From NCBI GenBank assembly GCA_047971315.1, contig JBKDZP010000004.1:5466-69465 (forward strand): a stretch of DNA of 64,000 nucleotides, written 5' to 3'. Position 1 is the stretch's first letter, and each line of letters opens with the position of its first letter. The notes under the pieces are model-generated. The model was not told where the DNA came from. It made no database searches and saw only the letters and a program-made list of their open reading frames with translations. This DNA comes from Bacilli bacterium. GTDB taxonomy: Bacteria; Bacillota_I; Bacilli_A; RF39; UBA660. Positions 1-64,000 of the stretch are shown here, piece after piece. The translations under genes and the position numbers were made by a program.

Positions 1-615
1 AACCTCCTTATTTTCTACTATTTCATCACCGTCTACATCACCAGAATCTATACTAGTATCTTCATCACTTGTATCATCACTAGTCGAAACATCTGCTTGT
101 TGTCCGCTGCTTGAATTTGTGTTAGAACTTGTTGTTTCATTAGTTGATGAACTGCCTGAATTAGTATTAGTTGATGGACTAGTTATCGTATTATTAGTTG
201 TAGTACTACTATTTGTTGTATTAGTATCTGTAGATGGTGTTGTTGGTTCTACCACAGGTTGATTTACTGTCGTATTAGTTGGTACAGATATAGAAACAGT
301 TTTGATAGTACTAAGTGCACAAATACTACCATCAGAAATCTTAACCGAAATAGTAAAAGTATCCCCTGCTGTAGCATAGGCATAATAACCATCATTATAT
401 CTTGTACCATTTATTCCATCATATGAAAGCCCAGTTGATAAACCATATACGTATATTTTATAAGTATCAGGATTTGATGTTACTACATAATTCATATAAA
501 CATTATTTGCTTGTGGCAAATACGAAGCTACCATTTCATCTGTACATTCTTCAGCATTAACTGAAATCGGTATTACAACAAACATCATTAATACTGCAAA
601 TATAAACTTTTTCAT
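1..615 (-). CDS. Secreted Ser/Thr-rich protein. The N-terminus, including the start codon at 613-615, lies in the window; the 3' end runs off the window start. Not in the ORF table because it is partial.
   Basis: The reverse complement of 601-615 reads ATGAAAAAGTTT, preceded by a GGAGT ribosome-binding site. The N-terminus MKKFIFAVLMMFVVIPISVNA is a classic signal peptide. A long T/S/N-rich low-complexity stretch follows. Confidence 0.5.
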   Translation of the reverse strand, partial: MKKFIFAVLMMFVVIPISVNAEECTDEMVASYLPQANNVYMNYVVTSNPDTYKIYVYGLSTGLSYDGINGTRYNDGYYAYATAGDTFTISVKISDGSICALSTIKTVSISVPTNTTVNQPVVEPTTPSTDTNTTNSSTTTNNTITSPSTNTNSGSSSTNETTSSNTNSSSGQQADVSTSDDTSDEDTSIDSGDVDGDEIVENKEV

Positions 616-687
616 AAACTCCTACTTTCCTTTTCTAAACAAATTATATAGGAAATAAAATTAATTTGCAAACTGTTTTTTTGAATA

Positions 688-1059
688 TTAAATTTCAATG
701 TTTGGTTCTTCTTCAATTCCATCTTCTACTTCATCTTTAGTTTTTTTAGAAGATAAGAAAGTTACTTTCTCAGCTACTACTTCCATTACGTCTTTAGTTA
801 CTCCATTTTCTTCAATTTTATTTGTTTGAATTCTACCTTTGATTCCAATCAAATCGCCTTTTTTACAATATTCAGCTGTATTTTCAGCTACTCCTGCCCA
901 AAGTACGCAAGTGATAAAATCTGTATCATAATCGCCTTCTGCATTTTTATAACTTCTAGGAACTGCCAATTTAATATCAGCTACTTTTTTTCCACTTTCT
1001 GTTTCTTTTACTTCTGGATCTTTTACTAATCTTCCTACTATTACTGTTTGATTTAATAT
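688..1059 (-). CDS. ssb: Single-stranded DNA-binding protein (SSB). The N-terminus extends beyond the ATG-bounded ORF (688-969) and uses a non-ATG start, probably ATA at 1057-1059.
   Basis: The motif DFITCVLWAGVAENTAEYCKKGDLIGIKGRIQT matches the SSB OB-fold core, and the tail is acidic. In-frame upstream sequence encodes ILNQTVIVGRLVKDPEV, a typical SSB N-terminus. AGGAGG sits 9 nt upstream of the ATA codon, with no in-frame ATG in between. Confidence 0.7.
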   Translation of the reverse strand: MLNQTVIVGRLVKDPEVKETESGKKVADIKLAVPRSYKNAEGDYDTDFITCVLWAGVAENTAEYCKKGDLIGIKGRIQTNKIEENGVTKDVMEVVAEKVTFLSSKKTKDEVEDGIEEEPNIEI

Positions 1060-1685
1060 ATATTCTTTCCTCCTATTATATACCCCATATTGACTAATTT
1101 TTCGTCAACTTCGTTTATACTTTTCTTATTATATTTTTCTTTATATTTTTCAATTTGTTCTTTTGTTAATGAAACTAAATCTCCAGCTTCATTAAATCTA
1201 GATATAAAAAAAGTGCCTGCAATTATATCATTACCGACTACTCTATTTAAATCCATATTTAGTAATTTTCCTTCTTCATTACATACAAGACAGATATTAT
1301 TATCTATATCTATCATTTCTATCAATCCATCTACCTCTTTTTGTAGTGATTTTAAATCATTGATAATTTCTTTCTCATACGGTAATTCATTAGGTTCTAC
1401 TTTTAAAATAACTAATTTATTATTTTCAATATAATTATTAATATTATTAGTTATCTTTTCTAACTCTTTTGCCTCTTCATAACATTCACTATCTTTAGCT
1501 TTTACCTTAAATGTATTTAATCTATCTAACATTTCTTTAGCTTTATTAATGTCTATTAATCCATTAGCTATTTCTTCGATTGTTTCTTCTTCATCCATTC
1601 TATGACTTACATTATCTCTATAATTATATATATCATATTCCTTGAAGAATTCATTAATGCTATTAGCTATTTGTTCTTTAGTCAT
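1053..1685 (-). CDS. Hypothetical protein of the mobile element, translationally coupled to ssb.
   Basis: A 210-aa ORF. Its stop overlaps the ssb start region. I recognise no motif. Confidence 0.4.
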   Translation of the reverse strand: MTKEQIANSINEFFKEYDIYNYRDNVSHRMDEEETIEEIANGLIDINKAKEMLDRLNTFKVKAKDSECYEEAKELEKITNNINNYIENNKLVILKVEPNELPYEKEIINDLKSLQKEVDGLIEMIDIDNNICLVCNEEGKLLNMDLNRVVGNDIIAGTFFISRFNEAGDLVSLTKEQIEKYKEKYNKKSINEVDEKLVNMGYIIGGKNIY

Positions 1686-1951
1686 TTTTCCTCCATATTA
1701 TCAGTATTCAATTTCAATCTTATATTATCAATTTCTTTTAATAAATTATTTAATTGTTTATTTTTATATATTAATTTATTATTTTTATTTACTCTTTTTA
1801 GCATTACATCATATAAATTTATAATAAAATCTAAATCATTTATTTTTTCTTCTACTATTACTAAAAGTTTTTGATAATCATCTTTTTCAGAAAATAATCC
1901 ATATTCATAACCAAAGTCTATTATTCTTTTAATTAATACCTTATTATCCAT
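1682..1951 (-). CDS. Hypothetical protein. Its stop overlaps the start of the downstream ORF.
   Basis: An 89-aa ORF sitting in the same minus-strand operon-like string. Confidence 0.35.
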   Translation of the reverse strand: MDNKVLIKRIIDFGYEYGLFSEKDDYQKLLVIVEEKINDLDFIINLYDVMLKRVNKNNKLIYKNKQLNNLLKEIDNIRLKLNTDNMEEK

Positions 1952-1962
1952 GAATTATACAC

Positions 1963-2202
1963 CTACTTAAAATAAGCTAATACCCAATCAACAAATTGAA
2001 CTGATAATAGAGCGGATACACCAGCTATAATAGTTGTTTTTATTTTTCTATCATAGCTAGCTTTTTGATTATCTTCAGAACTAGCCATTTTTAATGCATA
2101 ATCTTTTGCAACAAAAAAGCCCGTTGCTCCTATTACGAACAAGCGGACAAATCCCATTGCATCATTAATTAATTTTAAAACGTCACCTAAAATTTCTTGC
2201 AA
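1963..2202 (-). CDS. Small two-helix membrane protein of the mobile element.
   Basis: 79 aa with two hydrophobic helices (FVRLFVIGATGFFVA and TTIIAGVSALLSVQFV). Confidence 0.4.
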   Translation of the reverse strand: MQEILGDVLKLINDAMGFVRLFVIGATGFFVAKDYALKMASSEDNQKASYDRKIKTTIIAGVSALLSVQFVDWVLAYFK

Positions 2203-2231
2203 ATAATCACGCCCTCTCCTGCTGCAATTAA

Positions 2232-2369
2232 TTAATTGAATAAACCATTAAAATGATTAAATATTCCTGTTATTGAATCTGAAATGTTTCCTTGAATTAA
2301 AGTAAATAATCCAACTACTATTACAGCTCCTGTTATAACCCAGAATAATGTGTTTGTATTTTCTGACAT
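2232..2369 (-). CDS. Tiny membrane protein of 45 aa, not in the ORF table.
   Basis: The reverse complement reads GGAAGGAGGTGAACTT-ATG, and the product is MSENTNTLFWVITGAVIVVGLFTLIQGNISDSITGIFNHFNGLFN. It has a strong ribosome-binding site and one transmembrane helix. Confidence 0.45.
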   Translation of the reverse strand: MSENTNTLFWVITGAVIVVGLFTLIQGNISDSITGIFNHFNGLFN

Positions 2370-2439
2370 AAGTTCACCTCCTTCCTTAGTTTTTTGACAA
2401 TGAGATCCCTATAAACTCAAAAAAAAGAATCATATGATC

Positions 2440-2889
2440 CTATTTTAAAAACTGCTCGTCCATTCTTAGTGCTGTTAAAAATTTAATTACAGCACTTTTT
2501 CTTGACCTCACAACATATTCGCGACATATTCCTATATCGAATCCGATTTTTTCATCTACAGTGCCTTTTTCATATGTTTCAACAAGTATAACTTTTTCTT
2601 CTTGATTAAGATGACTAAATGCATATACAATTTTTGATAAGTATTTATCTAAATTTTCTTCATTTGTTAATTTTTTTACTACATAGTCTTCTACCTTTGA
2701 ATTATTTTTCCTAACGAAACTACTATATTTGATTTCATAATTTGGCGTAATTTTAGGCATCGATACTTGATCATATCTAATTTTCAACAAATTAACTGTA
2801 TTAAATATTTTTCTTACTTCTCTTGACATCAAATTATAATCATATTTCTTTAATAATTCATCTGGTAATATTGCATTGTTTTTAGTCAT
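2440..2889 (-). CDS. ArpU-family transcriptional regulator (phage/element late-gene activator-like).
   Basis: 149 aa. The C-terminal stretch LSKIVYAFSHLNQEEKVILVETYEKGTVDEKIGFDIGICREYVVRSRKSAVIKF resembles ArpU and the sigma region-4-like family. Confidence 0.5.
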   Translation of the reverse strand: MTKNNAILPDELLKKYDYNLMSREVRKIFNTVNLLKIRYDQVSMPKITPNYEIKYSSFVRKNNSKVEDYVVKKLTNEENLDKYLSKIVYAFSHLNQEEKVILVETYEKGTVDEKIGFDIGICREYVVRSRKSAVIKFLTALRMDEQFLK

Positions 2890-3448
2890 ATATTCTCTCC
2901 CTGCTAAAATGATTCAAAAAAAATAGACTATCAAGCTAATAGCTGAAAGTCCATTCAAGGTAAAATATTTACTACTACATATCAAATATTAGAAGAGGCG
3001 AAAAATTTAAATTCACTTTCATTAATAATTAAATTACTAATTACATCCATGTATTTAAACATATTTCACCTCCATAAATAAAATAGATATTCATCTCAAA
3101 TATTCAATTAGGTTATATAATAATAAAATTTTCCGTAAAAATCAAGAGTTTTTAACAAATAATTAAAAAGAAAGCATTCTAACAGCTTTCTCTTTCGTTA
3201 TACTTATCTCGATTTTACTACATTATATCACTTGACAACCTACTTGTGTCGTTAAACTTTTTCGAAATTTTAAGGCATAAAATTCAGATAGAAATAGTAT
3301 TAATTGTTAACTTAATTGTCGACGAATTGTGAACTTTTCATTCATTTGTCCCTTTAAAAACAACAAATTTAACTTTTTCAAAATAAGCGATTTTTTTTAT
3401 TAATTATTTAATATAATTACAATCATTTTTTTGTACTCAACAATAATG

Positions 3449-3640
3449 CTACTTTTTTATATTTATATTTTTTTTGTTTTTAATTGCTTTACTTTTAATT
3501 TCATTATTACATTTTATATTTTTAATTTTAGGTATCACTAATTGTCTTTCTTCTTTTTCTTTTTTGGTTCCTAACACATCATCTATTTGATCAGTAGCGA
3601 CTAGATATTCAAATAATTTATCCTCAAACATATAATTCAT
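3449..3640 (-). CDS. Hypothetical small basic protein.
   Basis: A 63-aa ORF with a lysine-rich tail. Confidence 0.25.
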   Translation of the reverse strand: MNYMFEDKLFEYLVATDQIDDVLGTKKEKEERQLVIPKIKNIKCNNEIKSKAIKNKKNINIKK

Positions 3641-3648
3641 CCTTTCTT

Positions 3649-4158
3649 TTATACATTAAAATATTTTTTATAAATATCTACTATTTCGTTATTTTGTAAA
3701 ACCATGATGCAATTAATATCATATTTTTTTGTTAATTCATTTATGGTATCAATTACTATTTTAGCTATCTCATTATGTTTGTAACCGTGAACTCCTGTAC
3801 CTATACTAACTGTTAATATATTTTTATAATTATTTTTCTTTGCACTCTCAAATATTTTATTATAAGATTCAACAAGAGTTAATAATGGTTCTGATTGCTG
3901 ATAACACTTTGGTGCAAATATATTAATTATATCTACATTTAATTTAAATCCTGGCGTTATTCTAACTTCATTAGTTATCATCTTATTTCCATAATTTTTT
4001 TTACAATATTGTTCTAAATCGTCTTTTCCAGCTCTTTTATATATTGCACCACAAACTCCACTCCCAGCTATCATATATTCATTGGTTGAATTTATTATTA
4101 CATCACAATCATTTATATAATCTAATACATTGCCTTCGACTATTTTTAAATATCCCAT
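3649..4158 (-). CDS. Macro-domain protein (ADP-ribose / O-acetyl-ADP-ribose binding or hydrolase, MacroD/YmdB-like).
   Basis: The pattern KIVEGNVLDY...DVIINSTNEYMIAGSGVCGAIYKRAG...ITPGFKL...IINIFAPK...SIGTGVHGY is typical of a macro domain. Confidence 0.75.
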   Translation of the reverse strand: MGYLKIVEGNVLDYINDCDVIINSTNEYMIAGSGVCGAIYKRAGKDDLEQYCKKNYGNKMITNEVRITPGFKLNVDIINIFAPKCYQQSEPLLTLVESYNKIFESAKKNNYKNILTVSIGTGVHGYKHNEIAKIVIDTINELTKKYDINCIMVLQNNEIVDIYKKYFNV

Positions 4159-4408
4159 ATTATCACCTATTTATAAAACAATTATAACATACATTAAAAT
4201 TTAATCACAAATCATCTTAAAATTATCGACAATTTAGTCAACAATTTATATTTATTTTATATTGAAAATTATAGAAAATCTTTAACAACACAAATGACTT
4301 GTCAAGTGTTATAATGTGATAAAGTGGAAATGTTTATATATAGGCATCTCTGTTTTTTTATGCTCACAAATAATTTGTGAGCTTTTATTTTTGAAAGGAG
4401 ATAAAGCA

Positions 4409-4645
4409 TTGAAAGCTGAAGAAACATTAGAATTAATATCAAAACAATGGTGTGATATGAAAGATTTAATGAAATTGTCTAGACTTGGAATAAATAATGC
4501 CACAAGATTAAGGCAAGAAATAAAAAATGATATCCAAAAAAAGGGATATATTTTACCAAAAGGTTTATTGCCAATGTCATGCGTTGTAGAAAAACTAAAT
4601 ATTAATATAGATTATTTAAAAAAAGTAGTTAATAACAATAAATAA
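4409..4645 (+). CDS. Small DNA-binding, excisionase-like protein upstream of the integrase. The start is probably TTG at 4409; the ORF table's ATG at 4316 is less likely.
   Basis: AAAGGAG lies 8 nt before TTG. The product, MKAEETLELISKQWCDMKDLMKLSRLGINNATRLRQEIKNDIQKKGYILPKGLLP..., is about 78 aa. Small genes immediately upstream of tyrosine integrases in Firmicute islands are usually Xis or DUF3173-like. Confidence 0.4.
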   Translation: MKAEETLELISKQWCDMKDLMKLSRLGINNATRLRQEIKNDIQKKGYILPKGLLPMSCVVEKLNINIDYLKKVVNNNK

Positions 4646-4774
4646 ACAAGCAAATTGATTTCACAAAACCTCAAATCCTGGTTTTGTTTTTTTTATTTTT
4701 TATGCTAAACTTAAATTACTTTAGAAAAAAATGAAGCAGAAAATCAATTTGATAAAACATAAAGGAGGAATTAA

Positions 4775-5893
4775 ATGGCAGTTTTACAAGTTGGTAAAGA
4801 AAATGAAACTAAAGATGGTAGAAAATGGTATTTCAAAACTAGGATAGTTCAGAAAAATGGTTTAACTAAGCAATATAAATCTAGAAAGTATCTATCAAGA
4901 ACAGAAGCTGTTAAAGCTGAACGAGATTTACTTTCTAAAATAGATAGAAGAGAAATTAATCCTTCAGATATGACATTTAAACAATTATATGAAGAGTTCT
5001 ACGAATATAAGTCTGATAAAGTTAAACATACTACAATGAGAACATATCGTGAAAGAGTAAAATATTTTACAACATTTGATAATATTAAAATAATGGATTT
5101 TGATATTAAACATTATTTAAAATGGAGAGCTAATATAAATAGCTTGCCACTTGCTGTTAAAACAAAGAATCATTATCATAAATTTTTTAAAGAAATTTTA
5201 AATTATGGAGCAAAATGGCACGATTTTAATTTTTCATCTATCTATAATAAAATGGAAAAATTTGTGGATCCTAATGCTACTCCAAAAGAGATGGATTTTT
5301 ATACATATGAGGAGTTCAAACAATTTATTTCCGTTGAAACCGAAGTTAAGTTTAAAGGTGCATTTGAAATGTTATATTATTGTGGACTTCGTAGAGGTGA
5401 ACTTAGGGGATTAACTTGGGATAATATAGATTTTGAGAATAAAACTGTATCAGTTGTTAAAAATGTCGTAAATGAAAATGGAGATTCTGGATATTGGAAG
5501 ATAACTACTCCAAAAACACGAACTAGTACTAGAACAATTCCTATGACTGATATTCTTATTGAACATTTAAAAGAATTAAAAGAAGAATGTAAAAGATACT
5601 ATGGATATAATATTAAATGGTTTGTTTTTGGAGATATAAATCCATTACACCCAGATGTTTTAAGAAGAAGGAAAAATGATAATGCTAAAAAGGCTGGTGT
5701 CAAACAAATAAGAATACACGATTTTAGACATAGCTGTGCATCTATTCTAATTAATAATGGTGCGAATATAATGATAGTAGCTAAGTATTTAGGACATGCG
5801 AAAATAGATGAAACCTTAAATACCTACACACACTTATTTAAGAATAAAATGGATGATATATTAGCTGTTATGAACAAATTAAACACTGATTAA
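4775..5893 (+). CDS. int: Tyrosine-type site-specific integrase (phage integrase family).
   Basis: 372 aa. The N-terminus is SAM-like. The catalytic region reads LYYCGLRRGELRGLTWDNID ... HDFRHSCASIL ... AKYLGHAKIDETLNTYTHL, which gives the R...H-x-x-R...H...Y signature. Confidence 0.85.
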   Translation: MAVLQVGKENETKDGRKWYFKTRIVQKNGLTKQYKSRKYLSRTEAVKAERDLLSKIDRREINPSDMTFKQLYEEFYEYKSDKVKHTTMRTYRERVKYFTTFDNIKIMDFDIKHYLKWRANINSLPLAVKTKNHYHKFFKEILNYGAKWHDFNFSSIYNKMEKFVDPNATPKEMDFYTYEEFKQFISVETEVKFKGAFEMLYYCGLRRGELRGLTWDNIDFENKTVSVVKNVVNENGDSGYWKITTPKTRTSTRTIPMTDILIEHLKELKEECKRYYGYNIKWFVFGDINPLHPDVLRRRKNDNAKKAGVKQIRIHDFRHSCASILINNGANIMIVAKYLGHAKIDETLNTYTHLFKNKMDDILAVMNKLNTD

Positions 5894-6106
5894 AATAACC
5901 TTGGTACCTAAAATGGTACCTAAAATAAATAAAAAGGCTGTGAAGCCTTATAAATAAACAAAAATGACCGGACTAGCCGGTCTTCAGGGGGTTTTTGTTT
6001 GTATTCTTAACTGAAAATCGTAAGAATACCTGCACGAATACCTCGTGCTATTATAATTATAAAATTTTTATTATTAAAAGTCAATTAAAAAATATAAATT
6101 TGAACA

Positions 6107-8089
6107 TTAATCAGTTGTTGAATTATTAATTATAAAATCTATCATATTTTTTTCTTTAACTGTATGTTCATATTGTAAATAAAGTTCACTATCTTCCTTA
6201 GCTTTAAGAAGAATTTTGTAGTCTTTTTTTAAATCTGCTATATTAAATACCATATCTCCGCTTTGTTTAATTCCAAATAAATCACCACTACCTCTAATTA
6301 AAAAATCTTCTTCGCTTATTTTAAATCCATCATTTGTTTGAGTTAGTACTTTTAATCTTTCTGTTTCTTTATTACTAATTAAAATACAATATGATTGCAG
6401 ATTATTTCTACCTACTCGACCTCTTAATTGATGAAGTGTTGATAATCCAAATCTAAAACTATCAAAAATAACAATCATAGTTGAATTTGGAACATCAACT
6501 CCAACTTCAATTACTGTTGTACTAATTAAAATTTGAATTTCATTATTTTTAAACTTTTCCATAACTTCATCTTTTTCATTATTTTTCATCTTACCATGAA
6601 GTGTTCCAATTTTATAAAACTTTCCAAATGCTTTTTTCATATTTTCTTCTATCAAATTCACATTTTTTAAATCACTATTTTCACTTTCCTCTATTAATGG
6701 AGCAATTACATAAATTTGATGATTTTTTTTTAATTCAATAAACATAGATTCTAAAACTTCAATTATTTGTGATTCTTTTTTTAATAACGTAATTATTTCT
6801 TTTCTTCCATTTGGAACTGTTTTTATACTTGAAATATCCATATCACCATATAAAGTTAATGCATAAGTTCTAGGAATTGGTGTTGCACTCATATATAAAA
6901 TATCTGGTGTTATTCCTTTATTTTTTAGATTACTTCTTTGATTTACTCCAAAACGATGTTGTTCATCAGTTATAACAAGCCCTAAATTATTAAAACATAC
7001 ATTATCTGTTAATATTGCATGAGTTCCGATTACAAAATTAATTTCCCCTGTAGATATTTTATTAATTATTTCTTTTTTTTCTTTATTTTTTATCTTTCCA
7101 GTTAATAAAGTAATTTGTATATTATATTTTTCAAATAATTTTTTTATATTGTGGAAATGTTGATTAGCTAATATTTCAGTTGGAACCATTAATGCACTTT
7201 GAAATCCTGCTAGAAAATTCATGTACATACTTATGATTGCAACAATTGTTTTACCACTACCTACATCACCTTGTAGTAATCTGTTCATTTGAAATTCACA
7301 ATTTAAATCATTATAAATATCAATGATACTTTTTAATTGATCTTCTGTTAATTTATAATGTAATTCATTAATAAATTGTTCTACTTTGTTAAAATCTATT
7401 TCCTTTTTTAATCCAATTCCCATATTTTTTTTATTTTTCAAATAATTCATTTTAAGCATAAAAATAAACAATTCTTCATATTTAAGTCGAGTTAAAGCTT
7501 TTTTCAATTTTTCTTGATTAAAAGGATTGTGTAATGTAATTATACTTTGTAGCTTATCCATAAACTTATATTTTTCTATAAATATTGATGGAATATAATC
7601 AGTTACCTCCAAATTTAAACTTAGAGCACTATTTATATATTTATGAATTTGATTAGATGTAATTCCATATGTTGTATGATAAATCGGTTCTAATTTTTCT
7701 CCTTTTAATAATCCAAATCTTAGATCACTTGCTACAATATTATTTTTAATTTTATTTATTTTTCCAATTACTGTTAATTCATTACCAATTTGCAATTTAG
7801 ACTTTAAAAATCCACGATTGAAAATAGTTATTGTTATAAGATTTACTCCTGTATTTAATTTAAAAGTCATTCTGTCTAATTTTTTATTTATGTGATATAT
7901 ATTAGGATTTGTTTCAATTATTCCATCTATTATTACCTTATCATCTATTAACTCATCCATATTTGTTTTTTTTATTGTTTCATATCTAAATGGATAGAAA
8001 TTAATTAATGAATTTAGATTATTAATTCCTAATTTATTTAGTAGTTTAACACCCTTAGGTCCAATTTTATAAATTTGTTCTAAAGTCAT
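6107..8089 (-). CDS. recG: ATP-dependent DNA helicase RecG. The start is probably the internal Met (MTLEQIYKIG).
   Basis: Motifs DVGSGKT, TDEQHRFGV, MSATPIPRT and QLRGRVGRNNLQSYC. A sigma-A promoter (TTGACA, 17-nt spacer, TATAAT at 8111-8139) overlaps the table's ATG at 8117-8119, so the GGTGA-preceded ATG at 8089 is favoured. Confidence 0.9.
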   Translation of the reverse strand: MTLEQIYKIGPKGVKLLNKLGINNLNSLINFYPFRYETIKKTNMDELIDDKVIIDGIIETNPNIYHINKKLDRMTFKLNTGVNLITITIFNRGFLKSKLQIGNELTVIGKINKIKNNIVASDLRFGLLKGEKLEPIYHTTYGITSNQIHKYINSALSLNLEVTDYIPSIFIEKYKFMDKLQSIITLHNPFNQEKLKKALTRLKYEELFIFMLKMNYLKNKKNMGIGLKKEIDFNKVEQFINELHYKLTEDQLKSIIDIYNDLNCEFQMNRLLQGDVGSGKTIVAIISMYMNFLAGFQSALMVPTEILANQHFHNIKKLFEKYNIQITLLTGKIKNKEKKEIINKISTGEINFVIGTHAILTDNVCFNNLGLVITDEQHRFGVNQRSNLKNKGITPDILYMSATPIPRTYALTLYGDMDISSIKTVPNGRKEIITLLKKESQIIEVLESMFIELKKNHQIYVIAPLIEESENSDLKNVNLIEENMKKAFGKFYKIGTLHGKMKNNEKDEVMEKFKNNEIQILISTTVIEVGVDVPNSTMIVIFDSFRFGLSTLHQLRGRVGRNNLQSYCILISNKETERLKVLTQTNDGFKISEEDFLIRGSGDLFGIKQSGDMVFNIADLKKDYKILLKAKEDSELYLQYEHTVKEKNMIDFIINNSTTD

Positions 8090-8110
8090 AATATCACCAT
8101 TTCTAACATC

Positions 8111-8139
8111 ATTATACAAAACATTTGTTCATATGTCAA
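8111..8139 (-). promoter_or_regulatory. Sigma-A-type promoter of recG.
   Basis: On the minus strand, TTGACA (8134-8139), an exact 17-nt spacer, then TATAAT (8111-8116). Confidence 0.55.
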
Positions 8140-8214
8140 ATCATATTTTTCGATATTTTAAATTTGCATAAAAAAAAGCTTGACAATTATAGCTTTTTCG
8201 ATTAGTATATAAAG

Positions 8215-8313
8215 CACCAGTTCGAAGAAATCGAGCTGGCGCTAGTATCACACTAGCCAACCCCTTTTTATTCTTTTATGAAGCTGTTCTCAGGGGGACA
8301 GTTTCTTTTTTTT
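8215..8313 (+). ncRNA. Candidate small RNA of about 100 nt with its own promoter and intrinsic terminator, in the recG-PFOR intergenic region.
   Basis: TTGACA at 8180-8185, a 17-nt spacer, then TAGTAT at 8203-8208. The transcript has three predicted hairpins: CCAGTTCGA/TCGAGCTGG, GCTAGT/ACTAGC, and GAAGCTG...CAGTTTC followed by a T9 run at 8305-8313. No protein-coding potential. Confidence 0.3.
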
Positions 8314-8405
8314 ATTCTTTTATGACTGTTCTCCTTATAAGTTAAAATGGTTAACTTAACTTATGAACAGAGTATAACATATGTAAAAACTTAATAATAT
8401 ATATT

Positions 8406-8440
8406 TTTATAAAAAAAAGTAAAGTTTACACTACTTTACT
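8406..8440 (-). terminator. Rho-independent terminator of the PFOR gene.
   Basis: On the minus strand, stem AGTAAAGT/ACTTTACT with a 6-nt loop, followed by a run of 8 U. The stem overlaps the stop codon. Confidence 0.6.
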
Positions 8441-11400
8441 CTTTTTCACTTAACATTTTATAATAATTATATCTTTCTATTGCTGATAATTTGTTTTGAT
8501 ATAATAAATTTTCTTTATTTTCCTTATTTACAATATCTAACATTTTAAATCTACTTTGAGTATTCAAAAAATCATTATATTGATTAAAATCTACATTTTT
8601 ACTATCTAAAATAAATTTTTTAGTTTCAGGATTATATCTAAATGTAAGAAAATATCCACAAGCTGTTGCTTGTTTTTCACATTCAACACTATTTTTTAAT
8701 CCACCTTCTATTCCATGAGAAATACATGGTGTATAAGCTATAATAATTGATGGCCCGTTATGTTGCTCAGCCTCTTTAAATGCTTTTATTACTTGTAACA
8801 TATTAGCTCCAATAGAAACTTGAGCAACATAAACATTTGGATAAGCTAACGCCATTTTTGATAAATCTTTTTTAGTAGTGTTTTTACCAGTTGATGCGAA
8901 TGATAAAACAGCACCTGTTGGACTTGATTTTGATGATTGACCACCAGTATTTGAATATACTTGGGAATCTAGAACTAAAATGTTAACATTATCATTACTA
9001 GCTAATACATGATCTATTCCACCAAATCCTATATCATATGCCCATCCATCTCCACCTATTGTCCAAATAGATCTTTTTTTTATAAATTCTTTAAGTTTAG
9101 ATAATTCTTCTGGAATTTCATATTTTTCCAAATTATCATATACTTCTTTTGTTATTTCATAATTATTATTATTTTCTAACCACTTATTAAATATTTCTTT
9201 ATTATTTTCGTTTTGATTATTTTTCATAATATTATAAATTCTTGTTTTTATTACATTATTACCAACTAATATTCCATATCCAAATTCAGCATTATCTTCA
9301 AATAATGAACTTGCCCAAGGAATAGTATATGGCATTGATGGACAACTTGCACCATATATTGAAGAACATCCAGTTGCATTTGCAATTATTAGTTGTTCAC
9401 CAAATAATTGAGTTAATAATTTTATATAAGCAGTTTCTCCACATCCTGCACATGCACCAGAAAATGTAAATTTTGGTTCACTAAATTGACTTCCAATTAC
9501 TGTATTGTTATTTATAATTTTTTTATCTTTAATATTTTGATCTAAGTAATTAAATATTTCTTGTTCCTTACTGTTTTTTTCTAAGAATAATTTTTCAAAT
9601 ATTAGGGCCTTATTATTAGATAATCCTGGACATATTTTTATACAAACACCACATCCTGTACAATCTTCTATTGATATTCCGATTATATAATAGAAGTCTT
9701 CTAATTCTTTGCCTTTTCCCTTGACACATTTTTTTTGAACATAATCTGGTGCTAAATTATATTCTTCCTCACTTAACAAATATGGTCTTATAACACCATG
9801 AGGACATACTAGTGAACATTGATTACATCTTATACAATTACTACTAATCCATTTTGGAACAAAATCACTTATTCCTCTTTTTTCTAAAGAAGATGTCCCA
9901 CCATCAAATGAACCATCATTATTTTTAACAAATTCACTTGTTTTAATTGAATATCCTTTTCTTTTAGATAATATATCAAAAATTGTATTATTCATATTTT
10001 CAACTTCATTTTCATTCGGTACAATATTTGTTATTTCTTTTAAATAATTATCTACTTCTTCAAGTGCTTGGAAGTTTGATTCAATAATTTTATCTCCAGC
10101 TTTTATAAATTTTTTACTTATGTATTTTTTTAATTCATTTGTCGCAAGATTTATATCAACTATCTTAGATATTTTTAATATTGCCATTTCCATTATCATA
10201 CTTATTTTATTTTGTAAGCCAACTTTTCTAGCTAATTCATATGCATTTATAATATATAATTTTATGTTTTTTTCCTGTAATACTTGATAATTTACTTTAT
10301 TCATATTTTCAAGTAAATCTTGCTCATTAGTTGTATTAATTAAACAAATTCCATTTTTTTCTAATTTATCTAGAATATCAAATTCTTTTAAATAACTTTC
10401 TTTAGATATAACAATAATACTTGGATTTTCAACATAATATGGTTTTCTTATTTTTTCTTTACCAAATCTTAAATGACTTATAGTTACTCCACCTGATTTT
10501 TTTGAATCATATTCAAAATATCCTTGAACGAAATTGCTTGTATTGTTACCTACTAAACTTATTAATGATTTAGAAGCACTAATCATTCCATCACTACCAT
10601 AGCCATATATTAGGATTTCATCTTCACTTTTGGTTTTAAAATCACAATCAAAGTCTAGACTAAGGTTAGTAACATCATCTTCAATTCCTATTGTAAAATT
10701 ATTTTTAGGTGAATCTAACATATCATAGATTGATTTAATTTGAGCAGGAGTAGTGTTTTTACTTGAAAGCCCATATCTACCACCAACTATATTAATATTT
10801 TTATCTTTAAGGATACTAATTACATCTAAATATAGTGGTTCTCCGACACTTCCATGTTCTTTAGTTCTATCTAATACAGCAATTGATTTAACTGTACTTG
10901 GTAAAACATTTAAAAAATATTTTGAACTAAATGGACGATATAAATGTACTTCTAATAATCCAATATCGCCTCCAAGAGCATCAATTGTTTCTTTAATTGT
11001 TTCATTAACTGAACCCATTGCTACAATTACTTTTGAGGCAGTACTACTTCCATAGTAGTTAAATGGTTTATAATTAGTATTGGCTAGCTCATTTATTTTT
11101 TCCATATATTTATTTACAATATCTGGTAGTTTATCATAAAAAATATTTTTAGCTTCCATTGCTTGAAAATAAATATCGTCATTTTGAGCTGTTCCCTTAG
11201 TTTTTGGAGCATTAGGATTTAAAGCTCTATTTCTAAATTCTTTTACTTTTTCTTTATTAAGCATTGATTCATAATCACTTTGTTCTAAAACTTCAATTTT
11301 ATTTATTTCATGACTTGTTCTAAATCCATCAAAAAAGTGTAAAAAAGGCATACTTGCTTCAATTGCTGAAAGATGCGAAATTCCAGCTAAGTAACTTGAA

Positions 11401-11873
11401 TCTTGAACACTAGATGAGGCAAGCATTGCAAATCCAGTCATTCTTGTTGCATAAATATCTTGATGATCTCCAAAAATACTAAGTGCATGAGTTGATAATG
11501 ATCTAGCTGCTACATGAAATACTGTTGGCAACATTTCACCTGCTATTTTATACATGTTAGGAATCATTAAAAGTAAGCCTTGACTTGCAGTAAATGTTGT
11601 TGTTAAAAGACCTGCTTGAAGTGAACCATGTACCATCCCAGCAGCACCTGCTTCACTTTGCATTTCTACAACTTTTACGGTATCATTAAAAATATTAAGT
11701 TTACCATTATTACTCCATTCATCTACATGCTCTGCCATTGGACTTGATGGAGTAATTGGATAAATTCCTGATACTTCACTAAACATATAGGCAACTTGAC
11801 TACATGCTTCATTACCATCTGCTATTATTATTTTTTTCATTTTTTCACTATCCTTTATATTTAATTTTACCAT
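8436..11873 (-). CDS. nifJ: Pyruvate:ferredoxin (flavodoxin) oxidoreductase, single-polypeptide PFOR.
   Basis: 1145 aa. Two 4Fe-4S ferredoxin motifs (CIRCNQCSLVCPHG and CTGCGVCIKICPG) and the TPP-binding GDGWAYDIGFGG region. The overall length is typical of nifJ/por. Confidence 0.9.
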   Translation of the reverse strand: MVKLNIKDSEKMKKIIIADGNEACSQVAYMFSEVSGIYPITPSSPMAEHVDEWSNNGKLNIFNDTVKVVEMQSEAGAAGMVHGSLQAGLLTTTFTASQGLLLMIPNMYKIAGEMLPTVFHVAARSLSTHALSIFGDHQDIYATRMTGFAMLASSSVQDSSYLAGISHLSAIEASMPFLHFFDGFRTSHEINKIEVLEQSDYESMLNKEKVKEFRNRALNPNAPKTKGTAQNDDIYFQAMEAKNIFYDKLPDIVNKYMEKINELANTNYKPFNYYGSSTASKVIVAMGSVNETIKETIDALGGDIGLLEVHLYRPFSSKYFLNVLPSTVKSIAVLDRTKEHGSVGEPLYLDVISILKDKNINIVGGRYGLSSKNTTPAQIKSIYDMLDSPKNNFTIGIEDDVTNLSLDFDCDFKTKSEDEILIYGYGSDGMISASKSLISLVGNNTSNFVQGYFEYDSKKSGGVTISHLRFGKEKIRKPYYVENPSIIVISKESYLKEFDILDKLEKNGICLINTTNEQDLLENMNKVNYQVLQEKNIKLYIINAYELARKVGLQNKISMIMEMAILKISKIVDINLATNELKKYISKKFIKAGDKIIESNFQALEEVDNYLKEITNIVPNENEVENMNNTIFDILSKRKGYSIKTSEFVKNNDGSFDGGTSSLEKRGISDFVPKWISSNCIRCNQCSLVCPHGVIRPYLLSEEEYNLAPDYVQKKCVKGKGKELEDFYYIIGISIEDCTGCGVCIKICPGLSNNKALIFEKLFLEKNSKEQEIFNYLDQNIKDKKIINNNTVIGSQFSEPKFTFSGACAGCGETAYIKLLTQLFGEQLIIANATGCSSIYGASCPSMPYTIPWASSLFEDNAEFGYGILVGNNVIKTRIYNIMKNNQNENNKEIFNKWLENNNNYEITKEVYDNLEKYEIPEELSKLKEFIKKRSIWTIGGDGWAYDIGFGGIDHVLASNDNVNILVLDSQVYSNTGGQSSKSSPTGAVLSFASTGKNTTKKDLSKMALAYPNVYVAQVSIGANMLQVIKAFKEAEQHNGPSIIIAYTPCISHGIEGGLKNSVECEKQATACGYFLTFRYNPETKKFILDSKNVDFNQYNDFLNTQSRFKMLDIVNKENKENLLYQNKLSAIERYNYYKMLSEKE

Positions 11874-11924
11874 ATTTTTTTGTTTTTTTTGTTTAAAAAT
11901 GTTAAAAAAACATCAATTGATGTT

Positions 11925-12464
11925 TTAATAATTGATTGCTTTTTCTTCAAAATAAGATTTTGGATGATCACAAACTGGACATGCATTTGGTACTTTTTCT
12001 CCATAATGAATATGTCCACAGTTTCTACAAATCCACATTTTAGGTACAACTCTTTTAAATACCATTCCTACTTTTACATTTTCTAATAATTTTAAATATC
12101 TTTCTTCATGTTCTTTTTCTATTTTACCTACTTCATCAAATAGATATGAAATACGATCAAATCCTTCTTCTTTAGCTGTTTTAGAAAATTCAGCATACAT
12201 ATCTGTCCATTCAAAGTTTTCTCCATTTGCAGCATCTTCTAGATTTGTTATTGTATCTGGAACTTGACCTTCATGTAATAATTTAAACCATATTTTTGCA
12301 TGTTCTTTTTCGTTTGATGCAGTTTCTTCAAAAATTGCTGCTATTTGTTCATATCCATCTTTTTTTGCTTGACTTGCATAGTATGTATATTTATTTCTTG
12401 CTTGACTTTCTCCAGCAAAAGCTGACATTAAATTTTGTTCTGTTTTACTTCCTTTTAATTCCAT
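11925..12464 (-). CDS. rbr: Rubrerythrin. The start is probably the internal Met (MELKGSKTEQNL), preceded by AGAAGGT.
   Basis: A ferritin-like diiron N-domain (EKEHAKIWFKLL) plus a C-terminal rubredoxin-like CxxC...CPVC. Confidence 0.85.
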   Translation of the reverse strand: MELKGSKTEQNLMSAFAGESQARNKYTYYASQAKKDGYEQIAAIFEETASNEKEHAKIWFKLLHEGQVPDTITNLEDAANGENFEWTDMYAEFSKTAKEEGFDRISYLFDEVGKIEKEHEERYLKLLENVKVGMVFKRVVPKMWICRNCGHIHYGEKVPNACPVCDHPKSYFEEKAINY

Positions 12465-12466
12465 AG

Positions 12467-12853
12467 TTAACCTTCTTTCTTTTCTTGACATTGTTTACAT
12501 ATTCCACAAAATAATAAGTCTTGGTTTGTTATTTCACATTCTAAATAGTTTTGTACTTGATTAGTAATATTTTCTATTATAAAGTTATTTATATCATATA
12601 TTTTATGACATTTATTACAATATAAATGAGAATGTAAATTTAGTGTTTTATCGTAACAATCACTACCTTGTGCCATGTATATTTTTTTTATTTGTTTAAG
12701 TTCTACTAACTGATTTAGATTACGATAAATAGTTCCTAAGCTGATATTTGGTATTTCTTTTTTTACCATATCATATATTATTTCAGTATTTAAATGTTCA
12801 CAACTATTTTGAATTACTTTTAATATTGTTTCTCTTTGCATGGAATATCTCAT
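12467..12853 (-). CDS. Fur-family metalloregulator, PerR-like by context (co-operonic with rubrerythrin).
   Basis: 128 aa. A winged HTH, an HSHLYC..C motif and a C-terminal CGICKQC zinc site. A palindromic box lies upstream. Confidence 0.75.
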   Translation of the reverse strand: MRYSMQRETILKVIQNSCEHLNTEIIYDMVKKEIPNISLGTIYRNLNQLVELKQIKKIYMAQGSDCYDKTLNLHSHLYCNKCHKIYDINNFIIENITNQVQNYLECEITNQDLLFCGICKQCQEKKEG

Positions 12854-12865
12854 ATGTCACCTCTT

Positions 12866-12884
12866 AATAGTAATAATTACTATT
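12866..12884. promoter_or_regulatory. Fur/PerR-box-like perfect palindrome upstream of the perR-like gene.
   Basis: AATAGTAAT-A-ATTACTATT has 9-bp inverted arms in the 7-1-7 Fur-box format. It sits 13 bp upstream of the regulator's start. A half-site AATAGTAATTATT recurs at 12918-12930. Confidence 0.5.
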
Positions 12885-12935
12885 ATTATTAGTATATATC
12901 ATAAATAAAAAAAATCAATAGTAATTATTAATTTT

Positions 12936-14126
12936 TTATCTTTTTTTTAATATTATTTTTTGTTGTTCTTTTTCTATATGAATTCTTTGTACAACTGCTA
13001 AAGATATAATTAGTGAAAGCGTATAACTACCACCATAGCTTAAAAAAGGTAAAGGAATTCCTGTAAGTGGCATAACTCCAAATAATCCTCCTAGATTAAT
13101 AAGTATATGTAAGAATATATAAGTTGCAATTCCAAGTGCTATATATTGACCTCGTATTGTATTTGAATTTGTAGAAATTTTTAATATTCTAAATAATATT
13201 ACAATATATATAATAAATATTATAGTACATTTAATAAATCCATTTTCTTCTGCTATTATAGCAAAAACTGAATCAGTATGGGCTTCTGGGATATATGTTA
13301 CTTGTTTGCTTTGTCCTAATCCAACTCCAAATAATCCTCCAGAGTTTATCGCAATAAATCCATTACATACTTGATAACCACCGTCAGTATATTTAGAACA
13401 CGGATCAAAAAAATCAAAACGGCTAGATTGAGTCTTTGTAAATAAACCACCTGTTACAATAGAATAAATACCTGCTGATGCAATAATTAATAATAAACCA
13501 AGTCCAATTGTTTTTAACTTTTCTATTCTTAGTATCGGACTTCCTAAAAACATTACTGCAAATATTAAAAAAGTAACTATCATTGTTCCTAAATCTTTTT
13601 GAAGAAATATTATTATAGGAAAAATTGTTCCAATAAATAGTATTCTTGCGATTAAATCATAATGAAATCTTTTTTTATCTTTTAGTTTAAAATATACATT
13701 TTCAAAATAAGTAGCTAATGCTATTATCATAATAGGTTTTGAAAATTCACTAGGTTGAAATTTTCCAAATATTGGTATATTTAACCAGTTTTTGTTTCCC
13801 ATATGGAATGAACCATAAATTAATAAATACACTAAACATACACCAATAAATAAAAATAGTATCTTAATCAGTGATTTATAATATTTGGTTGGAATTGTTA
13901 TTATAATCAACGAAAATATAAATCCAGCTAATAATATTTCCCCCTGTTTGAAGAAAAAAGTATAAAGTGGTATATTATAAATTACAACAACTGATTTACT
14001 TGATGCAGTTACAATATTTAATAATCCTAAAATAAATAAAATAATTGTAATAAATAAAAGAACTTTATCTGAATCCCTCAAATCATTTTTTAACGTTTTT
14101 ATAAATTTTTCTAGCATATATTTCAC
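12936..14126 (-). CDS. SEDS-family peptidoglycan glycosyltransferase (FtsW/RodA/SpoVE family).
   Basis: 396 aa and polytopic. It carries GGLFGVGLGQSKQVTYIPEAHTDSVFAIIAEENGF. Confidence 0.85.
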   Translation of the reverse strand: MKYMLEKFIKTLKNDLRDSDKVLLFITIILFILGLLNIVTASSKSVVVIYNIPLYTFFFKQGEILLAGFIFSLIIITIPTKYYKSLIKILFLFIGVCLVYLLIYGSFHMGNKNWLNIPIFGKFQPSEFSKPIMIIALATYFENVYFKLKDKKRFHYDLIARILFIGTIFPIIIFLQKDLGTMIVTFLIFAVMFLGSPILRIEKLKTIGLGLLLIIASAGIYSIVTGGLFTKTQSSRFDFFDPCSKYTDGGYQVCNGFIAINSGGLFGVGLGQSKQVTYIPEAHTDSVFAIIAEENGFIKCTIIFIIYIVILFRILKISTNSNTIRGQYIALGIATYIFLHILINLGGLFGVMPLTGIPLPFLSYGGSYTLSLIISLAVVQRIHIEKEQQKIILKKR

Positions 14127-14265
14127 CTACTTTAATATCTATTATATAACAAGTATTATTTTTTTTAAATACTTTTGATGAATTTACTACATAATTAGGT
14201 TAATATATTAACCAATTTTTTATATTTTAATAAAATATAGTAGACCTAGATAGGAGGAAACAATT

Positions 14266-14427
14266 ATGTATTATTACGGTGGATACCAAGGATATGGATG
14301 TAACCCTTGTGGTGGTGGTTATGGCTATGGTACTGGTGGCGGAGCAGGTTACGGAGCTGCTATTATTTTAGTTTTATTTATTTTATTAGTAATTATTATC
14401 GGAGCTAGATCTTGGGGAAATATCTAA
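14266..14427 (+). CDS. YjcZ-like tiny sporulation membrane protein (53 aa), not in the ORF table.
   Basis: TAGGAGGAAACAATT-ATG, product MYYYGGYQGYGCNPCGGGYGYGTGGGAGYGAAIILVLFILLVIIIGARSWGNI. A Gly/Tyr-rich head plus one transmembrane helix is characteristic of the YjcZ / tiny_TM_bacill family. Confidence 0.6.
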   Translation: MYYYGGYQGYGCNPCGGGYGYGTGGGAGYGAAIILVLFILLVIIIGARSWGNI

Positions 14428-14548
14428 TATCTAAGTCATTTAAACTCTACTTTTGTAGAGTTTTTATTATATTTTTGTATTTTTGGGTTTTTTAACTATT
14501 TATATTTTGTATTTTTTTATATACTAAAGTAGATAGGGGGAATAACTA

Positions 14549-14704
14549 ATGTGCGCAAATAATTGTCAACCTACTGGAAATCCATGTTGTGAAAGTTATT
14601 GTGGTACTCCAAGTAGATATGGTAATGGAGCTGCTATTATTCTAGTTTTATTTATTTTACTAATAATAATTATTGGTGTTAATCACTGTGGATTTGGTTT
14701 TTAA
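14549..14704 (+). CDS. Second YjcZ-like tiny sporulation membrane protein (51 aa), a tandem paralog, not in the ORF table.
   Basis: GATAGGGGGGAATAACTA-ATG, product MCANNCQPTGNPCCESYCGTPSRYGNGAAIILVLFILLIIIIGVNHCGFGF. Terminators (AAACTCTAC/GTAGAGTTT + T-run, and AGCCC/GGGCT + T-run) follow each copy. Confidence 0.55.
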   Translation: MCANNCQPTGNPCCESYCGTPSRYGNGAAIILVLFILLIIIIGVNHCGFGF

Positions 14705-14796
14705 TATTAAATTAGTTAATTAGCCCTATTTGGGCTTTTTGTTTTGTTGTAATGTTTAAAAAATTGTGTTAAAATATTTAGTATGGAGTTGGTATT

Positions 14797-15345
14797 ATGT
14801 TTAAAAAACTAAACATATTAGATGAAAAAGATAAAAAATTAAGAAAAATAAGTGAAGAGGTTATTTTTCCAATATCTAAAGAAGATAAAGATACTATTAA
14901 ACAAATAATTGAGCAATTGACCTATAGTCAAATTGAAAAATTTGAAAAAATGTATAATTTACGACCTGGAATGGGACTTGCATTTGTACAACTTGGTATC
15001 TTAAAAAGGATAATTGTTATTGTTGATGAATATGAAGAAGGCAAGTTTGACGAATATGTTGTTATAAATCCTATTATAAATAGTCATTCATCTGAAATTA
15101 TTGCTGCTGAAGCCGGTGAAGGTTGTCTTAGTGTGAATAGAGAAATTGATGGTCATGTCCCAAGATATGCTAGAATAACAATTGAAGGATATGATTTAGA
15201 TGGTAATAAAATTAAAATTCGTGCTCGCGAAGAGTTAGCAATTGCTTTTCAACATGAGATTGATCATTTAAATGGAATTCTATTTTTTGATCATATTAAT
15301 AAAAGTAAACCATTTTATAATGATAAAGAAATAAGAATTATTTAG
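14797..15345 (+). CDS. def: Peptide deformylase.
   Basis: Motifs GxGLAAxQ-like (GMGLAFVQLG), EGCLS and QHEIDHLNG. Confidence 0.9.
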   Translation: MFKKLNILDEKDKKLRKISEEVIFPISKEDKDTIKQIIEQLTYSQIEKFEKMYNLRPGMGLAFVQLGILKRIIVIVDEYEEGKFDEYVVINPIINSHSSEIIAAEAGEGCLSVNREIDGHVPRYARITIEGYDLDGNKIKIRAREELAIAFQHEIDHLNGILFFDHINKSKPFYNDKEIRII

Positions 15346-15353
15346 GAGGATAT

Positions 15354-15488
15354 ATGAAAAAATCTATTTTAAAGGTTGTTTTGCTTATTGTTGTTGCGTG
15401 TCTTTGTTCTGTTCTAATTTATTATAATTTCGAAAAAAATTCTAAACAAGACACAAATTTATTTCAAATTACGCATTTAGGAAAATAA
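15354..15488 (+). CDS. Small secreted or membrane peptide (44 aa), not in the ORF table.
   Basis: TTAGGAGGATAT-ATG, product MKKSILKVVLLIVVACLCSVLIYYNFEKNSKQDTNLFQITHLGK. A bidirectional hairpin terminator follows at 15490-15515 (AAAAATGACTT/AAGTCATTTTT). Confidence 0.4.
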   Translation: MKKSILKVVLLIVVACLCSVLIYYNFEKNSKQDTNLFQITHLGK

Positions 15489-15510
15489 AAAATGACTTAA
15501 AGTCATTTTT

Positions 15511-16263
15511 TTATACATATTTTCCAATATTTATTATATAATTATCTTTTTTTGTTTGTTTTTCTATTCCTATAAATTTATATTTACCATACTTTCTAAT
15601 ACCAAATATATCATTTTCTTTAAGAATATAGGAATTATTTGTTAGTATTTTATAATTTAAAATTATATCTTTATCATTTATTAATTCTAATATCTTAGAT
15701 CGATTTGTTTTTATTATTTTTGGTAATACTGCATCAATTCTAAATGAGGGAACTATTATTTGTTCTGTTACATATTTTTGTGCAACATTATTTAAAGTAT
15801 CAATTTCTACTTGTTCTAATGATACATTATATTTTCCTATTTTAACTAAATTTTGAGATAAATAATAGGAAATATGTTCTTTAACTACTATATACCAATT
15901 ATCATTAAATATTATGTCTCCAAATAAATTTTGATTTAAATTTAAAGCAAATAAGCTACCTAGTATATCTTGATGTCTTAGGTTATTATTTGTAGTTATT
16001 TTATAAATAATTATATTTGGACAACTAGTATATATTACATTTTTTTCACTATCAATTGATGGTTTATAAATTTGATAATTAGTTTTATTTTTATTTAGTA
16101 CACTAGTTACTAGTTGTAATTGTCTTGGGTCAAGAAAAGGTGTTGAACCACCTTTATTTATTTTTTCTATTTCATTTTTTATTAATATTTTATCTTCTTT
16201 ATTTAGTTCCATATTTTTCCATGAATTCATCATATGAAATTTGCTTATCAATATAACTTCCAT
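15511..16263 (-). CDS. Hypothetical protein with a C-terminal S4-like RNA-binding region (YlmH-like?). The true start is probably an internal Met.
   Basis: 250 aa. The C-terminus KILELINDKDIILNYKILTNNSYILKENDIFGIRKYGKYKFIGI is S4-like. The 5' 65 nt overlap the upstream ABC-F gene, which argues for a later start. Confidence 0.3.
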   Translation of the reverse strand: MEVILISKFHMMNSWKNMELNKEDKILIKNEIEKINKGGSTPFLDPRQLQLVTSVLNKNKTNYQIYKPSIDSEKNVIYTSCPNIIIYKITTNNNLRHQDILGSLFALNLNQNLFGDIIFNDNWYIVVKEHISYYLSQNLVKIGKYNVSLEQVEIDTLNNVAQKYVTEQIIVPSFRIDAVLPKIIKTNRSKILELINDKDIILNYKILTNNSYILKENDIFGIRKYGKYKFIGIEKQTKKDNYIINIGKYV

Positions 16264-17806
16264 CTTCTTTTAAAAGTATTATACGGTTACTAATTGTTTC
16301 AATTAATTGTTGATCAAATGTAGTAAATGCTAGTACACCATTAAAACTTTCTAAAGAATTATTTAAAGATGTAATCGCTTCAATATCTAAATGGTTTGTT
16401 GGTTCATCAAATAATAATACATTTGATTTTTCCAACATCATTTTAGAAAACATTAATCTTACCTTTTCTCCTCCAGATAATACTGATGTGTTTTTTAAGG
16501 CTTCTTCTTTAGAAAATAACATTCTACCTAAAAATCCTCTTACAAAACTTTCATCTTTATTTTCAGAGTAATTTCTTAAAAAATCAACTAATGTATAATT
16601 ATTATCAAAATATTTATCATGATTTTTAGCAAAGTATGATATTTTTGCATTTCCACCTACTTTAATTGTACCACTATCTGGTTCAATTTCACCTGCAAGT
16701 ATTTTTAATAATGTAGTTTTTCCAAGTTCGTTAGTTCCTAAAATAGCTATTTTATCATCTGGTTTAATTGTTAAGTTAATATTTTTTAATATTTCTTTTC
16801 CATCAATACTATAATTTACTTTTTCTAGTGTAATAACGTCTTTACCAACAGCTTTTTCAAACTCAAATTTAATAAATGGATATTTACGACTTGATGGTTT
16901 TATTTCATCTAGTACTATTTTTTCTAGTGATTTTTTTCTTGATGTTGCTTGTTTTGATTTTGATGCATTAGCAGAAAATCTTCTAATAAAGTCCTGGAGT
17001 TCTTTTATTTTTTCTTCTTTTCTTTTGTTTGAATCTCTCATTTGGCTTTGAATTAATTCACTTGATTGATACCAAAAATCATAGTTACCAACAAATAATG
17101 TTATTTTTTCATAGTCAATATCCACCATATGAGTACACACTTTATTTAAAAAATGTCTATCATGTGAAACAACTAATACAGTATTTTTAAAATTTATTAA
17201 AAATTCTTCTAACCAAAATATACTCTCAGCATCTAATCCATTTGTGGGTTCATCTAAAAGTAATATATCTGGATTTCCAAATAATGCTCTAGCTAATAAA
17301 ACTTTTACTTTATCTTTATCTTTTAATTCACCCATTAATGAACTATGATATTCGTTTACTAGTCCTAATCCTGATAAGAGTATTGAAGCATCACTTTCAG
17401 CTTGCCATCCATTTTTTTCTTCAAATCTAGCTTCTAATTCTCCTGCTTTTATACCGTCTTCCATACTAAAATCTGGTTTCATATATAATGCTTCTTTTTC
17501 TTTCATTATTGAATAAAGTTCTTCATCACCCATCATTACTGTTTCTAATACAGTGTTTTCATCAAATTCATGGTGATTTTGTTTTAAAACTGATAAACGT
17601 TCATTTTTTCCTATTATTACATTTCCCTTTGTTGAATCTATTTCTCCACTTAATATTTTAAGAAATGTAGATTTACCAGCTCCATTTGCGCCAATTATCC
17701 CGTAACAATTATCTCCAGTAAATTCTAAGTTTACGTCTTCAAAAAGGATTCTGCTACCGTATCTTAATCCTATATCATTTGCTTTTAACATATTATCTCT
17801 CCTCAA
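16199..17806 (-). CDS. ABC-F family ATPase (tandem ABC domains, no transmembrane domain).
   Basis: Two Walker A motifs (GANGAGKST and GTNELGKTT), two signature motifs (LSGG-like and SGGEKVRL), and D-loops LLLDEPTNGLD and LLFDEPTNHLD. Confidence 0.85.
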   Translation of the reverse strand: MRRDNMLKANDIGLRYGSRILFEDVNLEFTGDNCYGIIGANGAGKSTFLKILSGEIDSTKGNVIIGKNERLSVLKQNHHEFDENTVLETVMMGDEELYSIMKEKEALYMKPDFSMEDGIKAGELEARFEEKNGWQAESDASILLSGLGLVNEYHSSLMGELKDKDKVKVLLARALFGNPDILLLDEPTNGLDAESIFWLEEFLINFKNTVLVVSHDRHFLNKVCTHMVDIDYEKITLFVGNYDFWYQSSELIQSQMRDSNKRKEEKIKELQDFIRRFSANASKSKQATSRKKSLEKIVLDEIKPSSRKYPFIKFEFEKAVGKDVITLEKVNYSIDGKEILKNINLTIKPDDKIAILGTNELGKTTLLKILAGEIEPDSGTIKVGGNAKISYFAKNHDKYFDNNYTLVDFLRNYSENKDESFVRGFLGRMLFSKEEALKNTSVLSGGEKVRLMFSKMMLEKSNVLLFDEPTNHLDIEAITSLNNSLESFNGVLAFTTFDQQLIETISNRIILLKEDGSYIDKQISYDEFMEKYGTK

Positions 17807-17851
17807 CTTGTACTATTTTATCATATATAACATAAAAAAGTAAGATTTTTC

Positions 17852-20797
17852 TTACTTTATTTTTTCTAATTTAACACTTACTAATTTACTAACTCCAGAT
17901 TCTTGCATCGTAATACCATATAATACATCTGCATATTCCATTGTTTTTTTCTTATGTGTAATAAGAATAAATTGTGTTTTGCCTTTTAGCTTTTTTATAT
18001 ATTTTCCAAATGTATCAACATTTACTTCATCGAGTGCTGCTTCTACTTCATCTAAAACACAAAAAGGTACTGGTCTAGATTTCAATATTGCAAACAATAA
18101 ACTAATTGCTGTAAATGTTTTTTCACCACCTGATAATAATGAAATACTTGTTAATTTTTTTCCTGGAGGGGAAGCCACAATTTCAATTCCTGTTTCTAAT
18201 AGATTAGATGGATCAGTTAATCTTAAATCAGCAAATCCACCTTTAAATAACTCATTAAAAGTTTTAGAAAAATTTTCTTTTACAATGTTAAAAGTTGTAA
18301 TAAATTCTTCTTTCATCACTGTATCCATCTCTTCAATAATTTCCAATAAAGTATTTTCAGCATGTAATAAATCTTCTTTTTGATTTATTAAAAAATCATA
18401 TCTTTCTGCTACTTTATCATATTCTTCAATAGCACCTAAATTAATTACTCCTAAATCTTTAATTATATTTTTTAAGTTACTTACTTTATTTCTAGCAACT
18501 TCATCATCAATTTCTAATTTGTAATTTAATTTTGCTGATTCATAGGTTAAACTATACGTTTCATTTAATTTGTTTAATAGAGTATCTAGTTTAACATCCA
18601 TCCTGTTTACTTCTATTTCTAAATCTTTTAAAATTTTCGATTTTTCTTTATAAATACTATTTTCTTTTTTTAATGAAAACTCAAATTCTTCTAAATCACT
18701 TTTTATATTTGTTCTTTTTTTAATTATATTTTCTAAATTAATTTCTAAATCATTCTTTATTTTTAATTGTTCGTAGTATTTATTTATAATAATATCTTCT
18801 TCACTACTTAAATTATTATTTAAAATACCATCAATACCAGATATTTCATTTATAACTGTTTTTAAATTATTTTCTGATTCCATCAATAATTTATTTTTAT
18901 TTGAAATATATTCTTCATTATTAATTTTATCTTTAGTTAATAAATAAATTTTATCTTCAATTGATTTTAAATTATAATCACAAATATTAATTTTTTCTTC
19001 TAAATCTTTAATATCTGAAATAATTTTTGAATGTTCTTTCAAATAATTTTCTAATTCATATTTTTCAGAAATAATGCTTTTAGTTTTTAATAAGGTACCA
19101 CCAGTTAGTGACCCACCAATATGTAATAATTCACCATCTAATGTAACTATTTTATATTTATGATTTAATATTTTACTTATTTTTGTTGCATTTTCTATAT
19201 TATCTGTAATAATTACATTACCTAATTGATTTTCTATAATATTTTTATACATTGGATTAAATTTTATTAATTCACTAGCTATATTTATATACCCTATCTC
19301 ATTTTTTATTATATTTATAATATTACTTTCTATATATTTTGATTTAATAATATTTAAAGGAAAAAATGTTACTCTACCTAACTTATTTGTTTTTAAATAA
19401 TTAATAGCGTTTTTCGCACATTTATCATCATCAACTATTACATTATTACTATTTGCTCCTAGGGATGTTGTAATTGCTGTTGTATATGATTCTTCTACTT
19501 CAATTATATTTCCAATTGCATTATGAATACCATTTAATTTGGGATTTTCCAATACTTCTTTTACCCCATATGGTAGTAAACTATTATTTTCAATACTTGT
19601 TTTTAGATATTTTATTTTATTTTCTAATTCAGTTTTGTTAGATATTAGTTTTGTTAAATCAAATTCAAATTTATTTTTAATATTTTTTGTTTTATTTAAT
19701 TCGTTTTCTAATTGTTCAATATTAATAATTGTATTTTTTAATGTTTCATCTAAATTACTTATTTCCAAGTTTAGTGTATAAATATCACTGTCTAATTTTT
19801 TTGATGTTTCTTTTAAATCTAATGCTCTATTATGAAGAACTTTATCTTCTACTTCATATTTTTTTCTTTCAACTAATATTTTTTTTTCACTATTAATTTG
19901 TTCAACTAAAGTATTTTGATTTAATAATTGTTTTTGTAATCCACTAATATTTTTATCAAATTCTAAAATATTTTTATGAATTGTTTCGATTTTTGTTTCA
20001 TTGCTGTTAGAGTTAATTCCTAGTTCTATTAATTCTAAATTTAAGTTTTCAATTGTTTTTTTATTTTCTTGATAAGTATAGTTTATATTTGTTATATCAG
20101 TTGTTATTAAAGATATTTCTATATTTTCTAATTCTGATGCTTTTTCTTGATAAATCAATGCTTTTTCTTTTTGTTCTTTTAAAGGAACTACTTGATGTTC
20201 CAATTCATTAATAATATCTTCTACCCGATTCATATTATTATGAGTTTTTTCTAATTTTCTTAAAGCTTCTTCTTTTCTTTTTTTATATTTCAACACTCCA
20301 GCTGCTTCTTCTAATATTACTCTTCTCTCATTTGCTTTACTACTTATTATCTCATCAATTTTTCCTTGTGAAATAATATTAAAACTTTCCTTAGCAATTC
20401 CACTATCTAGTAAAATATCAGTAACATCTTTTAGTCTACATTTTTCATTATTAATTGAATATTCATTTGTACCATCTTGATATACTCTTCTTCTTATTTC
20501 TACTTCAGAATAGTCAAGTTTTAAGTATTTATCACTATTATCAAATATTAATGATACAGTTGCCATGTGCATGGTATTTCGAGATTTGCTACCAGAAAAT
20601 ATTACATCTGTCATATTTCCATCTCCTCTTAGAGACTTTACAGATTGTTCACCAAGAACCCATCTAATAGCATCAACTACATTACTTTTTCCACTACCAT
20701 TTGGTCCAACAACTCCAGTTATACCATTTTCCAAATCAATTGTTATTTTGTCTGCAAATGATTTAAATCCACTAGCAATTATTTTTTTTAAATACAT
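17852..20797 (-). CDS. smc: Chromosome condensation and segregation protein SMC. The start is probably MYLKKIIASGF.
   Basis: N-terminal Walker A (GPNGSGKSN), a long coiled coil, a hinge region, and a C-terminal LSGGEKTFTAISLLFA...LDEVEAALD. Confidence 0.85.
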   Translation of the reverse strand: MYLKKIIASGFKSFADKITIDLENGITGVVGPNGSGKSNVVDAIRWVLGEQSVKSLRGDGNMTDVIFSGSKSRNTMHMATVSLIFDNSDKYLKLDYSEVEIRRRVYQDGTNEYSINNEKCRLKDVTDILLDSGIAKESFNIISQGKIDEIISSKANERRVILEEAAGVLKYKKRKEEALRKLEKTHNNMNRVEDIINELEHQVVPLKEQKEKALIYQEKASELENIEISLITTDITNINYTYQENKKTIENLNLELIELGINSNSNETKIETIHKNILEFDKNISGLQKQLLNQNTLVEQINSEKKILVERKKYEVEDKVLHNRALDLKETSKKLDSDIYTLNLEISNLDETLKNTIINIEQLENELNKTKNIKNKFEFDLTKLISNKTELENKIKYLKTSIENNSLLPYGVKEVLENPKLNGIHNAIGNIIEVEESYTTAITTSLGANSNNVIVDDDKCAKNAINYLKTNKLGRVTFFPLNIIKSKYIESNIINIIKNEIGYINIASELIKFNPMYKNIIENQLGNVIITDNIENATKISKILNHKYKIVTLDGELLHIGGSLTGGTLLKTKSIISEKYELENYLKEHSKIISDIKDLEEKINICDYNLKSIEDKIYLLTKDKINNEEYISNKNKLLMESENNLKTVINEISGIDGILNNNLSSEEDIIINKYYEQLKIKNDLEINLENIIKKRTNIKSDLEEFEFSLKKENSIYKEKSKILKDLEIEVNRMDVKLDTLLNKLNETYSLTYESAKLNYKLEIDDEVARNKVSNLKNIIKDLGVINLGAIEEYDKVAERYDFLINQKEDLLHAENTLLEIIEEMDTVMKEEFITTFNIVKENFSKTFNELFKGGFADLRLTDPSNLLETGIEIVASPPGKKLTSISLLSGGEKTFTAISLLFAILKSRPVPFCVLDEVEAALDEVNVDTFGKYIKKLKGKTQFILITHKKKTMEYADVLYGITMQESGVSKLVSVKLEKIK

Positions 20798-20959
20798 AAA
20801 AAACCACTCATTTCTGCTATTTATTATACAGTAATAGTAGTTTATAAGCAAGTAATAGAGTTTTTAAAAATGTTACTCTTTTTTTATATTTAAGTACAAT
20901 ATTCAACATAAGTTTTAATCTAAAATAATAATATATAAAAACACTTTTTTAAAGTGTCT

Positions 20960-21310
20960 TTAATCTTTAGGACTAAAAATAAATGATAAGAAAAATGAAA
21001 TAACAATTGCAGAAATAATTCCAGATGATGTAAGATCAAACATTCCCATAGCAAGTCCCATTACACCATATTCTTCTGCTTTTTCTAAGGCACCATGAAT
21101 TAAAAGATGTCCAAAGCTTGTAATAGGAACTAGTGCTCCACCACCTGCAAAATCTACAATCTTATCATAAATACTAAACGTATCTAAAAAAGCTCCAGTA
21201 AATACAAACAAAGTTGTAATATGTCCAGCTGTTAATTTAGTATTATCCATTATAATTTGTCCAATTAAGCAAACAAATCCACAAAACAAGAAGGCATTAA
21301 AATAGATCAT
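20960..21310 (-). CDS. spoVAEb: Stage V sporulation protein AEb (SpoVAEb).
   Basis: A 116-aa membrane protein of the SpoVAC/SpoVAEB family. It is last in a three-gene operon with SpoVAD. Confidence 0.7.
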   Translation of the reverse strand: MIYFNAFLFCGFVCLIGQIIMDNTKLTAGHITTLFVFTGAFLDTFSIYDKIVDFAGGGALVPITSFGHLLIHGALEKAEEYGVMGLAMGMFDLTSSGIISAIVISFFLSFIFSPKD

Positions 21311-22296
21311 GAAAATACCTCCAAACTAATAGCATGCGCTATTGAAGGAATTGAGTTTTTTTCATTCACAACAGTAGTTGATAATAAAGCACCAGTTGCG
21401 ATTATTAAAACCTTTTTTATTTTTTCTTGTTTCATATCATTGAAAATTTTTGTGTATGTGACTAGTGGCAAACAAGCAGGTCCACTTCCACCCGCATAAA
21501 CAGGTTGTTTTTCAAGATCATAAATAATTGTTCCAGCATCATTATAATTATTAAGATTAATGTTATACTTTTTTTTCATATATTCTATAGATATACTTTT
21601 ACCATATTTTCCTAGATCACCGCTTAAAATTAAATCGTAGTAATTAACTTCTCTATTTGTTTCACTAAGATGTGTATAAAGTGTTTCACAAAATGCTTTT
21701 GACATTACTGCCCCCATATGATATGCATCATATATGTTTGCATCTTCAACTATTCCAACTGTAGCACTTTCTATTTTTATTCCTTTTTTATTACTTGTTA
21801 AAAATGCAGCTACTCCACCAGTAGTTGTGAAAGTTGCAGTTTTCCTTTTAGGACCACCATATTCTATTGGATATCTAAATTGTCTTTCAGCTGCATTATT
21901 ATGAGAAGATACAGTACAAATACAGTTTTTAGTTTGCTTACTTTCTATCATATTTGCACCAATAATTAAACCTTCTACACTTGTAGCACAAGCACTATAT
22001 ATTCCAAACATTGGAATTTTTAGTATTTTATTAGCATAAGAAGAAGCAACAATTTGATTTAATAAATCTCCAGATAAAATAATATCAATTTCTTCCTTTC
22101 GAATATTTATTTTCTTTAACAAAGTTTCAACACTATCTATTATTAATTTAGTCTCTGCCATCTCAAAGTTTTTTTCTTTAAAATAAAGTTCCTTGTAACT
22201 TTTATCAAATAAATTACCAAGCGGTCCTAATTTTTCATACGGTCCTGTAATTGTAGCTGTTTCATTAATATAAACATTTTTATATTTAAATGTCAT
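21307..22296 (-). CDS. spoVAD: Stage V sporulation protein AD (SpoVAD), thiolase/KAS-like fold.
   Basis: 329 aa with a thiolase-like architecture (IYSACATSVEGLIIGANMIESK). It lies between the two SpoVAC/AEb-family membrane genes with overlapping stop and start codons. Confidence 0.75.
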   Translation of the reverse strand: MTFKYKNVYINETATITGPYEKLGPLGNLFDKSYKELYFKEKNFEMAETKLIIDSVETLLKKINIRKEEIDIILSGDLLNQIVASSYANKILKIPMFGIYSACATSVEGLIIGANMIESKQTKNCICTVSSHNNAAERQFRYPIEYGGPKRKTATFTTTGGVAAFLTSNKKGIKIESATVGIVEDANIYDAYHMGAVMSKAFCETLYTHLSETNREVNYYDLILSGDLGKYGKSISIEYMKKKYNINLNNYNDAGTIIYDLEKQPVYAGGSGPACLPLVTYTKIFNDMKQEKIKKVLIIATGALLSTTVVNEKNSIPSIAHAISLEVFS

Positions 22297-22739
22297 ACGC
22301 TACCTCCAAATATTAATATTCTAATTAAACCAAATACATAAGCACTTACTACTCCAACAATTATAACTGAACCGGCAAGTTTAAACATATTTGCACCTAA
22401 TCCGGTTACTATTCCTTCCTTTCTATATTCCAAAGCAGCACTCATCATAGCATGGGCAAATCCAGAAATAGGAATAAATAATCCTGCTTTTGCGAAGTTA
22501 ACAAATTTATCGAAAAATCCAAAACAAGTTAGCAAACAAGATATAAATATTAAAGTAATAATCATATATGTTCCTGCTTCTTTTGAAGGTATATCTAAAA
22601 AATATTTATACGCATTTAACATTAATTCACCAAGTATTCCCATAATTCCACCTATAAAAAAAGATATTATTCCATTTTTTAATCTATCTTCTTTTGGTGT
22701 AAATTTATCTACAATAATTTGATAATCTTTTTTATCCAT
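22293..22739 (-). CDS. spoVAC: Stage V sporulation protein AC (SpoVAC).
   Basis: A 148-aa polytopic membrane protein of the SpoVAC family. It is first in the spoVAC-AD-AEb order. Confidence 0.7.
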   Translation of the reverse strand: MDKKDYQIIVDKFTPKEDRLKNGIISFFIGGIMGILGELMLNAYKYFLDIPSKEAGTYMIITLIFISCLLTCFGFFDKFVNFAKAGLFIPISGFAHAMMSAALEYRKEGIVTGLGANMFKLAGSVIIVGVVSAYVFGLIRILIFGGSV

Positions 22740-22904
22740 TTTTTCCTCCTATTTTATTATGTATTTATATTAAAAATTTAATACATTATATTTAAAAAAC
22801 TCTTTTAATACTTAAAATTGCAATTACAGTTTGATAATGACTTATTAAACTTTACATTTATTAAAAAATGTGTTAATATAAGCTACCAAGGAAGTGAGTT
22901 TTAA

Positions 22905-23567
22905 ATGAATAAAAATTATTTAATATGGGATTTAATTCCAGCTATAAAAGAAATCACAGCATCAAAGGAATATAATTATACTTTCCCAGTTGATAAAATG
23001 ATTGAAACAATATTAGAAATGATGAATCAACCAATAGAAGATAAAAATTTTTCAATTGAAGAAGCAACTTCAGATATACTAAAAAAATTAGAGTTAACTG
23101 AAGATGAATATACTATCTCCAAATTAATTTCTGGTGGAACTATTATTTCTAAAAATAAAAATAATAATTCAATACAGTATTTATTTAGCTATGTTCTTCA
23201 TAAAAAAGAAGATTATTCTAAAATTATTAGTGAATTTTATGATGAAAATTATGAAGAATTATTTTGCTCTATTAATAAAAATTTAAATACTGAAATCGAT
23301 GAAATTAATTGGTGGAATAGAAAAAATGTGAAAAAACAAATTCAAGTATACAATACACTTTTAAATAACAATGAAGCTGTAATAATTGCACAAAGTTATT
23401 TTACTGCTCCTAATTTAGCTAAAGTATTTGAAATGACAAACAATGGTCTTGGAAAAATATTTACTAGTTTATCTTTAAATGATGAACAAGATTTTAGTTA
23501 TTTTGATATTAATGATGAAAAATTTATAGATGAAAATGCAGAATTTGTTAAAAAAAAATTATATTAG
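22905..23567 (+). CDS. Hypothetical protein.
   Basis: A 220-aa ORF with no recognisable motif. Confidence 0.35.
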   Translation: MNKNYLIWDLIPAIKEITASKEYNYTFPVDKMIETILEMMNQPIEDKNFSIEEATSDILKKLELTEDEYTISKLISGGTIISKNKNNNSIQYLFSYVLHKKEDYSKIISEFYDENYEELFCSINKNLNTEIDEINWWNRKNVKKQIQVYNTLLNNNEAVIIAQSYFTAPNLAKVFEMTNNGLGKIFTSLSLNDEQDFSYFDINDEKFIDENAEFVKKKLY

Positions 23568-23652
23568 ATTTTAAATAAAAATCTTTTTAATAATTAAATA
23601 AAATTTATACATATTAAGTAAAGATAAGTAACTTGGAAGGAATGATGTTAAC

Positions 23653-24084
23653 ATGAATATCGATTTTAAAAATGATGACGCGTCTAATAGAAAAGAAAAT
23701 GATTATATCAATTCAAAAATAATTATTGATATAATTGATGATAATGTTAAAAATATAAATGATTCATCTAAATATTACCTTGTTCATATTTTACACAAAA
23801 AAATACATTCTCCATTTATAGTAGGAATATTTACTAATCCTGAAAATGAAAAAAAATGTTATTCTCAAATTGATGAATGTGATCAAACAATTATTTCTGA
23901 TTTAAATAGTACAATTGAAAATGGTATAACTTATAGACTTAACAATTTAAAAAATCTATTAAAAAATAATGAGATTAAAATTATGTCTGTAGAAATGTTT
24001 GAATCTAATACAATTAATGAAATTATAAATATTTCAAAAAATAACAAAAATACACTTATCAAAAAAAGAAAAAATAATTCTTAG
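23653..24084 (+). CDS. Hypothetical protein.
   Basis: A 143-aa ORF. Confidence 0.3.
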   Translation: MNIDFKNDDASNRKENDYINSKIIIDIIDDNVKNINDSSKYYLVHILHKKIHSPFIVGIFTNPENEKKCYSQIDECDQTIISDLNSTIENGITYRLNNLKNLLKNNEIKIMSVEMFESNTINEIINISKNNKNTLIKKRKNNS

Positions 24085-24219
24085 ATGTACAAAAATATTA
24101 AATAAAGAAGTTATATTTAGTATATTTTAAAAAAATAATAAAAAAAAGATAAATTTTTCAATTAATCTTTTTTTTTTACATTAATTTTTTTATTTAAAAG
24201 GTATTATTTTATCAATTTT

Positions 24220-24894
24220 TTAAACAAAATCTTTTTCTTTTAAACTATTTTTTAATTTTTGTTTTATCTTTTCTTCTAATCTAGATACTTGAACTTGGTT
24301 TACACCAATATTATTAGCAATTTCATTTTGAGTTAAATTATCAAAATAACGCCATTTTATTATTTGTTGTTCGGTAATATTTAATTTTTCTAATTCGAAT
24401 TTTAATGCAATTAAAGTATTAATATCCATTTTTTTATCTTCAATAATATCATATAAATTTACTGTTTTCCCTTCAGAGTTTAAATCATCATCTAAACTTT
24501 GAATATTAGTACTATTTGTTATAACACTAATACAATATTCTAATTTACTAGTTGGTATATTTAATTCTAAAGCAATTTCATCAAGTGATGGCACTCTCAT
24601 ATATTTTTGAGTCAATAATATTTTTATTTTTTCGCTTTCATAATATATTTTTTTTAAAGTTGGACTTGGTCTTAATATCTTATCTTCTCTAATATATTTT
24701 TTCATCTCACCTAAGATATGCTTATAAGCATATGTTGTAAATTTAATTCCTAAATTCTCATCATATTTTTTATATGCTTTAAGAAGTCCAATCATACCTG
24801 CTTGATATAAGTCATCTTTATTTTGATACCACTCAAAATAATGAGTAAGTGAAAAAACAAAATTTTGATATTGTTCTATTAATTGATTATTCAT
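24220..24894 (-). CDS. Group-3 sigma-70 family sigma factor (SigF/SigG/SigB-like).
   Basis: 224 aa. Region 2 (DLYQAGMIGLLKAYKKYD...FTTYAYKHILGEM) and region 4 (LTQNEIANNIGVNQVQVSRLEEKI) closely match the SigF/G GISQVQVSRLEKKI motif. Confidence 0.8.
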   Translation of the reverse strand: MNNQLIEQYQNFVFSLTHYFEWYQNKDDLYQAGMIGLLKAYKKYDENLGIKFTTYAYKHILGEMKKYIREDKILRPSPTLKKIYYESEKIKILLTQKYMRVPSLDEIALELNIPTSKLEYCISVITNSTNIQSLDDDLNSEGKTVNLYDIIEDKKMDINTLIALKFELEKLNITEQQIIKWRYFDNLTQNEIANNIGVNQVQVSRLEEKIKQKLKNSLKEKDFV

Positions 24895-24903
24895 ATTTTT
24901 CTC

Positions 24904-25251
24904 CTATACATGTAATAATTTAAATGCATTTAATTCATTATTTGTTACTTTTAAATATTTAAATATTCTACTATTATTCAATCTAAATTTAACTTCATTG
25001 TCTTTTAAGCCACATATTAATAATTTTCCATTATTCTCTTTACACAGTTCATAACTATAAAATAATGTGTTTATTCCTCTTTCATCTATGTCAATTAAAT
25101 TTTCCATATTTAATACTACATTTTTCATTCCATTTTCTTTAATCAAATCATTTACTTTAGTTTTCAATTTTTCTACTGTAAATATACTTAATTCTCCATA
25201 TAATCTTACAAACAAAATTCCTTTTCGATATTCTAAAATAATTTCTAACAT
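24904..25251 (-). CDS. STAS-domain anti-sigma-factor antagonist (SpoIIAA/RsbV-like), without the canonical phospho-serine.
   Basis: A 115-aa STAS fold. It ends 10 bp upstream of the sigma gene. At the position of the DSSG phospho-site the sequence reads IDERG. Confidence 0.6.
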   Translation of the reverse strand: MLEIILEYRKGILFVRLYGELSIFTVEKLKTKVNDLIKENGMKNVVLNMENLIDIDERGINTLFYSYELCKENNGKLLICGLKDNEVKFRLNNSRIFKYLKVTNNELNAFKLLHV

Positions 25252-25344
25252 TAATCCACCTTCTGAATATACTTTAACACAAATATTTTATTTAAAGTCA
25301 GATTCGACAAAAGTAGTTATATTTTTGATACGACAAAAAAAGAC

Positions 25345-26736
25345 TTATTCAATTAAGTCTCTTGTAAATGTATTAACATACACTTTTACCTTATAATCTG
25401 TTAGTAAGTTATAATTATATACTTTATTATTTTTTAAATCATTAAATATTTCACTATCAAACCCAATAGTAAAACTTTTTAATGATGATCTTATACTTAT
25501 ATAATCTATCTCTGCATATTCATCTATGTATACACCTATTATGTCATTAAACTCACTATAATAACTAACATCAATTCTTACTTGATAATCTTCTAAACTT
25601 TCATCTATTTCCAATGTATCATAATTCATTGTTGTTCCCTTACTAATTTTTTCAGTATAAGTTACTACATCTTCTATATATTTATCAGGTAAATAATTAT
25701 GATATGAGAAATTAGTTATATACTCAATAGTCATTAAGGTCCCTATTACCGTAAATATTATACTAATAATCAAATTCCAAACATAAATTTTAGTTTTAGT
25801 AAAAAGCAATTTATAAATTGTATTAGTAAAAAACAATTGAAGTCCTAATATACCAATTAATAAAATTATAATTCCAAATATTTGTAAACCCTTAATAGCA
25901 AAATATATAGCAATTGTTAGAAAAATAATAAACGAAATAATAACAACCCATGCAGGTATAATAACAATAATAACAACCCATATTTTTAATAATAACATAA
26001 TTATATTTTCTACACTATTAGTTTTTTTTACCTCTTTTTTCTTTGATACTTGTATTTTTTCATTATTATTATTTTCATCAATATTATTGGTTTTTTTTAC
26101 TTTTTTTTTATTATCTTTTTTATCTGATTTTTTAATAATTTCTTTTGTTAAATCAGACTCAGTAATATTCACATATTTTTTTACAATTGAAAATATCAAT
26201 AATATACATATTGCAATATAAGATATATATACTAATAAACTCCAAATAATAGACAATAAACTGTCAAGTGGTGAAAATCCCAAATTAATTAAATTAGAAC
26301 CTAATCTAGATATTATGTTAAATGGTATATTTAATATTACTAGTAAAAAAAGACATATTATTATTTTAATTGCAATTACAAATACAGTTTCATTATTTAA
26401 TTCTTTTCCATTCTGTTGAAAAGATTTAACTATAATTTCAGTTATTTCACTTAATTTTTTTGCTCCTTTTTTTATAAGATTATCTATGTCATTTAAAAAT
26501 GAGTTTTCAGTGTCATTGGTTTTTCTATAATCTGGATTTATTTTATAAGCACTTAAAATTTCTTTAGTTAACTGGTCAATACTACCAAATTCACTAACTG
26601 CATCAATCTCCTTTTTACCGTGTTTTACTTTTTCTTCAATAATATCGCGATATTCATTTATTATATCATTCTTTTCTTCTTCGCTTAAAACTTCAAGTTT
26701 ATTTTTTAATTGTTTTAAAAATTGTTCTTTATTCAT
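25345..26736 (-). CDS. DUF1700 (HAAS-like) membrane protein partnered with PadR.
   Basis: The N-terminus MNKEQFLKQLKNKLEVLSEEEKNDIINEYRDIIEEK matches DUF1700. A polytopic membrane region follows. It lies directly downstream of a PadR regulator. Confidence 0.55.
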   Translation of the reverse strand: MNKEQFLKQLKNKLEVLSEEEKNDIINEYRDIIEEKVKHGKKEIDAVSEFGSIDQLTKEILSAYKINPDYRKTNDTENSFLNDIDNLIKKGAKKLSEITEIIVKSFQQNGKELNNETVFVIAIKIIICLFLLVILNIPFNIISRLGSNLINLGFSPLDSLLSIIWSLLVYISYIAICILLIFSIVKKYVNITESDLTKEIIKKSDKKDNKKKVKKTNNIDENNNNEKIQVSKKKEVKKTNSVENIIMLLLKIWVVIIVIIPAWVVIISFIIFLTIAIYFAIKGLQIFGIIILLIGILGLQLFFTNTIYKLLFTKTKIYVWNLIISIIFTVIGTLMTIEYITNFSYHNYLPDKYIEDVVTYTEKISKGTTMNYDTLEIDESLEDYQVRIDVSYYSEFNDIIGVYIDEYAEIDYISIRSSLKSFTIGFDSEIFNDLKNNKVYNYNLLTDYKVKVYVNTFTRDLIE

Positions 26737-26818
26737 TTTTATTACACTCCTTTATAAATTTAGAAACTGATTTTTAAAATATATTCCAAACTTCTAAATA
26801 TTCACTCATCTTTTCTTT

Positions 26819-27100
26819 TCATAAAATTGTTATTTTATAATATTTTCTAGATGGGCCCTCTTTAGATTCAACCAAATATGTATCAAAATATTTTTCATTT
26901 GTTAATCTTTTTAATAATGGATAAATAGTACCATCATTCACATCTACTACTTTTGAAACTTCTTCAACAAGTTCATATCCATACATATCTTTTTTATTAA
27001 CTGATAGTAGTACAATTAATTCTAGTACTCCTTTTTTCATTTGAGTATTAATATTATCACCTCTAAATATAATTTTATACCAACTACTATGTATTGTCAA
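26819..27100 (-). CDS. PadR-family transcriptional regulator. The start is probably the internal [10 protein letters not shown].
   Basis: The stretch [23 protein letters not shown]...[15 protein letters not shown]...SRKYYKIT matches the PadR wHTH. A TTGACA-17-TAAAAT promoter lies upstream on the minus strand. Confidence 0.7.
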
Positions 27101-27231
27101 GTACTAAATTATAACTAATAAATATTATGCGAATTTTAAAATAAAATTAATAATTAATTATACTTATTTTAGCTAAATTTGACAAATTAACTATTTGTGT
27201 TATAATATGCGATATTAATGGGGGGGTTATT

Positions 27232-27966
27232 ATGATAAACAGCAATAATAATATTAAAAATTATGCTATTTTAGAACAACATGATATAACTACAAATCTT
27301 CAAATTCAACTAAATATTAAAAACATAGTAGAAGATGATTTAAAAAAATTAGCTTTAGCTAAAGAAAATATAAAAAAGAAAATGAAAAAAGAAAGTGGTT
27401 TATTACCAATATCCTTAACTAAAGACAAACCAAAAATTAAACAAGAATTAAATAATTTCACTAAACTTATTGAAATCTACTATGATTTGGAAGAGGAAAT
27501 TTCATTAGTAAATGATAAAATAAAAGATTTAGAAAATAAAATTATTTCAACTAATAAAATTATTGAATTTTATAAATATTGTGAAAAAAAGCACGAATTT
27601 AATACTAAAACAGAGATATCTAATATTTTAACTAAATATGAAGATGATTTAGAAATTCAAAAAACTTCATCTACATTTGATAGAAAATACGAAGATGGAT
27701 CTTTTAAATTAAATTTGTTTAATGCATTAACATTTATTCAAACTAAAAGTAATATTGAACCTTTTAATTTTGATGGTAATAAAAATTATGAATTAATTAA
27801 AGATACAACAAAAAAGTTTGATGGCAAAAAAATTGACACCAAATTCGTTAAACTAATTGAAAAAAAATTTAATAAAGATTTTATTCCAAATTTAGAAGAA
27901 TTATTAGAAATAAATGATGTTACATTTGATGATGCAATGAAATCATATAAAATTGTTAAAAAATAA
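27232..27966 (+). CDS. Hypothetical coiled-coil protein.
   Basis: A 244-aa ORF preceded by a strong promoter (TTGACA, 16-nt spacer, TGTTATAAT at 27187-27214). Confidence 0.4.
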   Translation: MINSNNNIKNYAILEQHDITTNLQIQLNIKNIVEDDLKKLALAKENIKKKMKKESGLLPISLTKDKPKIKQELNNFTKLIEIYYDLEEEISLVNDKIKDLENKIISTNKIIEFYKYCEKKHEFNTKTEISNILTKYEDDLEIQKTSSTFDRKYEDGSFKLNLFNALTFIQTKSNIEPFNFDGNKNYELIKDTTKKFDGKKIDTKFVKLIEKKFNKDFIPNLEELLEINDVTFDDAMKSYKIVKK

Positions 27967-28855
27967 TGTTAGATTAAAAGGGGAATTTATGGAAAATAAA
28001 AATAAAATTGATTACACAATTATAAAATATAATCAATTATCAAAAGAGTTTGAAACTAAAAGAACATATAAAAAGACACTTCAAAAGGATTTAAACTATA
28101 ATGATAGTATTAAAAAAATATTAGAAGAAAAAATAAATAATCATGAAAATTTAATTAAAAATAAAAATTTAAAATACTCTAATGCCAGTAAATTTGCACA
28201 AAAACTTTTCAAAATTTCAAGTTGTATAACTTTAAGTACTATAATTGGTAGCAGTTTATTAATTGGAAATTCGGCAATTGGAACTATTTTTGGTAGCATT
28301 ATTGGAATTTCTGGTACATTTGCTACTAGTAGTGCCATTTATCATTTTAAACTTAAAAAAATAAAAGATGAGTTTAAAAAAAATATAATATATTCAAGTA
28401 ATGTATATAGAGCAAGAGATATTAAACAAATTGAATCATTTAATTATAGAATTACGGAATTATTAAAAAAAATATCTTTAGTTGAAAGTGAAATTAATAA
28501 TTTAAATATTGAAATTGATAAGCATAAAAATATTATAAACAATTTTGAAATTGAAAAAACAAATAAAGAAAAGATTTATTTTGAAAAACAAAATAAATAT
28601 ATTGAAAGATTATCTAATTTTATTATTAAAAGTGGAATTGATTTATCCTACTTCAATAATAATCCTGAGGATTATAAGGTAAATAATGCTCCAATTATTG
28701 GCGAAAATAATAGTAAAGAAATAAAAGTAAATAATTTTGAAATTATTCCTATATTAGAACAAATCTTACAATATAATGGAATAAAATTAGATAACTTTAT
28801 TGAAAATGATATTGATTTAACACATAGGTTAATAAAGGTAAGAAAATCACGCTAA
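27953..28855 (+). CDS. Hypothetical membrane protein with a coiled coil, co-operonic with the previous gene.
   Basis: 300 aa. The central Gly/Ser-rich transmembrane helices read ITLSTIIGSSLLIGNSAIGTIFGSIIGISGTFATSSAIYHF. The start overlaps the upstream gene. Confidence 0.4.
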   Translation: MLKNNVRLKGEFMENKNKIDYTIIKYNQLSKEFETKRTYKKTLQKDLNYNDSIKKILEEKINNHENLIKNKNLKYSNASKFAQKLFKISSCITLSTIIGSSLLIGNSAIGTIFGSIIGISGTFATSSAIYHFKLKKIKDEFKKNIIYSSNVYRARDIKQIESFNYRITELLKKISLVESEINNLNIEIDKHKNIINNFEIEKTNKEKIYFEKQNKYIERLSNFIIKSGIDLSYFNNNPEDYKVNNAPIIGENNSKEIKVNNFEIIPILEQILQYNGIKLDNFIENDIDLTHRLIKVRKSR

Positions 28856-29232
28856 ATAGTGTGATTTTTATTTTTTATAAATTCAGTTAGAATTTTAGTT
28901 AATGCTCTTTTTTCTATTCTAGATACATAACTTCTTGATATTCCTAATTTTTTAGCAATTTCTTTTTGAGTTACCTCTTTTTGATTTTCTAAACCATATC
29001 TATTTATAATTATTTCTTTTTCTCTATCATTTAAAATACTTAAATATTTTTTTAGATAATTAATATTATTTTGATTATGTATATCCAAAGCAAAATCTGG
29101 ATTTGGAGTTTTTAATATATCTAATAATGAAATTTCATTACCTTCTTTATCAAAACCAATTGAATCATTTAGACTAATATTTTTACTGTTTTTTTTATCA
29201 CTTCTAAAATACATTAATATTTCATTTGCTAT
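28852..29232 (-). CDS. sigK: 3' segment of a split sigK gene (spoIIIC-like; SigK regions 3-4). The in-frame upstream part of the ORF table entry (to 29319) is element sequence.
   Basis: [18 protein letters not shown]...[45 protein letters not shown] is near-identical in pattern to B. subtilis SigK ([18 protein letters not shown] ... LDDREKEVI..RFGL...[26 protein letters not shown]). Confidence 0.8.
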   Translation of the reverse strand: [126 protein letters not shown]

Positions 29233-30931
29233 CTTCGCATTGTGGAACAAATTTCTTTTCGCTTGTATTATTTTCACCGTCATTTTCATTAAAAAAATTA
29301 ATGAATAATGTTTCTCCATCAGTTTTAACTGAATGTATTAAAGCTCTAAGTAATGTTCTTTTTATTTCTAATGATAAGCTATCAAAAGTAGTAAAGTATG
29401 TATTAATGATATTTAATATAATTTCAGCTTGTGTCTCGTCTAATATATTACTATTAGAACTACTATTTTTAACCTCATTAATTTTAATATATATTTCTTT
29501 GTTTTTATCTTTTAGTTCTTTAATTTGTATATTGACTCGATTTAAAGCTTCACCGTCCAAATATAGTATTTTGCTAATGTAATTTTGAATTTCTTCTTCA
29601 TTTTGTTTATATGTTTTTTCAAAAAGTCTTAACTCCATAATATTTTTATCTTCTTCTTTATATTTTCCTTTGGACATATCAATAAGTTTTTTATAAACTT
29701 TTCCTGTAGGTGCAATAAGTTCTTTTACAGTATTCATAACTAGACTATCAACTTCATTACCACTAACATTAGGACATGTACATTTAGATTTACGACTTTT
29801 TTCTTTTAGTTCACACATATAATTAAAAACTAATTGACCTTCTTTATTAGTATAGTTTTTTAATTTAGGACGCATATAAGAACCACAATGAGAGCAACGA
29901 ATTAAACCAGATAGTAAAGCGTTATTTTTAGTCGGCTTTCTGTATCGTTTGTTTCCGTTTTGTTCAATTAATTCTTGAATTTCAATCCATTCTTTACCTG
30001 ATATGATTCCTTTATGCATACCAACAGAGATAATCCAGTCTTGGATATCGCGTTCATTAGTCGTTTTTCCTTTAATTTGCTCTGTTTTATTATAAACCAT
30101 TAATCCATATTTACCATTAAATTTATCTTCGTCTGCATATATTTCTACACCTAATTCTAAAAAATAATTATAAATATCTTTATCGGCAACAACATATACA
30201 GGATTTTGTAAAATATTTTTAATAGCAAACCTAGAAAAATCTATATTATTTTTAGTTTTTATATCATGTTGTATAAGATAAGTTTCTAATTTAGTTTGCG
30301 ATTTTAACTCTTTGTATTTTATATATATATTTTTAATAATATCAATTTCATCTTTTATAGGTGTTAATTTAAATAAACTTCTTTCTTTACCATCAATACT
30401 TATGTTTTTAACTTTCTCTGATTTAAAGCCTGTTGGAGTAGTACCACCAAGCCATCTACCAGTTTTTGCTAACTCTAACATATTATCACGGATTCTTTCT
30501 GCAATAGTATCTCGTTCTAATTGAGCAAAAACGCTAGCTATCATTAACATTGCTGTTCCTAATGGAGTAGAGGTGTCAAAATTCTCTGTTATTGAAATAA
30601 AGCTAACATCATATTGTTGTAGTGTATCTTTCATATTCGCAAAGTCAGACACATTACGACTTATTCTATCTAACTTGTAACAACATACACCTTTTATTTT
30701 TTTATTTTTAATATCATTAATCATAGATTGAAACTGTGGTCTTCTAGTATTATATCCCGTAAAGCCTTCATCTTCATATACCACAACTTCTTTTTCAATA
30801 TCTTCTATATTATATTTATATTGTAGGTGCTTTTTGCAAAGTTCTACTTGATTACCAACGCTATCTCCTTTGCCAGTAAATTTAGATTTTCTAGAGTATA
30901 TAGCCCATTTTTTGTTATTATCTTTATTCAT
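29222..30931 (-). CDS. Large serine recombinase (SpoIVCA-like) of the sigK intervening element.
   Basis: 569 aa. N-terminal resolvase domain (AIYSRKSKFTGKGDSVGNQ), a recombinase domain, and a zinc ribbon (CSHCGSYMRP...CELKEKSRKSKCTC). Its stop codon lies inside the recombination core at the element/sigK junction. Confidence 0.85.
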   Translation of the reverse strand: MNKDNNKKWAIYSRKSKFTGKGDSVGNQVELCKKHLQYKYNIEDIEKEVVVYEDEGFTGYNTRRPQFQSMINDIKNKKIKGVCCYKLDRISRNVSDFANMKDTLQQYDVSFISITENFDTSTPLGTAMLMIASVFAQLERDTIAERIRDNMLELAKTGRWLGGTTPTGFKSEKVKNISIDGKERSLFKLTPIKDEIDIIKNIYIKYKELKSQTKLETYLIQHDIKTKNNIDFSRFAIKNILQNPVYVVADKDIYNYFLELGVEIYADEDKFNGKYGLMVYNKTEQIKGKTTNERDIQDWIISVGMHKGIISGKEWIEIQELIEQNGNKRYRKPTKNNALLSGLIRCSHCGSYMRPKLKNYTNKEGQLVFNYMCELKEKSRKSKCTCPNVSGNEVDSLVMNTVKELIAPTGKVYKKLIDMSKGKYKEEDKNIMELRLFEKTYKQNEEEIQNYISKILYLDGEALNRVNIQIKELKDKNKEIYIKINEVKNSSSNSNILDETQAEIILNIINTYFTTFDSLSLEIKRTLLRALIHSVKTDGETLFINFFNENDGENNTSEKKFVPQCEDSK

Positions 30932-31117
30932 AAAAACATCTCCGTTCCTTTATGTGTATATTATAAATATATTATAACATAAAAACAACTATTATAATGA
31001 CTATTTTTATAAAACCCGAAAAATATAATATATTAATCCTTAAAAGATTTTATGTTATCAAAATATCAATTATACTTGGTGGTTGAAGAACTAAAAAAGC
31101 ACAATTTACATTGTACT

Positions 31118-32230
31118 TTAAAAGAAATCAATTATTGATGAAATATTAATAGTATCCAAATTATTTGCTTTAATAAATACTTTTAATGCTTTATCCTCAA
31201 CTTCTTTTAATATTATATTATAAGTTATACCATTATCTAACTTTGGAGCATAGAAACACGCAAAATCTCCAGACATAAAACCTAAATGATTATTATCTTT
31301 ATCAAGAACCTTAATGGCGTTTTTATCATATTGATTGTTATTGTCTCGTTCAAGATATAATTCATCATCAATTAACAGCTTTGAAACATGTTGTGCTCGC
31401 TCTTTAAAAGTTATCCCTACAACAGTTATAATATTGCTCATAATATTAATTTTTTCATTTTCCCAGTTAGGAATAATACTGCTGTATTTTTTATTTAACA
31501 AATAATATATATCACTATCAATTATTATTAATTTTTCGTTCGGAAATTTTTCTAAAAACAACTTTGTATTTTGCAAACTTCTATAATCAATATGTCCTTT
31601 TACTTCAATAAGTGTTTTGTTTTTTAAAATAAAGTCAGGTACATATAACTGTGAGGCATATAGATAGCTAGAGTTTTTAGAATCTAATTGAAATCCATCA
31701 GTTTCATACTCAAACTCAATATTTAAATGCTTTAAAGTTCTAGCTACATTTGCTTCCCATGATGAACGAACTTCCATCTGTAAATCATCTCTAAATTCAT
31801 TTTTAAACTGTTGACTATAATTGTTTTCTTCATGATTAGTTAAAGCATTATCTAAATTTTTATCATTTACAGTTTCCTTATCTTTTTTAACTAAATTATT
31901 AATAAACTCGTCATTGTCTTCTGGCCACTTTGAATAACTACAATTAGGAAATGTTGAGCATCCATAAAAGTATTCATTAGTTTTTGTTTTCTTTACTAAC
32001 AAATCATTTCCACACTCTGGACATTTTCCAAACACTATATTACTATTGTCGTTTTCTTTTTCAATATATTTACAATTAGGATAATTAGAGCAACTGGTAA
32101 ATTCTCCAAATCTACCACGTCTTCTGACTAAATCATTTCCACATTTAGGACATTTCCCTACAATGATAGGCTTACTCTCTATATTAGTTTTATGAATATT
32201 AGTTAATTTCATAAAAGCACCTCCATACAA
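31118..32230 (-). CDS. Fusion protein: two TopoIA-type zinc ribbons, a PD-(D/E)xK-like nuclease and a C-terminal HIRAN domain.
   Basis: Two CPxCG...C..C ribbons (CPKCGNDL..CSNYPNC and CPECGNDL..CSTFPNC). A middle YVPDFILKNKTLIEVKGH region is D...ExK-like. The C-terminus reads VVGITFKER...YDKNAIKVLDKDNNHLGFMSGDFACFYAPKLDNG, a HIRAN pattern. Confidence 0.5.
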   Translation of the reverse strand: MYGGAFMKLTNIHKTNIESKPIIVGKCPKCGNDLVRRRGRFGEFTSCSNYPNCKYIEKENDNSNIVFGKCPECGNDLLVKKTKTNEYFYGCSTFPNCSYSKWPEDNDEFINNLVKKDKETVNDKNLDNALTNHEENNYSQQFKNEFRDDLQMEVRSSWEANVARTLKHLNIEFEYETDGFQLDSKNSSYLYASQLYVPDFILKNKTLIEVKGHIDYRSLQNTKLFLEKFPNEKLIIIDSDIYYLLNKKYSSIIPNWENEKINIMSNIITVVGITFKERAQHVSKLLIDDELYLERDNNNQYDKNAIKVLDKDNNHLGFMSGDFACFYAPKLDNGITYNIILKEVEDKALKVFIKANNLDTINISSIIDFF

Positions 32231-32302
32231 ATATATTATACCATAACTTACTCGAATAGAGTAATACTAATTTTTTCAATAAATGAGAAAATATAAATAG
32301 AT

Positions 32303-32551
32303 ATGTGTGGTGATAAAATGTTTGATAGAACTAATGAAAATTTTGTATATGAATTAGTTAGCAAGAATATTAAAAAGCAACGACAGTTAAAAGGTTGGAC
32401 TCAAGAAGAGTTGGCTGATAAGATAAATTATTCTACTCAGTTTATTTCTAATATTGAAAGCAAAAACCTTCAAACGTTTTCACTGGGAACACTATGGAGA
32501 ATAGCGCTAGTATTAGAAGTTGATATTGCTACTTTTTTTCAAGAAGATTAA
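32303..32551 (+). CDS. XRE-family HTH transcriptional regulator (Cro/cI-like).
   Basis: LVSKNIKKQRQLKGWTQEELADKINYSTQFISNIE is an HTH_3 motif. Confidence 0.7.
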   Translation: MCGDKMFDRTNENFVYELVSKNIKKQRQLKGWTQEELADKINYSTQFISNIESKNLQTFSLGTLWRIALVLEVDIATFFQED

Positions 32552-32691
32552 TTCTTCTTTTTTTGTAAGAAGAAAGCAAAAATTCTTTTGCTTCCGAGGT
32601 TTATACTAAAAAATATGGATTTTCAGTTGTAAAATACCCCTATATATTGTAAAAATATATAATTATACATTATATTATGTTCAGGTAAAAA

Positions 32692-33657
32692 TTACTTACT
32701 ATTCTTTAACACATCTTTCTTCTTGGATGTGTTTTTTTCATGTATTTGTCTAACTTTATTTCGATAGTTAATCATTTTAGCTGTGTTAGCTTCTTCTTCT
32801 TTTTTACGTTCTTCATAATCAAGCTTAGCACTAAGATTCATTTTAGTATATTCTTTAGGGGATAAAATATCAGGTTGTTCATAGTTATTAATAGTATTTG
32901 CTAATTGTGCATTATCAATCTCTTGTTTCTTTTTTTCAGAGTATTCAATCCATTTTACAATATCTTTTGATTTTCTGATTCTTTTCATTAACTTTTGAAA
33001 AGCGAGCATTGCCTTAAGTTCATATAATTGCTCATCTTCATCATTGTAGAAACAATTATCAAGCATGGTTTTAGCCTCACATATTTCCTCACCTTTATCA
33101 TTAAAAAAACTCTGTGTTTCATTGATAAAATATTTATCATCAATGTATGGATTTTCTTTACTAGGATAAACCATATAAGAAAGTATGTCCCTTAATATGT
33201 TTTCATCTACACTTGATATTAAAGTGTTATAGAAAACTAAAGCACTATTTTCATGACTATTAATAAGACCACCATTGGGAACTGGTTTTGAACTGTTGAA
33301 TCTGCCATTAAATCTGTTAACGTTTTCTGCCATCATGACTCTAGCTTGTTTATTTAATAAACTCTCACCATTAGTTAAACTACTTTTATAATCAATCCCT
33401 AAAACATCTTTAACATCCAAGTCATAGGTTGTAATCATTGAAATTAAGTAACTAAAATTTTGTATACCTTTACCGCTCTCGTAATTTTTGATTGTTGTTT
33501 TAGAACAACCTAGAATCCTAGACACTTCTGTTTTTGTTAAACCTTTTCTGTCTCTTGCACTTTCTAAAGTCTTTCCTATTAATTTAGTATCCATAATTAT
33601 ACCTCCATCAAGTCCAATTTTGTGGATTATTATTATAACAATCCACAAAATCAACAC
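32692..33657 (-). CDS. XRE-family HTH regulator with a long C-terminal domain (repressor-like).
   Basis: N-terminal HTH (LIGKTLESARDRKGLTKTEVSRILGCSKTTIKNYESG) plus about 230 aa of unknown C-terminal domain. Confidence 0.55.
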   Translation of the reverse strand: MLILWIVIIIIHKIGLDGGIIMDTKLIGKTLESARDRKGLTKTEVSRILGCSKTTIKNYESGKGIQNFSYLISMITTYDLDVKDVLGIDYKSSLTNGESLLNKQARVMMAENVNRFNGRFNSSKPVPNGGLINSHENSALVFYNTLISSVDENILRDILSYMVYPSKENPYIDDKYFINETQSFFNDKGEEICEAKTMLDNCFYNDEDEQLYELKAMLAFQKLMKRIRKSKDIVKWIEYSEKKKQEIDNAQLANTINNYEQPDILSPKEYTKMNLSAKLDYEERKKEEEANTAKMINYRNKVRQIHEKNTSKKKDVLKNSK

Positions 33658-33900
33658 TTTTTATAACATAATTGTATCACAAACTTTTATATATTAAAAT
33701 CTTATCAGTTGCCGATAATGTAATTGTTAGCAACTGTGGATATATAGATACTGTAGTAATTAAGAATAGAAAACTAAATAATGATTTATGTGCTTAGAAT
33801 CGTTATTTATAAGCATTTTTCTAATTTTAATATAGGTATCTATAAATTCCTATATCTTCATGAAGAATATATGTATTTTTACCTATAAGGAGGTGTTTTA

Positions 33901-34398
33901 GTGGCAAGGATGTTGTTTGATAAAGATACTGGTGAATTAATTGGCGAGTTTGATGATAACCAAATTATCATGTCCTATGATATCAATAATTTACGTAGAG
34001 GACATTTAAACAAGAAACTATTCTATAAGTTTTATGTTGATTCGGTTAATATCTTTACAAGTGGATTATTAACTTTACCGGTTGTAAACACATTTTTCAA
34101 TTTAATTAAACACCTTAATATGAATATGAATGAATTTGTGTCATTCAACGGAATGCCTGCCAATATAGAACAAATTGCAACTAAGTTTGACGTTAGTAGA
34201 AAAACAATTTCTAATCATTTAAAGATGTTAGAAAAACATGATATGGTACGAAAAGTGAAAGTTGGTAGGCAACGACATATTTTAATTAACCCATATTTTA
34301 TTAGTTATGGAAATAACAACACAGATGAATCACTAACAATATTTTCTAATACAATTTGGGCGAAAACTACGTTTAAAAGAAGGAGAAAAATAAGATGA
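33901..34398 (+). CDS. RepL-like winged-helix replication/maintenance protein.
   Basis: 165 aa. The stretch NEFVSFNGMPANIEQIATKFDVSRKTISNHLKMLEKHDMVRKVKVGRQRHILINPYFISYGNN parallels the pSN2 RepL segment NNTMIATTREIAKATGTSLQTVITTLKILEEGNIIKRKTGVLMLNPELLMRG. Confidence 0.45.
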   Translation: MARMLFDKDTGELIGEFDDNQIIMSYDINNLRRGHLNKKLFYKFYVDSVNIFTSGLLTLPVVNTFFNLIKHLNMNMNEFVSFNGMPANIEQIATKFDVSRKTISNHLKMLEKHDMVRKVKVGRQRHILINPYFISYGNNNTDESLTIFSNTIWAKTTFKRRRKIR

Positions 34399-34676
34399 AA
34401 AATATAAAAAAGGCAATAATGCTTTTAACTAGAATAATGACCGATTTTGATTGGCAGGATGGAATAATTGAGAAAAATGGAAAAGCAATAAGTATTTCAA
34501 AAATAAGGGAGTATTTTCAATCAAATGGTAGTTTTTTTTATCAATCGATTAGACTTTTAGAAAATAATGGTTTTTGTAAAAGAAAAAGATTTGATGGAAA
34601 AGAAAAATACTTGATATTAGATAATCGTTTATTGTATCGTTTTCAAACAATGATTAGTGGTGAAAATGATGAGTAA
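34395..34676 (+). CDS. Hypothetical protein.
   Basis: A 93-aa ORF coupled to its neighbours. Confidence 0.3.
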   Translation: MKNIKKAIMLLTRIMTDFDWQDGIIEKNGKAISISKIREYFQSNGSFFYQSIRLLENNGFCKRKRFDGKEKYLILDNRLLYRFQTMISGENDE

Positions 34677-34905
34677 GTTTCACGTTAAGATAGAAGAACA
34701 AGAATCTTGGACTTTCTATGATTATGAAAATAAAACTGTCTCAATATGGACAAATCGTCCTAGTTGTGCAAGAAGAATATCGAAAGTCTTAGGCGAACCT
34801 GATGGAGGAATATCACCGTGGGCTAGTTGGCTTATTTCATTCGATGATAAAGTCACTATTAGAAAAGCATCAGCAATTAATAATTTTTTGCCATTATCCA
34901 AATAA
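34657..34905 (+). CDS. Hypothetical protein.
   Basis: An 82-aa ORF overlapping the upstream stop. Confidence 0.3.
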   Translation: MVKMMSKFHVKIEEQESWTFYDYENKTVSIWTNRPSCARRISKVLGEPDGGISPWASWLISFDDKVTIRKASAINNFLPLSK

Positions 34906-34945
34906 ATTAAGTTTAGTTTCATAAACTTTATTAGGAGGGATTGCT

Positions 34946-35131
34946 TTGAAAGTGGTGGTAAACTTACCTTTTGAAGAAGACGATAAAAACATTTTCGAAG
35001 ATAAGATTGCTACTTTTCATGCAACCTTACTTCTAGAAACAATAGATAAACTAGATATCAATAATCAAAACAAGAAAATAATTTTAAATCATATTCTTAA
35101 TAAACTTAAAGAATTAAATTTAAATAATTAA
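34946..35131 (+). CDS. Hypothetical small protein.
   Basis: 61-aa ORF. A terminator hairpin (CCTATAT/ATATAGG + T-run) follows at 35138-35168. Confidence 0.3.
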   Translation: MKVVVNLPFEEDDKNIFEDKIATFHATLLLETIDKLDINNQNKKIILNHILNKLKELNLNN

Positions 35132-35201
35132 AAATAAGCGCCTATATTGTTAGATATAGGTGTTTTTTGATGATATAATGTATATATATGGGGTGATAAT
35201 A

Positions 35202-36581
35202 TTGAAAAAGAATGTGGAACATGGAGTCGTTAAATATAAAGACAAAGATTATACTTACTCTTATAAAGATAATATTATTACACTGACGCCAAAAGAATTA
35301 GAACCATATTGGCAAAGTATGTTTAAAAAATTTAAGAGAGAAGAAAAAGAAGAAAATGTTTATGGAATAACTAATTCAAACTTCCCAGTAGCATTTATAA
35401 AACTTAATTTAATAGATATAGGTGGCGGAGTTTTGCAAGCTTTTGTTCCTGCATACATTGTTGCAAACGCAAATACAGTATCGCCATTACCAGAAATAAA
35501 TAATTTTAAATCAATGACTTTTTATGGTGATTGCATTAATTCTTTATATAATCCTAAACAAATGATTAAGGATTCAGATGTAACAAAAAAATACAAGCCT
35601 TATATGAAATTTAAACATCCTAAAGAAGTTATAAAAAACATACTAGTTAACAAACTTGACTTCATATTTAGGATTACATGGGAGTTTCCTATTAAAGATA
35701 AAGTACCTGCTGTGCTTTTAAAGTCTTTGTTAGAAATAAAGTTTGATAGTAAAAAAACTATTGATGAAATTATAGAATACTATCAGCAAGTTAAAATGCT
35801 GTTTAGTTTCATTAATAATAGGCACTATATAGAATTTTCAGACATATTATTAAAAGCTGATATGTTTGTTGAAGACTTTCCTGATAAAAAAGTTAGAAAT
35901 GTTGGAGTAAGCTATAATTTATATATTATTCTTCCAAAAGATGTTAAAGTTGATTTACCTAATTCAATATATGAAACAAGGTTGAATAAGATTGAAAATC
36001 AATTTGAGAATTTATTTAATACTTTAAATAAATGTGGTGGTTATAATTTACATTTTCCAGATAATCAATATGATGAAGACCACGTTGATATAGATAAATT
36101 TTTAAGAGTTGCATCCGCATTTGAATCATGGTTTGATATTAATTTTGATGACTTCAAATCTGATACTGACTTATTATATAAAATTTTAAAAAATGATGTG
36201 CTAAAATTTATTGCAGAAAGAGGAAAAAATACAAATGCCACTGGTAGAGACTATTTAAAACGTTTTAAGAATGAAATAGAACGTCAGGAGGGTACTTTGT
36301 TAGAGCAATTGTTGTATTCATATCAAATCTTTGAAAATTGTGTCAAAAAGGTTAAAGAACGAATATATAGGCATTATAATTTAGATGATGTAAAAATAAA
36401 TGATATCTTTCTAGCTTTAGCAAAAAAAAGAAATCGCTTATCGCATGGCGATATAAACGATTTAGGATTTTCAAAAGAAGAGATAGTTGCATTTATAATT
36501 TTAGAGAGATTAATTCAATGTTTAATATATTATAAGGCAGAATTTAGCTTAGATTCAATAAGCGAAATAGTTGATAAATAG
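35202..36581 (+). CDS. HEPN-domain abortive-infection-like protein (ApeA-like N-region plus a C-terminal Rx4H HEPN motif). The TTG start at 35202 is favoured over the table's ATG at 35160.
   Basis: GGGTGA lies 5 nt before TTG. The ATG at 35160 sits inside a TGATATAAT extended -10 element (35171-35179). The C-terminus LAKKRNRLSHGDINDL carries the R-x4-H HEPN catalytic signature, as in Abi_2 (AbiD/AbiF) and ApeA-HEPN proteins. Confidence 0.5.
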   Translation: MKKNVEHGVVKYKDKDYTYSYKDNIITLTPKELEPYWQSMFKKFKREEKEENVYGITNSNFPVAFIKLNLIDIGGGVLQAFVPAYIVANANTVSPLPEINNFKSMTFYGDCINSLYNPKQMIKDSDVTKKYKPYMKFKHPKEVIKNILVNKLDFIFRITWEFPIKDKVPAVLLKSLLEIKFDSKKTIDEIIEYYQQVKMLFSFINNRHYIEFSDILLKADMFVEDFPDKKVRNVGVSYNLYIILPKDVKVDLPNSIYETRLNKIENQFENLFNTLNKCGGYNLHFPDNQYDEDHVDIDKFLRVASAFESWFDINFDDFKSDTDLLYKILKNDVLKFIAERGKNTNATGRDYLKRFKNEIERQEGTLLEQLLYSYQIFENCVKKVKERIYRHYNLDDVKINDIFLALAKKRNRLSHGDINDLGFSKEEIVAFIILERLIQCLIYYKAEFSLDSISEIVDK

Positions 36582-36586
36582 GAGGA

Positions 36587-37729
36587 ATGACTATGATTAT
36601 ATATAATTTAATGGACATAGCAAGGAAACTTAAAATTGATTTTGATGGAATTACTTCAAAAATTGAGCATAATGGTCAAAAAGGTGATACTCGAGAAGAA
36701 TTGTTAAAAGAAAGTCTAGCGCAATTTATACCACAAAAATATAGTATAGGAAATGGAATAATAGTAGATAGCAATTTGGTTCAGAGTAAGCAACAAGATT
36801 TTATTATCTATGACGGATTTAATAGTCCTCTTATGTTGAAAAAGCAATCAATGCAAGTTGTACCAATCGAGAGTGTATATTGCACAATCGAAATAAAGTC
36901 TACATTAACAAAAACCGAATTAGAAAAGTGTGTAGCTAATATTAAAAGTGTTAGAGAATTAGAAAAAGTTTGTTTACAAACATCAGCTATCGTATATGAA
37001 AACGCAAATAATACTATTGGATTTGTTTTTGCCTATACTTCTGATAGTTCTTTAGACACAATTTATGAAAATTTAGTAGAAATGAATAAATTGATAGAGC
37101 CACATCACCAAATCAGTGGAATATGCATTTTAGATAAGGGATTAATATTAAACGTTTCTAAAAATGGAATGAATCAATTAGAATTATATCCAAATAAAAA
37201 TAGTACTCTATGTTGTTCTGATAATCCTTTAGAAAATAATTTGTATTTGTTTTATTTATTAATACTTCAGCATTTAAATATTTCAAAATTATTGCCACCA
37301 GATTTAATTAAATATGCCGAGAAACAAAATGCGTTTAATATTAGGTCACATATGAAAATAGAATTATTACCAGATGATGGAAAAGTAAATATAATGGATG
37401 GTTTAACTTTTGATGTGAAAGATGTAAAAAAAATAAATGAAATACATTCACGAATGACACCCTTTTTTAATGGTAATTGTAGTGAGCAAGAAACTGAAAA
37501 GCATCTTGTTGAAAATATAATTCCTATGCTTGAAACATTTAGTAAGTACCAAACCGTTGGCGGTGTTATAGGAGGTAATAATAATGAACCAATTTTACCT
37601 TCTGATTTTGAATTTATCAAAACAACTTATTGTAAAAAAACGAATAATGAAAAAATAACCGAGGAAGAATTGGTAAAATATAATAACTTAATTACATCAT
37701 TTGTTTCAAAAAAAGATTCAACGAATTAA
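36587..37729 (+). CDS. PD-(D/E)xK nuclease-like protein (possibly DUF6602-like), co-operonic with the HEPN gene.
   Basis: 5-bp gap to the upstream gene. The N-terminus reads GDTREELLKESLAQFIPQKYSIGNGIIVDSNLVQSKQQDFIIYD...VVPIESVYCTIEIKSTL, which gives the D...E-x-K restriction-endonuclease-fold signature. Confidence 0.4.
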   Translation: MTMIIYNLMDIARKLKIDFDGITSKIEHNGQKGDTREELLKESLAQFIPQKYSIGNGIIVDSNLVQSKQQDFIIYDGFNSPLMLKKQSMQVVPIESVYCTIEIKSTLTKTELEKCVANIKSVRELEKVCLQTSAIVYENANNTIGFVFAYTSDSSLDTIYENLVEMNKLIEPHHQISGICILDKGLILNVSKNGMNQLELYPNKNSTLCCSDNPLENNLYLFYLLILQHLNISKLLPPDLIKYAEKQNAFNIRSHMKIELLPDDGKVNIMDGLTFDVKDVKKINEIHSRMTPFFNGNCSEQETEKHLVENIIPMLETFSKYQTVGGVIGGNNNEPILPSDFEFIKTTYCKKTNNEKITEEELVKYNNLITSFVSKKDSTN

Positions 37730-37851
37730 ATTTCTTGAATTTTTTTAATATACTTATGATACTACATTTCAAATAATTGAAAATAAAAAATATTATTTTT
37801 ACATGCAGACATTTTAAATGATATAATATTCTTAGTAAAGTAAGGTGAATT

Positions 37852-39576
37852 ATGAATATATTAGAAGAGTTAAATAAAAAAGGTGTTACTTTAAACATTA
37901 GGTACTGTGGAGCTGATGATATGTTAACTGGGTTTATGGCAAAAGAATTGCTAGAAAATCAAGATGATATTTTAAAGCATTATCAACATAATAAAATTGA
38001 TAATGTTAATGAATATATAGATTATATATTTTTAGAAATATTAATGAAATTTTTTGAAATTGTACCACTAATCATTATTGAAGAAAAAAGAGAATCATTT
38101 AAGCAATTTTTAGATAAATGTAAAATAGTATATGACAAATATATAAAGAAAGACGTTATATTTTTTATAAAAAACCATTATTTAGATATTTATAGTTATA
38201 AAGATAATGAAGACAGCAGTTTATTTTTAGAACTTGATTTAAAAGATTATACTTCTATTTTTATTGGTATGAATTTTAATTCATTTTCTATAACAATAAT
38301 TGATTATGTTATTACAATTGCAACTTTTGATGTTATAGATAGTTTTGAAATTTGGGGAAAATATTTTTATAAAAATCCTAATCAACTAAACAATCTTTTT
38401 AATGAAGAAAATATTAAAAAAGTTTTTAACATGAGGTTTTCAGAAGTTAGTGATATTCTAGAAGCTTTAAAACCGAATAAAAAGTTTTCGACTATAATTT
38501 CTAATACAATTGATATTATATATGGAATAGTGAAGGAAAACTACTTTAATCCGAAAGACGACACAGGAATTTGGCAAAGTTATTATATGTTAAATGATAC
38601 ATTAGTCTTTTTAAAAAAAATGAACTCAACTTATATTTACGAGCTTGAAAAAGAATTATATCAAATAGAAATAAAGTTTAATGAAAATTTAATGAAAACA
38701 GGTTACACAAGTACTTTTGAGTACAACTTAAAACCATTTGTAGAGTTTTTTGAAAACAAAACCAGTCCATGGGAAGTTAGGATTGTTTACTTAACCCATT
38801 TTCAAGATAAAGAAGGTAATTTATGTAGTTTTTTAGAACATGGTGCTAAATCTAATATAAAAGCTTTGAGCGATGAAATTGCTAGAAAAAATCCTGGAAC
38901 TGATGACTATTTTACTAGTTGGAGGTTAAGGAATTTATCATTACAGATATTTGAAATAAAAGCACGCATAATGTCTATATTTCAAAAAAAAGAAAATGTT
39001 AGTGAATATATTTCTGATATATATGGTGAGTTAAAGTATATTTGTGAAAATAACAATACTACAATGGAACTAGAAGAATTAACTGATAATGTGGAGATGC
39101 TATCACAATATTTAGCTGATTTGTTTATTAATTTATCGACCGAGAAATCTACAGAAATGACAATAAAAAATACTATTTATGGATGTTCAATCTTTGTATG
39201 TAGTTTAATAGAAAAAGTTCTTCGTATTATTTATAAAAATAGTTTAAGGGAAATATTATATATACCCGATTCTGGTATTACATTAGGTACATTACTTAAG
39301 GAAGAAGATAAAAATAATAGTATTATAATTGACATATTGGGTAAGGAGCAAATAAAGTGCCTTAGATATTTTTTACATAAAACTGAAAATGGAATTGGTG
39401 ATAATATAAGAAATGATTTGGCTCACTTAAATGGTAGAACTCCAAGACGGTTAAATTATGATTTAATTACTGAACTACTTTCATATTTAAGCTCTATACT
39501 AAATAGTTGCGTATTATATTATCAAAGACAAACAAATAATAAGTCAAAGGAGTTAGATTCTATTGAAAACAGCTAA
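37852..39576 (+). CDS. Large protein with a C-terminal HEPN (DUF4145-like, RN..AH motif) domain.
   Basis: 574 aa. The C-terminus GIGDNIRNDLAHLNGRTPRRL carries R-x4-H. It has its own promoter (TTTACA ... TGATATAAT at 37819-37827) and AAGGTGA ribosome-binding site. Confidence 0.45.
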   Translation: MNILEELNKKGVTLNIRYCGADDMLTGFMAKELLENQDDILKHYQHNKIDNVNEYIDYIFLEILMKFFEIVPLIIIEEKRESFKQFLDKCKIVYDKYIKKDVIFFIKNHYLDIYSYKDNEDSSLFLELDLKDYTSIFIGMNFNSFSITIIDYVITIATFDVIDSFEIWGKYFYKNPNQLNNLFNEENIKKVFNMRFSEVSDILEALKPNKKFSTIISNTIDIIYGIVKENYFNPKDDTGIWQSYYMLNDTLVFLKKMNSTYIYELEKELYQIEIKFNENLMKTGYTSTFEYNLKPFVEFFENKTSPWEVRIVYLTHFQDKEGNLCSFLEHGAKSNIKALSDEIARKNPGTDDYFTSWRLRNLSLQIFEIKARIMSIFQKKENVSEYISDIYGELKYICENNNTTMELEELTDNVEMLSQYLADLFINLSTEKSTEMTIKNTIYGCSIFVCSLIEKVLRIIYKNSLREILYIPDSGITLGTLLKEEDKNNSIIIDILGKEQIKCLRYFLHKTENGIGDNIRNDLAHLNGRTPRRLNYDLITELLSYLSSILNSCVLYYQRQTNNKSKELDSIENS

Positions 39577-40591
39577 TATAAGTAGAAACAATCATTTTGT
39601 TTCACAAATGTATCTTGATGCCTGGAAAAATACTAACAATAAAGTCATGGTGTATGATTTACTAGTTCCAAATGAAAGGGTACCAATATGGACTCCTAAG
39701 TCCACAAAAAGTGTTGGTAGTATGGATAGTTTATTCGTAAGACTTAAGCATGACAAAGAAATAGATGATATAGAAAAATGGTTTTCAACAGAATATGAAT
39801 ATCCTGCTAAGGATGTATTAGAAAAAGTGATTAATGAAGATAGAATTAGTGAAGAAGAATGGCATAAATTAATTGATTTTGTTGCTTGCCATATTGTTAG
39901 GTCACCATCATTTCTAATAAGAACTTTAGAAACAGCTAAAAAAGATTGTATTCCAATTTTTGAAGAGGAAGCCAAAGAAATTCCAGAAAAGATTAAAAAT
40001 AAAATTAAAAAATCGGTTGCAAAAAAAGATTACGATGATGAACTATTTCCATTAAAAGTAACCAATATTGGTGACGATGAAACTGGTGAAAATAGTTTAT
40101 ATAAAGTAGAGACAATATTTGGAAAGCAATTCTATTTGTGGATAATGAAACACTTGCTAGGAAACACATGTAAGATTTTACATAAGCATAAGTGGTCAAT
40201 TATAACAGTAGACGAAAAAGTAATTTTACCAACTAGTGACAATCCTGTTGCATGTATTAATTATAACGATGAAAATGATTATAATTTTGTTGGAGGTTGG
40301 GGACGCAAAAACAGTAATATTTTGTTTCCTATTTCACCAAATAAAATATTATATACACAGGTTGGCACTAAACGTATTCCAAGAATAAAAGCTACTTATG
40401 AAATGAGTCTAATATTCAAAAAAATTATAGTTGAAAATTCATATAAATGCATAATTTCAAATTTTAATGATGATGAAATTCCTAAGATAAAACCAAGAGT
40501 AGTAGATTTAAATATTTTTTTGGAGGAAAAAGAGAAATGGAAAGATTTTCAAAAAAATTATATTGAAAAAGAATCAGAATTTATAAAATAA
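39563..40591 (+). CDS. DUF4238-family protein (the family used by the single-gene Rst_DUF4238 anti-phage system), translationally coupled to the upstream HEPN gene.
   Basis: The N-terminus NNHFVSQMYLDAWKN matches the DUF4238 hallmark (HYVPQFYL.(N/R)F). It overlaps the upstream ORF by 14 nt. Confidence 0.5.
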   Translation: MKTANISRNNHFVSQMYLDAWKNTNNKVMVYDLLVPNERVPIWTPKSTKSVGSMDSLFVRLKHDKEIDDIEKWFSTEYEYPAKDVLEKVINEDRISEEEWHKLIDFVACHIVRSPSFLIRTLETAKKDCIPIFEEEAKEIPEKIKNKIKKSVAKKDYDDELFPLKVTNIGDDETGENSLYKVETIFGKQFYLWIMKHLLGNTCKILHKHKWSIITVDEKVILPTSDNPVACINYNDENDYNFVGGWGRKNSNILFPISPNKILYTQVGTKRIPRIKATYEMSLIFKKIIVENSYKCIISNFNDDEIPKIKPRVVDLNIFLEEKEKWKDFQKNYIEKESEFIK

Positions 40592-40611
40592 TTAATCAAT
40601 ATTATACAAAA

Positions 40612-40643
40612 AAAGATTTAATGGACTAATTCCTTAAATCTTT
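40612..40643. terminator. Bidirectional hairpin terminator between convergent genes.
   Basis: A perfect 10-bp stem AAAGATTTAA/TTAAATCTTT with a 12-nt loop, flanked by A/T runs. Confidence 0.45.
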
Positions 40644-41121
40644 TATAGTGCTCTTTAGACATTGTATTCATACCATATTCCCATCTTTTAATTGTTGTAT
40701 AGCTAACTTTCATTCTTTTTGCTAATTCAGTCTTACTAATATTTTCTTTTAATCGGTATTCTATTATTTTTTGAGAGGGATTATCTAAAAGAAAACCTAT
40801 ATATGTGTTTGACTTCTTTAGTGGTTCAGCATCTATTTTATCAATAATAGCTTGTACAAATTTTTTGTCATAGTATTTGATATTTTTATTATTTTCTACT
40901 GCCATTATTTTATCTCGAGATACATTTAATAAATCTGCTAACTCAGTTTGTTTTATATCATTTAGACGCCTATAATATTTAATCTTTTTACCTAATTCAC
41001 TTTGCTTATTAATAATTGGCAATTTCTTATTAGAATGAAGTTTATATGAATGATTTAGATTTACTTTATTTTTGATGTTTTTATATAGTACATGAATACC
41101 TAAATATAGTTCCATGAAGTT
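40618..41121 (-). CDS. Double-HTH XRE-family regulator at the right end of the element. The start is uncertain; the table ORF reads across the sigK junction.
   Basis: Two HTH_3 motifs (LGKKIKYYRRLNDIKQTELADLLNVSRDKI and IIEYRLKENISKTELAKRMKVSYTTIKRWEYG). Confidence 0.5.
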   Translation of the reverse strand, partial: NFMELYLGIHVLYKNIKNKVNLNHSYKLHSNKKLPIINKQSELGKKIKYYRRLNDIKQTELADLLNVSRDKIMAVENNKNIKYYDKKFVQAIIDKIDAEPLKKSNTYIGFLLDNPSQKIIEYRLKENISKTELAKRMKVSYTTIKRWEYGMNTMSKEHYKRFKELVH

Positions 41122-41124
41122 ATC

Positions 41125-41459
41125 ATTGCATTTTCTATACATCTAGCACAGTAAGTAGTTATTCTAGTACCATGTTGATATGAGTAACTATCTACTCCTT
41201 TAATTAATCCAATTGTTCCAATGCTTATTAAATCATCAGTATCTTCTTTTTTATATTCATATTTTTTAACTATATGAGCTACTAATCTTAAATTATGTTC
41301 TATAAGTTTATTTCTTGCTTCTAGATCACCTAGTTTAGCCTTTTTAACGCATTCTTCCTCCTCTTCTTTTGATAATGGATTTGGAAAAACATTATTTGAA
41401 TATGCTGCAGTAAAAAGATAAAAGTCTTTAAATAAATATCTAATTATTTTTAAAAACAA
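41125..41459 (-). CDS. sigK: 5' segment of the split sigK (spoIVCB-like: pro-sequence plus regions 1.2-2). The last residues of the ORF (MITSWNYI) are read-through into the element.
   Basis: [89 protein letters not shown] parallels B. subtilis SigK [90 protein letters not shown]. Confidence 0.8.
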
Positions 41460-41612
41460 AATAAAATCACACTCCTAAATAATATTACGTAATTCAATTT
41501 GTCCATTATGACTAATATATAAATTTATAAATATTATTTAAAATAAAAAAAAGAAAAGAAATTTTCTCTTTTAAATATATTACTTATAGTTTAAATCAAA
41601 TTAAAATAATTT

Positions 41613-41831
41613 TTAATCCATATATTTATTCATTGATTTCATCATTTGATTAACTTGTTTTTGACTAGGTGTTCTTCCCATTTGAGTCATCATTGCTTTA
41701 ATCATTTGCTCATTAATTGGAGGATTTTTCTTAATATATTTTTTCATATAGTTACGAGCTATAAAAAATCCAGCTGCTGCACCTGCGATAAATCCAATTA
41801 CTACTTTTAAAATATCCATTATTAATTCCAT
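41613..41831 (-). CDS. yneF: UPF0154 / YneF-family small membrane protein.
   Basis: [67 protein letters not shown] aligns with B. subtilis YneF (…[45 protein letters not shown]). Confidence 0.8.
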
Positions 41832-41865
41832 TATATCACCTCAATTCTTATTATATATTTTTTAA

Positions 41866-44361
41866 TTATATATTATCTAAAAAGTCATCTATTGTCATTA
41901 TTTTTTTATCGATTGATTCTAAAGAAATATTTTCTTTTTCAATAATTTTATCATCTATTTCACCATCTGTTAATTTTATAGTTTCAAATACATCAATTAT
42001 ATTTTCTTTACTTATATTACTTCCAGTACTATATCTATCCGTTATTGGTATTTCTGTTAATTTTAATTCTTGTATTTCATCTTTTGTTTGATAATTAATT
42101 ATTTCTTTATAATTTATTATAAATGAATTTAGTATATAATATGGATTTGTTTTTACTTCTCTAATAATTTGAATACCTTTTCTTGCTCTTGATGAATTTT
42201 CAAACTCGATTAATTTAATTCTTTTTGCTGTATTTTTTTTAGTTATTAATGTAATATATTCCATATCTTCACTAAATATGTGTCCATTAATTACATGATC
42301 ATTTTTTAATGAAATCGCTTTTACTCCAGCAGCTTTTACTCCAACTAGTGGTACCTCAGAAATTGGATATTTTAATCCATAACCATTATTAGTTATAATC
42401 ATAATATTTTCATCTTTTGAATAATTTATTGATACAACTAAATCATTATCTTTTAGTTTTATTGAAGAAAGTGGTTTTGAATATCTTTGAACTTTAAAAT
42501 CTTTCAATAAAGTTCTTTTTACCATACCATTTTTAGTAAATATTGTAATATTTTTATTGTCATCAAAATCATAAACTGGTATTGATGCAATAACATTTTC
42601 ATCTGCTTTTATACTAATTATATTACTTACATGTTTTCCTAGTTCTTTCCATTTTAAATCTGGTATCTCATAAACTGGAATATATAAATAATTTCCTAAG
42701 TCTGTAAAAATTAAAATTGTATCAAGAGTATTCATTTTATATTTTCCAATTACATGATCTGTTTCTTTTAATGTAGTTTCTTGTGTCTCATCATAACTTC
42801 TTGGAGAAACTCTTTTAATGTATCCTTCTTTTGTTACAACAACAATACAATCTTCTTTTGGAATCATTTGGGTTGTATCTATTTTTATTTCTAAAATTTC
42901 ATTTCTAATTTCTGTTTTTCTAGGTATTGCATATTCTTCTTTAACTTTTTTTAATTCATATTTCATTAATGATTTCATTTTTTCTTCATCACTTAATATT
43001 AATTCTAAAGCTTTTATTTGATTTTTTAACATTTCAAATTCTTCTTGTAATTCAGTTACATCAGTATTTGTTAGTCGATATAATTGTAATGATACAATTG
43101 CTTTTGCTTGCTTTTCAGTAAATTGATAGTCTTTTACTAAATTAATTTCAGCATCGCTTTTATTCTTACTAGCTCTAATTGTTTTAATTATTTCATCTAA
43201 AATTGATAAAGCCTTAATTAATCCTTCAATTATATGCATTCTTTCTTTTTTTACATCTAAATCAAATTGACATCTTCTTGTAATTATTTCCTTTTGATGA
43301 GTTATATATGAATCTAATATTTTTAATATTCCAACAGTCATTGGTCTACCATTAACTATAGCTACCATATTATAATTATAAGATATTTGTAGGTCAGTAT
43401 TTTTATATAAATAGTTAAGAATTAATTCTGTATCAGCATCTTTTCTTAAATTAATCGCTATTCTAGTTGGTTCTTCAAAATTTGATTCATCTAATACTTC
43501 TACAATACCCTCGATTTTTTTATCAATTCTTATTTCATCAATTTTTCTAACAAGTAATGCCTTATTAACATCAAATGGTATTTCATTTACAATAATACTA
43601 TTTTTACCTTTTTCAGTTACTATTTCTAGTTTTGCTCGAACTATTACTTTTCCTCTTCCACTTGTAAATGCATCAATGATTCCATTTTTACCTTCAACTA
43701 TTCCACCTGTTGGAAAATCTGGGCCTTTTACAATTTCTAAGATAGTTTCTAATTTAGAATTTGGACTATCAATTCTTTTTATTGTTGCATCTATAACTTC
43801 TCCTAGATTATGTGTTGGGATATTAGTTGCATATCCAGCACTTATACCATTTGATCCATTTACTAATAAATTAGGGTATTTAGCTGGTAAAACTATTGGT
43901 TCTTTTAAGGTATCATCGAAGTTCCATACCATTTCTACTGTATCTTTATCAATATCCGCTAATAATTCGGTACTTATTTTTGATAATCTAGCTTCAGTAT
44001 AACGCATAGCAGCTGCTCCATCACCATCTATTGAACCATTATTACCATGCATATCAATATAAGGTGTATTTTGTTTCCACCATTGACTCATTCTCACCAT
44101 GGCCTCATAAATACTAGAATCTCCATGGGGATGATAAGAACCCATTATATTACCAACTGCTTTTGCTGATTTTTTATATGCTTTATCATGGGTATTTCTA
44201 TCACGATACATTGCGTATAATATTCTTCTTTGAACTGGTTTTAATCCATCTCTAATATCTGGTAATGCTCTATCTTGAATAATTTCTTTGGAATATTTTG
44301 CGAATCTATCTCCCATTATTTCTTCTAGAGCAAAATCATATATTTTGTTTAATACATTCAT
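41866..44361 (-). CDS. parC: DNA topoisomerase IV subunit A (ParC).
   Basis: 831 aa. The type IIA A-subunit carries the catalytic AAMRYTEARL region. The C-terminal domain has no GyrA-box (QRRGGKG). It lies downstream of a ParE/GyrB-type gene and is not in an oriC context. Confidence 0.7.
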   Translation of the reverse strand: MNVLNKIYDFALEEIMGDRFAKYSKEIIQDRALPDIRDGLKPVQRRILYAMYRDRNTHDKAYKKSAKAVGNIMGSYHPHGDSSIYEAMVRMSQWWKQNTPYIDMHGNNGSIDGDGAAAMRYTEARLSKISTELLADIDKDTVEMVWNFDDTLKEPIVLPAKYPNLLVNGSNGISAGYATNIPTHNLGEVIDATIKRIDSPNSKLETILEIVKGPDFPTGGIVEGKNGIIDAFTSGRGKVIVRAKLEIVTEKGKNSIIVNEIPFDVNKALLVRKIDEIRIDKKIEGIVEVLDESNFEEPTRIAINLRKDADTELILNYLYKNTDLQISYNYNMVAIVNGRPMTVGILKILDSYITHQKEIITRRCQFDLDVKKERMHIIEGLIKALSILDEIIKTIRASKNKSDAEINLVKDYQFTEKQAKAIVSLQLYRLTNTDVTELQEEFEMLKNQIKALELILSDEEKMKSLMKYELKKVKEEYAIPRKTEIRNEILEIKIDTTQMIPKEDCIVVVTKEGYIKRVSPRSYDETQETTLKETDHVIGKYKMNTLDTILIFTDLGNYLYIPVYEIPDLKWKELGKHVSNIISIKADENVIASIPVYDFDDNKNITIFTKNGMVKRTLLKDFKVQRYSKPLSSIKLKDNDLVVSINYSKDENIMIITNNGYGLKYPISEVPLVGVKAAGVKAISLKNDHVINGHIFSEDMEYITLITKKNTAKRIKLIEFENSSRARKGIQIIREVKTNPYYILNSFIINYKEIINYQTKDEIQELKLTEIPITDRYSTGSNISKENIIDVFETIKLTDGEIDDKIIEKENISLESIDKKIMTIDDFLDNI

Positions 44362-44499
44362 AATCTCACCTTTTTTAATTATAACAAAAAATAGTTAATA
44401 ATGCAAAAAAAATATGGCAATCGCTTAAAAATTATCAATCGAATTAAAGAGTTAGTATTACCTTGAAAATAAGGTTTTCTATGTTTTTATCATTAAGCA

Positions 44500-45105
44500 T
44501 ATATCTTGTTAATTTTCTTTGTAAAGGCATATTCTCTCCAAATGTTTTATCTAAGCTTGTAAATTAAATACTATTTTTTTAATAATGATAAATTTGCTAA
44601 TGAATTTCTATTTCTAGAATGATCTTCATCTAAAATAACATCTAATCTTCAGTGTAATCCTCATTCTATATTATAATAGTCTTTTATTACATATTATAAT
44701 CTTTCAATTTGAATTGGATAATAAATTACATAATAGATGTCAGTTGTTTTTATCTTTGATACATTCTACATTATAACTTAAGAAATATTCTCTTGTCTCA
44801 CTTCTACCGCGATTTTTTCTATAGTTTTAGTATATTGTATTTCTTGATTCCCATATAAATTATTTTGTTTGTAAAAATATTTTTTTATGTTTTTTTGATT
44901 TCTTTTTGATTATCCTTTACCTTTAATACAAAATGACCATTTTTTGCAACACTTGTATTCATTATTTCTGTTTGAGTTCTTATTGAATCTATTGTTATAG
45001 TTGCTTCTTCTATATATATTAAAACTAATCGTTCAGGTATAGCAGTTATTTCATTTGATTTATCATTTACTCTTACCTGACCAATTGATAATCCACATCA
45101 CCTAG
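44500..45105 (-). pseudogene. 5'-truncated, frameshifted remnant of an ISAs1-family (H-repeat-associated) transposase.
   Basis: Minus-strand translation of ~44880-45105 gives LSIGQVRVNDKSNEITAIPERL...TIDSIRTQTEI...VLKVKDNQK, matching the ISAs1 core (LTLGQVKTDEKSNEITAIPELL...TIDAMGCQ...LALKGNQ). Downstream frames are broken by stops and shifts. Confidence 0.45.
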
Positions 45106-45900
45106 AAAAGCAGATAAAATATATGGTGGACAAAGTAATTCTCAAACATCATATCAATCAAATTTAGAACAAGAATATTTAAAACTAATTGAAAGACTAG
45201 CATTGCAAAAAATCAAAAATGATCTTCCATTTGAACCTCAATTAGATGCTGCATTTAGAAGGTTAACATCTTCGGGATTTGAAATTTCAAGAGATAAAAT
45301 AATGAGTGACATTCAAAAAGTAGTTGCAAAAAAAATATTGATTTAGAATTTAATAGTGATTATATTGAAACAAAAACTGCTGATAAAGTAGATTCTCAAA
45401 AATAAGTCGTAAAAATCAATTTAGAAAACATTTTTAATGGAGTTTCTGATATAGTTGCTGAAAAAGAAATTCAAAGTTCAAGAGATATACCAAGAGAACC
45501 TGTTATTCAAATTTCAAGCGATAACAAAGAAAAGTTATCTTAATTAAAAGTGAATAATAATATTCACCCAAATCAAAATGCCCATGAAGAATTAGAACAA
45601 TTGAAATAGGCTTCTCAACAGCCAAATGAACCAACATTTGTACATTTAGGAAACTTAACACAACAATCAGAAAATATTTGGGATGATTTAAATGGATTAG
45701 ATATAAACTCAAAAGAATTTTTAATTAGGTTTGAAAAATTAAATGAAATACAAATTGAAAGATTAGCTATATTATGTGCAAATAATTCACCTGAATTTGA
45801 TAATCAATTAAGCTTTGCAGTAAAAAATATTTTAAGTATAAACGATAAATTATGCTATGTAAGCGAACAACTTTTAAAAGATATTTATTTTTATTTTTAT
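45106..45900 (+). pseudogene. Decayed fragments of unknown plus-strand gene or genes (multiple frameshifts and in-frame stops).
   Basis: Short coding-like stretches (GQSNSQTSYQSNLEQEYLKLIERLALQKIKNDLPFEPQLDAAFRRLTSSGFEISRDKIMSDIQKVVAKKILI, then PREPVIQISSDNKEKLS, then ANNSPEFDNQLSFAVKNILSINDKLCYVSEQLLKDIYFYFYL) lie in different frames with intervening stops. Confidence 0.3.
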
Positions 45901-46067
45901 CTTTAATATTTAATATATTTCTAGTATAATCAGAGTAAGATATGTAATTAGTTCCTTTCAATGTTATTTTGACTAGTTCATTGTATCATAGGTTATCTGA
46001 CATGTCTTTTATTTATAAATAAAAATAGTATCAGTGATACCTCACCAACACTATTTATTATAGAATC

Positions 46068-47975
46068 CTATTTTACGTAATAATCTGATAGTGTAAAGTC
46101 AACGTTTTCTTCAATCCATTCTTTTCTTGGTTCTACTTTGTCCCCCATTAATACACTTACTCTTTTTTCTGCTAAAGCACCATCGGTTATATTTATTTTT
46201 ATTAAGCTTCTTTTTTCCGGATCCATAGTTGTTTCTCTAAGTTGAATAGCATCCATCTCTCCTAGTCCTTTATATCTTTGCGTTTGTGATGGTTTATTTT
46301 TAAATTTTTCAAGTATTTTTTTTCTTTCTTCTTCATCCCAAGCATAGTAAGATTCTTTTCCACTTGATATTTGATATAATGGTGGATTTGCTATATAAAG
46401 TTTGCCTGATTCTACAAGTGGCTTCATATATCTATAGAAAAATGTGATTAATAAAATTTGAATATGGGCTCCATCTACATCGGCATCTGTCATTATAATG
46501 ACTTTATCATAGTTGCAGTCTTTCACATCAAAATCAGTTCCCACACCAGCTCCAATTGTATGAATCATAGTATTTATTTCTTCATTCTTAAAGATTTCTT
46601 CCATTTTTGCTTTTTCAGTATTTAATACTTTTCCTCTAAGTGGTAAGATAGCTTGATATTTTTTATCTCTACCTAATTTTGCAGAACCACCTGCCGAGTC
46701 TCCTTCTACCAAAAATAGTTCATTTTTTGTTGTATCTTTACTTTGAGCTGGAGATAATTTTCCACTTAATGCTTGTTCTTTTTTATTTTTTGATTTACCA
46801 TTTCTTGCTTCATCTCTTGCTTTTCTAGCTGCCTCTGTTGCTTGTTTACTTTTAAGCATTTTATTTAAAATATTGGTAGCAATTTCCTTGTTTTCTTCTA
46901 AAAAGAATTGAAGTTTTTCATATGTAATACTCTCAACAATATTACGTGCTATTGGTGTTCCAAGTTTTCCTTTAGTTTGTCCTTCAAATTGAAGTAAATT
47001 TTCTGGAATTTGAAGACTTATTATTGCAGTTAAACCTTCTCTAGTATTTGGTCCTTCTAAATTAGTATCTTTTGCTTTTAGAAAATTATTATTTCTAGCA
47101 TAATCATTAAATACTCTTGTTAATGCAGTTTTAAATCCAACTTCATGAGTCCCACCATCATTTGTTTTAACATTATTCACAAATGAAATAATATTTTCTG
47201 AATAATTTTCAGTATATTGAAAAGCTATTTCTACATTAACTCCATCTTTCATTCCTTCAAATTGAACAACTTTATGAAGCTCATTTTTATCATCATTCAA
47301 ATATTCAATAAAAGCATTTAAACCATTTTCATAGTGAAAAATTTCTTTTTTATTATCTAAAATATCTTCAACTTCAATTGTTAATCCTTTAAGTAGAAAT
47401 GCACATTCTTGCATTCTTTCACATATTGTAGTGAATGAAAAATTAGTTGTGGAAAAGATATTATTATCTGGTAAAAATCTTACTTTTGTTCCGGTTTTTG
47501 AGGTTTTCTCTAATTTTTTTAGTGGAATTGAAAGTTTTCCACCATTTTCAAATTTAATAAAGTGTTCATATCCATCTTTTTTTATAATAACTTCTAGCCA
47601 TTGACTTAGGGCATTTACTACACTTGCCCCAACCCCATGTAATCCTCCAGATACTTTATATCCACCACTTTCAAATTTTCCACCAGCATGTAGTACTGTA
47701 TAAACTACTTCAGGAGTACTCATTCCACTTGAGTGTTTTCCAACTGGAACTCCTCTTCCTTCATCTTCAATACTAATACTATGGTCTTCATGTAGTATAA
47801 TTTTTATTTTTTTTCCATATCCATTTATTACTTCATCTATTCCATTATCTACAATTTCCCATACTAAGTGATGTAATCCTCTTTTGTCAGTTGATCCTAT
47901 ATACATTCCTGGTCTTTTTCTTACTGCTTCTAGACCTTCTAGTATTTTAATTGAACTTTCATCATAATTTGTCAT
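46068..47975 (-). CDS. parE: DNA topoisomerase IV subunit B (ParE).
   Basis: 635 aa. GHKL ATPase domain (EIVDNGIDE, GLHGVGASVVNALS), TOPRIM (EGDSAGGSAK, PLRGKVLN) and DxD (MTDADVDGAHI). Confidence 0.7.
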   Translation of the reverse strand: MTNYDESSIKILEGLEAVRKRPGMYIGSTDKRGLHHLVWEIVDNGIDEVINGYGKKIKIILHEDHSISIEDEGRGVPVGKHSSGMSTPEVVYTVLHAGGKFESGGYKVSGGLHGVGASVVNALSQWLEVIIKKDGYEHFIKFENGGKLSIPLKKLEKTSKTGTKVRFLPDNNIFSTTNFSFTTICERMQECAFLLKGLTIEVEDILDNKKEIFHYENGLNAFIEYLNDDKNELHKVVQFEGMKDGVNVEIAFQYTENYSENIISFVNNVKTNDGGTHEVGFKTALTRVFNDYARNNNFLKAKDTNLEGPNTREGLTAIISLQIPENLLQFEGQTKGKLGTPIARNIVESITYEKLQFFLEENKEIATNILNKMLKSKQATEAARKARDEARNGKSKNKKEQALSGKLSPAQSKDTTKNELFLVEGDSAGGSAKLGRDKKYQAILPLRGKVLNTEKAKMEEIFKNEEINTMIHTIGAGVGTDFDVKDCNYDKVIIMTDADVDGAHIQILLITFFYRYMKPLVESGKLYIANPPLYQISSGKESYYAWDEEERKKILEKFKNKPSQTQRYKGLGEMDAIQLRETTMDPEKRSLIKINITDGALAEKRVSVLMGDKVEPRKEWIEENVDFTLSDYYVK

Positions 47976-48046
47976 GTTTTATCACCTTTATTTATTATAA
48001 CAAAAAATAAGAAAATATCAAAGATTTCCTTATTATGTTTTAATTT

Positions 48047-48544
48047 TTATTTAAATATTTCAATTAATTGTTCCAAATTGTTGATTTCATTTATATTAAG
48101 ATCAGTTTTTTTATCTGGTAAGAATTGTATTGCTATTCCTCCACTTGATTTCCAATCAATAATATTTTCAATTCTGTCATCTACTAAAATTGCATCTTTA
48201 GCATTAACCATTTGTGGTTTTTTAAATACTTTAGGAACTCCAATTATTGGAATTTCCTTGATACTTTTTCTAATAAACTTTGTTTTATATATAAGTTCTT
48301 CTAGACTATTCATATGAGTTAAAATACTTATATTAAAAAATTTAGATTCGATTAATTTTTTTATATTTTCAATACTATTATTTATTTCACTACTTTGTGA
48401 AATCATTTTATCCCAGTCTATATTTTTATAATACTCTTCTTTTTTTTCAAAATCATCTTGTATTTTTAAGTCTTCAATATCTTTGTTCATAAAATTTACT
48501 GTATTTAATATAACTCCATCGAAGTCAATATATAATTGTTTCAT
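48047..48544 (-). CDS. HAD-superfamily small hydrolase, 5'(3')-deoxyribonucleotidase-like (tandem paralog 1).
   Basis: 165 aa. HAD motif I LYIDFDGVI and an aspartate motif ILVDD. Confidence 0.5.
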   Translation of the reverse strand: MKQLYIDFDGVILNTVNFMNKDIEDLKIQDDFEKKEEYYKNIDWDKMISQSSEINNSIENIKKLIESKFFNISILTHMNSLEELIYKTKFIRKSIKEIPIIGVPKVFKKPQMVNAKDAILVDDRIENIIDWKSSGGIAIQFLPDKKTDLNINEINNLEQLIEIFK

Positions 48545-48560
48545 TTTTTACCTCTTCTAT

Positions 48561-49058
48561 TTAAGTTACTATATCTAATATTTGGTCTAAACTATCAATT
48601 ACTTTAAATCCTTTACCAGCTAGTTTGGTTGAAAAACATATTCCAATACCACCTTGTTTTTCCCATTCTATTAAATTACCATCAAAATCATCAATTAATA
48701 TTGCATCTTTTGAGTCAACAATATCAGTTTTATTTAATTCTTTAGGAACTAGAATTACCGTTAAATTATTTATTTTACTTTTGATATATTTTATTTTTGC
48801 GGTTGCTTCATTAATTGATAGTACATGAGTTAAAATACTTATTTCAAATAATTTACTATCGATTAATTTTTGAATATTTTTAATGCTATTATTAATTTGT
48901 TCTGATTTTTTGATGAAAGCATTCCAATTTAAACTTTTATAAAATTCGTGACATTTATTATAGTCTTTTGTACTTATACCAAGTTCTTGTAATTTTTTAT
49001 ATGACGGTGAAATTGTATCTAGTATAACACCATCAAAATCAATGTATAATTTTTTCAT
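48561..49058 (-). CDS. HAD-superfamily small hydrolase, 5'(3')-deoxyribonucleotidase-like (tandem paralog 2).
   Basis: 165 aa. LYIDFDGVILDT and ILIDD. It is colinear with its neighbour along the full length, so the pair is a tandem duplication. Confidence 0.5.
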   Translation of the reverse strand: MKKLYIDFDGVILDTISPSYKKLQELGISTKDYNKCHEFYKSLNWNAFIKKSEQINNSIKNIQKLIDSKLFEISILTHVLSINEATAKIKYIKSKINNLTVILVPKELNKTDIVDSKDAILIDDFDGNLIEWEKQGGIGICFSTKLAGKGFKVIDSLDQILDIVT

Positions 49059-49133
49059 TCTATCACCAAGTAAAGTTTATCACGAACATTTGTATTTGTC
49101 TATAGTTTTTGAAAAAAATAATCAAATTTTTGA

Positions 49134-49670
49134 TTATTTTAATGCATCGATTAATTCTGATTTTTTCATGGTAGAAGCACCTGAAATATTAGCTGTTTTA
49201 GCTAATTCTCTTAATTCAGCTACAGTTTTTGAAGAAAGATCAGTTGTTTCATTATTTTCTACTGATTTTTTTTCAACTTTTTCTTCTACTTTAGTTTCAA
49301 CTTTTGTAGTTTTACCATTTAATGCAGTATTTGCTAAATTAACAAATTCTGTAAATGCAACTTTATTATCAATTGCTATTTCAGATAACATTTTACGGTT
49401 GATACTAATTCCTGCTTTGCTTAATCCATTAATGAATTTTGAATAACTAATGTTATTTTCTCTACAAGCAGCATTAATTATTGTAATCCATAATTTTCTG
49501 AAATCTCTTTTCTTTTGTCTTCTATCTCTATATGCATATTTTAATGAATGCATTACTTGTTCTTTTGCAGTTCTATATAATCTATGTTTACTACCAAAGT
49601 AACCTTTTGCTAATTTCATTACTTTTTTACGTCTTGCGTGATGAACTGATCCACCTTTAACTCTTGCCAT
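49134..49670 (-). CDS. rplT: 50S ribosomal protein L20 with an unusual ~60-aa C-terminal extension containing a Rho_N/SAP-like helix.
   Basis: The L20 core is [42 protein letters not shown]...[25 protein letters not shown]-rich linker follows, then [30 protein letters not shown]. Confidence 0.85.
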
Positions 49671-49688
49671 GTTTTTCCTCCTTTAAAA

Positions 49689-49883
49689 CTATTTTCCTAT
49701 TATATCCTTTATTCTTGAATAATCAGCACTTGATAATAATGAACCTGCTCTACCTGTTCTATTAGATGCAGCATTCTTTTTACCAGTATTATGTCTTGTA
49801 CCTGCTTTTCCAATTTTAATTGTTCCACCTGGTCTTACTTTACAAACTTTAGCAGTACCTTTGTGTGTCTTCATTTTTGGCAT
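49689..49883 (-). CDS. rpmI: 50S ribosomal protein L35.
   Basis: Starts MPKMKTHKGTAKV, 64 aa and basic. It sits between infC and rplT. AGGAGG ribosome-binding site. Confidence 0.8.
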   Translation of the reverse strand: MPKMKTHKGTAKVCKVRPGGTIKIGKAGTRHNTGKKNAASNRTGRAGSLLSSADYSRIKDIIGK

Positions 49884-49894
49884 ATAAATTCCTC

Positions 49895-50443
49895 CTATTT
49901 TTCCTTCTTTGGCGTTAGCATCATTGTCATAAATCTACCATCTAATGATGGTTTTTGTTCGATAACAGCTATATCTTCTACAGCTGAAGCGAAACGTTGT
50001 AATACTTCTCTTCCTAATTCAGGATGAGCCATTTCTCTTCCTTTAAAACGAATTGATACTTTTACTTTATGACCTTTTTCTAATTACTTTGATGAGTTAC
50101 AAACGCGTGTTTCAAAATCATGTTTATCAATTGCAACTGAAAGTCGATATTCTTTAACTTCAAGATTGCTTTCTCTTTGTTTTTTCATGTTTTCTTTTTG
50201 TTTTTTCTTGTTTTCATATTTAAATTTGCTATAATCCATAATTTTACAAACTTGTGGATTAGCACTTTGGTTAATTAAAACAAGATCAAATCCTGCATAA
50301 CCAGCTAAAGTTAATGCATCTTTAATTGGTTTCACACCTAATTGTTCTCCTTTAGGTCCTATTACCATTACTTCTCTTGCACGTATTTGTTCATTTATGT
50401 ACATATCTTTTTCTCTATTATTTGCGATACCTGACACCTCCAT
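49895..50443 (-). CDS. infC: Translation initiation factor IF-3, interrupted by one in-frame TAA at 50083-50085. The start codon is uncertain: an in-frame ATG at 50441-50443, or a non-AUG start at ATC 50426-50428 preceded by GGAGGTG.
   Basis: The product reads ...[24 protein letters not shown]...[84 protein letters not shown]. Both halves align to IF-3 (B. subtilis ...[37 protein letters not shown]...), and the stop replaces the conserved F of KFLEKG. Confidence 0.7.
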
Positions 50444-50609
50444 TAAAAAAAGTGAACACACAGTATCCACTTATAACCATAGTATCTTATTGTATAAAGA
50501 TTATTTGGCTGTATACCCAAAGCTTATGCAATCGGGTGAGAAGTGGATCTTCTTCTTTCCTTTTTTTAAATTTCTTCTATATTATACATATTAATATTAT
50601 GTTTGTCAA
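50443..50609 (-). promoter_or_regulatory. Promoter and 5' leader of the infC-rpmI-rplT operon, with a candidate terminator/antiterminator attenuator (L20-type autoregulation).
   Basis: On the minus strand: TTGACA (50604-50609), an exact 17-nt spacer, TATAAT (50581-50586). In the leader, GATCCACTT can pair with AAGTGGATA. That pairing competes with the hairpin AAGTG-GATACTGTGTGT-TCACTT followed by a T7 run just before the ribosome-binding site. Confidence 0.4.
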
Positions 50610-50610
50610 C

Positions 50611-51504
50611 TTATTTTATGTTATTTTTATATACTGATGTTTTAACTTTAGATTTTTTAATATCTTCCTCATTAGTAGTATTATCTATTTTATAAATTTC
50701 TTCATAATCTTCTAATTTATTTAGTACATTTTCAAATGTTTCTTTATTATTATAATCAGATTCAACCATATAGTTTTGAATAATTGAAAAAATAAGTTGC
50801 AATCTTTTTGAAGCATATTTTAATGATTCTTTATTTTGAAAATACGCAGCCAATACTACTTCTTTATCATCTTTAAATTTTTTTATAACAATATCTAGTG
50901 CATTTCCATCTTGTTTTACTACTTCTAAAACTACATCTTTATCATTTCTTAATTCTTTTGAAACATACCAATATAAATATGCATCTTGTTTTACTACTTT
51001 CAATACTACTTCTTTATTATTTTTTATTTCATATGATGCAGCAGTAAAATTATGGCAGTTTTGGTATATTCTTTCCATTATTATATCATCATCAAAACGT
51101 ATTCTGCATGAAGAAAACTCACCTGCTTGCTCATTTTGTTTTACTGCTTCCAATACTACTTCTTTAACATTTCGAAATATTGCTGCAAATTCTAATGCAA
51201 GTCCATTTTGCCTTACCGCTGCTAATACTACTTCTTTATCTTTTCTTAGTTCAATTGATGCATGTTTTAATGCAAGTCCATTTTGCTTTACCGCTGCTAA
51301 CACTACTTCTTTATCTTTTCTTAGTTCAATTGATGCATATTTTATTGCAAGTCCATTTTGCTTTACCGCTATTAATATTATTTCTTTATCATTTTTTATT
51401 TCTAGTGTTTGGTTTAATAAGTTTGACCAATCTTCTTTAACTCTCTCTATAGCTTTCTTTCTTTTTTCATCATAATAAAGCATATCATTTCCCCCTAAAC
51501 GCAT
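50611..51504 (-). CDS. DUF4116 repeat protein.
   Basis: Reiterated 22-aa units of the form KEVVLAAVKQNGLALKHASIELRKD. Confidence 0.6.
   Translation of the reverse strand: MRLGGNDMLYYDEKRKKAIERVKEDWSNLLNQTLEIKNDKEIILIAVKQNGLAIKYASIELRKDKEVVLAAVKQNGLALKHASIELRKDKEVVLAAVRQNGLALEFAAIFRNVKEVVLEAVKQNEQAGEFSSCRIRFDDDIIMERIYQNCHNFTAASYEIKNNKEVVLKVVKQDAYLYWYVSKELRNDKDVVLEVVKQDGNALDIVIKKFKDDKEVVLAAYFQNKESLKYASKRLQLIFSIIQNYMVESDYNNKETFENVLNKLEDYEEIYKIDNTTNEEDIKKSKVKTSVYKNNIK
51180..51440. repeat. Tandem repeats of about 66 bp (four or more units) inside the DUF4116 gene.
   Basis: A near-identical repeat unit beginning at 51180-51245 (…gcaagtccattttgc(c/t)ttaccgctgctaa(t/c)actacttctttatcttttcttagttcaattgatgca…); the antisense ORF 51180-51440 shows the 22-aa periodicity. 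Confidence 0.7.
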
Positions 51505-51713
51505 ATACTATAGCAAAATTTATTTTAGATGTCAATATTTTTTTATCCAATCTACCAAGAGAATATTTTTAACTTGATCAAACAATTACAATATTTATAT
51601 AATATAAAAAAACATAATCCAATTTCTTATAAAGGATTATATGTTTTTTATATCAAACTCAATTTACATATTAATATTAAATTTGATAACTAGCTTTATG
51701 TTATTTATATCTA

Positions 51714-52988
51714 TTAATTTTTTTTAAGTTTTGACACATACTTTATCTTATTTTTTTTATTTAATAATTTATTAACAGCAAACATAACTCCAATTTTACC
51801 ATATTCATAAGTAAGGCCGCCTTGTTGATAAGCTATAAAAGGACTTCTTAAAGGTCCATCACAACTTAGTTCAATTGAAGATCCTTGTGTAAAACTACCA
51901 GATGCCATTATTACTTTGTCATCATAGCCAGGCATTTCCCAAGGAAATGGTAATGCATGAGCATCTATTGGTGAACCAGCTTGAATTCCTTGACAATATA
52001 ATACTAAATCAGTTTCATTTTTAAATATTATATTTTGAACTATGTCAGTTCTGTCTTCATTATATTTAGGTTCTACATCATATCCTATATTTTCCATTAC
52101 TTTGCTTGTTATTATAGCAGTTTTTAAACTACTTCCTACAACACTTGGAGCCATAAATAGTCCTTGTAATAGTGATTTATTTATTCCTAAACTTGGTCCT
52201 ACCTCTTTACCTTCTCCTGGTATAGTTAGTCTTTCACTTGCTAGTTTTACCAATTCTTTTTTACCAGCTATATATGCTCCATTAGGGGCAATTCCAGCTC
52301 CTAGATTTTTAATTAATGAACCAACAATTATATCTGCTCCAACACTTAATGGTTCATTTTTATTCACAAATTCACAGTAACAATTATCAACCATTATAAT
52401 TACTTCTTTATCTATTTTTCTAATTTTATATATTACTTGTTTTACTTTTTCTAAAGATAAACTTTTTCTTGTTGAATATCCTTTAGATCTTTGTATTTCA
52501 ATTACCTTTATTTTATTATTTTTCAGATGTTGTTGTATTTTTTCAATATCAAAATTATCATCTATTAATTCTATTTGTTGATAATTAATATTAAATGATT
52601 TTAGAGAACTTTTATTTTCTTTAATACCTATTACTTCATCTAATGTATCATATGGCTTTCCTGTTATACTAAGAAGTGTATCGCTTGGTCTTAAGAATGC
52701 GAATAATGCCACTGTAAGAGCATGTGATCCTGATATAAACTGATTTCTAACTAAACAGTCTTCTGCACCTAATACTTTAGCAAATACTTTTTCTATTGTA
52801 TCTCTTCCAATATCACCATATCCATAACCTGTAGTTGAATTAAAGTGTGTTTCTGAGATTTTAAATTCATGAAAGGCATTAATTACTTTTAAACTTTGAT
52901 ACTCAACTAATTCATCTATTTTTTTGAATTCTTTTTGAATTTCATTTTCAGCTAAATTAAATAAATTTATTATTTCATCATTTATCAT
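51714..52988 (-). CDS. PLP-dependent YnbB / aluminium-resistance-family protein (methionine gamma-lyase-like).
   Basis: 424 aa. The N-terminal pattern FHEFKISETHFNSTTGYGYGDIGRDTIEKVFAKVLGAEDCLVRNQFISGSHAL matches the YnbB family. Confidence 0.55.
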   Translation of the reverse strand: MINDEIINLFNLAENEIQKEFKKIDELVEYQSLKVINAFHEFKISETHFNSTTGYGYGDIGRDTIEKVFAKVLGAEDCLVRNQFISGSHALTVALFAFLRPSDTLLSITGKPYDTLDEVIGIKENKSSLKSFNINYQQIELIDDNFDIEKIQQHLKNNKIKVIEIQRSKGYSTRKSLSLEKVKQVIYKIRKIDKEVIIMVDNCYCEFVNKNEPLSVGADIIVGSLIKNLGAGIAPNGAYIAGKKELVKLASERLTIPGEGKEVGPSLGINKSLLQGLFMAPSVVGSSLKTAIITSKVMENIGYDVEPKYNEDRTDIVQNIIFKNETDLVLYCQGIQAGSPIDAHALPFPWEMPGYDDKVIMASGSFTQGSSIELSCDGPLRSPFIAYQQGGLTYEYGKIGVMFAVNKLLNKKNKIKYVSKLKKN

Positions 52989-53731
52989 TAATATGTTCCT
53001 CCATCTACTACAATTATTTGATTATTTATGTAACTTGCATCATCACTTACAAGAAACTTTACTACTTTAGCAATTTCTTCTTCTTTTCCATATCTTTTTA
53101 AAAATATCTTTTGTTCTTCTAACTCAATAAATTCTTTATCCATATTTTTTAATTCATTATTTGTTCCAATAAATCCTGGTGCTACAGCATTTACATTTAT
53201 ATATGGCGCAAATTGAAGAGATATATTATGAGTTAATGAATTAATACCAGATTTTGATGCATCATAGTCAAGACACATTGGATAATATTTATTTATACCA
53301 TTAGTTGATGATATATTTACAATTTTACCAAATTTATTTTTATACATTATATCTCCAATATATTTACTTACTAAGAATGTTCCTACAAGATTTGTTTCAA
53401 GTATTTTCATAAAATTTTCTTTTGTTTTATCAAAAAATAATGTATCAATTGCTATTCCTGCATTATTTACTAAAATATCTACTTTACCAAATTTATCAAT
53501 TATTTTATTTACCATTTCTTTTATTTCTAATTCACTACTAATATCACATTTTACTATAAAACATTCTACATTATAAGTATTTATAACATGTTTTTTCAAA
53601 TCTTCAGCACTTTTTTGATCAGTATTATAGTTTATTACTACATTACATTTTGAACCTGCAAGTTCTTTTATAATAGTACTTCCAATTCCTTTACTAGATC
53701 CTGTTACGAGTGCTACTTTACCTTCTAACAT
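52988..53731 (-). CDS. Short-chain dehydrogenase/reductase (3-oxoacyl-ACP reductase FabG-like).
   Basis: GKVALVTGSSKGIGSTI Rossmann motif, NNAG, and a catalytic S...YxxxK pattern (YDASKSG). Confidence 0.75.
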   Translation of the reverse strand: MLEGKVALVTGSSKGIGSTIIKELAGSKCNVVINYNTDQKSAEDLKKHVINTYNVECFIVKCDISSELEIKEMVNKIIDKFGKVDILVNNAGIAIDTLFFDKTKENFMKILETNLVGTFLVSKYIGDIMYKNKFGKIVNISSTNGINKYYPMCLDYDASKSGINSLTHNISLQFAPYINVNAVAPGFIGTNNELKNMDKEFIELEEQKIFLKRYGKEEEIAKVVKFLVSDDASYINNQIIVVDGGTY

Positions 53732-53817
53732 GATTCACCTCATTATTTCATATATAAATTGTATCATAAAAATTTATATTAATATATTATTAATTTCTAA
53801 GTATTAAAAAAAGAGCA

Positions 53818-54375
53818 CTATGCTCTTGATGAATATTTTCCATCAGCTGATGTAACTAGGATTTTTTCACCTTGTTCAATAAATAAAGGAACTCTTACTA
53901 AAAGACCAGTTTCTACATATGCGTCTTTTTGAGCGTTATTTGTAGTATTTCCTTTTACAGCTGGTTCAGTTGTTACTATTGTAAATTCAACTTTATCTGG
54001 TAAAATTACACCTAGTAATTCTCCTTGGAAAAATGAAACTGTAACCATCATATTGTCTATTAGATAAAATTTATCATCGCCTAGTTGTTCATCTGTCAAT
54101 TCAAATTGTTCATATGATTCCATATTCATAAAATAATAATCAGTTCCAGTATTATATAAATATTGGACTGTTTTTTTATCAATATTTGCTTTTTCAAATT
54201 TAATATTTGTATTGAATGTTCTTTCTAATGTTGAACCATTTTTTAAGTTTTTAATTTTAGTTTTCATAAAAGCTGAACCTTTTCCTGGTTTAACATGTAA
54301 AAATTCAATTACTTGAAAAATATTTCCTTCAATGATTAAAGTCATTCCAGTTTTAATATCGTTTACTTCTATCAT
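53818..54375 (-). CDS. efp: Elongation factor P.
   Basis: 185 aa. MIEVNDIKTGMTLIIEGNIFQVIEFLHVKPGKGSAFMKTKIKNLKNGS, where KPGKG carries the modified lysine. Confidence 0.9.
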   Translation of the reverse strand: MIEVNDIKTGMTLIIEGNIFQVIEFLHVKPGKGSAFMKTKIKNLKNGSTLERTFNTNIKFEKANIDKKTVQYLYNTGTDYYFMNMESYEQFELTDEQLGDDKFYLIDNMMVTVSFFQGELLGVILPDKVEFTIVTTEPAVKGNTTNNAQKDAYVETGLLVRVPLFIEQGEKILVTSADGKYSSRA

Positions 54376-54400
54376 ATTATCTTCCTTTTTTTATATATTT

Positions 54401-54568
54401 TTATTTTTCTTCCTTATGTGCTGTATGTTGTTGACATCTTGAACAATATTTACTTAGTTCTAGACGTGTTGGTGTATTTCTTTTATTTTTTGGAGTACGA
54501 TAATTTTTTTCTCCACATACTGTACATTTTAATGTAATATTTTCTCTTGCTTCACCTTTTTTTGCCAT
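54401..54568 (-). CDS. rpmG: 50S ribosomal protein L33 (55 aa), not in the ORF table.
   Basis: GGAGGAAGAAAC-ATG, product [55 protein letters not shown], with four Cys forming a zinc ribbon. Confidence 0.85.
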
Positions 54569-54645
54569 GTTTCTTCCTCCTTTTTTAACGCATTGTCTAT
54601 ATTATAACAAAAAATACATTTTTTTTAAATATATTTTTATCTTTT

Positions 54646-55695
54646 TTATAAAATACTTTCTTTTTTTATAAAATTCTTGTTATTTAATTCATTATCATAG
54701 TTTAAAATATACTCTTCATAATTTGCTTTATTTACATCAAATTTTTGGTATAATTCAGTTATCATATCTAATCTATCTTGATTTAGTTGTATTTTAGATG
54801 ACTTTATAAAATTATAATTTTCATTTAAAATTTTTCCAACATACTTTTGATCAATTAATAATAATTGTGCTTTAATATATAATTGAAGTAAATAACTTTG
54901 AAATTTTTCTTCATCTGTTTTTATATTACAAATTAATAAATTTTTTTGATAATTTGTAATCTCAGAATATGCAACTTCATTTATTTCTTCTTTATAAATG
55001 GATGGATCAACATAATAATATTTTAATAAATTGTTACTAATTTTTTTAGGATTTGGTATTTTACCATTTTGTAAGAAACTATTTTCTAAAAAATTATATG
55101 TTGATATTAAGTTATATTTAAATAGAATTAAATCTTTTTTGAAATTACATTCTGATTTTTTTAGTTCATCATCAATTAAATATACAATTACTCTTATTTT
55201 TTCTATTTTATATAAAAATGGAATCATAACTCTATTTTCAAAATTAAATATTTTAGTATATTCTGTTTCTAAACTTATTGGATCTTTTGCCAATCTCTTA
55301 AGATTTTCTTTTGTTAAATCCGTTGTACCAAGCTTTTTCATAGTTTCTTTAAAATATTTTCGATTAATCATATGATCAAAATTGAGATTTGTTGTTATTT
55401 CTTTTAAATATCTAGATGATTCTGTTAAATCTATTAGTTCTGTTAAATCTGGTTGATTTTTTTGATTTATTTTATTGTCGATTTTTATTTTTAATTTTAC
55501 TTTACTTTCATCATCTAATTTTCTATACGATTTATTTAATATTTCTACACATAAATTTATATATTCTAACTCTTTAGTAATACTTTGTCCTTTAAATTCT
55601 TTAATAGCTAAATTATTATAATATTCATTTTTCAATTTAGTTGTTTTAATAATAGTATCAAATATTTGATTTAAATTACTTTCTTGTTTTTCCAC
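54646..55695 (-). CDS. Hypothetical protein.
   Basis: A 349-aa ORF with no recognised motif. Confidence 0.35.
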   Translation of the reverse strand: MEKQESNLNQIFDTIIKTTKLKNEYYNNLAIKEFKGQSITKELEYINLCVEILNKSYRKLDDESKVKLKIKIDNKINQKNQPDLTELIDLTESSRYLKEITTNLNFDHMINRKYFKETMKKLGTTDLTKENLKRLAKDPISLETEYTKIFNFENRVMIPFLYKIEKIRVIVYLIDDELKKSECNFKKDLILFKYNLISTYNFLENSFLQNGKIPNPKKISNNLLKYYYVDPSIYKEEINEVAYSEITNYQKNLLICNIKTDEEKFQSYLLQLYIKAQLLLIDQKYVGKILNENYNFIKSSKIQLNQDRLDMITELYQKFDVNKANYEEYILNYDNELNNKNFIKKESIL

Positions 55696-55748
55696 ACAAT
55701 CACCTCACGTAGGTGATATAATAACACAATTTCTTATTTTTTCAACAA

Positions 55749-57827
55749 TTATTTGTTATAAATTTTAAAATAAGCATCACTTATTTTTTTAGAAATTCTT
55801 TTATTTACATATGATTGATATGTACTATTTTTATTATATGTGTAAACGTTTGGAGAAATTACTGTAAATGTTACTTTAGGATTATCATATGGGGCATATC
55901 CAACAAATGTAGTTGTTACAGTTTCTGTATCAATTTTACCATCATTATTTGTATCAACAAAGCTTTGACTTGTTCCAGTTTTTCCTGCTGGATTATATAT
56001 TTTATCAATATATCCAGACCCCGTTCCACCAGTTTTCATTACTTCTATAAAACCTTCTTTTACTCTATTTAAATATTGATTTTCAGTATTAACGGTATTT
56101 AAAATAACAGTATTTTGTTCTAATATTTTATTTGTCAAATTACTAGAACTACTATAAACTGATTTTAATAAATGAGGTTTTAGTCTATTTCCACCACTAG
56201 CTATTGTCGAAATATACTGTGATAATTGAATTGGAGTATAGTTATCATATTGTCCAATAGTAAAATCAAGTAATAAACCAGATGAATCATTTTTGCCAAT
56301 CAAGCCTACACTTTCATTTGGCAAATCAATTCCTGTTTTTACTCCTAATCCAAATTCATTAAATGTTGTTCTATAAATATTAAAAATTTGTTCATTCACT
56401 TTAAGTCCACCATTATATACATAATTTATTCCAGCTACTTTCATTGCTGTATAAAATTGATATGTATTTGATGAATATTTTAAGGCAGTAATATCATTTA
56501 ATAATCCCAAATATTTCCATGAACATTTTAAATTTGTAGAAGCTAATTTAACACAGTTATCATATCTTTGTTCACCAATTACTAAAGCATTATTATTATA
56601 ACCTACAATATGTGATGCTCCTTTTACAACAGATCCTACTGTGACTGCTTCATTTATAATTCCGGTTGTATAATCGTATATTTGATAGTTACCAGCATTA
56701 TAAACTATTTGTTTACCAGCCATCGCTAGAATTTCCCCGTTGTTTGGATCAGTTATAATTACAAATGAATGATTATAGTTTTCTGTATTTGGTTCTAATT
56801 TTGCTTTTATTAATTCTTCTTCAAGTATTTCTTCTACTTGTTTTTGTAATTCAATATCGATAGTTAATACTAAATCATTTCCCCTACTACCAGTTGATAC
56901 CAAAGTTTGATTTCCGTTTGCTTCTATTTGATAAGTATTTTTAGTTCCTTTTAAATATTTATCATAATAGTATTCTAAGTAGCTTATTCCTACTCTGTCA
57001 TTTAGAGTATAACCTTCTTTTAAATAATATTCTTTTAGTTCAAATGGAATACCAGATTCTCCTGATACTGTTCCAATAATAGATTTAAACACACTATCAT
57101 ATACATAACTTCTATTCCAGTCCAATCTAGTGTTTATTCCATTAAGTTCATTAGCCTTAATAGATATAATAGCGTATTCTTCATCAGTTACATTTTCACT
57201 TTTAATTATCTTTTCAGAATACGAATAACCTTTATTCATAAGTGTATAAATATATATAGCTTTAAGGTCAGTATCAGTATAATTTAAATCTTGATTATTT
57301 ATTCTATCTAATTTTAAGTTTTCAATTTCTTCGGATGTTATTTTTCTATTTTTTAAATCTTCATATTCTTCTTTAGTTATTTTGTTATAAGCTAAATCTG
57401 GATTACTTTTAATCCAAAATATTTTTATATTTAGAGTTGTAAGTTTAGAATAATCTAACTCTATTAAAGTAGATAATGTGTATGCCAGTTTTATTTCTTC
57501 TTTATTTGTTATACTAGTGTTTTTTTTATAGTAAATTACTTTAGTTGGTATATTATCAACAATTAATTGAAAATTTCTATCATAAATTCTACCTCTAGGA
57601 GCAGTACTTCCTTCGATTAAAGTTTTTGTAAGTTCAATAATTTTAGATTTATAAGTATCTTGATTTATTATTTGAATATTAAATAATGTTACAAACAATA
57701 AAATTATTAGTGTCATTATTATTTTAATTAATATATTATATCTTTTTTCAATTGTTTTTTTTAGATTTCTTTTTTTATTTAATGATTTAGATTGATTTTT
57801 TACTTTGTGTTTTTTTATAAATTTCAT
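55749..57827 (-). CDS. Class B penicillin-binding protein (PBP2/SpoVD-type transpeptidase).
   Basis: 692 aa. N-terminal membrane anchor and a dimerisation domain. The transpeptidase domain has SxxK (TVGSVVK), SxN and KTGT (AGKTGTSQ). Confidence 0.8.
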   Translation of the reverse strand: MKFIKKHKVKNQSKSLNKKRNLKKTIEKRYNILIKIIMTLIILLFVTLFNIQIINQDTYKSKIIELTKTLIEGSTAPRGRIYDRNFQLIVDNIPTKVIYYKKNTSITNKEEIKLAYTLSTLIELDYSKLTTLNIKIFWIKSNPDLAYNKITKEEYEDLKNRKITSEEIENLKLDRINNQDLNYTDTDLKAIYIYTLMNKGYSYSEKIIKSENVTDEEYAIISIKANELNGINTRLDWNRSYVYDSVFKSIIGTVSGESGIPFELKEYYLKEGYTLNDRVGISYLEYYYDKYLKGTKNTYQIEANGNQTLVSTGSRGNDLVLTIDIELQKQVEEILEEELIKAKLEPNTENYNHSFVIITDPNNGEILAMAGKQIVYNAGNYQIYDYTTGIINEAVTVGSVVKGASHIVGYNNNALVIGEQRYDNCVKLASTNLKCSWKYLGLLNDITALKYSSNTYQFYTAMKVAGINYVYNGGLKVNEQIFNIYRTTFNEFGLGVKTGIDLPNESVGLIGKNDSSGLLLDFTIGQYDNYTPIQLSQYISTIASGGNRLKPHLLKSVYSSSSNLTNKILEQNTVILNTVNTENQYLNRVKEGFIEVMKTGGTGSGYIDKIYNPAGKTGTSQSFVDTNNDGKIDTETVTTTFVGYAPYDNPKVTFTVISPNVYTYNKNSTYQSYVNKRISKKISDAYFKIYNK

Positions 57828-58407
57828 TTATTTTTTTAAAATCAACAATGTAAAAAAAGTTTTCTATATATTTTTGCTTATTACTTTGATAATCCAAATA
57901 ATAAGCATGTTCCCATAAGTCAATCGTCATAATTGGTGTAAAGCCATAGGCAAATGGTGTTTCTTGATTACTTGTATTTATAATATCTAATTCATTATTT
58001 TTAAGCACTAAGAATGTATAACCCGAACCAGTTATTAAATTGGCCTTCTTTTTAAATTCTTTTTTAAAATTGTCAAAGCTTCCATATTTTAAATCAATGG
58101 CATTTTTTATTTCATTTTCTGGTTTATTTGATTTATTTGGACTAATATTTTCAAAATAAAGATTATGATTTAATACTCCACCAGCATTATATAATATTTC
58201 ATCTCTAATATATAATGGAAATTTGTCAATATTTTTAACTAGTTCTTCTAAACTGTAATTACCATTATAATTTATTGAACTTAAGTATTTATTAAGATTA
58301 TTCACATAATTTTTATAGTGATTTTCATAGTGTATACCTAAAGTTCTAGCACTTAAAAATGGTTCTAATTCATCATAGTCATAATCTAGTTCTTGAATAT
58401 TATACAT
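57787..58407 (-). CDS. sodA: Fe/Mn superoxide dismutase. The start is the internal MYNIQELDY.
   Basis: HYENHYKNYVNNLN ... DLWEHAYYLDYQSNKQKYIENF carries the metal ligands and the DxWEHAYY signature. Confidence 0.85.
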   Translation of the reverse strand: MYNIQELDYDYDELEPFLSARTLGIHYENHYKNYVNNLNKYLSSINYNGNYSLEELVKNIDKFPLYIRDEILYNAGGVLNHNLYFENISPNKSNKPENEIKNAIDLKYGSFDNFKKEFKKKANLITGSGYTFLVLKNNELDIINTSNQETPFAYGFTPIMTIDLWEHAYYLDYQSNKQKYIENFFYIVDFKKINEIYKKTQSKKSI

Positions 58408-58487
58408 AATATCACCTCTATTTAAGTTTATTTCAAAAATACTACAATATTCTAATATCACTACATATATTATATAGAGGTGATATT

Positions 58488-58751
58488 ATGTTTAAAAATT
58501 TAATTAAAAATTATGTGGATAAGTTAAGTACTGAGGATATCAACTTTTTTGCTGTATCAAATAATATTTATTTAAATGAAGTTGAAAAGAAAATAATTTA
58601 TAAGGAAATAAAGGAAAACTGGAAAATACTACTTAGTGATAATTATTATTCAGTTTTAAAAAATATAAAAGATAAAGTAAGTCTTGAAACTTACTTTAAG
58701 ATAGAAAATTTAATTAAAATTTATAGAAATAAATATAAAAATTATTTGTAA
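58488..58751 (+). CDS. Hypothetical small protein.
   Basis: An 87-aa ORF. Confidence 0.3.
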   Translation: MFKNLIKNYVDKLSTEDINFFAVSNNIYLNEVEKKIIYKEIKENWKILLSDNYYSVLKNIKDKVSLETYFKIENLIKIYRNKYKNYL

Positions 58752-59644
58752 TAGTTTCTAATATCATCTAATAAATTTGGATTACTTTTTTTATTTCTAA
58801 TCATTTGAATTTCAAATTTATATGGTGGATATAATCTTTCTTTACTATCAGCTGTTTGCCCTATATATGGGGTTTCTAGGATCATCGGAATATACTCTAA
58901 TTTTTTATTATAAATGATATTAATTAAATTATCAAAACCAATTGTCCCAAATCCAAAATTTTCATGACGATCTTTTTTTGATCCAATAATATTTTTACTG
59001 TCATTTATATGAATACATTTTAAATAATTTAAACCAATTATTTTGTCGAATTGATTTAATACTTCATCAAAATTATTTAAATCATATCCAGCATCATTTA
59101 TATGACAAGTGTCTAAACATACTCCAATATTTTCTTTATAGTGAATTCCATCAATTATTGTTTTTATTTCTTCAAAATTTCTTCCACATTCTGTTCCTTT
59201 ACCTGCCATTGTTTCTAAGCATATAACTACATTTGAATTAGTTGGAATAGCTTTATTTAAAGCTATTATAATGTTTCTTAAACCAGTTTCTGTACCTAAT
59301 TTTACATGACTACCAGGATGAAGTACTAATTTAGTTAGTCCTAAAGTTTCAACTCTTTCTATTTCTTGTTTTAAAAAATCAGTTGCGAAATCTGTGTTAC
59401 TAGCTAAGTTTATAATATATGGTGCATGGACTATTACATTTTTTGAGTCAATGTTTTTTTCCTTCATTAGTTTATGAGCTAATGAAGTTATTTCAATATC
59501 TATTGGTGATCTAGCAGCATTTTGTGGAGCTCCAGTATATAACATAAATGTATTGGCATCATAGCTAATTGCTTCTAATGTACTTCCTAATAACTGTTCT
59601 TGTTTTCTAAATGAGACATGTGATCCTATAATTAATTCTTTCAT
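58742..59644 (-). CDS. nfo: Endonuclease IV (AP endonuclease family 2).
   Basis: 300 aa in the xylose-isomerase-like TIM barrel family. It starts MKELIIGSHVS and carries metal-ligand His/Asp/Glu clusters (HAPY, HPGSH, DTCH). Confidence 0.8.
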   Translation of the reverse strand: MKELIIGSHVSFRKQEQLLGSTLEAISYDANTFMLYTGAPQNAARSPIDIEITSLAHKLMKEKNIDSKNVIVHAPYIINLASNTDFATDFLKQEIERVETLGLTKLVLHPGSHVKLGTETGLRNIIIALNKAIPTNSNVVICLETMAGKGTECGRNFEEIKTIIDGIHYKENIGVCLDTCHINDAGYDLNNFDEVLNQFDKIIGLNYLKCIHINDSKNIIGSKKDRHENFGFGTIGFDNLINIIYNKKLEYIPMILETPYIGQTADSKERLYPPYKFEIQMIRNKKSNPNLLDDIRNYYK

Positions 59645-59687
59645 ATTTTACTCCTTTTGATTAATTATATCATTAATTCTTATTTAT

Positions 59688-60317
59688 TTAAATTAAATCA
59701 CTTTTTTTAATTATGAAAGTTTTATTTTCTTTATAAAATGCATAAAATATTTCATCTAGTTTTACATTTTTTTTTAGAAGTAATTTTTCTAACCAAAATT
59801 CATCCTTTTTTATTTCTTTTAAACTTTCAAAATCAATAATACCATCAAGAATAATTGGAAGAGGATAATTTATATTATTTTTAAAAACTGATAACTTACC
59901 ATTTGTTTCAAGTATAGCATAATCAACATCTTCAATATTATTAATTCCATAAATTCTTAATTGACTAAGTAAATCATCTAACGTATATCTTAATTTTGTC
60001 ATAACATTAAATCTAATTTTTCCATTTTTAATTATTATACTTGGTCTACCATCAATTAAGTATCTTATTTTACCATTTTTAAGACTAATATAGTTAACTA
60101 GTACATCAATAATTACAAGTGTTGAAATAGCAATTATGGAGACTAAAATTGACATTTTTTCTTCTTCAATTGATATTGCTGCTAGTTCAGCAATTAAAAC
60201 GGTAACTATTAAATCTCCTACTCCTAACTGTCCAATTTCCTTTTTACCCATTACCCTATATGCTGTTATAATAAATATGTAAAGTACTAATGTTTTTAAA
60301 ATAGTTTCTATATACAT
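59688..60317 (-). CDS. DUF421 (YetF-like) membrane protein.
   Basis: N-terminal transmembrane helices plus a C-terminal DUF421-like soluble domain (RPSIIIKNGKIRFNVMTKLRYTLDDLLSQLRIYGI). Confidence 0.5.
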   Translation of the reverse strand: MYIETILKTLVLYIFIITAYRVMGKKEIGQLGVGDLIVTVLIAELAAISIEEEKMSILVSIIAISTLVIIDVLVNYISLKNGKIRYLIDGRPSIIIKNGKIRFNVMTKLRYTLDDLLSQLRIYGINNIEDVDYAILETNGKLSVFKNNINYPLPIILDGIIDFESLKEIKKDEFWLEKLLLKKNVKLDEIFYAFYKENKTFIIKKSDLI

Positions 60318-60388
60318 GTAATCACCTATTTTATTATGTTTATGTAATAAATTTTTATTCAAAAAAATATAATAAAATAGGTGATAAT

Positions 60389-60766
60389 ATGAAGTTAGTT
60401 AAAAATTACGTAATTCCATTATTATTTGTGCTTGGAATTATTATAATATTTACTTTTATTTTAACTCTTTTTAGTTATTTTGATATAATAAATAGTTTTG
60501 TTGTATCAATTATTGAATTAATAATCGTAATTTCATCGATATTTATTGGAGGATTTATAATTGGAAAAAAAAGTTATAAAAAAGGATGGATTCAAGGATT
60601 AAAATTAGGTTTAATTTATTCATTTACTATATTTTTAATTAATCTAATTTTCTTTCATTATGGAATTCATTTTAAAAATATTCCATATTTTATAATTTTA
60701 TTAGTTTCTTGTATTGTTGGAAGTATTACTGGGATTAATTACAGTGAAAAGAATAAAAAGATATAG
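60389..60766 (+). CDS. Small polytopic membrane protein.
   Basis: 125 aa with four hydrophobic helices. Confidence 0.45.
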   Translation: MKLVKNYVIPLLFVLGIIIIFTFILTLFSYFDIINSFVVSIIELIIVISSIFIGGFIIGKKSYKKGWIQGLKLGLIYSFTIFLINLIFFHYGIHFKNIPYFIILLVSCIVGSITGINYSEKNKKI

Positions 60767-60884
60767 TTAATTAATATTTTAATTTATATTTTAATCATAT
60801 TAGAACAAATTAATTACAAAAAAACAGCTTATTAAGCTATTTTTTTAATAGTAATATTTAAATTTTATTACTTTAAAATAAGAT

Positions 60885-61196
60885 TTAATCTTGCTTTATC
60901 TTTGAATATGATTTTGTTGTTTCCTTTTCAAAAACATTTAAAATATTTCCAGTAAATATTATTCTACTAGCATCTACCCTATAAGAAAAAAAATCATCTT
61001 TTATTTTTCCTAATACTGATTTACCCATTGGTGAAGTTTCTGAAATAGGAACATATTCTCCATTATAATTATAAATTTGTTCTAAATTTGATAATATTTC
61101 ATAAATTCTAATTTCTTGAAAATTTCCATCAGTAATCATAGCTTCAAAAATTGATCCTGTTGTTATCATTGATTTTTCCATAATAATATCCTCCAT
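60885..61196 (-). CDS. GreA/GreB C-terminal-domain-like (FKBP-like) protein.
   Basis: SETSPMGKSVLGKIKDDFFSYRVDASRIIFTGNI resembles the Gre C-terminal domain (SPIGKALLGKKVGD). Confidence 0.4.
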   Translation of the reverse strand: MEDIIMEKSMITTGSIFEAMITDGNFQEIRIYEILSNLEQIYNYNGEYVPISETSPMGKSVLGKIKDDFFSYRVDASRIIFTGNILNVFEKETTKSYSKIKQD

Positions 61197-61324
61197 TGAT
61201 TTACATTATAAATTTTTTATTATTATTTGTCAATAAAACATATATATTTTTACTTTTTTTAATCTAAGTAAAAACAAAGAGATTATATCTCTTTGTTTTT
61301 TATTTAGTCTATTTTTTCATATTC

Positions 61325-61720
61325 TTAATCAGCAATAGCATATTTCTTTCTTGAGCTAAAGTAATTTAGCCCTTTACTAATACCAATTCCAATTAAAGCA
61401 AGTCCAAAGAAATATCCTACACTAAATGGTGTAATTGCTGGGAATGATGTTACATCAAATAATCCAATTAAAGATGCTCCAACTCCCATTGATGTTACTA
61501 AAGTTAAATTGTCTAATGATTTATTTGTTATTTCGCTACTTAAATCTTTAAACAAAGATTTAGCTGAATTAACATAGCTTTTAGTCATATTCCAAATTTG
61601 TTTAATGTATGAAAGTGTATCACCAAGTGTTTCATATCTATATCTCATAACATCACTAAATTCTTGAAAATCGACATCATTTTTAGCTATTTTTTCTCTA
61701 GTTCTTAAGTATGCTTCCAT
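61325..61720 (-). CDS. Hypothetical membrane protein.
   Basis: 131 aa with C-terminal hydrophobic helices. Confidence 0.35.
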   Translation of the reverse strand: MEAYLRTREKIAKNDVDFQEFSDVMRYRYETLGDTLSYIKQIWNMTKSYVNSAKSLFKDLSSEITNKSLDNLTLVTSMGVGASLIGLFDVTSFPAITPFSVGYFFGLALIGIGISKGLNYFSSRKKYAIAD

Positions 61721-62024
61721 TTGATCAATACGTGTATCAATTAGAGTTATTGTTTTTAATATTCTTCTAGTTTACTACTAAAATATATTATTTCTTTTCC
61801 TTTTACTTTACTTTTTTTTATAATATCAATTTTCCCCAAAGAATTCTATGTAAATTCAATCGTTTGTTGTAAATTCTCTAACGTAGTTTTCTCAAATATT
61901 ATTTCTAATTTTTTCACTCCTTACTTTATTTTTATAAATTAATATTACATTATTTTATAAAAATATACAATTGTTGTTGTGACAAGTTTTGTAAAAAAAT
62001 GGAATTTATCTAAAAAAAGCATTT

Positions 62025-63170
<1,146 letters not shown>

Positions 63171-63292
63171 TCATTATATATTATATTGGAAAAGAAAACA
63201 AGATTAAGATTATGTTCTTTTAGTATGTTTTACATATTTATTTATTCAAATTAATTATTTTTTATTGTTTAAAAAATTATAAAAAAGAAGCT

Positions 63293-64000
63293 TTAAATTT
63301 GGCTTCTTTCAATTCTAATAAATGTTTCATGACCATTTATTTCGTAAGATTCTTTTATATTTTCATCTTTTTTTATTTCATTAGCAAGTGTTTCTGTTTT
63401 AATAAAATGTTCAAAACTTTTAATTGCATTTGTAATTTCTTCATTTCCATTATAAAATATTACAATTCTATTTGTTATTTCAAAGTCATTACTTTTTCTT
63501 ATATTTTGTACTTTAGATACTAATTCACGAGCTATTCCTTCTTGGATTAGGTTTTGTGTCAATTCTGTATTTAAAATTACAAATTGATTATTTTCCATTG
63601 CTACATTAAATCCATCTTTGGCAGATATTCGAATATCTACAAGTTCATTATTAACATCATATATAGAATCATTTACTTTTAATTTAATTGTTTCTTTATT
63701 GTTTAATTTATTAATTAATTCTTCATCTAAATTTGCTAACACATCACTAAATGCTTTCATATTAGGTCCCATTACTGGTCCAGCTGTTTTAAAATTTGGT
63801 TTAAATGATAAATCCATATATTTATTTAAATCTTTTTCGAATATAACTTTTTTAACATTCAACTCTTCTATAATTAGAGGTGTTAAATCATGAATCATTA
63901 TTTCAATATTTCCATCTAAAATTATTTCAGATATTGGTTGTCTAACCTTAATTTTTGATTCTTCTCTGGAATATCTTCCTAGACTTATTAAATCTCTTAC
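63293..64000 (-). CDS. ileS: Isoleucyl-tRNA synthetase, C-terminal portion. The gene continues beyond the window end.
   Basis: The C-terminal region contains EGIARELVSKVQNIRKSNDFEITNRIVIFY, resembling the IleRS C-terminus (EGLAREL..IQ.LRK..GL.VTDRI). The reading frame stays open up to the window edge. Confidence 0.5.
   Translation of the reverse strand, partial: VRDLISLGRYSREESKIKVRQPISEIILDGNIEIMIHDLTPLIIEELNVKKVIFEKDLNKYMDLSFKPNFKTAGPVMGPNMKAFSDVLANLDEELINKLNNKETIKLKVNDSIYDVNNELVDIRISAKDGFNVAMENNQFVILNTELTQNLIQEGIARELVSKVQNIRKSNDFEITNRIVIFYNGNEEITNAIKSFEHFIKTETLANEIKKDENIKESYEINGHETFIRIERSQI

What the first reader, a model, noticed from the sequence alone, without database searches (positions are those of the whole stretch)
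49895..50443. In-frame TAA stop inside the essential infC gene
Translation of infC reads ...[39 protein letters not shown]... Both sides align colinearly with IF-3, and the stop sits exactly where the conserved Phe/Tyr of KFLEKG belongs. A single T-to-A change (TAA in place of TTA, TAT or TTT) explains it.

IF-3 is essential, and the downstream 62 codons are intact and conserved. That leaves four explanations: a sequencing or assembly error, a very recent nonsense mutation, an engineered edit, or stop-codon readthrough or recoding.

The start is also atypical. There is a GGAGGTG ribosome-binding site, but no ATG at the right spacing. infC genes often use AUU-class starts, and the candidate here is ATC.
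Basis: seen in the sequence. Interest (0 to 1): 0.6.

Follow-up and report, generated by a model that had tools for sequence, protein, structure and literature searches.

The report
Single-base error-like stop in infC
The stop codon inside the essential IF-3 gene is real in this sequence, but it is one of several private, unselected-looking base substitutions in this record (an almost identical independent assembly has a normal tyrosine codon), so it points to a sequence error or a stray mutation rather than to any recoding mechanism.

Summary
infC lies on the minus strand (ATC start 50428, TAG stop 49897-49895) and has an in-frame TAA at 50086-50084, with 62 intact codons after it.

It is not a biological signal. 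Logan contigs from run SRR30067233 cover 43.4 kb of the window at 99.97% identity. They read TAC (Tyr) at this codon. Tyr is also present in 120/120 of the closest IF-3 protein clusters and in 80/81 related loci, none of which has an internal stop. TAA is the main terminator in the window (36 of 52 ORFs).

The window differs from the Logan contigs by 14 substitutions and no indels:
- Six are G:C->T:A, always with T:A in the window.
- Three of the 13 coding changes are nonsense: infC Y120*, and G74* and S89* in a PadR gene.
- One replaces an L20 arginine that is invariant in 81/81 loci.
- Only two are synonymous, which is what unselected change would give.

The most likely cause is a consensus or damage error, or else a very recent non-viable variant. 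The rest of the locus is an ordinary Firmicute infC-rpmI-rplT operon with an L20 leader and a conserved AUC/AUA start.

The parts
49895..50428 (-). infC (IF-3) coding sequence, from the conserved ATC start (50428-50426) to the TAG stop (49897-49895). It is interrupted by the in-frame TAA.
   Evidence: Translation. Pfam IF3_N and IF3_C. TIGR00168 at 199 bits. Start-codon conservation.
50084..50086 (-). Premature TAA. It is codon 120 from the ATG and codon 115 from the ATC. The variant base is 50084: T on the plus strand here, G in the Logan contig, i.e. TAC->TAA on the coding strand.
   Evidence: Tyr in 80/81 loci and in 120/120 protein clusters.
50435..50441 (-). Shine-Dalgarno GGAGGTG, 6 nt upstream of the ATC start. 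The ATG at 50443-50441 overlaps it and is not the start.
   Evidence: GGAGGTG is present in all 81 related loci. In 8 loci the spacing is 7 nt, which puts it out of frame with the ORF. In 46 loci there is no in-frame upstream ATG.
50438..50563 (-). L20 leader (transcription attenuator of the infC-rpmI-rplT operon). Its terminator hairpin and T-run end at the ribosome-binding site.
   Evidence: Rfam RF00558, 47.1 bits, E 6.4e-8, full model 1-127. This is below the gathering score of 58.7. The hairpin and T-run are conserved upstream in relatives. The mechanism is described in PMC1865079.
49689..49883 (-). rpmI (L35), identical to the Logan contig.
   Evidence: PF01632.
49134..49670 (-). rplT (L20, with a C-terminal Rho_N-like extension). 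It carries a second private change, AGA->ATA (R64I), at 49480.
   Evidence: Arg at this position in 81/81 relatives.
26729..27040 (-). PadR-family regulator gene with two further private in-frame stops: TGA at 26821-26819 (GGA in Logan) and TAA at 26776-26774 (TCA in Logan).
   Evidence: Pfam PadR covers residues 10-79 of the intact Logan version.

Best explanation
The locus is an ordinary Firmicute-type infC-rpmI-rplT operon from an uncultured, RF39-like gut Bacilli lineage. It has an L20-leader attenuator, a GGAGGTG ribosome-binding site and a conserved non-canonical AUC start. The in-frame TAA is a private single-base substitution of this record (TAC Tyr -> TAA; plus-strand G->T at 50084).

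It belongs to a scatter of about 14 substitutions per 43 kb that separate this record from an independent assembly of essentially the same strain. That scatter shows no trace of purifying selection and is dominated by changes towards T:A. Read literally, the gene would give an IF-3 that lacks about 70% of its C-terminal domain, which a viable cell is not expected to tolerate.

The most likely origin is therefore a base error in the consensus: template damage, low coverage, or the wrong choice of variant during assembly.

Shown here:
- The substitution is absent from the near-identical assembly and from all relatives.
- Other private nonsense and invariant-site changes exist in the same record.
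- TAA is the normal terminator in this window.

Inferred:
- The cause is technical rather than a real allele.
For: (1) The Logan contig L001 is identical over the whole infC gene and leader except for TAC versus TAA.

(2) Five Logan contigs cover 43,359 nt of the window with 14 substitutions and 0 indels.

(3) In the direction Logan->window, 6 are G:C->T:A, 3 are A:T->T:A and 5 are transitions. All six G:C<->T:A differences have T:A in the window (p=0.03).

(4) Of the 13 coding differences, 3 are nonsense in the window (infC Y120*, PadR G74*, PadR S89*), 8 are missense and 2 are synonymous. Random substitution in these ORFs would give 6% nonsense overall (18% for G:C->T:A), 75% missense and 19% synonymous.

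(5) L20 R64I replaces an Arg present in 81/81 relatives.

(6) Tyr120 is present in 80/81 loci (one His) and in 120/120 of the nearest clusters. No relative has an internal stop.

(7) TAA terminates 36 of 52 ORFs in the window, 11 of them in the same TAA-T context.

(8) The stop falls at residue 120, inside IF3_C (residues 95-179).

(9) The truncated products and the L20 R64I protein are not on record in any other assembly.
Against: No raw reads are available, so a real allele cannot be excluded.

The complete lack of indels in 43 kb of a homopolymer-rich, 25% G+C genome argues against a noisy long-read assembly. A consensus built from well-covered short reads would rarely carry this many substitution errors, so the technical cause is unidentified.

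A G:C->T:A-biased spectrum is also what a repair-poor, AT-rich bacterium produces naturally.

The sample is only 14 differences, and the excess of nonsense changes over random expectation is marginal (p=0.04 to 0.07).
Confidence: 0.62

Rival explanations
1. It is a genuine, very recent nonsense mutation, together with the other private changes, in the sampled population. For example, a mutator or bottlenecked sub-lineage, or a minority or non-viable genotype that the assembler happened to follow. There is no dedicated mechanism to read through it.
For: No further change has accumulated in infC or downstream of the stop: 1 difference in 681 nt. The spectrum is rich in G:C->T:A, as expected for 8-oxoG-type mutagenesis in vivo. 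A ratio near dN/dS = 1 is expected for very young differences. There are no indels that would suggest poor sequence quality.
Against: A truncation inside IF3_C of the only infC copy seen in the window should be lethal, going by established knowledge of IF-3 in E. coli. It therefore cannot be the fixed genotype of a growing lineage. The allele is absent from the only other assemblies of this strain.
Confidence: 0.27
2. It is programmed or tolerated decoding of the UAA, by readthrough, an ochre suppressor tRNA or a codon reassignment. Loss of IF-3 might be buffered by de-repression of the AUC start, and the L20 R64I change might weaken attenuation.
For: infC is autoregulated through its non-AUG start, so lower IF-3 would raise its own translation (PMC1865079). 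The second private change lies in the operon's own repressor, L20. No tRNA genes lie in the window, so a suppressor cannot be ruled out.
Against: The stop is absent from a 99.97% identical strain and from 80 related species and 120 protein clusters. TAA is the main terminator, and TAA-T is a common natural stop context here. No other long gene in the window has an in-frame TAA. The other two private stops hit an unrelated PadR gene, and one of them is a TGA, so no codon-specific mechanism fits.
Confidence: 0.03
3. It is a deliberate or in-silico alteration of the sequence: an engineered stop, or substitutions introduced after assembly.
For: The window's own alleles are found in no public assembly. 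The transition:transversion ratio of 5:9 is close to the 1:2 expected for uniform random substitution.
Against: The changed sites are enriched at G:C, at 8 of 14 in a 25% G+C sequence (p=0.01). Uniform random editing would not give that. There is no design logic in a set that mixes PadR, a synonymous site and an intergenic site.
Confidence: 0.06

Closest known systems
infC-rpmI-rplT operon of Bacillus subtilis and other low-G+C Gram-positives (L20 leader attenuation; atypical infC start codon) - PMC1865079
   Same: Same gene order. An L20_leader match sits directly upstream, with its terminator abutting the ribosome-binding site. The start is non-ATG/GTG, AUC here versus AUU in B. subtilis and E. 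coli.
   Different: The leader scores below Rfam's gathering threshold (47.1 versus 58.7 bits). L20 carries a C-terminal Rho_N-like extension. This record has the in-frame TAA, which is not part of the known system.
prfB (RF2) programmed +1 frameshift at an in-frame UGA: the classic case of a translation-factor gene with an internal stop used for autoregulation (from general knowledge)
   Same: An essential translation-factor gene that contains an in-frame stop codon, in a gene that is autoregulated at the level of translation.
   Different: In prfB the stop is conserved across bacteria, the downstream part is in another frame, and an internal SD-like signal is present. Here the two halves are in the same frame and the stop occurs in one record only.
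C>A/G>T artefacts from oxidative DNA damage during library preparation (PMC3616734)
   Same: The private differences are dominated by G:C->T:A, and always towards T:A in this record.
   Different: Such artefacts are normally low-fraction and seldom reach a consensus. Three A:T->T:A changes are also present. Read-orientation bias, the diagnostic test, could not be examined.

Membership tests
Translation initiation factor IF-3 (infC; TIGR00168, PF05198 + PF00707) | N-terminal and C-terminal IF-3 domains, colinear, scoring above the family cut-offs | tested here: met
   With codon 120 read as Tyr: IF3_N at residues 16-85 (103.5 bits) and IF3_C at 95-179 (121.2 bits). TIGR00168 scores 199 bits against a cutoff of 60. 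E = 1e-52 to solved IF-3 5me0_Y.
Translation initiation factor IF-3 (infC; TIGR00168, PF05198 + PF00707) | Uninterrupted reading frame | tested here: not met
   TAA at 50086-50084. The frame is intact in the 99.9% identical contig L001.
Translation initiation factor IF-3 (infC; TIGR00168, PF05198 + PF00707) | Operon context infC-rpmI-rplT, with an L20 leader and a non-AUG start | tested here: met
   Gene order. RF00558 at 47.1 bits, E 6.4e-8, which is sub-threshold. ATC or ATA start in 81/81 loci.
Programmed stop-codon readthrough / recoding | The stop codon is conserved at the same position in relatives | tested here: not met
   0 of 81 loci and 0 of 120 protein clusters have it. Tyr or His throughout.
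Programmed stop-codon readthrough / recoding | A dedicated decoder (suppressor tRNA) or a stimulatory downstream signal | not testable with these tools
   No tRNA genes in the window, and the rest of the genome is not available. The downstream sequence is identical to that of the strain with TAC, so it was not shaped for readthrough.
Stop-codon reassignment (alternative genetic code) | The codon is not used as a terminator and is frequent inside conserved genes | tested here: not met
   TAA ends 36 of 52 ORFs. The only other same-frame pairs of long open segments are neighbouring genes.
Decaying pseudogene | Several lesions or relaxed constraint within the gene | tested here: not met
   There is a single difference in 681 nt against L001. 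All 62 downstream codons are identical.
Record-specific base errors / unselected private substitutions | Absent from an independent assembly of the same strain | tested here: met
   L001 has TAC. The truncated products are not on record elsewhere.
Record-specific base errors / unselected private substitutions | Other damaging private changes in the same record, with proportions expected for unselected change | tested here: met
   PadR G74* and S89*, and L20 R64I. The 13 coding differences split into 3 nonsense, 8 missense and 2 synonymous. Random expectation is 6%, 75% and 19%.
Record-specific base errors / unselected private substitutions | Raw reads contradict the consensus base | not testable with these tools
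   There is no read-level access to the source assembly or to SRR30067233/SRR30067234.

The most novel reading that the evidence does not exclude
The TAA is a real allele of a living lineage. Under this reading, full-length IF-3 is still made by low-level UAA readthrough or an ochre suppressor tRNA. The shortfall is buffered by IF-3's own negative feedback on its AUC start, and by the neighbouring L20 R64I change weakening L20-leader attenuation. That would make it a natural case of an essential translation factor surviving a nonsense mutation through its autoregulatory circuits.
Probability: 0.03. Interest if true: 0.6.

Novelty: not a real feature. Interest (0 to 1): 0.08.

Why it matters
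As biology it matters little. The operon is a standard infC-rpmI-rplT unit, and the stop is not a recoding signal.

Its value is practical:
- This record carries roughly 3 private substitutions per 10 kb, including at least three premature stops. Apparent pseudogenes, 'split' genes or odd residues elsewhere in this genome should not be interpreted without the reads.
- Public gene calls for this clade start infC at an ATG that overlaps the ribosome-binding site, whereas comparison shows a conserved AUC/AUA start.

If the stop were real and tolerated, it would be a rare natural test of how far IF-3 autoregulation can buffer a nonsense mutation. The evidence gives that little room.

Tried and rejected
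- **Metagenome scan.** An exact-pattern scan of JGI metagenomes with N at the variable base gave 0 hits, so there is no allele count from there.
- **Exact-product look-ups.** I looked up the 119-aa truncated IF-3, the 45-aa downstream ORF, L20 R64I and the HAD-like E158 protein. None is on record. The window's own source assembly is therefore not in the collection, and no second assembly carries these alleles.
- **GTDB species genomes.** The best infC is only 82% identical, so there is no same-species reference apart from the Logan contigs.
- **Second infC copy.** None found in the window.
- **tRNA scan for a suppressor.** No tRNA genes at all in the window.
- **Rfam at gathering thresholds.** Nothing found. 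The L20 leader appears only with the E-value threshold.
- **Other genes split by an in-frame stop.** The two same-frame pairs with long segments (TAG at 24904 and TAG at 28852) turned out to be neighbouring genes, not split genes. The apparent broken frame at 34.7-35.2 kb was my own mis-framing.
- **Shared sequence motif.** I inspected the 14 variable sites by eye for a common motif such as a methylation site. None was apparent.
- **Clustering of differences.** There is a 46-bp pair in PadR and a 604-bp pair in infC/rplT. With 14 points on 43 kb, about 0.2 pairs that close are expected, so this is not significant and I do not use it as evidence.
- **Split, two-piece IF-3.** Rejected. The stop lies inside the C-terminal domain (IF3_C spans residues 95-179), and the next in-frame ATG is 18 codons downstream with no ribosome-binding site.

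Full report
**1. The observation**

The gene is on the minus strand. Translating 50443..49895 gives an IF-3 sequence with one internal stop...[36 protein letters not shown]..., and ends at a TAG. Sixty-two sense codons follow it.

With the codon repaired, Pfam finds IF3_N (residues 16-85) and IF3_C (95-179). NCBIfam TIGR00168 infC scores 199 bits against a cutoff of 60. The position aligns with the Phe of KFLEKG in solved IF-3 structures. The stop therefore removes about 70% of the C-terminal domain.

**2. What the closest sequences show**

An exact-product look-up with the neighbouring rpmI found a Logan contig from run SRR30067233 (L001, 4,295 nt). In that contig infC is called as an intact 182-aa protein with both IF-3 domains. 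Over the 681 nt of gene and leader, the only difference from the window is TAC (Tyr) in L001 against TAA in the window. The change is C->A on the coding strand, which is G->T at plus-strand position 50084.

A scan of one genome per GTDB species returned 80 related loci. These are uncultured gut Bacilli/'Tenericutes' MAGs of the Acholeplasma sp. CAG:878 / Ca. Coprosoma type, and the best is 82% identical in protein.
- At this codon, 80 of the 81 loci (including L001) have Tyr (TAT 69, TAC 11) and one has His. None has an internal stop.
- The 120 nearest protein clusters in a 5.8-billion-protein collection all have Tyr and are all full length. Only one cluster, L001's own protein, is more than 90% identical.

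The stop is therefore private to this record.

**3. Is TAA decoded differently here?**

No. TAA terminates 36 of 52 ORFs in the window (TAG 12, TGA 4), and the TAA-T context of the infC stop is shared by 11 natural terminators. A scan for same-frame open segments of at least 50 codons separated by one stop found only infC and pairs of neighbouring genes. There are no tRNA genes in the window and no second infC copy.

**4. The stop is one of a set**

Four more Logan contigs from the same run overlap the window (L082, L084, L085, L086). Together with L001 they cover 43,359 nt of the window: 11307-28933, 37205-51256 and 51309-62988. Across that span there are 14 substitutions and no indels, a rate of 3.2e-4.

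Classified in the direction Logan -> window:

| Class | Position and effect |
|---|---|
| G:C->T:A (6) | 50084 infC Y120* |
| | 49480 rplT R64I |
| | 47154 parE synonymous |
| | 26821 PadR G74* (GGA->TGA) |
| | 26775 PadR S89* (TCA->TAA) |
| | 15337 def L181I |
| A:T->T:A (3) | 61847 intergenic |
| | 27286 L19I |
| | 22920 I6L |
| Transitions (5) | 57399 synonymous |
| | 53590 Y48H |
| | 48073 K158E |
| | 19941 SMC E304G |
| | 11992 rubrerythrin A167V |

The PadR gene (26729-27040, minus) is an intact 103-aa ORF in the Logan contig and carries two in-frame stops in the window. L20 Arg64 is Arg in 81/81 relatives.

So 3 of the 13 coding differences are nonsense, and all three stops are in the window, and only 2 are synonymous. 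Enumerating every possible single-base change in the window's ORFs gives 6.1% nonsense (17.9% for G:C->T:A), 74.6% missense and 19.3% synonymous. The observed mix is what unselected change gives, and it is not what surviving polymorphism in essential genes looks like.

Further points on the spectrum:
- All six G:C<->T:A differences have T:A in the window (p=0.03).
- Transitions number 5 and transversions 9, against the transition excess usual for natural bacterial SNPs (p=0.016 if two thirds were transitions).
- G:C sites are over-represented, at 8 of 14 in a 25% G+C sequence (p=0.01). This argues against uniform random editing.

At least one transition looks like an ordinary polymorphism derived on the Logan side. 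At HAD-like residue 158, relatives have Asp in 20 and Glu in 1, the window has Glu and Logan has Lys.

**5. Interpretation**

Four of the window's private alleles can be polarised, and all four are derived and damaging. They sit in a record that otherwise matches an independent assembly at 99.97%. A truncation inside IF3_C of the only visible infC copy is not expected to be compatible with growth. That rests on established knowledge of IF-3 in E. coli and was not tested here.

The best explanation is that these bases are errors of the consensus, from damage-derived or low-coverage calls or from a wrong variant path. G:C->T:A is the classic signature of oxidative damage artefacts (PMC3616734).

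I cannot identify the technical cause. The absence of indels argues against a noisy long-read assembly, and damage artefacts rarely reach a consensus. The main rival, a real but very recent and probably non-viable or minority genotype, possibly from a G:C->T:A mutator background, therefore keeps appreciable weight. Programmed readthrough, suppression or reassignment is close to excluded. Deliberate editing is neither supported nor excluded.

**6.

GGAGGTG (50441-50435) is present in all 81 loci. The codon 6 nt (73 loci) or 7 nt (8 loci) downstream is ATC in 62 and ATA in 19. In 46 loci there is no in-frame upstream ATG, and in the 7-nt cases the ribosome-binding site is out of frame with the ORF.

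The start is therefore the ATC at 50428-50426. The ATG at 50443, which public gene calls use, overlaps the ribosome-binding site and adds five spurious residues. The TIGR00168 match begins at residue 11 of the ATG-based ORF, which is consistent with this.

A non-AUG infC start is the known basis of IF-3 autoregulation in E. coli and is general in Gram-positives (PMC1865079). Directly upstream, 50438-50563 matches the Rfam L20 leader over its full length (47.1 bits, E 6.4e-8, below the gathering score of 58.7). Its terminator hairpin and T-run are conserved in relatives. This matches the L20-dependent transcription attenuation described for B. subtilis (PMC1865079).

**7. Verdict**

It is a record-specific base substitution, one of at least three private premature stops. 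Interest is low. The decisive test is read-level inspection at 50084, 49480, 26821 and 26775.

Noticed in passing
window 26729-27040 (-): A PadR-family regulator gene carries two in-frame stops in the window: TGA at 26821-26819 and TAA at 26776-26774. It is an intact 103-aa ORF (GGA and TCA at those codons) in the near-identical Logan contig L086.
   Followed up: yes
window 49480 (rplT codon 64, 49481-49479, -): L20 has Ile (ATA) where the Logan contig and all 81 relatives have Arg (AGA; the RINAA motif). This is a second private G:C->T:A change, 604 nt from the infC stop and in the same operon.
   Followed up: yes
window 28852-29319, 29222-30931 and 41100-41459 (all -): The sporulation sigma factor gene sigK is split by an intervening element of about 11.9 kb. 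The 5' half ends ...CIEN at about 41.1 kb, and the 3' half resumes EILM... at about 29.2 kb, next to a large serine recombinase. Joined, the two halves score 303.4 bits on TIGR02846 SigK (cutoff 298.65). Logan contigs L084 and L085 overlap by 30 nt (41129-41158) beside the 5' half of sigK. That may reflect integrated and excised forms in the sample, but this was not tested.
   Followed up: partly
window 21307-25251: There are SpoVAC/SpoVAD/SpoVAEB genes, a STAS (SpoIIAA-like) gene and an adjacent sigma factor gene. These are sporulation-type genes in a small-genome, 25% G+C, RF39-like gut lineage.
   Followed up: no
window 49134-49670 (-), residues 144-177: L20 carries a C-terminal extension with a Rho_N (SAP-like) domain (Pfam PF07498, E 2.6e-10). 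Alignments reach into this extension in 71 of 81 related loci, so it is a clade feature.
   Followed up: partly
window 50438-50563 (-): An L20 leader (RF00558) is present but scores below Rfam's gathering threshold (47.1 versus 58.7 bits), so standard annotation would miss it in this clade.
   Followed up: partly
window 50426-50443 (-); L001 814-1362: Public gene calls start infC at the ATG that overlaps the Shine-Dalgarno site (MEVSG...). Comparison of 81 loci shows the real start is the ATC/ATA 6-7 nt after GGAGGTG. This is a systematic five-residue over-extension.
   Followed up: yes
window 44362-46067: There is a 1.7-kb stretch with no ORF of 70 aa or more between the parE-like and parC-like genes. 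It is 100% identical in Logan contig L085. One frame holds a weak transposase-like remnant (DDE_Tnp_1, 15 bits, E 0.02, below cutoff), so this is probably a decayed insertion sequence.
   Followed up: partly
window 48047-49058 (-): Two tandem paralogous 165-aa genes of HAD-phosphatase-like appearance (MK.LYIDFDGVIL...) lie here. The one tested (48561-49058) has no Pfam match.
   Followed up: no
window 50611-51504 (-): This is a DUF4116 repeat protein with six repeats. Logan contigs L001 and L082 both end inside it (51256 and 51309), presumably because of its internal repeats.
   Followed up: no
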